DNA of 34,317 nt from an uncultured bacterium (GTDB lineage Bacteria; Planctomycetota; UBA1135; UBA2386). Both the position numbers and the translations under genes were made by a program. The stretch covers positions 1 through 34,317 of the forward strand of contig CBESZZ010000002.1 of the NCBI GenBank assembly GCA_965534055.1. Direction: 5' to 3'. The notes under the pieces were generated by a model that searched no databases, was not told the origin of the DNA, and was given only the letters and a program-made list of their open reading frames with translations. Within the stretch, counting starts at the first letter, position 1. Each line of letters begins with the position of its first letter. Shown here one piece after another: positions 1 to 34,317 of the stretch.

Positions 1-159
1 TGCACAAAGAATCGGGTGTCCACGGGCGCCGCAATCCGCGGCCACCCGTGGTTCCCACGGCTACGGCCAGGCTTGCGGATTGTTGGACCCGGCGTAGTTT
101 CTCTGTGCCGCAAACAACGCCTCCTTGACTGGCTGAGGTCAGGTTCGACACTCGTCGCC

Positions 160-771
160 ATGGGCCATGCTTCGGACCGATCTGCGCTTTCACCACGTCC
201 CGCCGGCGGGCTTGGCTGGCCGTTGGCCATCCTGCTGTGCATCGGGGGACTCGCCCTGACCTTGGCTTTGGGGCGGTGGCTGCACCGTCCGGATTGGCAC
301 ACGGCGGCGAAGATGGTCGTCGAGACCTCGCTCGACAAGAAGGCTCGGGTCGGACTGACCCGCGAGGTCCTCCGCGGCGCCGAACGAAGCTTGGGTTCCG
401 ATCCGGCGGCGTTCGCGTGGGCGGTGGCCGCCGCCCTAAGCCTCGACGATGGCGGCGCGCTGCAGCGACTCGCGGACCACGCGGAGATCGCGGATCCCTG
501 GACTGACGCGTTCGCCGCCGAAGTCATTCGGTCGCTCGAGCACGCGTCGACCTCGGGCGAGCCATCGAAAGTCGAGACCGGCCTAGCGCTGGGCCAGGCC
601 CCCGTGGGGTTGGTGTTTGCCGCGCTTCAGGCGGAGCACGAGGGTCAAGCGATCACGGCGCGGACGGTGTTTCGCAAAGCCCAGTCGGGCGCACGGCTGT
701 GGGCGCTGAGCCAAACCATCCAGTTCGCGAAAGTCGGAATCGCGCGGGCGACCCGTCGAGCGGGCGGGTGA
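160..771 (+). CDS. hypothetical single-pass membrane protein
   Basis: Same frame as track ORF 16..771. The ATG at 160 lies just upstream of one hydrophobic helix (WPLAILLCIGGLALTLALG); the rest is Ala/Leu-rich and helical. Third codon positions are G/C-rich, as in the recognisable genes here. No family recognised. The start could instead be the GTG at 16. Confidence 0.5.
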   Translation: MGHASDRSALSPRPAGGLGWPLAILLCIGGLALTLALGRWLHRPDWHTAAKMVVETSLDKKARVGLTREVLRGAERSLGSDPAAFAWAVAAALSLDDGGALQRLADHAEIADPWTDAFAAEVIRSLEHASTSGEPSKVETGLALGQAPVGLVFAALQAEHEGQAITARTVFRKAQSGARLWALSQTIQFAKVGIARATRRAGG

Positions 772-795
772 TATGGATTCGCTGGGGGCCATTCG

Positions 796-1341
796 ATGTT
801 CGCCCTACTAGCTGAACGCGGCAAGGCGGTTGCCTGGGCACTGGTGGATGGACCCATGGTCGCGGTCGCCAACATCTTTGCGGGTGCGTTGGGCGTGGTT
901 CGCGGCTCTCCGCGGGAGCTGCTCTGCTTCCTTGCGGGCATTTCCTGGTGGCTCTGCGCCCCATTGCAGTGGCCGATCCAGATTGTCCTCGCCGCGATTT
1001 ATGGACGGGGCGTCGCGGTGTGGGTGACCTTCCACGGACGGCAGGTGTTCCGCATCCGCTTGTATGGCTGCACAGGTCGATCCGGTGACGCCTGCGGCTA
1101 TGCCCGCGGCGCGTTCTCACTGCCGGGCTGCATTTGGCTTGGCTATCCCGGCGAATACACCGCAACCGACGGCCGGACTCTGCAGTCCCACGAAGCCGCG
1201 CACCAGCAGACTGCGTTGATGCTCGGGCCGATTTACTACCCTGTCGCGATTCTCGACATCGTGGTGCACGGAGTAATTTCCGATGGTGGGTGGTTGCATC
1301 CGGTCACCGACGGCTGGGACGTCGAAACGCTCAAGTCTTGA
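796..1341 (+). CDS. hypothetical polytopic membrane protein with HExxH (HEAAH) motif
   Basis: ATG-initiated ORF with G/C-rich third positions. It has several hydrophobic segments (MVAVANIFAGALGVV, LLCFLAGISWWLCAPL, IQIVLAAIYG). SHEAAHQQ at nt 1189..1203 lies immediately before a final hydrophobic stretch (LMLGPIYYPVAILDIVV). No family recognised with certainty. Confidence 0.5.
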   Translation: MFALLAERGKAVAWALVDGPMVAVANIFAGALGVVRGSPRELLCFLAGISWWLCAPLQWPIQIVLAAIYGRGVAVWVTFHGRQVFRIRLYGCTGRSGDACGYARGAFSLPGCIWLGYPGEYTATDGRTLQSHEAAHQQTALMLGPIYYPVAILDIVVHGVISDGGWLHPVTDGWDVETLKS

Positions 1342-1393
1342 CCGCAGAAAGTCGATCCCATGGGCCTCTCCACTCCATTTCGGAGCCGACGCC

Positions 1394-2749
1394 ATGGACG
1401 ACACCAGACTGGGCACACTGCTTCTCGAGGGGCAGGTTGTGGCCGAACAGGACCTCGAACGCTGTCTCGAGATCCAAACCCTCACGGGCGGATCCCGCCC
1501 GATCGGACAGATCTTGGTTGAGCAAGGCTTGGTCACCCAGCCTGAGCTCACCAGACTTCTCGAACTGCAGCAGTCGCGGCTGCAAGTCGGACCGATTCCC
1601 GCGGTCAGCGCTCGCAGCCAAGTCTCGCAGGCCGCCGGTGATCCGGACCGTGATGCTGGGTCGAAGCCATACCTGCGTTGGGCCGCGAGCTGCGGCGCCA
1701 ACGAACTCGTGGTGAGCGAGGGGCGCCCGCCGCTCGTAAAGGTTGCGGGTTCTTGGCAGTGCCTCGCAGAGGAGCCGTTGAGTGGACCAGACGTTTGGCA
1801 ATTCGTGCGCTCGGAGATGGGCGGCGATGTGCTGGATGGATTGGCTGAAGCGCGTTGGGTCGAGCGGGACTACTCCCGATCCGGAATCGCGCACGGCAGG
1901 ATGACCGCCTTCCGACACTTCGATGGTGTGGCTGTGCAGGCGACGGTGTTGCCGTTCGAAGCCATCGTGGGGCACGCGGGATCACAGGAACCCACGATCC
2001 CCGACGGCGTGCTCGACACGCTTACCTCGGCGCAAGGGTTGGTCATCGTCGGCACTGACAAGGGCCGCGGTCGTGCGGAGACCTTCGAACGAATCCTTGG
2101 CCGCGTCGCGCAAGACGCGACCAAGCTGATCATCGTGCTCGACGAGTCATTTGAGTACTTGCCCCGGACGCTTCCGGAGAACGAAACGCCGCAGGCTTTG
2201 GTGCAGCGGCGCCTGGTCGGCCCACGCAAAGGTGCTTGGGCTGAAGGGCTTCGTTCCGCGTTGCGCGAACAACCCGACGTGTTGTTGGTCGGTGACGTGG
2301 GAGACCCCGATGCTTTTGACATTGCGCTTCGTGCCGCGGAAGCCGGTCAGCTTGTCGTCGCCGGATTGCACACACGCTCGGTCGTACGCGGCGTGCGCAA
2401 AGTGCTCGACTTCTACCCCTCCTATGAGGTGCCTCGCGTGCGCAATGCTCTCGCCGGGGTGTTGCGGTTCTTCGTTGTGCAGCATCAGGTGCCGGACATC
2501 GACCACGTGACCATGTTGACCGCCAGCGAGCTGTTGATGTTCGACGAGCCCACGCGCGATGCACTGCGCTCGGGCCACCTTGACAGCATGTCGCTGCTGA
2601 TGCGCATGGAAGACGGGGAGCACACGCAGAGTTTGGACCACGGTTTGTTGACCCTGTTGCGCCGTGGAATGGTTCGTTTCGAGGACGTGTTCAACCACGC
2701 CGAAGACAAGGCCAAGATCCTTTCGCAGTCACCGGGAGCCAAGTCATGA
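1394..2749 (+). CDS. PilT/GspE-family ATPase paralog with N-terminal MshEN-like domain and destroyed Walker A (probable pseudo-ATPase / nucleotide-second-messenger receptor)
   Basis: Track ORF 1283..2749; I place the start at the ATG at 1394 (MDDTRLGTLLLEG...). The N-terminus carries two 24-aa MshEN-type repeats. The C-terminal part is collinear with PilT: ALRSALREQPDVLLVGDVGD matches ALRxALRxDPDxILVGEMRD, and AAEAGQLVVAGLHTRS matches AAETGHLVFGTLHTxS. The Walker A position reads GTDKGRGRAET instead of GPTGSGKST. The stop overlaps the next start as ATGA. Confidence 0.8.
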   Translation: MDDTRLGTLLLEGQVVAEQDLERCLEIQTLTGGSRPIGQILVEQGLVTQPELTRLLELQQSRLQVGPIPAVSARSQVSQAAGDPDRDAGSKPYLRWAASCGANELVVSEGRPPLVKVAGSWQCLAEEPLSGPDVWQFVRSEMGGDVLDGLAEARWVERDYSRSGIAHGRMTAFRHFDGVAVQATVLPFEAIVGHAGSQEPTIPDGVLDTLTSAQGLVIVGTDKGRGRAETFERILGRVAQDATKLIIVLDESFEYLPRTLPENETPQALVQRRLVGPRKGAWAEGLRSALREQPDVLLVGDVGDPDAFDIALRAAEAGQLVVAGLHTRSVVRGVRKVLDFYPSYEVPRVRNALAGVLRFFVVQHQVPDIDHVTMLTASELLMFDEPTRDALRSGHLDSMSLLMRMEDGEHTQSLDHGLLTLLRRGMVRFEDVFNHAEDKAKILSQSPGAKS

Positions 2750-3828
2750 GTTCTTCGATTCTCAAAGTTCGCGGCCGAGAGCTGCTCGAAGAGTGGCTCG
2801 TCGAAGTGCAGCGCAACGACGCGACTGCGCTTCACGTGCAGCCCAACGCGGCTCCCTGCATGCGCATCGACTCCAAACTGGAAGCGATTGGTGAGACCAC
2901 CATGCGCACCGAGTGGATCACCGAGCTGCTGCACGAGTTCTTGTTTGCAGACCACCGCGAGCAGCTGGAGAAGACCGGCGCGGTCGACGTGCTCTACGTG
3001 GCTCGCAGCGGTCAGCGCTTTCGCACATGGGTGACGCAGCTGGCCGATGGTCCCGCGCTCACCATGCGTCGCGTGCGCCAAGCCGTGCCAACGCTAGAAG
3101 GTCAACGGCTGCCGGAACTCCTGGCGCACCTCATGCAGTTTCAATCCGGACTGATCGTGGTGTCTGGGTTCTACGGCGCGGGCAAGTCCGCGACCGTCGC
3201 TGCGATGGTTGAACGCATGGTGCGTGCATCCGTGCGCAACGTCGTGACCGTGGAGCACCCCATCGAGTTCGTCTATGAGGCCTCCCGTGCTTTGGTTCAC
3301 CAACGGGAAGTCGGCGCGCACGTCGATTCCATCGCGGATGGAGTGCGCCAGGCAGTGCGTCTTGGCGCCGACGTGGTCATCGTCAGCGAGCTTCCTGACC
3401 TCGCAAGTCTCGAGGCAGTGCTCTACGCCGTGGAGCGTGGACTTCTGGTGCTCACGACCATCGAAGCGGGCAGTGTGGTTGGCACGATGTATCGCCTGAT
3501 TGGAATGGCGCCACCGGAAGAGCGCAGCCGAATGCGCATGCGTGTCGCCGCCGCTCTTCGTGCTGTCATCGGGCAAACGCTGCTTGCCGACAAAGAAGAC
3601 AAGCGTCGTGTGCCCTTGCTGGAGGTTCTCATTCAGAACGAGAGTGCTCGCAGCATCGTCCGGCAGGGCCGGTTCGAAGATCTAGTGTCCGTGATGGAGC
3701 GCGGTCACGGCCTTGGCATGCAGACCGTCGACATCGCGTTGCGCGGCCTGCTGAAGCGCGGGGAGATCACGAAGCAAGAGGCGCTTTATCACGCCGTCGA
3801 TCGCGAGGCGTTCAGGCGTTCGGTGTAG
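2746..3828 (+). CDS. PilT-family hexameric ATPase, divergent (His box lost)
   Basis: Collinear with PilT over its whole length. Matching segments are ATALHVQPNAAPCMRIDS, RFRTWV, Walker A GLIVVSGFYGAGKSAT, Asp box VTVEHPIEF, HQREVG, Walker B ADVVIVSELPD, SARSIVRQG (the AIRNLIRE region) and GMQTVD. ETGH/TLHT is replaced by ERGL/TIEA. The ATG at 2746 overlaps the upstream TGA. Confidence 0.85.
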   Translation: MSSSILKVRGRELLEEWLVEVQRNDATALHVQPNAAPCMRIDSKLEAIGETTMRTEWITELLHEFLFADHREQLEKTGAVDVLYVARSGQRFRTWVTQLADGPALTMRRVRQAVPTLEGQRLPELLAHLMQFQSGLIVVSGFYGAGKSATVAAMVERMVRASVRNVVTVEHPIEFVYEASRALVHQREVGAHVDSIADGVRQAVRLGADVVIVSELPDLASLEAVLYAVERGLLVLTTIEAGSVVGTMYRLIGMAPPEERSRMRMRVAAALRAVIGQTLLADKEDKRRVPLLEVLIQNESARSIVRQGRFEDLVSVMERGHGLGMQTVDIALRGLLKRGEITKQEALYHAVDREAFRRSV

Positions 3829-3830
3829 TT

Positions 3831-3877
3831 CGCGCAGAGCGGCGAACATCGGTGCGCGGAGTCCACGACTCTGCGCG
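3831..3877. repeat. 9-bp perfect inverted repeat (CGCGCAGAG ... CTCTGCGCG) in the 69-nt gap between convergent genes
   Basis: Read directly: 3831..3839 is the reverse complement of 3869..3877, with a 29-nt spacer. There is no U-tract, so it is not a classical intrinsic terminator. Confidence 0.3.
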
Positions 3878-3897
3878 TCACGTCCTCGATGATCGAT

Positions 3898-4800
3898 CTA
3901 CTGTCCGAGCCGTTTGCGCAGCTCTGTAGAGCCCGGGAATCGCCCGACCCCCCGTTCCCAAGTGGTGCGGGCCTTTTCAGCATTGCCGGCCTGCGCATGC
4001 ATGTTGCCCAGGAATAGGTAGGTGGCTTCGTGCTTCGGATCCAGAGGGCTAGCTTCTTGTTGGCCCATGAGCGTGGTGAAGTGCTGAATCGCTTCCGGCT
4101 GCTTGCCCAAGAATGCCGGCTGGTTCGACAACGACATCGCCTTGTTGAATCGTGCGCCCCAGTGGTGATCGTCAAGCTCGAGCGCTTCGTCGAATTGGGC
4201 TTCGGCCAGCTGTCCGTACTTCATCATCCCCGCCATGTCCGAGTTCATCAGGCGCTGCACATAAGCCTCACCTAGGGCGTTTTGCGCACTGGCGTCGTTG
4301 GGGTTCGCGTTGGCCAACGCCTCGTACTGCTTCAAGAGCTCGTCCTGTTGCTCCGGAGTGAGATCGTTCCACCTGGCAGCGATGTCATCCCACTTCATGT
4401 CTGAGTTGGCGCGCAGCTCATCGAACAGCGTCTTGGCTTCAAAATCACTGTTGCTGCTGGCATCCATCGCCTTCGCAAGGGTCTCGGCCGCACCCGGCGC
4501 GTTCGCGCCCATGCTTTCGAAGTGGCGCGCCACCGCGGCGTCGATCATCGCGGCGTCGACGGCTGGCAGTGCCGTGCGCTCAGGTCCGGCGGCTGGTTGG
4601 ACAGCGTTCTTCGTCAGCTGTTCGACTCGCAGCTCAAGGTCCGCAATCCTTGCCGCCGCGGCCGCTTCGGCGTCAGTCTGAGCGACTTCCGGCCCCTGGC
4701 CATCGCGACGCTCTTCGCCGGGTTTCATGAATGTCATGACGCCGACGGAAACGGCTGAAGCGAGCACTGTGGACGTGAGAATGAGTGGGAGAGTTTTCAT
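3898..4800 (-). CDS. signal-anchored / secreted TPR-like repeat protein
   Basis: Track ORF 3898..4893; I place the start at the ATG at 4800 (MKTLPLILTSTVLASAVSVGVMTF), a signal or anchor sequence. A coiled, acidic middle follows. The C-terminal half has TPR-like helix pairs (NALGEAYVQRL, AEAQFDEALELDDHH, YLFLGNMHAQAGNAEKARTTWERG). Confidence 0.7.
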   Translation of the reverse strand: MKTLPLILTSTVLASAVSVGVMTFMKPGEERRDGQGPEVAQTDAEAAAAARIADLELRVEQLTKNAVQPAAGPERTALPAVDAAMIDAAVARHFESMGANAPGAAETLAKAMDASSNSDFEAKTLFDELRANSDMKWDDIAARWNDLTPEQQDELLKQYEALANANPNDASAQNALGEAYVQRLMNSDMAGMMKYGQLAEAQFDEALELDDHHWGARFNKAMSLSNQPAFLGKQPEAIQHFTTLMGQQEASPLDPKHEATYLFLGNMHAQAGNAEKARTTWERGVGRFPGSTELRKRLGQ

Positions 4801-4987
4801 GGGTGATTGGGTGGTAAGAGAGCGTGTCTCATGCGATTGAGCCCCCGGATGATTCGCAGTTCTTGAGCGTTGCTGTGACCGCTGAGCCTTCAAATTCGGT
4901 GAGACCGGAGCCCGAGCTCCAGCCCGTGGGGCGGGCCTTCGCAGCGTTCAGACTCAGCCGGCAACGCGCCCGGCAGTTCGCCGCGCC

Positions 4988-6019
4988 CTACTCCAGCTCC
5001 AAGCCCTTCTCTTCTTCCTCGGTGATGCCTTCGCCGAACGAAGACCCAAGATACACCTGCCGGACTTTTTCGTCGCTCACGATGGTCTTCGCATCGCCTT
5101 CTGCGATTACCTGGCCCTGATACAGAATGTAGGCGCGGTCGGTGATTCGTAGCGTTTCGAGCACCGCGTGGTCGGTGATAAGGATCGAAATGCCGCGGGT
5201 TGCGAGCTGCGCGAGGATCTTCTGGATCTCTTCGACAGTGATTGGATCGACGCCCGCGAATGGCTCGTCGAGGAGGAGCAATTTGGGGTCGGTAGCCAGT
5301 GCGCGACTGATCTCCAGGCGGCGGCGTTCGCCACCGGAGAGGGTTTCCGCGATGGATTTGCGCAAATGCAGCAGTTGGAGTTCGTCGAGCAGTTCTTCTG
5401 CGCGGGCGAGACGTTCGTTGCGCTTGGTGCCGCGGGCTTCGAGCACAGCCAAGACGTTGTCGAGCACGGTCATCCGACGAAAGATGGATGGCTCTTGCGA
5501 TAGGTAGCCCAGGCCGCGCCGGGCGCGGCGATACATGGGCATGCGGGTGAAGTCTTTGCCCTGAAAGAGCACCTGACCCTCGTCGGGCTTGACCATGCCG
5601 ACCACCATGCGGAACGACGTGGTCTTGCCTGCACCGTTGGGGCCGAGCAAGCCGACAATCTCGCCGCGCCCGACGGCGAGACTGACGTTGTCGACGACGC
5701 GGCGGCGCTTGTAGGTCTTGCAGAGTCCTTCAGCGACGAGGATCTCTTCGAACGGCTCCAGGTTGTCGTCGCGATCCACCTCGGGAGCTTGGTCCTCTTC
5801 GCCGAGTTCGAAGTCGGTGCCCTCGAGTTGCCCCTCAAAGTGAGAGTCTTCGTTTACGGCGTCTTCCAGCGGCTCCAACTCCATGAGCGGCTCGAGCTCG
5901 TCTGTAGCAGGCGGGCGGCTTGGCCGTGCCGGGCTCTTTCGCGGCGTGCCGGGGCGCTTCGGCTTTGAGCCGGCAGGGTTCCCGGGCCGACGTGCGGCTT
6001 GCTCACGCGGCTTGGTCAC
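4988..6019 (-). CDS. lptB: LPS export ABC transporter ATP-binding protein LptB with about 100-aa low-complexity N-terminal extension
   Basis: Walker A GLLGPNGAGKTT, YLSQEPSIFRRMTVLDN, signature LSGGERRRLEI, Walker B LLLDEPFAGVD and H-loop ITDH. The track ORF starts at the TTG at 6064. A GTG at 6019 overlaps the lepB stop as GTGA, so I prefer it. An ATG at 5884 is another option. Confidence 0.85.
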   Translation of the reverse strand: MTKPREQAARRPGNPAGSKPKRPGTPRKSPARPSRPPATDELEPLMELEPLEDAVNEDSHFEGQLEGTDFELGEEDQAPEVDRDDNLEPFEEILVAEGLCKTYKRRRVVDNVSLAVGRGEIVGLLGPNGAGKTTSFRMVVGMVKPDEGQVLFQGKDFTRMPMYRRARRGLGYLSQEPSIFRRMTVLDNVLAVLEARGTKRNERLARAEELLDELQLLHLRKSIAETLSGGERRRLEISRALATDPKLLLLDEPFAGVDPITVEEIQKILAQLATRGISILITDHAVLETLRITDRAYILYQGQVIAEGDAKTIVSDEKVRQVYLGSSFGEGITEEEEKGLELE

Positions 6020-7614
6020 CGAATGAAACCCGCGTAGTTGTGGCCAAAGGGTGGGAACGGCCAAAAGCCCAAGAGCGCGCGCCCGAGCATGTGCTCTTTG
6101 GGCACGAACGAAACCTTCGATTCGACCGGGCTCCAGTCGCCGCCGCCGTCCATCGGACGGAAGTGCAACGTGCCACCTTCGAGGTAGTGCGGCGAGAACT
6201 TCGACTTCAATGGCCAGACGTTGCCCAGGTCGTCCAGCATCGACACGCGGTCGCGGTCGGGAAGTGCGATGGGGGTTTCGTCTCTGTCGACCGGTTGGGT
6301 GGGATCGACCGGCCGCTTGTTGCCACGAAGCACCTGCGCCTCTGGGTTGGTCGCCGGGTTCACCATGCTGCCGTCCGGCAGGCGACCGACTTCGATCGCG
6401 GTCCAGCCACGCGAGTCCACCGACTGCAGCGTGTTGTCGCCCATCATGAAGTAGTGCCCTTCTGGCACGTTGATGACGTGCTCGCGCTCGTCAAAGAAGT
6501 TGCGCCACGTGTAGTGCAGATCTCGGTCGATGGTGAGCGCGGCGAGCTTCACGTTGCCGGGCTTCGCCATCGTGCATTCGATCGTCGGCACGCACGCTGC
6601 CGAACCCGTGTCTGGGCGCAAGCCGTCGAGCACGCGGATCGTGGTGTCAAACTCCGCAACCTGCACGCCGTTGAGCGACGCGCGCATCATGTCGTCGCGG
6701 TGAAGGAAGCCAATTTCGGTCGCAGCGCCTGCGGGCACTGCAAAGTCGAACGGGTCAGAGCGTTGCTCTTCTCCGCCGGCTACGCGGGCCACCAATGTGC
6801 CTCGTCCCTTGGCGACTTCGAGAGCGAAGACGATGTCCGGCGTCGCGGGCCGCTGCACCTCAAGCGCTAGCTGCAGTGTTGTCGGTTCTTGATCTGAGGT
6901 GATCGTGACGCGGATCCTGCCATCGACCACGGTTTCCAGCGTCGCATCTTGCATGCGTCCGTTCTGGCTGTTCTCCGCGTCGCGAATTGCCTTGCTGATC
7001 TCGATGGGGTAGCCGTCCCATACCCGGTTGACGAAGCCGCCATCCGGTCGGTCCACGAACCGCAGTCGCGCCGTTTGGCCGGTGCTGAGCTTGGCGGTGA
7101 GTGTCTCTTCGCTGGACGTCCAGGCTCGCCCTGGCGTGCCGCGGAACGCCTTGTCGAGCGGGTCGGTCTCGCCGCGCACGTGCATCCGTCTGGGGAACAG
7201 TTCTTTCCACAGCATCGGTTGGATTCGATCCGGTTTGCGCAGCACGTCGCTGGGTGCCTTGTCCGCACCGAGCTGGTAGACGTTGCCGCCGGCAATGCGC
7301 AGCGAGTCGCCACCGATGCCCAGGATGCGCTTGACGTAGTTCTGGTCTTGCTGCAGCGGGTAGCGGAAGACCGAGACGTCCCAGCGTTTGGGATCGCTGA
7401 ACTCATAGGTAATCTTGTCGACGAGAATCCGACTGTGCACGCCCGCTTCGCTCGATCCCATGAGGGTCGGCTGCATGGACGACGTCGGGATTTGAAACGC
7501 TTCGATGGCGAAGTATTTCATGAGCACGGCTGCCATCAGCGCGACGGTCAGTGCTTCCAGGTTATCGCGCACGGCACCGCGCACCTTGCCGATCTTCTTG
7601 CTCATATCAGCCAT
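6016..7614 (-). CDS. lepB: signal peptidase I (large form)
   Basis: N-terminal TM (ALTVALMAAVLMKYF), box B SSMQPTL (Ser nucleophile), box C VSVFRYP, box D YVKRILGIGGD (general-base Lys) and box E GHYFMMGDNTLQSVDSRGW. It lies directly downstream of lepA, as in many bacteria. The start is the ATG at 7614 (8-nt overlap with lepA) or the ATG at 7605 (better spacing from GGAGAGG). Confidence 0.9.
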   Translation of the reverse strand: MADMSKKIGKVRGAVRDNLEALTVALMAAVLMKYFAIEAFQIPTSSMQPTLMGSSEAGVHSRILVDKITYEFSDPKRWDVSVFRYPLQQDQNYVKRILGIGGDSLRIAGGNVYQLGADKAPSDVLRKPDRIQPMLWKELFPRRMHVRGETDPLDKAFRGTPGRAWTSSEETLTAKLSTGQTARLRFVDRPDGGFVNRVWDGYPIEISKAIRDAENSQNGRMQDATLETVVDGRIRVTITSDQEPTTLQLALEVQRPATPDIVFALEVAKGRGTLVARVAGGEEQRSDPFDFAVPAGAATEIGFLHRDDMMRASLNGVQVAEFDTTIRVLDGLRPDTGSAACVPTIECTMAKPGNVKLAALTIDRDLHYTWRNFFDEREHVINVPEGHYFMMGDNTLQSVDSRGWTAIEVGRLPDGSMVNPATNPEAQVLRGNKRPVDPTQPVDRDETPIALPDRDRVSMLDDLGNVWPLKSKFSPHYLEGGTLHFRPMDGGGDWSPVESKVSFVPKEHMLGRALLGFWPFPPFGHNYAGFIR

Positions 7615-9418
7615 CCTCTCCGGACTGCAGCACGGCGAGGAAGGCGCCCTGTGGGATTTCCACGCGGCCTACCTGCTTCATGCGCTTCTTGCCTTCTTTT
7701 TGCTTCTCAAGCAGCTTGCGCTTCCGCGTGATGTCGCCGCCGTAGCACTTGGCCGTGACGTTCTTCATCAGCGCTTTGATGTTCTCGCGAGCGACAACCT
7801 TGCCGCCAATGGCTGCTTGCAGCGCAACCTCGAACATGTGGCGAGGGATCTCTGAGCGCAGCTTCTTCAGGATCTTGCGTCCGCGGCCCTCGGCTTGGTC
7901 CTTGTGGCAGATCATCGACAGTGCGTCGACCTCTTCGCCACTGACCAGGATTCGGACCTTCACCAGGTTGGATTCTTCGAAACCGTCGAGTTCGTAATCC
8001 ATCGTGCCGAAGCCACGGGTCGCGGACTTCAGGCGATCATGGAAGTCGAAGATGATCTCCGCGAAGGGCACGCGGAACGTGATCATCACGCGCTGCGCGC
8101 CGTAGTGCTCGGTCTTCGTGTACTGACCACGTCGGTCGGTGGCGAGCTTCATCACCGCGCCGATGGACTCGCTGGGCACGACGATGTTGCAGTTCACCAT
8201 CGGCTCGAGCCAACCTTCGACGACGGACGCGTCGGGCATCTCCGAGGGCGAACGGATGGTGACGATCTCGTTGTCGCGCAACCGCACCTGGTAGGTGACG
8301 GACGGTGCCGTCTGCACCAGGTCGATGTCTTCTTCACGCTCGAGACGCTGCTGGATGATCTCCATGTGCAGCAGGCCCAAGAAGCCGCAGCGGAAACCGA
8401 AACCCAACGCGTCGGACGTTTCCGGCTCGTATGTGAACGATGAGTCGTTGAGCCGTAGCTTCTCTAGCGCTTTGCGGAGGTCTTCGAAGTCGCCCGTGTT
8501 CGTTGGGTAGAACCCGCAGAACACCATGGGCTTGGGCTGACGAAAGCCTGGGAGCGCCGCGGCGCGTAGCGATTCCTTCTCGTGGGTCAACGTGTCGCCG
8601 ACGACCACATCCTGCAGCTTCTTGATGTTGGAGACGAGGTAGCCCACCTCGCCCGCGTGCAGTTCTTTGACCGGGCTCATGCGCGGCATGAGGCGCCCGA
8701 TTTCCAAGACCTCGTACTTGGTCTTGGTGCCGTGCATGCGGATCTCATCGCCCTTCTTGACGGTCCCTTGCATGACCCGCATGTAGATCACAACACCGCG
8801 GTAGTCGTCATAGATGGCGTCGAAGATCAGCGCTTGCAGTAGCGCTTTCGGATCGCCAATCGGTGGCGGAATGTTGTCGACGATCGCGCTCAGCACGGCT
8901 TCGCAGTTCTGGCCGGTCTTCGCTGAAATCGGGATCGCGTCTTCGGCCGGCAGACAGATGGCGTCTTCGACTTCGGTCGCCACTTCGTCCGCCCGGGCGT
9001 GCGGCAGGTCCATCTTGTTGAGAACCGGCAGGACTTTCAGGCTGGCCTGTTCAGCGAGGTGCGCATTGACGACTGTCTGGGCTTCGACACCTTGCGAAGC
9101 ATCGACCAGCAGGAGCGCGCCTTCACACGCCTGCAACGCCTTCAAGACTTCATAGTTGAAGTCGACGTGGCCTGGCGTGTCGATCAGGTTCAGCAGGTAG
9201 GTCTCGCCGTCCGTGTGGCAATACTGCATTGCGACGGCGCGCGCCTTGATCGTGATACCACGCTCTCGTTCGAGATCCATGTCGTCGAGAATCTGAGCGC
9301 GCATTTCGCGCTTCTCGACGGTGAGCGTCAGTTCCAACAGCCGGTCCGCCAAGGTGGACTTGCCGTGGTCCACGTGCGCGATGATGCTGAAGTTGCGGAT
9401 CTTCGAGATTTCTGTCAC
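7607..9418 (-). CDS. lepA: translation elongation factor 4 (LepA)
   Basis: IRNFSIIAHVDHGKSTLADRLL (G1), DTPGHVDF (G3), NKMD (G4) and the LepA-specific C-terminal region (CYGGDITRKRKLLEKQKEGKKRMK). Length is 603 aa. The GTG start overlaps the rdgB stop as GTGA. Confidence 0.97.
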   Translation of the reverse strand: MTEISKIRNFSIIAHVDHGKSTLADRLLELTLTVEKREMRAQILDDMDLERERGITIKARAVAMQYCHTDGETYLLNLIDTPGHVDFNYEVLKALQACEGALLLVDASQGVEAQTVVNAHLAEQASLKVLPVLNKMDLPHARADEVATEVEDAICLPAEDAIPISAKTGQNCEAVLSAIVDNIPPPIGDPKALLQALIFDAIYDDYRGVVIYMRVMQGTVKKGDEIRMHGTKTKYEVLEIGRLMPRMSPVKELHAGEVGYLVSNIKKLQDVVVGDTLTHEKESLRAAALPGFRQPKPMVFCGFYPTNTGDFEDLRKALEKLRLNDSSFTYEPETSDALGFGFRCGFLGLLHMEIIQQRLEREEDIDLVQTAPSVTYQVRLRDNEIVTIRSPSEMPDASVVEGWLEPMVNCNIVVPSESIGAVMKLATDRRGQYTKTEHYGAQRVMITFRVPFAEIIFDFHDRLKSATRGFGTMDYELDGFEESNLVKVRILVSGEEVDALSMICHKDQAEGRGRKILKKLRSEIPRHMFEVALQAAIGGKVVARENIKALMKNVTAKCYGGDITRKRKLLEKQKEGKKRMKQVGRVEIPQGAFLAVLQSGEDG

Positions 9419-10083
9419 GAATCGAGGGCGTCAGAGTGGTCGCGTAGGAACGCGAGCAGGCGGCGGAGTGCTTTGCCGCGATGGCTGATGCGGTCCTTGT
9501 CGGTCGCGGATAGCTGGGCGAACGACGTGCCGGTCGGAAAGCCTGAGCCGGATTCGGTCGAATTCGGGTCGGGGCAGAACGCGGGATCGTAGCCAAACCC
9601 GCCGCCGCCCACGGATTTCATCAGGATGTGTCCGGTGCATTGCTCCTCGGAGGCGAAGAGCACGGTGCCCGAAGCGTCGACCAGACAGAGGCTGCACACA
9701 AACGCCGCGGCGCGCTGGGCTGGTTCGAGTGCCCCGGCCCCGCGCAGTTCCTGCTGGAGCTTGTCGATGCGATCGGCGTCGTTGGCGTCTGGGCCGGCCC
9801 ACCGCGCTGATCGGACCCCTGGCCTGCCTGACAGGGCCTCGACGCACAGCCCGGAATCGTCCGCAACGGTCGCTGCTCCCACGTGCGCCGCGAGGGTCCG
9901 GGCCTTGATCGCCGCGTTGCCGGCGAAGTCCGGCGCGCTTTCCTCAGGATCGGGTGCGTCCTGGATTTCCGTGGGGTTGCGCAACCGGATCCCGAGAGGC
10001 GCGAGCAAGCGCTCCATCTCGGCAGCCTTCTTAGCGTTGCCGCTCGCGATCCACAGAGTGCGGGTCATGGTAGTTGCGGGCAA
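9415..10083 (-). CDS. rdgB: non-canonical purine NTP pyrophosphatase (RdgB/HAM1 family)
   Basis: LWIASGNAKKAAEM, ADDSGLCVEAL, GFGYDPAF and SHRGKALRRL. It occupies the conserved rph-rdgB position. Confidence 0.9.
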   Translation of the reverse strand: MPATTMTRTLWIASGNAKKAAEMERLLAPLGIRLRNPTEIQDAPDPEESAPDFAGNAAIKARTLAAHVGAATVADDSGLCVEALSGRPGVRSARWAGPDANDADRIDKLQQELRGAGALEPAQRAAAFVCSLCLVDASGTVLFASEEQCTGHILMKSVGGGGFGYDPAFCPDPNSTESGSGFPTGTSFAQLSATDKDRISHRGKALRRLLAFLRDHSDALDS

Positions 10084-10093
10084 TTCAGCGGGC

Positions 10094-10948
10094 TCAGATG
10101 CCGAGCGCCTGCTTCTGGATCTCCATCATGTCGGCGCAGGAGCGATGGGCGGCTTCGGTCAATTCCTGGAGCTGCTTAGGCGAGAATGGCCGTCCTTCGG
10201 CGGTGCCCTGGATCTCCAGGAAGTCCCCATCGCCGTTGCAGACGACGTTCATGTCGACCTCGGCGTTGCTGTCTTCCTTGTAGTCCAGGTCGACCAACAC
10301 ATCGCCGTTGACGATGCCCACGGACGTCGCGGTGGTCAGGCCGGTGCCGCGCAGCGGCCAGTCACGCAGCTGCTTGCGCTCCTCGAGGTCGAGCAACGCG
10401 TCATATAGCGCGACCGACGCCCCATTAATGGCGGTCGTGCGCGTGCCACCATCGGCCGAAATCACGTCGCAGTCGACCCACAGCGTGATTTCGGGCATCA
10501 GGCTGAGGTTCAAGCTGCCACGCAGCGCGCGCCCAATCAGCCGCTGGATCTCCTGGGATCGCCCGTCGAGCGGTCGCCCGGTGCGTCCGTCCCTGGGTTT
10601 GCGGGTGTGGGTCGATCCGGGAAGCATCGAGTATTCTGCCGTCAGCCAGCCGCCCTTGCGGCCATACATCCATTTGGGAGTTTGATCCTGCACGATCACG
10701 GTGCACAGAACGCGGGTTCGTCCGCACTCGACCAGGACGGATCCCGGGCAGTGTTCGGTGAAGGAACGGGTGAAGCGGTACGGTCGTGACCGGTCCGCAG
10801 CGCGGCCATCGGCTCGGCTCAGGGTGGGCTCCAGGCTGAATTTCGGGGAAGAAGCCAGTGCACCATAGACCGGCGGAAGGCAAATAAAACCGCGCGTCGC
10901 CCCGGGATCCCGCGTGGGGGTTGGGGTTCGTGCCGTTTCACGGCTCAC
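10094..10948 (-). CDS. rph: ribonuclease PH
   Basis: ADGRAADRSRPYRF, GSVLVECGRTRVLCTV, TAEYSMLPGSTHTR and SADGGTRTTAINGA. The only canonical in-frame start upstream of the core is the GTG at 10948. That gives about 45 extra N-terminal residues, so the true start is uncertain. Confidence 0.9.
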   Translation of the reverse strand: MSRETARTPTPTRDPGATRGFICLPPVYGALASSPKFSLEPTLSRADGRAADRSRPYRFTRSFTEHCPGSVLVECGRTRVLCTVIVQDQTPKWMYGRKGGWLTAEYSMLPGSTHTRKPRDGRTGRPLDGRSQEIQRLIGRALRGSLNLSLMPEITLWVDCDVISADGGTRTTAINGASVALYDALLDLEERKQLRDWPLRGTGLTTATSVGIVNGDVLVDLDYKEDSNAEVDMNVVCNGDGDFLEIQGTAEGRPFSPKQLQELTEAAHRSCADMMEIQKQALGI

Positions 10949-10954
10949 GCCGCG

Positions 10955-12748
10955 TCAGTCCGGGGCCACCGCGCCGTGATCGGGGGCCAGGAAGATGTCC
11001 GGTGGCAGGCTGCTCTGCTTGGACTTGGATCTCGCACCGACGCTCCGGCATGGCCCGATCATCCGCTTTAGCGCTGTCTGCAATGTCGCTGTGGCGGGTG
11101 GCTTTTGCAGTGTGTCGACCCGGGTCGCGATGGCGGGATCGCGCATCAGATCGTCCCAGGCTGGATCCGTTGCGAGGTTGTTGGCTCTTCGCGTCAGCAG
11201 AATGACCTTCACCGAGGGGTTCTTATTTAGCGATTGCATCGCCAGTGACTCGCCCGAGACCAAGCGCGCGTTGCGCTCGAGGACCAAGAGTTCGAAGCGT
11301 TCCGGTGTGGCTTCGAGCAACGCCTTGGCGGCTTCGCCGTCGGCACAGGTCATGACTGGACGATCTTCGAGCGCGCGCAGCTCGCTGGCGATCATGTTGC
11401 GAATCGCGGGGTCGCGGTCGAGCACTAGCGTGCCGCCGAATGCATGGTGGGTCGCGGTCGGCGGCACCGTGTCTTCGTCTGGCTCCGCAGCAACGATGAT
11501 CGGTTGCGGTGGTCGCATTAGCGGGATCACGACGTCGTCTTCGGCCTGCGCAAGGCCTTCGAGTACCGGCGCATCGATGTCGGACTCCGTGGCTAGATCC
11601 GCTTCCTGAGAGTTCTGCGCCGGTAGATCGACGGACACGCAGGTCCGAAAGCCCGGCTGATTCTCGACGGTGACCACCGCACCGGTGCCTTGCAGCAGGA
11701 TCTCCGCGGTGTGGAAGTCGAGCTCGGCTTCGTCTGGTTGTGAAGTGGACTCGGCGTCTGCGCTGGTGGACCGCGTGGGGCAATCGATCATGAACTCCAG
11801 GCAGACACTCCGCATGTCGTCTGCGTTGGATGTCGCCGTGATCTCAAGCTGATCCGCAGTGTCCGTGTGGCCGAGTGCGTCGACCAGGAAGCTCAGGCCA
11901 TCGCGGAGTTGCGATTCGTCTGCGAGCACCTTGGGCAGCACCTGGCCTGTTTCCAGGCTGACGCGGAACGTGCCGCTGGACTCCGCGTGGCGTTGCAGCC
12001 ATCGAAGTACCGGTTCAATTGCGACGGGCGCAAGCCGCGGTGCACTGTCGGTGCCTAACCCCCTGAGTTTGCGGCGGAACCGCTGAAGCTTCTCGACAGC
12101 GCTCCAGAGGTCCTGGGACCGAAACGAGAACTGCGCCGAGTCGCCGTAGGACTCGACCAAGCGATTCGATTGCACCGCGATCGAATCCGTCGCGTACCCC
12201 AACTCATCGGCCAACGCGCGGTAGTGAGAGGCCGCAATCGGTGATCGGCTCGGACGGTTTGCGCCTGCTTCTTGGCCGGTGGGTGTGGCGGACGATGCAC
12301 TCTCTTGAATGGCGGCGAACTCGGCTGCATCTACGGACCGCGCGTCGATCAAGATGCCCCCTGCATGGGTGGCCTCGTCGCTTGCTCCGCCTTCGACCGC
12401 CCATGCCGCGAGTTGCACGAGACCGCGGCGCGCTTCCAGGTCCGAACTCGAGCCCGCAACGGCAAGGTCGGCAGGGGATCGAAGAGGAAGGGTCATGGCC
12501 GGAGGTTCGGACGTGACCTCTGTTGCTGCGGGGGGACCCAGAACCTCGGTTCGCAGAACTGCCGCCGTCTGGGATTCGCCCACGCTGAATTGCGGTGTGC
12601 CGCCTGAGCGGATGCGGCGCACGAGCCACTGACATGCGAGGCACGTCACGACTCCAGCGGCGATTAGTGAGAGAGGCTGCATGGGACGCGCAGCAGCGTA
12701 TCCGCTCGCCGCGGAATTCGTGTGACGGATGGCGCTTCGGTCTTTCAA
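10955..12748 (-). CDS. membrane-anchored protein with degenerate histidine-kinase-like ATPase region and C-terminal pseudo-receiver domain
   Basis: One N-terminal TM (LSLIAAGVVTCLACQWLV). The middle region is laid out like DHp plus HATPase_c, but the key residues are changed (LSFLVDALGH in place of the N box; MIDCPTR in place of DxGxG). The C-terminus is receiver-like (TLVLDRDPAIRNMI ... FELLVLERNA ... VKVILLTRR), with E where the phospho-accepting D is expected. The start is the TTG at 12748 or the ATG at 12682. Confidence 0.6.
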   Translation of the reverse strand: MKDRSAIRHTNSAASGYAAARPMQPLSLIAAGVVTCLACQWLVRRIRSGGTPQFSVGESQTAAVLRTEVLGPPAATEVTSEPPAMTLPLRSPADLAVAGSSSDLEARRGLVQLAAWAVEGGASDEATHAGGILIDARSVDAAEFAAIQESASSATPTGQEAGANRPSRSPIAASHYRALADELGYATDSIAVQSNRLVESYGDSAQFSFRSQDLWSAVEKLQRFRRKLRGLGTDSAPRLAPVAIEPVLRWLQRHAESSGTFRVSLETGQVLPKVLADESQLRDGLSFLVDALGHTDTADQLEITATSNADDMRSVCLEFMIDCPTRSTSADAESTSQPDEAELDFHTAEILLQGTGAVVTVENQPGFRTCVSVDLPAQNSQEADLATESDIDAPVLEGLAQAEDDVVIPLMRPPQPIIVAAEPDEDTVPPTATHHAFGGTLVLDRDPAIRNMIASELRALEDRPVMTCADGEAAKALLEATPERFELLVLERNARLVSGESLAMQSLNKNPSVKVILLTRRANNLATDPAWDDLMRDPAIATRVDTLQKPPATATLQTALKRMIGPCRSVGARSKSKQSSLPPDIFLAPDHGAVAPD

Positions 12749-12865
12749 GCCACGCAGATCGCGGCCGAGCGCGGAGATTTGGCGGCTGTCTCGCCCGTGA
12801 CGACGCTGGATTGCGGGATGTGCCGCTTCGAGGCGGACGCCGCGCTTCGCTGCTGGATCGAGGAG

Positions 12866-14026
12866 CTACTGTTCGCCGAACACGAATGTGTGTTCGATCC
12901 AGCCGAAGCTCAGCGCACTCGGCGTCTCGACGATTCGATCGTCGACTTTCAGACCACCGCAAGAACGCAGCAGGGTCACCGCGTGGAACGAGGAGCCGCG
13001 TTCGTGGATCGCTTCGAACGTGTCCGTGCACCGATGGGTGACGAACGATCGTGGCAGGCCCAGGAAGCGCATGCGCACGCGATGGTTCGGTCGGTCGTTG
13101 TGCAGTGCAATGCGCAAAGTAAGCGGTCCGGGCTCGCAACCGGTCCATACCATGCGGCAGGGAATCTCTACCGGTCCGCGGCCAAGCCAACCACGTAGCA
13201 CGAGAAGGTCTGCGCCCTTCTTGCGGACGTGCAGCACGGGTTTCAAGAATTTGGGATCAAACAGCCGCGGTCGCTCGCCGTCCTCGGCGACGAACGCTTC
13301 TAGCGTGCCTTGATCGGTGCGGTCTTCGATTCGAAGCGCTCCTTCCCCGCGCACTCCCGCGCCTCGATCGAGAACAATCAATCCGTGCTTCCTGGAGAAC
13401 CGCAGCCGTGCGCCCGCGGACGCAACCAACAGGTCCTTTGCGCGGCGCAGTTCTTTGGGGCCCTGGATCAGCGCACCCTGGGTTAGGTCTTCGGCGTCGA
13501 CGAGCGCATCAAACGCGGCTTGGTGTGACGTCGCCGATTCATGTGCCGTCCAAATGCCGCGCAGCTCCTCGTCAGGATGGCGAGGTGCAGGTGGCAGAGT
13601 GCCGGCGATTGTTGCGGCGTCGGCGGCGTGAAGATCCGCGTCGCCGTTGCCCAGCGAGTCTTGATGAAGCACCTGCAAGGCGTTGGCGAGGCACGCATGC
13701 CAGCCCAACGCAACCGAGTCCTGCACGGCGCCGGTGAGGGAGTGCCAGTCGTCGGGTGGGACGTCTCGTAGGCTGCGCTGCGCTTCGGTTTTGGCGGACG
13801 AGTTTGCGGTGTCCCAGGCGTCTAGCACACGCGCGAGCAAGAGCTTCGATCCGACGCGGGCGTCCGCCGGCGCTGCGCTGGGTGTTTGGATTGAAGGTTG
13901 TGTCCCGCTCGATTTTGTCTCGCCTGGCTGGGCGCCCTCTGGCCGTGCATGTGCGAGAGCTTCGAGCGCCTCATCAAGCGTTCGAGCTCCGTGCAGCTTG
14001 GCTGTAGAGGCCAACGCTTGGGTCAA
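12866..14026 (-). CDS. hypothetical protein resembling the middle and C-terminal parts of a GH38 (mannosylglycerate hydrolase-type) enzyme, catalytic N-domain absent
   Basis: LQVLHQDSLGNGDADLH resembles the HDSICG..D.VH segment of GH38 proteins. RIEDRTDQGTLEAFV resembles the ED.GD.GD.Y segment, and IALHNDRPNHRVRMRF resembles the DHRLRV.F segment. These matches are from memory of the family. Only 386 aa. The TTG start overlaps the methyltransferase stop (TTGA). Confidence 0.55.
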   Translation of the reverse strand: MTQALASTAKLHGARTLDEALEALAHARPEGAQPGETKSSGTQPSIQTPSAAPADARVGSKLLLARVLDAWDTANSSAKTEAQRSLRDVPPDDWHSLTGAVQDSVALGWHACLANALQVLHQDSLGNGDADLHAADAATIAGTLPPAPRHPDEELRGIWTAHESATSHQAAFDALVDAEDLTQGALIQGPKELRRAKDLLVASAGARLRFSRKHGLIVLDRGAGVRGEGALRIEDRTDQGTLEAFVAEDGERPRLFDPKFLKPVLHVRKKGADLLVLRGWLGRGPVEIPCRMVWTGCEPGPLTLRIALHNDRPNHRVRMRFLGLPRSFVTHRCTDTFEAIHERGSSFHAVTLLRSCGGLKVDDRIVETPSALSFGWIEHTFVFGEQ

Positions 14027-14718
14027 TTCGGCGCGCGCGTGATGGTGACGTGGCGGTCCGAAGTCTGTTCGACCTTGGCGTCCTGCAGCCCGACCGAATC
14101 CGCGACGTGACGCAGTTCATCCAACGTGAGCGCCGCGTGCAGGCTTTCTGCGAACAGCTTCTTGTGCGATGGCGTGCCGTTCGCAACGTGCTCGTTGACC
14201 AGCGCCTGCAGCGCCGCTTCACTGCTGGGTCGCACCAGGTCCCGCACGAACAAGATGCCATCCGCAGCCAGCACTCGCTTCGCCTCCGCTAGGAACTCCG
14301 AGGGCCGTGGGATGTGGTGCAGGATCGTGTTGGAAAAGACCGCATCGAACGAGCCGTCTTCGAACGGCAGCGCTTTCACGTCGGCCTGGTGCAGCTCGAT
14401 CCGTGAGGCGTAGCCCGCGCTCTGGACCTTGGGCCGTGCGATGTCGAGCATGGTTGCCGCCGCGTCGACTCCGACGAGCCGCAGTTCGGCGACCCGATCC
14501 GCCAAGAGGATCGGAATGTCCGCTGGTCCGGTACCGAGGTCCAGAACGTGCTTGAAGGAGCCACCCAGAGCCTGGGCCGTGCCGGCCTTCACGCAGGTGG
14601 CACGGAATGCCAGGAAGTCGTCTACGACGCGCGCGTTAGCCGCGCTGTTGTCCATGGCGTCGTAGGAGTCTGACTCCTCTGAGGTGTCCATGTATTCCGG
14701 TTCGAGGATGCGCTTCAT
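14023..14718 (-). CDS. class I SAM-dependent methyltransferase
   Basis: Motif I VLDLGTGPADI, acidic loop LVGVDAA, post-I/II FDAVFSNTILHHI and ADGILFVRDL. ATG start. Confidence 0.85.
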   Translation of the reverse strand: MKRILEPEYMDTSEESDSYDAMDNSAANARVVDDFLAFRATCVKAGTAQALGGSFKHVLDLGTGPADIPILLADRVAELRLVGVDAAATMLDIARPKVQSAGYASRIELHQADVKALPFEDGSFDAVFSNTILHHIPRPSEFLAEAKRVLAADGILFVRDLVRPSSEAALQALVNEHVANGTPSHKKLFAESLHAALTLDELRHVADSVGLQDAKVEQTSDRHVTITRAPN

Positions 14719-14735
14719 GTGAGCAGTCTCGCAGG

Positions 14736-15359
14736 TTGTGGGGCGGAGCGGGTGAGGAAAACGGTCATGCTTTTGGCTCCGAGGACCCGGCAGAGGTTCT
14801 GCATCTGGGCAAGGACGCAGCTTGGTCTTCGCTGCCGTCGTTAGGTGAGTTCACGACGGGTTTTCCAGTGGCCAGGGGCCTCGTCAAGTTCTGGTGCCGG
14901 AGTGGTTCGCTGAATGCAGACTCCGTGGCGATTCGCGGCACCGGGAGTTTGATCCTCGATTCTGACGTGATGGTGGTTGGCGCCAATGGCGGTCCGGGCG
15001 TGGACCCTCGCGTGTTGGCTCGCGTGACGTCGATTCCGACCGTTCGGACGACGGGTGCGTCGATTGGCGGCACCGCGCAGGTCGCGTTCGATGGTAGTCC
15101 TAACGAGGCGTGGCTGTTGGCGATTGGCGAATCCTGCAGCCCGCGCGTGGTGCCCGGTGTGTTGGGTGCACTTTGGATCAGTGACCAGCAGCTCGCAGCG
15201 GTGGGCGTCTTCCCGAGTTCGGGCTCCGCGAGTTCCAGTCTCACAATCGCCAACGACCCTGGGCTGCGCGGCCTGCAGCTTGTTTATCAAGCCGTCGCGA
15301 CGGCAGCGGGCGAAGAGTTGCGCTTCTTCAATCCCGCGATGTTCTCCGTGGGTTTGTAG
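14736..15359 (+). CDS. hypothetical protein carrying a C-terminal module shared with the secreted protein at 24594..25766; no signal peptide, possible remnant
   Basis: TTG-initiated ORF with moderately G/C-rich third positions. The C-terminus (SGSASSSLTIANDPGLRGLQLVYQAVATAAGEELRFFNPAMFSVGL) is collinear with the end of the 24594..25766 product. A competing antisense ORF (14765..15253) looks like a shadow. Confidence 0.4.
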   Translation: MWGGAGEENGHAFGSEDPAEVLHLGKDAAWSSLPSLGEFTTGFPVARGLVKFWCRSGSLNADSVAIRGTGSLILDSDVMVVGANGGPGVDPRVLARVTSIPTVRTTGASIGGTAQVAFDGSPNEAWLLAIGESCSPRVVPGVLGALWISDQQLAAVGVFPSSGSASSSLTIANDPGLRGLQLVYQAVATAAGEELRFFNPAMFSVGL

Positions 15360-15546
15360 AGAAGTCGAAACTTGCCATGCCGATGCGGCTAGAGGCCGCG
15401 TGTCTATTCTTAGCTACCGTGTCCCAGCCATGATCGGGATCCCGCTCGCCATTGGGGTCCCGTTCGCGTTGTTGTTTTGGCCTTCGGAACTGATTGGCGT
15501 TGGTTGAGGCTCTCACCACTTCGATCAGTTCGATCGAGCCGAACTC

Positions 15547-16032
15547 TTGCATTGGGCCAAGGCCGATGAGTTTGACGTCAACTCTTGGCGGTTCGCCGAG
15601 AACCTTGCGAGCTGGAGCGGCGATGTAGGCGTTGTTGAGGCCCTCGCCGAGGGCGCGCTGGCAGCAGACGAAGCCCAGTTTCCGAGCTACGTTCGAGTTC
15701 TTGCCTGGGCGAGTGTTTGGTGCCCTGCGTTGTCGATGATCGCCCAGCGGGGTGCGGCTGACCTGGACTGTCTCGTTGAACACGGGCTGGCCGAGTTTGC
15801 CACGGTGGTGCGTCGGAGCGACGCCATGTTGGATCCTGTCGTCGCAAGGCTGGTGTGGGGCTATTCGCAGGCCTGTTTCGAGAAAGGGCGAACCCGCAGT
15901 GGATTGTCCGTCTTCGATCTCTTCGGCACGTTCGAGGAGTCTCTCGCAGGCAACGAAAAGAGGCTTGAGATGCGTGCCGCCTCTCCGGCCCTTAGGTCGG
16001 TCGCGGGGCTGACCACTCAGGGCGCCAGATGA
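15547..16032 (+). CDS. hypothetical protein (weakly supported)
   Basis: The ORF starts at a TTG. Third-position G/C is similar to metH by eye, and the sequence is helical and Ala/Leu-rich with no recognisable motif. The overlapping minus ORF 15328..15783 is Arg-rich and looks non-coding. Confidence 0.3.
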   Translation: MHWAKADEFDVNSWRFAENLASWSGDVGVVEALAEGALAADEAQFPSYVRVLAWASVWCPALSMIAQRGAADLDCLVEHGLAEFATVVRRSDAMLDPVVARLVWGYSQACFEKGRTRSGLSVFDLFGTFEESLAGNEKRLEMRAASPALRSVAGLTTQGAR

Positions 16033-16330
16033 CGCCTGGAACTTGATGTAGAGGTTGGAAGCATCCGGACGGAGTGAGGTTTCGAATGAAGTGTCCGCCT
16101 CGGTAGAGAAGCGGGCGCTCGGTGCCTGCCTGAATAAGGCAGAAATGGGTGAGTGAGAGTCTCAGGGCGCGGCTCGGTGAAAGACCCGGCCAGACGGGGA
16201 GTTCGGCAGAGCCACCCATCCCGCCAGTTCGATCACCCAGCCGTCGTGCGGATTGGGCTAGAGTTCTCGCCCATCGCACACGGCAGGCCGCTCCTGCGGC
16301 CGCCTCGCTCGCATCAGCCCAGCCTCCCGA

Positions 16331-19864
<3,534 letters not shown>

Positions 19865-20052
19865 AGGGCTCGGTTGCGTGCGCGGTCGGCGTAGTCTGTC
19901 GCGTGCGGTGGGCCGTCTGAACCCCGGTACCAAGGGCTAAACCCTCAGGTCTGGGTGAAAGGTCCACTCACTCTGCCGCAAAACTGAACCAGGACTCTGG
20001 TTCTAGACGATGAGAAGTCCTTCTCTTCCGTCTTCATCGCAGCATTCCCCAC

Positions 20053-21474
20053 GTGCCCGCACCTCAGCCCGAACCCGCCTTGCAACCCGCGCCCGGAACG
20101 CCACCCGACGTCGTCTGTTTCGCCGGCGTGGACTGGTGGTACCACAACCGTGCCCATTCCGATGTGCAGCTCATGCGGCACATCGCGATGGGGGCGCCAG
20201 GCCGTGCTCCGCGAAAAGTCCTGCTCGTCAACTCGATCGGGATGCGGATGCCGCGCCCGGGCAAGTCGTCGCTGCCCTTCCGGCGGATGGCGCGCAAGCT
20301 GCGCAGCATGACCCGCGGACTGAAGGCTCCGGTTCCGGAGCTGCCGAACTTCTCGGTGCTGACTCCGGTGCTGCTGCCTTTCTACGGCAACGCGCGCGCG
20401 CGGGCGATGAATGCGCGCATCATCCGCAAGCAGGTACTGCGGGCGTGCAACCGCGTCGGCATCACCGCTCCGCCGCACGTCGTCGCCACGCTGCCTACCG
20501 CGTGGGATCCTCTGCAGGGGATGCGCCGCGCAAGTTTGCTGTACAACCGCTCGGACAAGCACTCGGCGTTTGGTGAAGCAGACACCGATGTGATCGGCGA
20601 GCTCGAACGCGCCATGCTCTTCAACAGCGACCGCGTGCTTTACTCCAGTCGCGCGTTCATGGAATCCGAAGTTGCCGATGCGGGGAAACGAGCCGTGTTC
20701 TTGGATCACGGCGTGGACCTGAATCGATTCAGCGGCGTGCGTGCGGAGGTTCCTGCGGAGCTGGCGAATCTGCCGCGTCCGATCCTGGGGTTCTTCGGTG
20801 GTCTCGACGATTACATCATCGACTTCGAGCTGTTGGAGCACGTTGCCCGCGCGATGCCCAATGCGAGCATCGTGCTGATCGGCGACGCAACGTTGTCGCT
20901 CGAACGACTGCGCGAACTGCCCAATGTGCACCTGCTCGGCTTCAAGGATTACGAAGACATTCCAGCCTACGGTGCTGCGTTTGACGTCGGTCTGATGCCA
21001 TGGCTCGACAACGATTGGATCCGGCACGCGAACCCGATCAAACTGAAGGAATACCTGGCCCTTGGGCTGCCCATCGTCACGACACCGTTTCCCGAAGGCG
21101 TGCACTACGCAGAGCACCTGCGCGTTGGCGTCACGCGCGAAGGCTTCGTCGATGCGATTCGAGATGCTCTTGCGGAAGGCGTTACTTCAGTGGAACAAAC
21201 CCGCCGCGACGATCTGTTGGCGGCGTGTAGCTGGAGCGCACGCGCAGGCGACTTGCTCGATTTGGCCGACGCCGCGGCTGACGCCAGCCAAAAGCGACGA
21301 GACAGCAGCGACGACGTGCCGTCCGCATCTAGCGAAGTGCTGACGCGACGACCCGCCGCGCAGAACGTCAAAGTTGTGCGGCGAACGGCCGACGAGTCGA
21401 GCTCCACGGGCGATGCTGGCGCGGGTCAGGATGCAGACCGTTCCGATTCCACGCCGAGCAAAGAGTCGAACTGA
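20053..21474 (+). CDS. GT-B fold (GT1/GT4-like) glycosyltransferase with acidic/Ser-rich C-terminal tail
   Basis: DVVCFAGVDWWYHNRAHSD, GFFGGLDDYIIDFELLEHVARAMPNASIVLIGD, NVHLLGFKDYEDIP and NPIKLKEYLALGLPIVTTP. The GTG start is uncertain. The last roughly 95 aa are low-complexity. The stop shares one base with the next ATG (TGATG). Confidence 0.8.
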   Translation: MPAPQPEPALQPAPGTPPDVVCFAGVDWWYHNRAHSDVQLMRHIAMGAPGRAPRKVLLVNSIGMRMPRPGKSSLPFRRMARKLRSMTRGLKAPVPELPNFSVLTPVLLPFYGNARARAMNARIIRKQVLRACNRVGITAPPHVVATLPTAWDPLQGMRRASLLYNRSDKHSAFGEADTDVIGELERAMLFNSDRVLYSSRAFMESEVADAGKRAVFLDHGVDLNRFSGVRAEVPAELANLPRPILGFFGGLDDYIIDFELLEHVARAMPNASIVLIGDATLSLERLRELPNVHLLGFKDYEDIPAYGAAFDVGLMPWLDNDWIRHANPIKLKEYLALGLPIVTTPFPEGVHYAEHLRVGVTREGFVDAIRDALAEGVTSVEQTRRDDLLAACSWSARAGDLLDLADAAADASQKRRDSSDDVPSASSEVLTRRPAAQNVKVVRRTADESSSTGDAGAGQDADRSDSTPSKESN

Positions 21475-23366
21475 TGTGTGGTATCGCTGGCTACCGCAGA
21501 TTTGATGGCAAGCCCGCAGACGAGGGTTTGCTTCGCGCGATGGCGAAGAACCTGCATCATCGCGGTCCCGACGGCGAAGGCTTTGCGTTGCTCGGCAGGG
21601 ATCGTTCGGTTGGCTTCGCGCACACGCGTCTATCGATCATCGACCTCGAGGGTTCCAAGCAACCGATGACCTCGGCCGGGGGGCCGGTGCATCTCACCTA
21701 CAACGGTGAGTTGTTCAACTACCGTGAGATGCGCGAAGAGTTGGTGCAGCAGGGTGTGCAGTTCGCGACCGCAGGAGACACCGAGGTGCTCCTGGAAACC
21801 CTGCGTCTGCGAGGCGAGAACGGCTTGCAGGCGCTCGACGGTCAGTTCGCGTTCGCGATCTTCGACGAGCGGGAGAACGGCGCGCGTCCGACGAACACGG
21901 ACCTGTGGTTGGCCCGAGACCGTCTGGGCATCCTGCCGCTCTACTGGCTGAAGCACGGTGAGGTGTTCGGATTTGCGTCCGAGATCAAGGCGCTCGTGCC
22001 GTTGATGGAGCATCTCGGTTTGAACCGGGAGCTCGATGAAACCGCTTTCGAACGCTTCCTGACGTATCGGTCGGTGCCCCCGAACCGCACGCTGTACCAA
22101 AGCGTCCAGAAGCTGCGGCCTGGCCACGTGCTGCGCGTGTCGGATGCAGGGCGTGTTGACGAGGTTCGTTACTGGCAGGTCCCGGCGGCTGAGCCGACAA
22201 CTCCACTGAGCGGGCAGGAAGCGGTCGAGGCAGTCGACAAAGCGCTGACGGCAGCGGTCGCGAGCCGGCTGGTCTCCGATGTTCCCGTGGGCGCGTACCT
22301 GTCCGGCGGCGTCGATAGTTCGCTGGTGACTGCGCTGGTGAAGAAGGCGCGGAACGGCGGCACCGTGGCGACTTACTCGGCGGGTTTCGACGATCCACGC
22401 TACGACGAGCTGCCCTACGCGCGCCAAGTCAGCGAGGCGCTCGGCACCGACCACCATGAGATTATGGTTGGTGCCGAAGACTTCATGGAGCACTGGCAGA
22501 AGCTGTGCTGGCACCGCGATGGGCCCATCTCTGAGCCCGCGGATGTTGCGATCTTCAAGATTGCGACGGCTGCACGACCGGACGTGAAGGTGCTGCTGTC
22601 CGGTGAAGGTGCAGACGAGCTCTTCGGCGGCTATCCCAAGCATCGCTACGACCGCAAACTCAAAGCCGCTTGGGCGATGCCCGCCGCGATGCGCGTGCCC
22701 ATGTTCCGTCGCATCGAGCGGATGCTGCCGGCGTCCAAAGCGCGCGGTCGAATCGCGGCTCGCGCGCTGACCGCTCGAAGTATCGACGAGCGGATGCAGA
22801 TGTGGTTCGCGCCGTTTACCTGGTATGAGCGCAAGTCCATGCGTCCAGGATTCGGCGATGCATTCGATCCCGGCCAGTGGAGCGAATGCGAAGGCGATCC
22901 ACTGCGTCGGATGCTCTACGTCGACTGCCACACTTGGCTATCCGACAACTTGTTGGAGCGCGGCGACCGCATGTCTATGGCGGCGAGCATCGAGAACCGA
23001 CCGCCGTTCCTTGCCCACGACTTGGTCGAGCTAGCGTTCAACGTTGCCTCGTCCGCGAAGGTTCACGGCAAGACGACCAAGTGGGTGGTCAAAGAGATCG
23101 CCCGTCGGCATCTGCCACAGGAAATCGTTGACCGCAAGAAGGTCGGCTTCCGGGTGCCACTGGACGAGTGGTTCCGCGGCTCGATGCAGGAGTTCGTGCA
23201 CGACCACCTGGTGGGCGAGGGCTCAATCGTCTCCAGGCTGCTGGACAAGAAGATCGTGCAGCGACTTCTCGACGACCACCGCACGGGGCGCCGCAACGAA
23301 GAGATTCGGCTGTGGACGCTACTCGGGTTCGAGGTCTGGCATCGGCAAGCGAAGCTGAGCGGCTGA
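21474..23366 (+). CDS. asnB: asparagine synthase (glutamine-hydrolysing) family amidotransferase
   Basis: MCGIAGY (N-terminal Cys nucleophile), HRGPDG, YNGELFNY, PP-loop SGGVDSS and GEGADELFGGY. Length is 630 aa. Confidence 0.92.
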   Translation: MCGIAGYRRFDGKPADEGLLRAMAKNLHHRGPDGEGFALLGRDRSVGFAHTRLSIIDLEGSKQPMTSAGGPVHLTYNGELFNYREMREELVQQGVQFATAGDTEVLLETLRLRGENGLQALDGQFAFAIFDERENGARPTNTDLWLARDRLGILPLYWLKHGEVFGFASEIKALVPLMEHLGLNRELDETAFERFLTYRSVPPNRTLYQSVQKLRPGHVLRVSDAGRVDEVRYWQVPAAEPTTPLSGQEAVEAVDKALTAAVASRLVSDVPVGAYLSGGVDSSLVTALVKKARNGGTVATYSAGFDDPRYDELPYARQVSEALGTDHHEIMVGAEDFMEHWQKLCWHRDGPISEPADVAIFKIATAARPDVKVLLSGEGADELFGGYPKHRYDRKLKAAWAMPAAMRVPMFRRIERMLPASKARGRIAARALTARSIDERMQMWFAPFTWYERKSMRPGFGDAFDPGQWSECEGDPLRRMLYVDCHTWLSDNLLERGDRMSMAASIENRPPFLAHDLVELAFNVASSAKVHGKTTKWVVKEIARRHLPQEIVDRKKVGFRVPLDEWFRGSMQEFVHDHLVGEGSIVSRLLDKKIVQRLLDDHRTGRRNEEIRLWTLLGFEVWHRQAKLSG

Positions 23367-23486
23367 AACCGGCTTTCTAGCCAGTTACCCCACGACGTGC
23401 TGGCTTGTGCCGTCACCTTGGCACGTTCTGAAGCGTGCACCATGTATGGTCCCAACGCTTGCGGTCCGTATCTCCACGGGCCTGGC

Positions 23487-23564
23487 TGATTCATCGAATT
23501 GAATCACTCGGCTGAATTGTTCGGCTGAGTTATCCGGATGAATCGTTCGGATGAATCACCAAGG
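23487..23564. repeat. six tandem 13-nt repeats, consensus TGAATCRTTCGGM
   Basis: Read directly, the units are TGATTCATCGAAT, TGAATCACTCGGC, TGAATTGTTCGGC, TGAGTTATCCGGA, TGAATCGTTCGGA and TGAATCACCAAGG. The array sits in an AT-richer intergenic stretch immediately upstream of the rhomboid gene. Confidence 0.85.
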
Positions 23565-23566
23565 AG
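23561..23566 (+). promoter_or_regulatory. Shine-Dalgarno (AAGGAG) for rhomboid gene
   Basis: AAGGAG lies 9 nt upstream of the ATG at 23576 and is partly formed by the last repeat unit. Confidence 0.6.
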
Positions 23567-23575
23567 TGTGTACGC

Positions 23576-24394
23576 ATGATCCCGCTCAAAGACGATGTCC
23601 GCGCGAGTCGCCGTCCCTACGTCGTATACGTGCTCATCGCGATGTGCCTGGGCGTGTTTCTATTGCAGCTCACGCAAGCTCCACAGGAGTCGAGCAACTC
23701 TGCGCGAGAGTCATCCATCGAACTGGACTATGGAATGGTCCCACTGCGCTTCGAAGTGGACTCACTGCCATCCACCGTGAACTTTGAGTACGAAGTTCAG
23801 GGTCCGATGGGACCGGAGACGGAGTACGTGCGCATCACTGTGGACGCCCCGGCGGTGCCGAACTGGCTCACCATCCTCACCTGCATCTTTCTGCACGGCG
23901 GATGGATGCACCTCATCGGCAACATGTGGTTCCTGTGGATCTTCGGTGACAACATCGAAGACCGCACCGGACGCTTTGGTTTCGTCGTGTTCTATTTGGC
24001 GTGCGGCGCCGCGGCGAGTTTGGCGCACCTGTTTGCGTCGCCTGGTTCACCCGTTCCGACGATCGGCGCGAGTGGTGCTATTGCGGGCGTGATGGGCTGT
24101 TATCTAGTGCTCTATCCACGCGCGAAGGTGCTCACCCTCGTACCGCTGTTTGTCATCATGTATTCGATGGTGCTCCCCGCATTCCTGTTCCTCGGGGTGT
24201 GGTTTGGGCTGCAGGTGTATCAGGGTTACTCGTCCACGGGTGGAACCGGCGGCGGCGTGGCTTGGTGGGCGCACGTTGGCGGGTTCGTTGTCGGCGTCTT
24301 GGCCGGAGTCTTGCTGCGGATGATGCCGCACGAGCCGGAAACCAAAGAAACGTTCGAGCTGGGTCGGATGCCGGGTCGGCGCGTCGGACGGTAG
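23576..24394 (+). CDS. rhomboid family intramembrane serine protease
   Basis: FLHGGWMHLIGNMWFLWIFG (TM2 H/N), GASGAIAGVMG (GxSG catalytic Ser) and AHVGGFVVG (catalytic His), with six or more hydrophobic helices. Confidence 0.92.
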   Translation: MIPLKDDVRASRRPYVVYVLIAMCLGVFLLQLTQAPQESSNSARESSIELDYGMVPLRFEVDSLPSTVNFEYEVQGPMGPETEYVRITVDAPAVPNWLTILTCIFLHGGWMHLIGNMWFLWIFGDNIEDRTGRFGFVVFYLACGAAASLAHLFASPGSPVPTIGASGAIAGVMGCYLVLYPRAKVLTLVPLFVIMYSMVLPAFLFLGVWFGLQVYQGYSSTGGTGGGVAWWAHVGGFVVGVLAGVLLRMMPHEPETKETFELGRMPGRRVGR

Positions 24395-24510
24395 TGATCG
24401 AGGGCTTCGGCCCTTCGACGTCGCACCGAAAATCTCGCGGCCGCAACTCCCGATCCCAGCGCCTGGTTCAAGACCGAGCGCGTGACGGGCAAAAAATCTC
24501 CGTGCGCATC

Positions 24511-24580
24511 GTGGTGTTTCGGATCTAGAGCAGTGATGCCGGCGTGTCTCCGTCGGCGAACACCACACTGTTCTTTGTGA
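24511..24580 (+). terminator. compound stem-loop followed by U-rich tract (candidate terminator/attenuator between rhomboid gene and next gene)
   Basis: GTGGTGTTTCG (24511..24521) pairs with CGAACACCAC (24557..24566) with one bulge. This encloses an inner hairpin (CCGGCG, loop TGTCTC, CGTCGG). ACTGTTCTTTGTGATTG follows. Identified by eye only. Confidence 0.3.
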
Positions 24581-24593
24581 TTGTGAGGTCACC

Positions 24594-25766
24594 ATGCACC
24601 GCGCCTTTCTTCCTCTCGTCGCGCTCGCGACGATTTCGTCCCTGCACGCCCAGACCCTGATCGTTGCTGATCCTGCCGGAGGGATGTTCGTTGAGTCCAC
24701 CGCGAACTCGATCCTCTATCCGGCAGGTGCCGGGGGTCCGCTGAACACGTATCCGATGGTTCCGCTCGTTCCACCGGTCGCGCCGTTTGCGGGTGCCGTG
24801 ACCATCGACACGACCAACGGCACCACCTGGTACACCGGCGGCGCAATGCTCGTCCAGGTTCCGCATAGCGCGTACGCCCCGGGTGTGTTCCTACCACCGC
24901 CGTTTCCGCCGACGCCCGGCGCACTTGCTGGGCCGATCACCGGCATGGCGCTCGACCCGGCGGCCGGCTTGCTGTGGGTGACCGACGGTTTCATTGTGCA
25001 AGCGCAGGTTGCAGTGCCCGGCGGCCCGATTGTCGTGCCTCCCTTTGGGGTTCTTGTCCCCGTGATCGCCCCGCCGTTCACGGGTCTGGAGTGGGACGGA
25101 CTGACCGGTTCTTTGTGGGCCTGTGACCTCTTGGGCGCGGCGTACAATTTCGCGCCGGGCGGTGCGATGATCGCAATGATCCCGCCGACGGTTCCTGCTC
25201 TCGGTCCCGCGCTTGGCATCACCATCGACAAGACCGGACTCCCCAATCCGACCGGAGCGCGCCCCGTCTACGTGACCGGTGGCGGCATCATTGTTGACGT
25301 GATCGCACCCATTCCCGTTCCGTCTGGTGGAAGTGGAACCGAGTACGGTCTCACGTTTCACCCTGCGCCGCAGCCGTTTCCGTTCAACGTCTGCCCATGT
25401 CCCAACTACGTGCACGGCCAAAGCCTGCGCGGCCCGTGCACCACAGGGAACCCCAACTTTGGGGTGGACCTCGTCGGTCTGCCGCCGGGCAACCTGACGA
25501 TCTTCGCCTACGACTTCGCGTTCAACCCTGCTTTCCCAGCGATCAACTCGTTGGGCTGCAACCTTGGGTTCACGATCGGTTCGCCGACTCTGATCGCGGC
25601 GTTCAGCGTCGCGGATCCAACGGGCACTGCGTCGAGCGTGCTACCGCTTGTGGGCGTGCCGCCCGGCTCGCTGATCTTCAACCAAATCGCCACGGTCTGT
25701 CCGGCAGACGCGACGCTTGGGTTGGTGCTCTCACCACTCTACCGCATGGCCGTTTCCGGCCTGTAG
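24594..25766 (+). CDS. secreted Pro/Gly-rich beta-propeller-like repeat protein with C-terminal beta module
   Basis: GAGG lies upstream of the ATG. Sec signal MHRAFLPLVALATISSLHAQ. Five to six repeats of about 45-49 aa share a core: IVADPAGGMF, TIDTTNGTTWYTGG, ALDPAAGLLWVTDG, LEWDGLTGSLWACD and TIDKTG..VYVTGG. The C-terminal roughly 125 aa form a Cys-containing module. Confidence 0.75.
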   Translation: MHRAFLPLVALATISSLHAQTLIVADPAGGMFVESTANSILYPAGAGGPLNTYPMVPLVPPVAPFAGAVTIDTTNGTTWYTGGAMLVQVPHSAYAPGVFLPPPFPPTPGALAGPITGMALDPAAGLLWVTDGFIVQAQVAVPGGPIVVPPFGVLVPVIAPPFTGLEWDGLTGSLWACDLLGAAYNFAPGGAMIAMIPPTVPALGPALGITIDKTGLPNPTGARPVYVTGGGIIVDVIAPIPVPSGGSGTEYGLTFHPAPQPFPFNVCPCPNYVHGQSLRGPCTTGNPNFGVDLVGLPPGNLTIFAYDFAFNPAFPAINSLGCNLGFTIGSPTLIAAFSVADPTGTASSVLPLVGVPPGSLIFNQIATVCPADATLGLVLSPLYRMAVSGL

Positions 25767-25772
25767 TCGTCG

Positions 25773-26510
25773 TTACTGCGTCGGCCGATCGGGGACGGGC
25801 TCAGCGGACTCAGCAGAGTCCGGTGCTGGCAAGAACCGCAGGCCCACGCCGCGAACCGTAAGAAACGTTTGCGGGTTGCGACCATCGACTTCGAACAGCG
25901 AACGCAGTCGCAGCAGCACGTTGTCGACTGTGCGATGGGTCGATGGCGTGTGCGGTCCGAACAGCACGCGAACAATCTCCTGGCGCGTGATCACGTCGCC
26001 TGGACGTCCGGCCAAGAGCCGGAGCAGTTTGACCTCGGTGCCGCTGAGCCGTTCGGTTTCGCCGTTCGCCAACTGCGCCTCGTGTGCGCGTAGGTCCACT
26101 GTGTGACCCATGAAGCGAAGCACCTCGGGTTTGTCGGTCGGCGGCTCCGTGCGCTTGAGAAGCGCCGCGGCTCGCAGGATCAGTTCGCGACGATCAAAGG
26201 GTTTGCCTAGGTAGTCGTCTGCCTTCAGCTCCAGCCCGCGAATGCGATCTTCAGTCGAGCTGCGGGCCGAGAGAATCAGCACCGGCGTTTCGTCGCCGCG
26301 GTTGCGCATCCGCGTGAGCACTTCGAGACCGTCGAGTTCCGGCAGCATGAGGTCGAGAAGGACGAGGTCGACGTGGTCGTCGCCGAGTGCGGCCAGGGCA
26401 CGGTCGCCGCGTTGCTCCCAACGCACTTCGTGCCCTTCATCTCGCAAGACGTCGCAGATCATCTCGCCCAGCGTGGATTCGTCTTCAACGACGAGGATGT
26501 GCTTCTTCAC
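25773..26510 (-). CDS. OmpR/PhoB-family response regulator
   Basis: ILVVEDE, DLVLLDLMLPELDG (phospho-acceptor Asp), VLILSA, KPF and a winged-helix end TVRGVGLRF. The GTG start overlaps the kinase stop (GTGA). Confidence 0.92.
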   Translation of the reverse strand: MKKHILVVEDESTLGEMICDVLRDEGHEVRWEQRGDRALAALGDDHVDLVLLDLMLPELDGLEVLTRMRNRGDETPVLILSARSSTEDRIRGLELKADDYLGKPFDRRELILRAAALLKRTEPPTDKPEVLRFMGHTVDLRAHEAQLANGETERLSGTEVKLLRLLAGRPGDVITRQEIVRVLFGPHTPSTHRTVDNVLLRLRSLFEVDGRNPQTFLTVRGVGLRFLPAPDSAESAEPVPDRPTQ

Positions 26511-27679
26511 GAGGGTTGCTCCATGTTCGGGAAGGAGACAGTGAATGTGGCGCCTTGACCAGGCCCGAGGCTCGCGGCGTAGACCGTGCCGCCGTGGGAG
26601 CGTGCGAGGTCGCGGACGAGGCCGAGACCGATGCCCGAGCCACCAATGTGGCCTACCCCACGGAGTGCAGTGGCCACATCGGCTTGTGGATCGTCCGTGT
26701 CATCGCTGCTGAAGCTCGTGCGGCCACGGTAGAACGGCTCAAAGAGGTACGGGAGATCTTCTGCGCGGATGCCGCATCCGGTGTCTGCAACGACGACGCG
26801 CACGATGTCAGCTTCACGCTCGAGGTGGACGTCTACGCGGTCGCCTCGCGAGGAATACTTCAATGCGTTGTCCAGCAGGTTGCGAAGGATGACCTGTACC
26901 GCTCGCGGGTCGCGGAGATAGTTCAACTCGTTGCGGGGATCAGGCGAGTCGGTCCATTCTAGGGCGATGCCCAAGGTTTCGGCACGTGGTCGCATCGACT
27001 CCAGCGCAATGCCCGCGTCGGACGCCAGGTTGCCTGGCTGTAGGTCTACGTCTTCGGGCACGGGATCTACCCGCCGCCGCTCGCGTGTCCCTGACGCCGT
27101 CAACGATGCCGCGGACAAGAGGTTGTCGACTGTGAGGTCCAGCCGATCGAGCTCTTGCCGCATCGCCTTGCGGTACCGCTGCTGGCGTTCGGCGTCGAGC
27201 GATCCGCTTTCGATCGAATCCAGACCGAGGCGCAGCGTGGTTAGGGGTGTCTTCAGCTCGTGGGTTGTCCCCGCCAAGAAGCGCTGTTGGCTGAGTCGCA
27301 TGCGCCGCTCGCGCACGAGGCTTGCGTAGAAGAACGCAACGCCAAGCAAGACGATCAAGCCTAGGAACGCGCCTTCGGCCGCGAACATGAACCGACGACG
27401 CCACGACTGTCGCTCCACCGCGTCGCGCACGCGATCGGGAGACTTTGAATCTCCGGAAGGAAGATCCAGGAGTGTGTCGAGTGCGTCGGTCGACCGATTT
27501 TCGAGCAGAAGCGCGCTGACGGTTTCCAGGCGATCGGCTTCGCGAAACTGGAACACAATCCACCAGGTCACCTGCGCCAAGCCGAACAGCACAACGAGAG
27601 CGAACAGCACCGTCGATCGCCGCGGGGTGTGGAGTGAACGCAACGTCTGGGGGCGTCTCTGCGAGCTGGGACGAGTCAT
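26507..27679 (-). CDS. sensor histidine kinase (two TM helices, about 60-aa periplasmic loop)
   Basis: H box GTTHELKTPLTTL, N box NLLDNALKYS, G1 DTGCGI and G2 GSGIGLGLV. TM helices are VLFALVVLFGLAQVTWWIV and AFLGLIVLLGVAFFYASL. The ATG at 27679 overlaps the upstream TGA as ATGA; the track ORF starts at the GTG at 27685. Confidence 0.9.
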   Translation of the reverse strand: MTRPSSQRRPQTLRSLHTPRRSTVLFALVVLFGLAQVTWWIVFQFREADRLETVSALLLENRSTDALDTLLDLPSGDSKSPDRVRDAVERQSWRRRFMFAAEGAFLGLIVLLGVAFFYASLVRERRMRLSQQRFLAGTTHELKTPLTTLRLGLDSIESGSLDAERQQRYRKAMRQELDRLDLTVDNLLSAASLTASGTRERRRVDPVPEDVDLQPGNLASDAGIALESMRPRAETLGIALEWTDSPDPRNELNYLRDPRAVQVILRNLLDNALKYSSRGDRVDVHLEREADIVRVVVADTGCGIRAEDLPYLFEPFYRGRTSFSSDDTDDPQADVATALRGVGHIGGSGIGLGLVRDLARSHGGTVYAASLGPGQGATFTVSFPNMEQPS

Positions 27680-30600
27680 CGACACGGAATGACTTCGACC
27701 ATCTGGATTCCGACTTCGCGATTGCTCGGACCCTTCACGCGGATCTTCAAGAACCCCACCGACCGCTCAAGCTGATCTGGAAGTTCGATCAGGAGCACGC
27801 GCGGCTTGGAGGGGAGACCCATGTTCTGGCACAGCTGATACCGCTTGTCCTGCTTCGGCAGGCGTAGTTCCACGTCCATCAGCAGATCCTCTGAAGCGGG
27901 CTTGGGAGCCTGGCTGTCGGTGAGCTTTGTGCGATCCAGCAGGCCGCCGAGGATGCGCAGGCACAGTGCACCGCGCGGCAGCACGCATGACGTCGTGATG
28001 GTTCCGTCGCCTGCGGCGTCCAGAGGGATGTGCAGTGCCAGCGTGCGTACGACCCCATCTACAAACCGCGCGGCGGGTCGCGGAAGATCGTCTTGCCGCG
28101 CGCGATGAAACACATTGGCCTTTGGCACCAAGTGTTGAGCAGACAACCGAACGGTTGTCGGCGGGGTTCCTGCTGGCACGTCGGCATTCGCGTGCCGGAT
28201 GTGCCATGCGATCGGCGCGCCTGACGGCAGGTCGAGCTCGAACGGCGACTGCGTGATGCTCTCGTCGAGGCGCCAACGCATCAGAGTCTGTGAACCGGCC
28301 ATCAGTGAGAGGTCCACGGGTCGGTGACCCTCAACCGATTCGATGGCGCCGAAGAGTCGTTGGCTGGCGTCGCCTGCTGGCGCTTCGAACTGCGCGTGCA
28401 GGGTTGGTTGCCGTGCGCCATCCGCGGTGGGGTGGTTGTTGGAGAGAGGGGGACGAAGAATCGTGGCACCGGCATCTTCTTGGGCGCCTCCGATCAGAGG
28501 CTCGAAGGTGCCGAACACCCGAGGAGCCTCTTGGATTTCACCGTTTGCTGTGCGTGTCGTCGTCCAGATGGCCGTGGATGGATCGAGCGTTTGCACCGCG
28601 TAGTGAAGGTCTACGCGCCGCCCATCGTTTTCAGCGTTCGTCCGTAGATTGCTCAGCTCCCACGGCACTTCACCTTGCAGCGTGGACAGCCGCGGACTCG
28701 ATGATCCATCCAGGCGAGTGGCTGCGAGGAAGAGGTCGTCGGCCGTGCCAACCTCCAGTGGAGTTGGGCGGCCTTCTGGCTTGGATGACACGCGCATGTA
28801 GTTCAGCGGAAAGGCGCGCCCGGGAACGTCACCGGTGCTGCGCATGACGAGCATTCCGGGGTTCTTGGACACGTCGTGGATGATGTGCACCCCGCCTTTG
28901 CGGATGCCCGGATCCGCTGGTCCGGATCGACGATTCTCGATCAATAGCCTGCCTCGATCGGGCAACGCGATGCAGGGCAGTTCCACGTAGGCGCGGTCTT
29001 CCGTGAGCACGGGCAGTTCAAGTGCTTCGTGGTCGATCGAATCCAAGACGAGCGCGTCCGCCCAACCGAGCTTCGACGCATGGAACGACGCGGGTGCGCT
29101 TGGGAAGTGCCCCTGACCACGTCCACCGCCGGTAAGCGCGAGTCCACCAAATCGGCCGTTGCGGGGCCAATCCAGCTGTTCCAGCTGGCTCTGAATATCC
29201 AGCAACGCCGCGAGTGAACGACCCGTCGACACGAAGCTCCCGTCCGGTTCGCGGACGGGGAGAGCCAGCATGCGAGGTTTGCCAGTCGTCGTCGTGGTTT
29301 GATCGACCGGAAGTCGCAGGCCTGGTGCGTGCACCAAGATCCAAGCATCAAACGGCGCAGCGGCCTTTGTGGTCGCAAGGTTTTCTTGGAGGTGTCTGGC
29401 AACGGCGTTTCGCAGCGTTGCATCTGCGTCTGGCTCGCTGGCCAAGTCGTCCGCAAGCATGGAAAGCAGCAGTGGCTCCGCGACTTCGCCGCGCACGCTG
29501 CTCAGGCCGCCTGACATGGCATTCAGCAGTTCGGCGACCGAACCTGCCGTCGATTTGCTGTTGGGTGGCGGGGTGCGGCGGTAGTCGGAAGGCGAGAAGA
29601 ACGCCTGGCGCAAGTCTTCCGTCGTTCCTGTGAACGGTGCGTCCGAAAACGAGAGCGGCACGATGGCGATGCGCAACTCGAGTCGAAGGTCAGAGCGCGC
29701 CGCGTTGGTGACAACTGTCGAGTCGGGCAGTCGCCGAATCGTCGTGCCTCGAGTGCGGAAGCGCACGCGATCCAGGAAGCACGCGCCAACCATGGCGTCG
29801 AACGACACATCGACGTAACCGTCCGGCCAGAGGCGTCTGTCGGCCAACGTGTAGTTCGCGGTCCACGTGGCGCGCAGCGCGAGTTCCGCGTTTGGGTTCG
29901 CCTGGGGTTCCAGCGAATCGAGAGCGCCTGATTCGTCCCCTACCGAGTTGAGTGACGAATCGGATTCATCGACGAGTTCGCCGTCCGCGGGCAGCAACGG
30001 CTGATCGTCGACGCGCAGGACGAACGACCCTGCACCGTGCACCTCCAGGTCCAGCGCGGTCGCCGTCGTCGGCACGGAGATCCGATAGGTGATCGATGTT
30101 TCTGGCGGCACGACGCGGCATGTGCGGGTGGTTTCGGGATAGCGGCCGATCTTCGAAACTCCGGCGTCAATCAATCGGTGTTCGTCATCGCGTCCCGGTT
30201 CGATCGACGCACGGGAACCGATCGTGAAGCGGTGCCAGCCTTCGGTGGGCGCGCTGAGAACGACTTTGTCGTCGATCTTCGCGACCAGTCGCATTCGCAG
30301 CGACTCTCCGGGATTGCGATCTGCTAGATCCAACCGATCCGCACCGGGATCGCTGGTGTCGACCATCAGCTGATGCAAGCTCGGATCGCTTTCCAGCGAG
30401 GCAACGGGGCGCAGCGGCAGAACCCACTGTTCGCCACTCTCGGCTTCGACTTCGAACGCGTAGCGAAACGGTGCGCCAAGCGTGGTCTCCGCCGCCGCCC
30501 ACGGCGAGAAGGGTGTGCTGTTCGCGTACTCCGTGCTTGGTTGGAAGCGAAGCTGAGGCAAGCGAGTCACTGGGAGTTGCAGGCCGAGGCTCAACTCATC

Positions 30601-33165
30601 TCGGCTGTGTTCGCCACAGTCCGTCGCACCGCAGAACACTCGGAAGCGAATGTCCGGCGGTCCGGGCAGGTGATGGAACGTGACGCGGGCCTGTCCGTGG
30701 TCGGCGATCGAATGCAGCTGCAGACGCACCATGCGCGTCTCCGTGTCGATCTGTAGATCCTTGGCCCAGATGGTGTCGACACCCAGCGCCACGGGTGGCG
30801 TTGTGCCATCCACGATCACTTGGCCGAGTCGCCTGCGCACGGCCTCCGCGATCGTGACCGATGTGCCAATGCCCCAATACAAGTCGCGTGCGGTGATCGG
30901 CTTCGGCGGTGTCGCCTGGATGCCCAACGCGTTCGCCAAACTCGCACGAAGCGCGGCGAGTCCTCGCACCAAAGTGGCTCGGTCTGCGGATTGGGACCAA
31001 GCCGTGAGCCAAACGTCTGCTGCGAGCGCTTGCCGAGGGTCGTCGCGGACCGTTGCAAGTCCGTGTGCTCTGAAGCCGCCCACGGTTTGGTGGGGATCGC
31101 CGGCGCGGGGATCCACAATTTGCAGCGCGGCGAGGTCTGCGAGGCAGCGGTCGAACAGGCGGTTGAGTTGAAGCTCTGCAAGCGGGTTGTCGCTAGCTCC
31201 GTCGATCGTGCGCAGGATTATGATGGCCTGCGCGGCGAATGCGGGCCCAAAGAAGCTCGTTGGGCTTTGCAGGCCTGCAGGCCGTGGTTCCGCGTTGGGC
31301 TGTGCTGCGAGCACTTCGGGATCTCGCCACGGATCCAGCGAGTCGGTGTCACTCGGTGGCGCATCACCGGTCGTGAGAAGCGCGTCGCCGATCGCTAGCA
31401 GTGCGGTGCGTGCCGCGGCGATGCTCTCCCGCGATCCGGAGATCCGCGACCAGATGGCGAGGTATCGAGCCACCGCGGCGGACTCCGCGGGGCTGCCGAT
31501 GAATGGGCCGTTGCGCGGCGCGCTGTAGCGGCTGTCGAAGTAGGCCGGAAACGCGCCGTTAGGCATCTGGTTGGCCAACGCGAAATTGTTGAGGCGGCGG
31601 GCGGTGCGAAACACCTGCAAGCGCACATTCGGCAGGTTTTGGCTCAGCTGCAGCATCCAGTAGCCGGTCGTCGCTGCATCGGCGAGTCGAATGTGATCTT
31701 CGATCCCCGTCTCTTCATGACCGAAGCTGCTGAGCAACGTCTCGATCGAACCCTGGTCGTCCGCCGCGAAACTCCAAGCTGCGGGAAACGCTGCGGTCAC
31801 CTGCGGCGCTTCGAGCAGCGCCGTCAGGAAGTCTGCGGCGATGGTTCGGTGAGATTCTTCTTCGCTCGCCGCAAGGCCGGTGCCGAGGCGGAGAAGCTGG
31901 AGCCTGGTGGTGAACCAGGCATCCTGCGGGCCGGCGCGCTCCAGGCTGGGCAAGGCCAGCCGTTTCTCGCCCAAAGACACCCGCTGCAGTGCGCCCTTTA
32001 GGCGCGGCCCGAAGACGTTCTCAACCACATCCCGCAGCGTGAAGCGGCCTGGCTGTTCGAGTTGTCTCTTGAGGGCTGGGAGCGCGAGGTCTGACTCGAA
32101 GTTCTTGGCCGCAACCGCGGAAGCCGGTCCTGGCAGAATGGTCACCGTGTGGTGGGCGATCAACGTCTCCCCCTGCACCAGGCGAGGGGGAGCGGGCACG
32201 AAGCGCAGGCTTTCAGGTGCTTCCGGTGCCGCGTCCGTTCGGTTGCGGGTCGCGGTGTGAGTGAGGAAGCCGAACCCGAGCTGTGACGATGAGGGCGTTG
32301 CGAGGATTGCGTGCGGTAGCGACCGGCTCTCCGCTGGGTCGAGTTTGAACTCTTCAGATGGCTCGGCCGTCGTGGTTGATTCGCCGCGCGCTGTGATTGG
32401 GTTCCAGCCTTCGTCCAACCTGGCAGTGGTTTGCGGCGCGATCCGCATTCCACTCTCCGCTCCGTGCATGGTTGCTCCGCGGCCGAGAAAGGCTGCTTCC
32501 CCGGTGATGAACCGATTCGACGTCTCAGGCATGGGAGCTGCGTGCGGCATCGACCAGGAAACCACGGGCACCGCTCCCTCCGTGACCGGATCGATGAGCG
32601 TGTACTCCAACGTGAGCTCGTAGAGCTGCGACGCCAACCCTGCACGGTCGAGCAATTCGACGTCAAAGACGGGCAGCGTTTCGGAGGTGCGGGTGAACAC
32701 TCGCACCTCCACTTCGTGGCCGGACGCGCGGCATGGCAGCAGCAGCGCGCCGGGGCCGATCCGCGTGGGTCGCCCGAAGTGCAGTACGGTTGTCTCCAAG
32801 GTGTCGCCAGGCCCGGAGGTCGTCAGCCGCACGCCGCGGCACGTGATCCTTGGGTCGACACGGTCCGAGGGCGCCTCGGCCGTGACGACACCGAAGAATA
32901 GCTGGTGAGACTTGTCATCCAATCGGCGCGTCCAGATGCGTCCTTCCGGTGCTGCATCGTTCGGGCCTTGGACTGGGAATGTTTTGCTGGCCGCCTCGAA
33001 CGGTCGCTCCGCTGCGGAGACCGTGGGCAGTCCTGGGCCGGGGCCGGTCGATGGTGTCGGCGGCCCGGGGCGCGTTCCGCAGCCAGACACGAGGGCACAA
33101 CCAGCCGAGATGCCGACCACGGCGGTCGCGAAGCGACGAATCGAGCAACCAAGGCCAGAACTCAC
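27676..33165 (-). CDS. giant (1,829-aa) multidomain lipoprotein of unknown function
   Basis: Uninterrupted 5.5-kb ORF with a GTG start. The N-terminus MSSGLGCSIRRFATAVVGISAGCALVSGCG has an RR pair, a hydrophobic core and the lipobox VSGC. A helical region has Q..NGAFP-type toroid-like repeats (residues about 415-780). An M6/InhA-like stretch spans residues about 1163-1440. The remainder is beta-rich. Confidence 0.85.
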   Translation of the reverse strand: MSSGLGCSIRRFATAVVGISAGCALVSGCGTRPGPPTPSTGPGPGLPTVSAAERPFEAASKTFPVQGPNDAAPEGRIWTRRLDDKSHQLFFGVVTAEAPSDRVDPRITCRGVRLTTSGPGDTLETTVLHFGRPTRIGPGALLLPCRASGHEVEVRVFTRTSETLPVFDVELLDRAGLASQLYELTLEYTLIDPVTEGAVPVVSWSMPHAAPMPETSNRFITGEAAFLGRGATMHGAESGMRIAPQTTARLDEGWNPITARGESTTTAEPSEEFKLDPAESRSLPHAILATPSSSQLGFGFLTHTATRNRTDAAPEAPESLRFVPAPPRLVQGETLIAHHTVTILPGPASAVAAKNFESDLALPALKRQLEQPGRFTLRDVVENVFGPRLKGALQRVSLGEKRLALPSLERAGPQDAWFTTRLQLLRLGTGLAASEEESHRTIAADFLTALLEAPQVTAAFPAAWSFAADDQGSIETLLSSFGHEETGIEDHIRLADAATTGYWMLQLSQNLPNVRLQVFRTARRLNNFALANQMPNGAFPAYFDSRYSAPRNGPFIGSPAESAAVARYLAIWSRISGSRESIAAARTALLAIGDALLTTGDAPPSDTDSLDPWRDPEVLAAQPNAEPRPAGLQSPTSFFGPAFAAQAIIILRTIDGASDNPLAELQLNRLFDRCLADLAALQIVDPRAGDPHQTVGGFRAHGLATVRDDPRQALAADVWLTAWSQSADRATLVRGLAALRASLANALGIQATPPKPITARDLYWGIGTSVTIAEAVRRRLGQVIVDGTTPPVALGVDTIWAKDLQIDTETRMVRLQLHSIADHGQARVTFHHLPGPPDIRFRVFCGATDCGEHSRDELSLGLQLPVTRLPQLRFQPSTEYANSTPFSPWAAAETTLGAPFRYAFEVEAESGEQWVLPLRPVASLESDPSLHQLMVDTSDPGADRLDLADRNPGESLRMRLVAKIDDKVVLSAPTEGWHRFTIGSRASIEPGRDDEHRLIDAGVSKIGRYPETTRTCRVVPPETSITYRISVPTTATALDLEVHGAGSFVLRVDDQPLLPADGELVDESDSSLNSVGDESGALDSLEPQANPNAELALRATWTANYTLADRRLWPDGYVDVSFDAMVGACFLDRVRFRTRGTTIRRLPDSTVVTNAARSDLRLELRIAIVPLSFSDAPFTGTTEDLRQAFFSPSDYRRTPPPNSKSTAGSVAELLNAMSGGLSSVRGEVAEPLLLSMLADDLASEPDADATLRNAVARHLQENLATTKAAAPFDAWILVHAPGLRLPVDQTTTTTGKPRMLALPVREPDGSFVSTGRSLAALLDIQSQLEQLDWPRNGRFGGLALTGGGRGQGHFPSAPASFHASKLGWADALVLDSIDHEALELPVLTEDRAYVELPCIALPDRGRLLIENRRSGPADPGIRKGGVHIIHDVSKNPGMLVMRSTGDVPGRAFPLNYMRVSSKPEGRPTPLEVGTADDLFLAATRLDGSSSPRLSTLQGEVPWELSNLRTNAENDGRRVDLHYAVQTLDPSTAIWTTTRTANGEIQEAPRVFGTFEPLIGGAQEDAGATILRPPLSNNHPTADGARQPTLHAQFEAPAGDASQRLFGAIESVEGHRPVDLSLMAGSQTLMRWRLDESITQSPFELDLPSGAPIAWHIRHANADVPAGTPPTTVRLSAQHLVPKANVFHRARQDDLPRPAARFVDGVVRTLALHIPLDAAGDGTITTSCVLPRGALCLRILGGLLDRTKLTDSQAPKPASEDLLMDVELRLPKQDKRYQLCQNMGLPSKPRVLLIELPDQLERSVGFLKIRVKGPSNREVGIQMVEVIPCR

Positions 33166-33344
33166 GCCCGCGAGGTTACTGCGGCAGCCCGGCTTGGCGA
33201 ATGGGGTGCTTGATGCGAAGTGGATGGATGGCGCGAAGAAGCCCCAGCCACGGCCGTTCCGGGCTCTGACCCGCCGAATGGATCGGTCACATCCTGCATG
33301 CAGAAGTTGCCTGATCGCGGCCCGTGTCCTTCTGGCCGCCCACG

Positions 33345-33377
33345 AAAAAAGGCGAGCCCTGACAGGCTCGCCCTTTT
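33345..33377 (-). terminator. rho-independent terminator downstream of porin gene
   Basis: On the minus strand the sequence reads AAAAG-GGCGAGCC-TGTCAG-GGCTCGCC-TTTTTT, about 55 nt after the porin stop. It is a perfect 8-bp GC-rich stem with flanking A and U tracts. Confidence 0.7.
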
Positions 33378-33431
33378 CGTGGTCATCGGACCGTCGCGGC
33401 GCCTAGGCGTCGCGATGGCTTCGATGGCTGA

Positions 33432-34317
33432 TCAGAAGACCAGGGTGAACATCACCTCGAAGAGGTGGTTCTTGAAGTCCGTGTTGCCCGCATCCGGGTC
33501 AAGGTTCTGGTAGGTGTAGTTGATCTGGGTCTTGAGCTTGTGCTCATGGTAGTAGGCGTTGACGCCACCCGTCAGCTCAAGGATGTCACCGGCGAGGCCG
33601 CCACCGACACCACCAACCAGGAAGGAGTTTGTGTTGTCCGTGCTGACCTGCGAGATCCGGCCCGCGAAGCCCCACTGCATCGTGTCGCCTTCGTCGGCGG
33701 GCAGCGTGTAGGAGCCAGCGATGTTCCAACCCGTCGTGTCTTCTTCCATGCCACCGTCTGGATCGTCGGTGCGCAGGAAGATTTCACCCAGACCGTGGAA
33801 GCCTTGGACTTTCACAGCGGCGTTGATGTTGATGTTCGTCGCTTCGACGTCACCCGCACCGTTGCCGGTCGTGTTGGTGTAGTTGTCGATGTAGACGCCA
33901 GCGCCCACCGAAAGGAGGAGGTCTTCGGTCTGCCCCAGGTCGCCCTGGGTGTAGCTCTCGAGGCTCTTACCGTTCGCGATGTCGCCGAATGGGTCAAACC
34001 GGATCGTGCCGGTGAATGCCACTTCGTCGTCGTCGTTGTTGTTCTCTTCGCCAGCGTTGGTGAAGCGCGACGCTGTGTCGCTGTTGAACACGCCAGCCGT
34101 CCAGAACAGCTTGTTGCCGCCTGCTTCGCTGTTCGGAAGGTGCGAACCCATCACCATCGCGCCGCGGGCGCGCGAGCCGGAGAAGGTCCGTGCAGCGATC
34201 GAGCGCTCAACGAACTCGAGGCCTTCGCTCGTGCCGGTCGCTTCACGACCGAAGTGAGTCTTGGTCTGACCGAAGCGCAGGCCAATGGTCGAATCCTCTT
34301 CACTGACGAAGTTCCAG
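33432..34317 (-). CDS. OprO/OprP-type (phosphate-selective porin O/P family) outer-membrane porin, 5' end outside window
   Basis: The track ORF begins at 34157, but the same frame stays open to the window edge (WNFVSEEDSTIGLRFGQTKTHFGREATGTSEGLEFVERSIAARTFSGSRARG...). This matches the family hallmark (FGQ.K.PFG.E ... L.F.ERS). The body shows an alternating beta-strand pattern, the C-terminus is FEVMFTLVF, and codon choice is strongly biased. Confidence 0.8.
   Translation of the reverse strand, partial: WNFVSEEDSTIGLRFGQTKTHFGREATGTSEGLEFVERSIAARTFSGSRARGAMVMGSHLPNSEAGGNKLFWTAGVFNSDTASRFTNAGEENNNDDDEVAFTGTIRFDPFGDIANGKSLESYTQGDLGQTEDLLLSVGAGVYIDNYTNTTGNGAGDVEATNININAAVKVQGFHGLGEIFLRTDDPDGGMEEDTTGWNIAGSYTLPADEGDTMQWGFAGRISQVSTDNTNSFLVGGVGGGLAGDILELTGGVNAYYHEHKLKTQINYTYQNLDPDAGNTDFKNHLFEVMFTLVF

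Follow-up and report, generated by a model that had tools for sequence, protein, structure and literature searches.

A PilT-derived gene pair of uncultured Planctomycetota, with a predicted c-di-GMP-binding pseudo-ATPase and a P-loop partner, is probably a signal-gated switch of swimming cells

Control of type IV pili by c-di-GMP is known on the extension side, where it involves MshE, PilB and the FimX-PilZ-PilB complex. In the extension ATPases MshE, PilB and PilF, a tandem 24-residue motif forms a four-helix bundle on a secretion-ATPase fold (5HTL, 8PFA; PMC5013675, PMC11731258). This MshEN domain consists of two copies of RLGxx(L/V/I)(L/V/I)xxG(L/V/I)(L/V/I)xxxxLxxxLxxQ, and MshE ties c-di-GMP to pilus dynamics (PMC5013675). 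Tandems of pilT and pilU, as in Vibrio cholerae and Pseudomonas aeruginosa, are two adjacent PilT-family genes on one strand. PilU, the second protein, has no function without PilT, the first, but an ATPase-dead PilT can still support it (PMC6762196). The Walker A motif has the form GxxxxGK[ST] with a conserved Lys, and the histidines of the His box are treated as essential for PilT activity (PMC5065972). In Myxococcus xanthus, the adjacent PilT paralogs MXAN_6705 and MXAN_6706 lie away from the pil cluster and are conserved across the order, and deletion of MXAN_6706 leads to a partial defect in pilus motility (bioRxiv 10.64898/2026.05.11.724270). The module reported here is not described in the literature that we searched (MshEN with PilT; planctomycete pili or c-di-GMP), and the same searches yielded neither an ATPase of the retraction type that bears an MshEN head of its own nor a naturally dead one that relays a signal to a partner.

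The locus lies in a 34-kb stretch of DNA from an uncultured planctomycete, which was analysed as a whole and is called the window; all coordinates are window positions. In public sequencing runs, this organism was seen only as low-depth fragments of invertebrate metagenomes. Gene 1 (positions 1394 to 2749, plus strand) encodes a PilT-family protein of 451 aa with an N-terminal MshEN-type head and a predicted catalytically dead body, and gene 2 (2746 to 3828, plus strand) encodes its PilT-derived partner of 360 aa. The stop codon of gene 1 and the start codon of gene 2 overlap in an ATGA at 2746 to 2749 (plus strand). This overlap, read directly in the sequence, bears out the initial annotation of the genes as an ATGA-coupled pair and points to translational coupling. 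The annotated flanks, two small membrane proteins and a convergent TPR protein, were also found. The first is a small protein with one N-terminal transmembrane helix (160 to 771, plus strand), whose start is uncertain because the open reading frame (1 to 771) continues up to the first window position. Its ortholog in relatives is a conserved gene of about 170 aa immediately before the pair, present in 34 of 36 related loci: an HMM made from 33 upstream proteins of these loci matched ORF 1-771 (E = 1e-9, 33 bits) as the sole significant match in the six-frame window. Pfam and NCBIfam scans of this protein gave no match. Between it and gene 1 lies a lineage-specific hydrophobic ORF of 181 aa (796 to 1341, plus strand), which contains the HExxH-like string HEAAH and is called as a gene in a second contig of the same organism. 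Searches with tblastn against the 36 related loci gave zero matches to this ORF, family scans were also empty, and it is outside the conserved module. Thus, of the two upstream membrane proteins that might have co-occurred with the pair, the small transmembrane protein does so and the hydrophobic ORF, present in none of the 36 loci, does not. The convergent gene on the other side (3898 to 4893, minus strand) encodes a TPR protein (Pfam TPR_14 and TPR_15) with an N-terminal transmembrane or signal segment. No homolog of it is present in the related loci, and it occupies the place where 30 of the 36 relatives carry a flagellin gene. Pilus genes were indeed missing from the neighborhood, as had been noted at the outset: Pfam scans of the main window ORFs revealed no gene for a pilin, PilB, PilC, PilM to PilQ, GspF or a secretin. 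Pilus genes were also absent within 6 to 10 kb in eight annotated contexts of related and distant pairs, which argues against the pair being a routine part of pilus clusters.

Both proteins are collinear with PilT, as had been claimed, since the PilT/PilU model TIGR01420 matched each of them over the full length. The scores were 151.9 bits for gene 1 and 273.4 bits for gene 2, both below the curated cut-off of 319.1 bits. Catalytic motifs were read from a residue alignment with Aquifex PilT (2ewv). In gene 1, the Walker A motif GPTGSGKST is replaced by GTDKGRGRAE, with the first Gly, the Lys and the Ser gone; QREVG has become RRLVG; and Walker B has changed from VGEMRD to VGDVGD, with loss of the catalytic Glu. 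The His box, ETGH...TLHT in PilT, reads EAGQ...GLHT, the first His being gone and the second retained. This alignment agrees at each residue with the earlier reading of gene 1 as a protein without a P-loop, with Asp for the Walker B Glu and with a retained His-box His, and it contains no P-loop shifted elsewhere in the protein. Among 120 relatives of gene 1, none has Lys at the Walker A position (Arg in 102, Leu in 10) and 109 have Asp at the position of the Walker B Glu; the first His position is Arg in 113 and the second is Asp in 88. Judged from its sequence, gene 1 is a pseudo-ATPase, that is, a PilT fold that should no longer be able to bind or hydrolyse ATP normally. An AlphaFold2 model of gene 1 (pLDDT 88) predicts the PilT two-domain fold, an N2 domain plus a RecA-like C-domain, and the best PDB matches of the modelled body are PilT4 (6ojx; TM 0.87 on target), PilT2, PilU and PilT. 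In place of the C-terminal AIRNLIRE helix of PilT, gene 1 has PTRDALRS and gene 2 has SARSIVRQ, which retain two Arg and the hydrophobic spacing but not the rest.

The head of gene 1 carries tandem 24-residue MshEN (GSPII) motifs (1406 to 1570, plus strand), which are predicted to form a c-di-GMP-binding four-helix bundle. Motif 1 (aa 5 to 28, RLGTLLLEGQVVAEQDLERCLEIQ) fits the published motif except for Q14 at position 10, a site for which the relaxed form of that motif calls for G, A or S and at which 90 of the 120 relatives have G. Motif 2 (aa 36 to 59, PIGQILVEQGLVTQPELTRLLELQ) fits the relaxed motif, with P and I in place of R and L at positions 1 and 2. Residues R5, L6, G7, L21, L25, Q28, G38, L52, L56 and Q59 are retained in at least 112 of the 120 relatives, and the MshEN motif is the best conserved part of the gene 1 family. 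The spacer between the motifs has seven residues (TLTGGSR), compared with five in the MshEN definition, and aligns gap-free with Geobacter PilB and the third GSPII domain of Thermus PilF. A profile of the head matched PilF, Geobacter PilB and MshE. With the NCBIfam model NF053729, gene 1 scored 32.4 bits, under the curated cut-off of 38; its relatives scored about 31 to 44 bits (31.1 to 44.4), and four of them (P0012, P0074, L084 and L086) passed. In the model, helices at residues 3 to 12, 18 to 30, 37 to 43 and 49 to 64 would build the four-helix bundle of MshEN_N. The top three Foldseek matches of the N-terminal model were PilF GSPII-A, MshE with c-di-GMP and PilF GSPII-B (9g1w, 5htl and 8pfa), with E-values that were weak (0.08 to 0.2) because the domain is small; compared with 5HTL, the model had a TMq of 0.76, an rmsd of 1.0 Å and 34% identity. 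Motif and model together predict that the head binds c-di-GMP. The linker from the head to the PilT-like body (1589 to 1654, plus strand; aa 66 to 87) has a pLDDT below 50, is of variable length and shows gaps when the family is aligned. Unlike that of MshE, PilB and PilF, the body of gene 1 is of the PilT (retraction) type rather than the PilB/GspE type, and it has neither an MshEN_C subdomain nor the tetracysteine motif. Since gene 1, again unlike these enzymes, appears to be catalytically dead, a signal received by the head would have to pass to another protein.

Gene 2 matches PilT by sequence (2ewv; E = 1.7e-51, residues 19 to 358) and retains most of what gene 1 has lost. Its Walker A motif (GFYGAGKS) is intact with the Lys present, the Asp box (VEHPIEF) has both Glu, HQREVG is intact, and Walker B (VSELPD) has the Glu. 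The His box, however, reads ERGL...TIEA and has lost both histidines. The motifs of gene 2 had been read in the same way before alignment with 2ewv, and no intact His box emerged from that alignment. Among 38 relatives of gene 2, the Walker A Lys is present in 32, the Asp-box Glu (E170) in all 38 and the second His in 6, whereas the first His is missing from all of them; the Walker B position is mostly Glu in the related loci, with Asp or another residue in about ten. Without both His-box histidines, the gene 2 protein may hydrolyse ATP poorly or not at all. The proposed division between a first protein that is dead and regulatory and a divergent second one holds family-wide, the second being P-loop-competent. 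A complementary retention of histidines between the partners was also considered and discarded, there being no such pattern across the related loci. The pair thus resembles the PilT-PilU tandems in the modelled PilT fold of gene 1 and in the sequence match of gene 2 to a solved PilT. It differs from them in that gene 1 is, by its motifs, naturally and permanently dead and bears an MshEN head, in that gene 2 is without a His box, and in that the pair scores below the curated cut-off, has a sigma-28-type promoter and stands apart from any pilus gene.

The sigma-28 (FliA) consensus, TAAAG-N(about 15)-GCCGATAA, stands closely upstream of the gene that it serves. In the window, a promoter resembling it (TCAAGTCTTGACCGCAGAAAGTCGAT) is predicted at 1331 to 1356 (plus strand); it begins 63 nt before the ATG of gene 1, overlaps the 3' end of ORF 796-1341 and has the form TCAAGTC-N-GTCGAT. 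Of 36 sources, 35 have the pattern TCAAG-N16/17-[CGT]CGAT at 50 to 74 nt upstream of gene 1, and the remaining one (L035) has a TAAAG variant, CTAAAG-N-GCCGAT. On both strands of 656 kb, the pattern had 74 matches, compared with 25 expected from shuffles, and 35 of the 74 sit at a single place, before gene 1. A similar motif precedes gene 1 in one distant locus (L085), and weaker variants do so in two others (L084 and L086). A scan with a -10 pattern taken from the flagellin promoter gave nothing before the pair, where a -10 pattern with a CGAT core does match; a generic scan for sigma-70 promoters and terminators gave nothing above chance. The pair is, on this evidence, probably transcribed from a promoter of the sigma-28 (flagellar late-gene) type.

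The c-di-GMP head and the sigma-28-type promoter are the features that say most about function. Since a dead gene 1 with a c-di-GMP head is combined with a gene 2 that has an ATP site and with a flagellar-type promoter, the pair is probably a signal-gated switch of swimming cells and not an ordinary pilus motor. To the more specific proposal, that a dead c-di-GMP-sensing subunit controls an ATP-binding partner in motile-phase cells and that a type IV pilus machine is the target, we give about an even chance. We infer that c-di-GMP is bound and that the proteins associate physically, as well as what they act on and in which direction the regulation runs. The two proteins would be made in fixed proportion and would form one complex, either a mixed ring, as the initial annotation had suggested, or two stacked rings; for PilT and PilU, the data favor two interacting homo-hexamers and not mixed rings (PMC6762196). 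Binding of c-di-GMP to the dead subunit would switch the ATP turnover or the docking of the partner, on or off. Because it would be expressed together with flagellin, the module would be active in motile-phase cells and would act at the decision between swimming and attachment. Its likeliest target would be a type IV pilus machine encoded elsewhere, with the retraction or the holding of pili on surface contact as the controlled step. Retraction of type IV pili or attachment is probably the target, and the flagellum less probably so. The use for something other than classical pilus retraction that the initial annotation suggested has to be set against four distant lineages in which both proteins score as bona fide PilT/PilU, and against the partial pilus-motility defect in Myxococcus, where the pair may be the same module.

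Regulation of the flagellum itself would also fit the promoter. A c-di-GMP-gated PilT-type complex might brake or disengage the flagellum, help to shed it or control flagellin handling when c-di-GMP rises, and E. coli YcgR offers a precedent, in principle, for a c-di-GMP effector that FliA controls. In support, all 36 sources have a sigma-28-like promoter before the pair, pilus genes are absent nearby, and in 30 of the 36 relatives gene 2 is followed by an orphan flagellin gene (276 aa) with a motif of the same promoter type upstream. However, an action on a flagellum is not known for any PilT-family protein, the ancestors of the pair score as true pilus ATPases, and the pair persists in distant lineages without a flagellin or a sigma-28 motif, the Myxococcota metagenome-assembled genome (MAG) among them. 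It also persists where the adjacent flagellin gene is missing, as in the window, where no flagellin gene lies near the pair, and in L007, L014, L017 and L027. These five sources and the unrelated contexts of the distant modules weaken flagellin adjacency as a proof of function. Co-transcription with the flagellin gene was rejected as well: the gap between gene 2 and the flagellin gene (115 to 417 nt; 1,991 nt in L030) holds the flagellin gene's own sigma-28-like promoter. Taken together, an action on the flagellum is unlikely. We are similarly doubtful that the PilT-derived pair has moved into the flagellar regulon as a pilus-free, c-di-GMP-gated machine whose action on the flagellum or another envelope complex brings swimming to an end; if this were true, the PilT subfamily would have its first task independent of a pilus, and the secretion-ATPase superfamily its first natural pair in which a dead and an active member are obligate partners.

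The two paralogs occur together and adjacent in 36 of 36 related loci and in six of six distant lineages. In the window and the 36 related loci alike (37 sources), the stop of gene 1 and the start of gene 2 lie -4 to +8 nt apart; in the distant pairs, the junction ranges, by gene calls, from an overlap to a gap of 36 nt, in surroundings that are otherwise unrelated. Conserved in more than 250 relatives, the module spans a large group of uncultured Planctomycetota, and a wider form, an MshEN-PilT followed by a PilT partner without the first His, was seen in all six distant examples, including the Myxococcota MAG (L087). In four of these six, both proteins pass TIGR01420 (gene 1, 352 to 442 bits; gene 2, 389 to 427 bits). 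From such pairs to the window, whose scores come last, the decay is graded, with gene 1/gene 2 scores of 442/427, 442/421, 352/389, 368/403, 251/277, 207/306, 169/262 and 152/273. In a phylogenetic tree, the gene 2 clade (support 100/99) nests among canonical PilT, and gene 1 and gene 2 fall in different PilT subfamilies, which rules out that they are recent tandem duplicates of each other. The planctomycete pair is a decayed form of the wider two-gene module, descended from bona fide PilT/PilU pairs. Which motifs were lost varies from lineage to lineage, a pattern that obligate partners would be expected to show. Alternatively, the proteins could be separate accessory paralogs of the PilT/PilU type, gene 2 being a weak extra retraction ATPase and gene 1 a free-standing c-di-GMP adaptor or sink without a regulatory effect on gene 2. 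The two different subfamilies would agree with this, as would the common pilT-pilU tandems, whose products form separate hexamers (PMC6762196), but the strict adjacency in related and distant lineages, the tight stop-start coupling in 37 of 37 sources and the loss of motifs by both proteins along the same lineages make it improbable. That the pair is a functionless remnant of pilus ATPases in decay would be in line with scores below the PilT/PilU cut-off and with the loss of catalytic residues in each protein, but is very hard to reconcile with intact full-length ORFs in more than 120 (gene 1) and more than 35 (gene 2) relatives at 40 to 50% identity, with many invariant columns, among them those of the MshEN motifs and of the altered P-loop (GERGxGR), with a conserved promoter and coupling, with a confident AlphaFold2 model and with a disrupted gene 1 in L036 only.

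Two further systems resemble the proposed combination of a sensor and a motor in part. MXAN_6705 and MXAN_6706 share with the pair a first protein with a longer N-terminus, but all their motifs are intact and the N-terminal extension is described as disordered; compared by their published description only, they may be the same module. Metagenomic single-chain PilT-PilT fusions of about 730 aa (P0257, P0261 and P0294) also have two PilT-like domains that are obliged to cooperate, and in P0294 the first half is degenerate and the second intact. Unlike the pair, these fusions consist of a single polypeptide, lack an MshEN head and belong to a different subfamily.

Catalytically intact cousins of the module exist in other lineages, the Myxococcota MAG included. 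Together with the decayed planctomycete form, they therefore constitute a natural series from two active motors to a sensor plus a motor, which bears on the open question of how two PilT-family proteins such as PilT and PilU cooperate. The sigma-28-type promoter would tie the module to the motile phase. In a phylum that has a swim-then-attach cycle and almost no studied c-di-GMP effectors, the module is a concrete candidate for the switch.

The two PilT-like genes, gene 1 (1394-2749, + strand, 451 aa) and gene 2 (2746-3828, + strand, 360 aa), overlap by ATGA. The PilT/PilU family model TIGR01420 aligned end to end with both, with scores of 151.9 bits for gene 1 and 273.4 bits for gene 2 (both under the curated cut-off of 319.1 bits), and solved PilT structures could be aligned to each protein. 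With Aquifex PilT as the reference, gene 1 has GTDKGRGRAE at the site of the P-loop (GPTGSGKST), RRLVG at the QREVG site, VGDVGD instead of VGEMRD in Walker B and EAGQ...GLHT instead of ETGH...TLHT in the His box. Gene 2 has intact GFYGAGKS, VEHPIEF, HQREVG and VSELPD motifs, and both histidines are lost from its His box (ERGL...TIEA). Since these readings agree with the residue-level description of the two PilT-like proteins in the initial annotation, that description is correct.

The same substitutions were found throughout the families. More than 250 proteins of about 430 aa are related to gene 1, and those with a named source all come from Planctomycetota MAGs. Among 120 of these relatives, the Walker A lysine is never present (R in 102, L in 10), the Walker B glutamate is replaced by D in 109, the first histidine by R in 113 and the second by D in 88 (H in 18); the changed P-loop is conserved in its own right as GERGxGR. 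Gene 2 has a separate ortholog group, and in 38 of its members the Walker A lysine is kept in 32, the Asp-box E170 in all and the QREVG glutamate in 35. The first histidine is absent from all 38 (C in 26), and the second is H in only 6 (E in 17, D in 9). Thus, the motif substitutions are family traits, not accidents.

Residues 5-28 (RLGTLLLEGQVVAEQDLERCLEIQ) and 36-59 (PIGQILVEQGLVTQPELTRLLELQ) of gene 1 match the tandem 24-residue MshEN motif, the c-di-GMP-binding element of V. cholerae MshE (PMC5013675). Three deviations were observed: position 10 of motif 1 is Q14 (G in 90 of the 120 relatives); motif 2 starts with P-I instead of R-L, which the relaxed MshEN motif permits (PMC5013675); and the spacer has 7 residues instead of 5, a length that aligns gap-free with Geobacter PilB and the third GSPII domain of Thermus PilF. 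The key MshEN residues are retained in at least 112 of the 120 relatives, and no other region of the protein is as well conserved as the head (mean column identity, 76%). The curated MshEN model NF053729 gave 32.4 bits for the window's gene 1 (cut-off, 38 bits) and 31 to 44 bits for relatives, some of which are above the cut-off. In the AlphaFold2 model, the head forms four high-confidence helices, aa 66-87 are a disordered linker, and the PilT body can be superposed on PilT4 (TM 0.87 on the target). When the head was modelled alone, the three top PDB matches were PilF GSPII-A, MshE with c-di-GMP (5HTL, rmsd 1.0 Å) and PilF GSPII-B. Motif and model fit a predicted c-di-GMP-binding domain of the MshEN type.

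Gene 2 follows gene 1 in 36 of 36 related loci from species-representative genomes, with -4 to +8 nt between the gene 1 stop and the gene 2 start in 37 of 37 sources. The order in the core clade is a divergent 205-aa protein, a small one-TM protein, gene 1, gene 2, a 276-aa flagellin, convergent LptB, signal peptidase and LepA. In the window, the small TM protein of this order is encoded by ORF 1-771 (HMM E = 1e-9), and a convergent TPR gene takes the place of the flagellin, which is present in 30 of the 36 relatives. Gene 1 is separated from the small TM gene by an extra, lineage-specific insert (796-1341, + strand) encoding a hydrophobic protein of 181 aa. It gave no family match but contains the HExxH-like string HEAAH and so could be a small membrane zincin. 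Co-occurrence with both upstream membrane proteins, a point raised in the initial annotation along with the pairing itself, holds for the small TM protein but not for ORF 796-1341, which is found in this lineage only. Also conserved near the module in the clade is a protein of about 726 aa in which HTH_GRAD is joined to GreA/GreB N- and C-domains (L080:6289-8469, L082:6174-8363 and L085:1552-3726, - strand in all three loci); after it comes a 205-aa protein that is itself highly conserved, has a basic, low-complexity N-terminus and gave no family match.

When the main ORFs of the 34-kb window were scanned against Pfam and NCBIfam, no pilus, secretin or platform genes were found, which bears out the absence of pilus genes noted earlier. 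The other ORFs are housekeeping or unrelated and include genes for an LptB-type ABC ATPase, signal peptidase, LepA, Ham1, RNase PH, MetH, a glycosyltransferase, asparagine synthase, a rhomboid protein and a two-component pair. The LptB-like ATPase (4988-6064, - strand) is extended at its N-terminus by an acidic, proline-rich stretch of about 100 aa, and the type I signal peptidase (6016-7614, - strand) is unusually long (532 aa). Directly upstream of the histidine kinase (26507-27685) and response regulator (25773-26510) is an ORF of 1829 aa (27676-33165, - strand) for which Pfam gave no match at E ≤ 0.001. The organism was found in invertebrate metagenomes, where its depth is low, and also in the very fragmented assembly GCA_044240345.1; in the proteins compared, it is only about 50% identical to the freshwater/wastewater clade; therefore, it may be a host-associated planctomycete.

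After reading the 130 nt 5' of gene 1 in all sources, we set the promoter pattern TCAAG-N16/17-[CGT]CGAT, which resembles the sigma-28 consensus (TAAAG...GCCGATAA). It is found 50 to 74 nt 5' of the gene 1 start in 35 of 36 sources; the 36th has CTAAAG-N-GCCGAT. In the window it spans 1331-1356, with the -35 element overlapping the last codons of ORF 796-1341. The pattern has 74 matches in 656 kb (both strands), versus about 25 expected from shuffles, and 35 of the 74 are at this one site 5' of gene 1, with freely variable spacer sequence. The flagellin of the same loci, a classic sigma-28 target, provided an internal control. A scan with the flagellin -10 pattern gave matches almost only 5' of flagellin. 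Among the distant loci with the module, a similar motif is present in L085 and weaker variants in L084 and L086; in the three most distant loci it was not found. As the putative promoter separates gene 1 from the small TM gene, gene 1 and gene 2 alone most likely make up the transcription unit; judging from the motif, their expression probably coincides with that of late flagellar genes. Between genomes that share only about 45% identity in their PilT-like proteins, the relatives' orphan 276-aa flagellin is 83 to 95% identical. Its own sigma-28-like promoter (CTCAAGCCC-N-TCCGAnCAT) is conserved about 60 to 120 nt 5' of the flagellin start in L001-L036 (e.g., L002:12431-12530), and its conserved leader ends with GGCGAATCA...AGGCAAAGGA, a possible binding site of the CsrA/FliW type that would cover the ribosome-binding site.

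An exhaustive HMMER search revealed many further proteins, again about 430 aa long, that consist of an MshEN-type head and a PilT body; their alignments with gene 1 cover its full length (26 to 32% identity). In some, for example, P0265, P0275 and P0278, all catalytic motifs are intact. In six of six distant contigs examined, one of them from a Myxococcota MAG, the MshEN-PilT gene is directly followed by a PilT-like gene for 349 to 394 aa; by the gene calls, the two overlap or are up to 36 nt apart, and their surroundings are otherwise unrelated. Neither pilus genes nor flagellin lie near the pair in these six loci. In the eight annotated contexts examined overall, no pilus gene was found within 6 to 10 kb, so the pair does not routinely sit inside pilus clusters. 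The first histidine of the His box is missing from the partner in every lineage. TIGR01420 scores (gene 1/gene 2, in bits; cut-off, 319.1) run from 442/427 (L087), 442/421 (L089), 352/389 (L088) and 368/403 (L086) over 251/277 (L084) and 207/306 (L085) to 169/262 in the core clade (L082) and 152/273 in the window. On these scores, therefore, the window's pair is the decayed end of a series starting from two bona fide PilT/PilU proteins. A recent duplication giving rise to both genes is ruled out by the maximum-likelihood tree, because the bodies of gene 1 group with MshEN-PilT proteins and the gene 2 clade (support 100/99) lies among canonical PilT proteins.

Other altered PilT proteins were encountered. 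Single-chain tandem PilT-PilT proteins of about 710 to 1020 aa have two complete ATPase modules (P0257, P0258, P0260, P0261, P0263 and P0294); in P0294, module 1 is degenerate (GNRGSGRS, LIDEVYG, no His) and module 2 canonical. PilT-like proteins from Gemmatimonadota MAGs (P0179, P0226 and P0238; L037-L074) have a Walker B Glu-to-Asp exchange (VLGDIAD) or have lost the second histidine (TMPSAD, SMPTAD), and some combine both; this phylum looks like another lineage with systematically altered PilT. Fusions of PilT-like ATPases to other sensor domains, for example, a cyclic-nucleotide-binding domain plus T2SSE_N or a receiver (REC) domain, are common in metagenomes (P0432, P0466, P0489 and P0491 [602 aa]; P0423, P0442, P0446 and P0449).

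The best-supported model is a receptor subunit, gene 1, with an ATP-binding partner, gene 2. It is based on the strict pairing of the two genes, the tight coupling of their translation, the decay of both proteins in the same lineages and the published behaviour of PilT and PilU: PilU interacts with PilT and acts only through it, even if PilT is ATPase dead (PMC6762196). The His-box residues, both gone in gene 2, are treated as essential to PilT function (PMC5065972), so gene 2 may hydrolyse ATP poorly or not at all. Since the PilT/PilU data speak against mixed hexamers (PMC6762196), stacked rings are as likely as the mixed ring proposed in the initial annotation. As the target, a type IV pilus machine encoded elsewhere is favoured because of the descent from true pilus ATPases and a possible counterpart in Myxococcus. 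This candidate is MXAN_6705/6706, of which the first has a longer N-terminus; deletion of MXAN_6706 results in a partial S-motility defect (bioRxiv 10.64898/2026.05.11.724270). The flagellum is a less probable target, for which the sigma-28-like promoter and the flagellin neighbour speak.

In the literature searched, we found no description of the gene 1-gene 2 pair, nor of any PilT-type protein that carries an MshEN head. The parts and logic of the pair are known: an MshEN-regulated secretion ATPase, the PilT/PilU tandem and a c-di-GMP effector in the flagellar regulon. In the receptor-partner model, gene 1 would be a c-di-GMP receptor subunit incapable of ATP turnover and bound to gene 2, and ligand at its head would pass a signal to the activity or docking of gene 2.

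Follow-up and report, generated by a model that had tools for sequence, protein, structure and literature searches.

A giant planctomycetal lipoprotein next to a two-component pair: probably a porin-lipoprotein cassette adjoining a hem-associated regulatory unit

The locus analysed here lies in a 34,317-nucleotide stretch (the window) from an uncultured member of the Planctomycetota, where the gene of a giant lipoprotein is followed by genes for a histidine kinase and a response regulator. We read it as a porin and glycan-active-like lipoprotein cassette that adjoins a syntenic, hem-associated two-component pair, and give this reading a probability of about 0.55. A dedicated sensing module in which the lipoprotein signals to the kinase, as proposed from the sequence-only reading, is not well supported.

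The co-directional, overlapping anatomy proposed earlier for the three minus-strand genes was borne out, with the ATGA and GTGA joints both present (Table 1). The joint between lipoprotein and kinase genes reads CCGTGTCGATGACTCGT, the kinase ATG (27679..27677) lying over the lipoprotein TGA (27678..27676), and that between kinase and regulator reads CCCTCGTGAAGAAG, the regulator GTG (26510..26508) lying over the kinase TGA (26509..26507). Such 4-nt overlaps are nothing special in the window, as they also join unrelated genes at 2746/2749, 9415/9418 (Ham1/LepA) and 14023/14026. The overlap between kinase and regulator is kept in three related loci (L001, L036 and L038). The one between lipoprotein and kinase occurs in the window only: the two genes are 72 nt apart in L038 and separated by an extra gene in L044, and in L001 it is hemL, not the lipoprotein gene, that the kinase start overlaps.

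Table 1. Coordinates of the features at the locus, in window positions
Feature	Position	Strand	Details
OmpR/PhoB-type response regulator gene	25773..26510	-	245 aa
Histidine kinase gene	26507..27679	-	390 aa
Kinase TM2	27308..27394	-	residues 96-124
Kinase TM1	27545..27616	-	residues 22-45
Giant lipoprotein gene	27676..33165	-	1,829 aa from GTG, stop codon included
C-terminal all-beta domains, ~4 (predicted)	27685..28950	-	residues ~1406-1827; AF2
Alpha/beta domain (predicted) without HExxH	28969..29679	-	residues ~1163-1399
CBM-like jelly-roll domain (predicted)	29749..30210	-	residues ~986-1139; AF2 m9ae7602e28d5
Two beta-sandwich domains 3' of the barrel (predicted)	30217..30819	-	residues ~783-983; AF2
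(alpha/alpha)6 barrel with QMPNGAFP repeat (predicted)	30826..32118	-	residues ~350-780; AF2, at least 12 long helices
N-terminal beta-sandwich region (predicted)	32131..32940	-	residues ~76-345; AF2 m3c91bc1b5846, pLDDT mostly 80-95
Signal peptide and lipobox LVSG-C29	33079..33165	-	hydrophobic residues 12-31; lipobox Cys conserved in family
GC-rich hairpin, then T6 run, terminator- or attenuator-like	33346..33377	-	between porin and giant lipoprotein genes
Porin_O_P-like outer-membrane beta-barrel	33432..34317	-	C-terminal 294 aa; cut by window end

The Pfam search of the kinase returned HisKA (131-194) and HATPase_c (257-384) only, with no HAMP, PAS or other sensor domain, in agreement with the sequence-only reading; the regulator consists of Response_reg and Trans_reg_C. 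The two transmembrane helices noted earlier were also recovered, and the loop that they enclose proved to be ~50 aa long (residues 46-95) rather than ~60 aa. Orthologues of the kinase form a planctomycetal family of 327-350 aa, in which conservation is highest in the transmembrane helices and lowest in the loop, and the window kinase carries a private 10-aa insertion in this loop. Moreover, the pair resembles that of L001 over its full length, transmembrane region included (kinase 37% and regulator 51% identical). With intramembrane-sensing kinases of the BceS/LiaS type the window kinase shares the two helices, the lack of HAMP and PAS, a DHp domain that begins ~7 residues after TM2, and helices that are the conserved part (WW..FQ in TM1, MF.SEG in TM2). 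That class is usually defined by an extracytoplasmic linker of less than 25-30 aa, whereas the linker is longer here (~45-50 aa), and no ABC transporter or LiaF-like partner is found nearby.

The usual setting of the pair is a heme-biosynthesis operon. Its orthologues occur within the order hemA-hemCD-(hemB)-hemL-HK-RR-hemE-hemN-hemY in at least nine genomes (loci L001, L036/L047, L039, L041, L042, L048, L049, L050 and L051), and at 8 of 13 distinct GTDB loci the kinase orthologue lies in such an operon with no giant gene within 5-10 kb. The L001 regulator sits inside the hem operon, and there porin, giant, hem genes, pair and further hem genes form one co-directional block. Two-component genes commonly adjoin the operons that they control, and the pair might accordingly regulate whichever operon hosts it, here the giant gene and perhaps the porin, elsewhere the hem genes; the lipoprotein would then be output, not input. 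The single block in L001 fits this, as does the position of the pair at the 3' end of a transcription unit that starts after the terminator-like hairpin. We nevertheless consider it unlikely: orthologous pairs are expected to keep one regulon, no direct-repeat motif upstream of giant-type loci recurs upstream of hem-type loci, and near most giants there is no such pair.

Seen from the lipoprotein, the association with the pair is infrequent. Our census comprised 14 giant loci with downstream sequence, 10 of them sampled through the giant alone. A kinase-regulator pair directly follows the giant in three of the 14 (the window, L038 and L043), with one gene in between in L044 and after four hem genes in L001; in L009 a hem cluster begins 3.8 kb downstream. 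Direct adjacency is absent from the 10 loci that were reached through the giant, and at 8 of the 14 no two-component genes lie in reach. A pair is likewise missing beside the closest relatives of the window giant (L005, L007 and L002). The sample behind these frequencies is small and of mixed ascertainment: of the four loci, window included, where the pair is adjacent or nearly so, three were reached by way of the kinase. The giants of these four genomes are spread over three or more deep branches of their star-like tree; such recurrence goes beyond a single rearrangement and could point to selection for linkage.

These counts bear on the earlier proposal that the lipoprotein is an extracytoplasmic sensor or co-sensor that contacts the short loop of the kinase and controls its activity. 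It is in keeping with a kinase that has no sensor domain, with genes on the same strand and overlapping stop and start codons, with the adjacency seen again on distinct branches (L038, L043, L044), and with precedents such as QseG-QseE, LpqB-MtrB and NlpE-CpxA. LpqB is a small lipoprotein whose linkage to two-component genes is conserved across its taxon. As in the window, the QseG-QseE/QseF and LpqB-MtrB/MtrA systems keep a lipoprotein gene in one operon with a regulator and a kinase that is nearly or entirely devoid of a sensing domain; unlike them, the giant has a linked pair at no more than 4 of 14 loci, and hem operons are the commoner setting of the pair. Accessory lipoproteins of two-component systems are known (PMC6075780 and PMC12691602), and in the former paper QseG appears as a small lipoprotein with linkage to two-component genes that is conserved across its taxon. 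The gene-neighbourhood comparison that the sequence-only reading suggested came out against its own proposal: the rarity of a pair next to the giant, the hem setting of most orthologous pairs and the poorly conserved loop all argue against direct sensing by the giant, which we regard as quite improbable.

What constantly accompanies the giant gene in related Planctomycetota genomes is instead the upstream porin gene: it lies immediately before the giant, with the same orientation, at 13 of 14 loci, window included. The portion inside the window is 33-51% identical (tblastn) to the ~420-aa genes that directly precede 9 giant homologues, and its homologues carry signal peptides. It matches Pfam PF07396 marginally (score 21.0 bits, cutoff 20.9; E 2.3e-4; profile positions 81-369 of 370) and ends in ...MFTLVF. 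The family resembles the OprO/OprP phosphate-selective porins in this profile, in its signal peptide and in its C-terminal aromatic residue. A strong hairpin occupies the same spacer between porin and giant in 10 of 10 other loci examined. Porins of this family also occur outside the cassette: 7 metagenome loci that extend at least 4 kb downstream of the porin have no giant after it. An outer-membrane barrel gene next to a lipoprotein gene also recalls SusC/SusD and TbpA/TbpB, the more so with the glycan-binding-like folds predicted for the giant, but the window barrel is a small barrel of porin type rather than a TonB-dependent transporter, SusD and TbpB are unrelated to the giant, and the pairing of porin and giant is one of adjacent genes.

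The lipoprotein nature of the giant, proposed earlier from its VSGC lipobox, is well conserved: 87% of 30 homologues show L-[AS]-[AG]-C where the giant has LVSGC (Cys29), which indicates that GTG 33165 is the correct start. The source gene call (1,748 aa, from a TTG at codon 82) is thus too short. The RR of the signal is present and is not conserved in the family, so that Tat export is unsupported. The GC content of the gene by codon position is 0.68/0.52/0.73. Pfam gave no match at E<=5, either to the whole protein or to 8 segments of it, and no domain in any family member. The family is rare, with ~40 clusters among 1.84 billion representatives and members of 1,570-1,830 aa (78 matches, ~40 of them full-length, colinear homologues, listed at 1,500-1,680 aa), and is restricted to Planctomycetota: all homologues with a given name are Planctomycetota MAGs.

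Two confident AF2 models cover the first half (m3c91bc1b5846, pLDDT 83, pTM 0.87) and the second half (m9ae7602e28d5, pLDDT 84, pTM 0.83) of the protein, and together with Foldseek they uphold the order of beta, toroid and beta regions suggested earlier. Foldseek matched the barrel to GH94 phosphorylases (E 6.5e-8) and to AGE epimerases and GH76 (TMt 0.5-0.58); a weak PL10 profile match was also obtained, and shorter paralogues gave sub-threshold GH88, C5-epimerase and GH127 matches. The entire first half aligns with the GH94-type layout over ~900 columns, and GH94 cellobiose/chitobiose phosphorylases and the GH15/GH65 type have the same order of N-terminal beta-sandwich, helical linker, (alpha/alpha)6 barrel and beta-sandwich. 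However, the giant has no sequence-level match to any GH family, global TM-scores to GH94 are low (0.2-0.27) because domain orientations differ, and the barrel has no invariant acidic residue that could be the catalytic acid (D496 ~80%, D544 83% as D or E, E561 73%). It also differs in being a lipoprotein with ~850 additional residues, which form CBM-like and alpha/beta domains. The first jelly roll of this second half holds a near-invariant DRRLW motif and resembles CBM22, SGBP-B, reelin and Cry protoxin C-terminal domains. The alpha/beta domain is the best conserved block (LRQAFFGG..EYR.TP.P...TAGSVA.L...LSGG), and the C-terminal domains matched jelly-roll and CBM-like folds.

Bacterial alpha-2-macroglobulin-like protease traps and M6-type metalloproteases both include large envelope proteins, and the former resemble the giant in size (~1,650 aa) and lipoprotein anchor. 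Such an identity, to which weak Foldseek matches (TEP1, C3, C5 and A2M; E 1e-4 to 1e-3, probability 0.6-0.9) and the 'M6-like' region of the sequence-only reading could point, is very improbable and largely ruled out by missing motifs: A2M, MG and thioester Pfam domains occur in 0 of 30 members, no Cys adjoins EQ (the sole barrel Cys is C674, in RCLAD), the barrel lies in the N-terminal third and not near the C-terminus, the M6 match is one NCBIfam hit below threshold (TIGR03296, 22.9 bits; cutoff 110.8) that only the window protein gave among 30 members, and HExxH is absent from the giant and at no conserved position in any member.

On the preferred reading, in which the locus combines two conserved planctomycetal units, the first would be a two-gene envelope cassette made up of the Porin_O_P-like barrel, the hairpin spacer and a giant lipoprotein (1,600-1,830 aa) probably exported by Sec/SPII. 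With a first half laid out like glycoside phosphorylases and hydrolases, and a second half in which putative CBM-like jelly rolls flank an alpha/beta domain lacking a zinc site, the lipoprotein may bind or process an envelope glycan next to its porin. The second unit would be the small two-TM kinase and its OmpR-type regulator, whose orthologues normally form part of the heme-biosynthesis operon. A membrane-associated cue, sensed via the conserved transmembrane helices, is the most likely input of the kinase, and from gene context only we infer that this cue is tetrapyrrole- or redox-related. The two units would owe their proximity to an old syntenic block, porin-giant-hemA..hemL-HK-RR-hemE.., that L001 retains intact. 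In the window lineage the hem genes presumably no longer separate the giant from the pair, with the result that the kinase ATG now overlaps the giant stop codon. A dedicated relay from lipoprotein to kinase is not required by the data. The pair is presumably transcribed from the promoter of the giant gene and translationally coupled to it, which makes co-expression of giant, kinase and regulator likely in this genome.

Stop/start overlaps beside a kinase without a sensor domain are insufficient for inferring a three-component system, and the neighbourhood census reported here overturned the most attractive reading of the locus, namely that the 1,829-aa lipoprotein (the giant) senses for the kinase encoded next to it. 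This three-component interpretation is attractive and mostly unsupported.

The gene arrangement itself is as the sequence-only reading had proposed. All three minus-strand ORFs are present exactly as described, and so are both overlaps: the giant TGA and the kinase ATG have three bases in common, and the kinase TGA overlaps the GTG of the regulator. The giant ORF is coding-like, with a GC fraction of 0.68/0.52/0.73 at codon positions 1/2/3. Overlaps of 4 nt are routine within the window, where they also join two T2SSE ATPase genes, Ham1 and LepA, and an orphan gene and a methyltransferase gene; the overlap between giant and kinase marks a compact operon and is no proof of a specific functional partnership. 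Among the loci compared, it was found in the window only, and the 4-nt overlap between kinase and regulator is kept in the window and in three relatives (L001, L036 and L038). In L001, the kinase start overlaps hemL, not the giant. The rest of the window (1..25766) is chromosomal housekeeping, encoding two T2SSE ATPases, an ABC ATPase, LepB, LepA, Ham1, RNase PH, MetH, a GT1 glycosyltransferase, AsnB and a rhomboid protease, together with several orphan ORFs without Pfam match. The window contains neither heme-biosynthesis (hem) nor tRNA genes, and no sigma-70-like promoter was detected.

Features of the giant locus; nucleotide positions refer to the window, residue positions to the giant
Feature	Position	Strand	Remarks
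Regulator ORF	25773..26510	minus	
Kinase/regulator overlap	26510..26507	minus	GTGA
Kinase ORF	26507..27679	minus	
Giant/kinase overlap	27679..27676	minus	ATGA
Giant ORF	27676..33165	minus	1,829 aa, GTG start
GC-rich hairpin, then T6	33346..33377	minus	porin-giant spacer
Porin, C-terminal 294 aa	33432..34317	minus	cut at window edge
Overlap, two T2SSE ATPases	2746/2749		4 nt
Overlap, Ham1 and LepA	9415/9418		4 nt
Overlap, orphan gene and methyltransferase	14023/14026		4 nt
Orphan ORF	10955..12748		no Pfam match
Orphan ORF	12866..14026		no Pfam match
Orphan ORF	24594..25766		no Pfam match
Beta-sandwich region	residues about 76-345		AF2
Barrel, (alpha/alpha)6	residues about 350-780		AF2, 12 or more helices
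Two beta-sandwiches	residues about 783-983		AF2
Jelly roll with DRRLW	residues about 986-1139		AF2
Alpha/beta domain	residues about 1163-1399		AF2
About four more beta domains	second half, after the alpha/beta domain		AF2

The partner that the giant does keep lies upstream. Ten distinct loci were fetched via giant homologues (handles within L001-L011), and nine of them carry, directly upstream and on the same strand, a gene of ~420 aa, several of which are flagged Porin_O_P. In the window, the 241-aa ORF at the edge is an incomplete copy of this porin gene; the fragment is 33-51% identical to nine homologues, and its match to PF07396 is marginal (21.0 bits, cutoff 20.9). Precomputed PF07396 matches exist for the porin homologues of L001, L004 and L011, and our own PF07396 scan of the L004 porin gave no match. 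The homologues carry signal peptides and end in F. Scanning GTDB with the porin returned no relatives, and a metagenome scan returned 24 porin loci, two of which, both truncated, contain a giant. As far as we found, the pairing of porin and giant corresponds to no system described in the literature.

Moreover, a strong GC-rich hairpin lies in every porin-giant spacer examined (window, L001-L005, L007, L008, L010, L011 and L038), with its structure conserved and its sequence not. This pattern points to a terminator or attenuator that separates a highly expressed porin from the giant. Further upstream, all ten giant-fetched loci carry a divergent AAA_11/12 helicase and a PDDEXK-like gene, and all except L011 a divergent molybdopterin oxidoreductase as well. 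The same divergent block, made up of molybdopterin oxidoreductase, PDDEXK-like gene and AAA_11/AAA_12 helicase, stands upstream of porin and giant in nearly all of L001-L011, L038 and L043.

Downstream of the giant, gene content is unconserved. Five loci continue directly with FliM/FliN flagellar genes; others have genes for glycosyltransferases or hydrolases, or unknown genes, at this place. In none of the ten giant-fetched loci does the kinase-regulator pair come directly behind the giant, although the sequence-only reading had proposed constant pairing as a check. Counting the window, 14 giant loci have downstream sequence. The pair directly adjoins the giant in three of these, follows after one intervening gene in a fourth and after four hem genes in a fifth; in one more (L009), a hem cluster begins 3.8 kb downstream, and the remaining eight have no two-component genes in reach. 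The locus with four intervening hem genes is L001, where hemA-hemCD-hemB-hemL-HK-RR-hemE-hemN-hemY (HK, kinase; RR, regulator) comes directly after the giant (15023..24932 of L001). A neighbour-joining tree of the giants is star-like, with the states linked to the pair scattered over it, and no such linkage exists for the nearest relatives of the window giant (those of L005 and L004).

The usual home of the pair is elsewhere. We examined the context of the kinase by two direct look-ups and by a GTDB scan with its N-terminus, which gave 14 loci, 13 of them distinct (L047 is L036) and all from Planctomycetota where named. Eight of the 13 (L036/L047, L039, L041, L042, L048, L049, L050 and L051) lie inside hemA-hemCD-(hemB)-hemL-HK-RR-hemE-hemN-hemY, with neither giant nor porin in reach. 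Including L001, the pair is embedded among hem genes in at least nine Planctomycetota genomes; in L036 the cluster spans 4717..14473. Three kinase loci follow porin and giant, with a 72-nt gap in L038/L040, a gap of about 20 nt in L043 and one secreted-protein gene between in L044; three are neither hem-embedded nor placed after porin and giant. The intervening gene of L044 (6331..7428) encodes a 366-aa secreted protein without Pfam match. A neighbour-joining tree of kinase plus regulator was built without several loci and is indicative only. The literature yielded no paper that describes a two-component pair within hem operons of Planctomycetota.

The most economical account of these arrangements is an old syntenic block, porin-giant-hem...-HK-RR-hem..., which is intact in L001 and broken differently elsewhere. 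The pair would usually have stayed with the hem genes, and in the lineage of the window it would have stayed with the giant. Since the region is strongly syntenic, and the upstream helicase and PDDEXK-like gene are kept without an evident functional tie, retention of adjacency is weak evidence for function.

Other relations between giant and pair have to be weighed against simple inheritance of this block. The giant could be a target of the regulator, but no OmpR-box-like direct repeat is common to the giant-type and hem-type upstream regions, and we regard this as unlikely. That the giant relays a signal directly to the kinase appears quite improbable, given that linkage to the pair is not conserved across giant loci. 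The layout of the window module is like that of QseEGF and MtrAB-LpqB (PMC6075780, PMC12691602), but the conserved linkage that defines those systems is missing from it. Conserved linkage of lipoprotein and pair, as in accessory-lipoprotein systems generally, was likewise not found, the kinase lying in hem operons in most of the distinct GTDB loci. A further reading, which we hold to be highly improbable, makes the giant the ancestral co-sensor, on the extracytoplasmic side, of an intramembrane-type kinase controlling heme biosynthesis, with porin-giant-hem-HK-RR-hem as one functional unit. If true, such a unit would link outer envelope or glycan state to tetrapyrrole synthesis in Planctomycetota, and the window would keep its sensor and signalling core.

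The kinase contains HisKA and HATPase_c only, with no HAMP or PAS, and the regulator combines a receiver with a winged-helix Trans_reg_C domain, as in pairs of the OmpR/PhoB family. Two TM helices and no sensor domain had been noted correctly from the sequence; the loop, estimated there at ~60 aa, is ~50 aa. The hydrophobic helices span residues 22-45 and 96-124, and about 7 residues separate TM2 from HisKA. Neither protein reached an NCBIfam equivalog threshold, the best matches below cutoff being PnpS/PhoR for the kinase and MtrA/PhoB for the regulator. Between the window and L001, the kinases are 37% and the regulators 51% identical over their full length, with the same two-helix architecture. 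About 30 kinase orthologues (327-350 aa, 36-44% identity over 94-96% of the query) were found in Planctomycetota. In their alignment, TM1 (..LCLAQV.WWI.FQVREA.RLE) and TM2 (RRR.MFASEG...) are best conserved; conservation is lowest in the alanine-rich loop, which measures about 45 aa in orthologues. Four insertions of the window kinase are private to it in a comparison with about 20 orthologues: one of 10 aa lies in the loop, two (12 aa and 4 aa) follow the DHp, and the fourth adds about 20 acidic residues to the ATP-lid region (TSFSSDDTDDPQADVATALRGVG).

Intramembrane-sensing kinases have TM helices fewer than about 25-30 extracytoplasmic residues apart and no other input domain. The window kinase is like them in having conserved TM helices and no HAMP or PAS, but its loop is too long for the class. 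The kinase may sense a membrane-associated cue through its conserved TM helices, and because of the hem context this cue may be tetrapyrrole- or redox-related.

The giant belongs to a family of its own. We searched 1.84 billion cluster representatives exhaustively with HMMER, using giant residues 380-1579 as query, and matched 78 proteins. About 40 are full-length colinear homologues (1,500-1,680 aa, roughly 20-36% identity), and about 25 are shorter proteins of 750-950 aa that have only the N-terminal and helical parts in common with it. Such source names as exist read 'hypothetical protein' and belong to Planctomycetota MAGs. Neither the giant nor a 30-sequence profile of it drew anything but the window's own protein from word-indexed homologue searches, so that the exhaustive search was required to reveal the family. 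Pfam gave no match at E<=5 on the whole giant or on eight overlapping segments, and no domain in any of 30 family members; NCBIfam gave nothing above threshold on the giant, and on the 30 members nothing save one weak TIGR03296 match. PDB sequence and profile searches found nothing significant (best, a PL10 pectate lyase, E 0.095). The giant belongs to no described sequence family (the sequence-only reading had recognised none for the whole protein), and its architecture is new, built from known folds.

The signal peptide of the giant has a hydrophobic segment at residues 12-31 and ends in the lipobox LVSG-C29, which fits the SPII pattern [LVI][ASTVI][GAS]C. This bears out the proposed VSGC lipobox: it coincides with the family consensus L-[AS]-[AG]-C, and 87% of 30 homologues have the Cys at the aligned position. 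Judged by these signal peptides, the giant family is one of lipoproteins. Because the lipobox is aligned across the family, GTG 33165 is the true start and the source gene call is too short; that call (P0001, 1,748 aa) takes the TTG at codon 82 as its start and so loses both signal peptide and lipobox. The RR noted in the signal peptide is present in the window (SIRRFAT) and missing from most homologues, so that it lends no support to Tat export, which we reject: the twin-arginine motif S/T-R-R-x-F-L-K is not conserved.

Two confident AlphaFold2 (AF2) models, both built on family alignments, cover residues 30-1000 (pLDDT 83, pTM 0.87) and 960-1829 (pLDDT 83.8, pTM 0.83). The predicted beta-sandwiches, jelly roll and later beta domains agree with the beta-rich N-terminus and further beta domains expected from the sequence, and the helical region with toroid-like Q..NGAFP repeats is an (alpha/alpha)6 barrel by AF2 and Foldseek. 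In the predicted model, a beta-sandwich followed by such a barrel gives the six-hairpin fold. Against the PDB, the first half matched best GH94 cellobiose/chitobiose/lactose phosphorylases (E 6.5e-8 to 1e-6; the top match, at 6.5e-8, over about 900 aligned columns), which have the same domain order. The barrel taken separately matched best AGE-family epimerases and GH76 (TMt 0.5-0.58), and weak matches of the first half were to complement and alpha-2-macroglobulin proteins (E 1e-4 to 1e-3). Matches of the second half were to CBM-like jelly rolls, namely Cry protoxin C-terminal domains, reelin repeats, SGBP-B, CBM22 and GH101. GH94/GH15-type enzymes are related to the giant by fold, not by sequence family, as no membership in a GH94/GH15-like CAZy or Pfam family was found at E<=5. 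No acidic residue within the barrel is invariant across the family alignment, so that the giant may either catalyse or only bind.

The 'M6-like' region of the sequence-only reading did not hold up. Its lone trace is a TIGR03296 match of 22.9 bits (cutoff 110.8), seen in 1 of 30 members and accompanied by no Pfam match; an M6 metalloprotease is rejected, since the window protein lacks HExxH and the 30 members have it at no conserved column. An alpha-2-macroglobulin was likewise rejected, having regard to the lack of A2M/MG Pfam domains and of a thioester CxEQ, and to a barrel in the N-terminal third, which is the wrong domain order. The 750-950-aa proteins (P0041, P0045-P0070) form a second family whose similarity to the giant is limited to the N-terminal beta-sandwich and the (alpha/alpha)6 barrel. 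Their sub-threshold Pfam matches are to GH88, the glucuronyl C5-epimerase C-terminal domain and GH127, all six-hairpin barrels, and one of them also carries a PAN domain.

With its GH94-like core and CBM-like modules, the giant may bind or process an envelope glycan beside its porin. The spacer hairpin would lower read-through from the porin, leaving giant, kinase and regulator as their own transcription unit, and the pair would be co-expressed with the giant in the window genome.

Two results reach beyond this locus. Many Planctomycetota carry, within their operon for heme biosynthesis, a small kinase that lacks a sensor domain together with its regulator, an arrangement that is directly testable. 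Moreover, the Planctomycetota-specific, hitherto unannotated family of 1,600-1,830-aa lipoproteins defined here, with its fixed porin partner, offers a concrete way into the glycan biology of an envelope that is poorly understood in this phylum.
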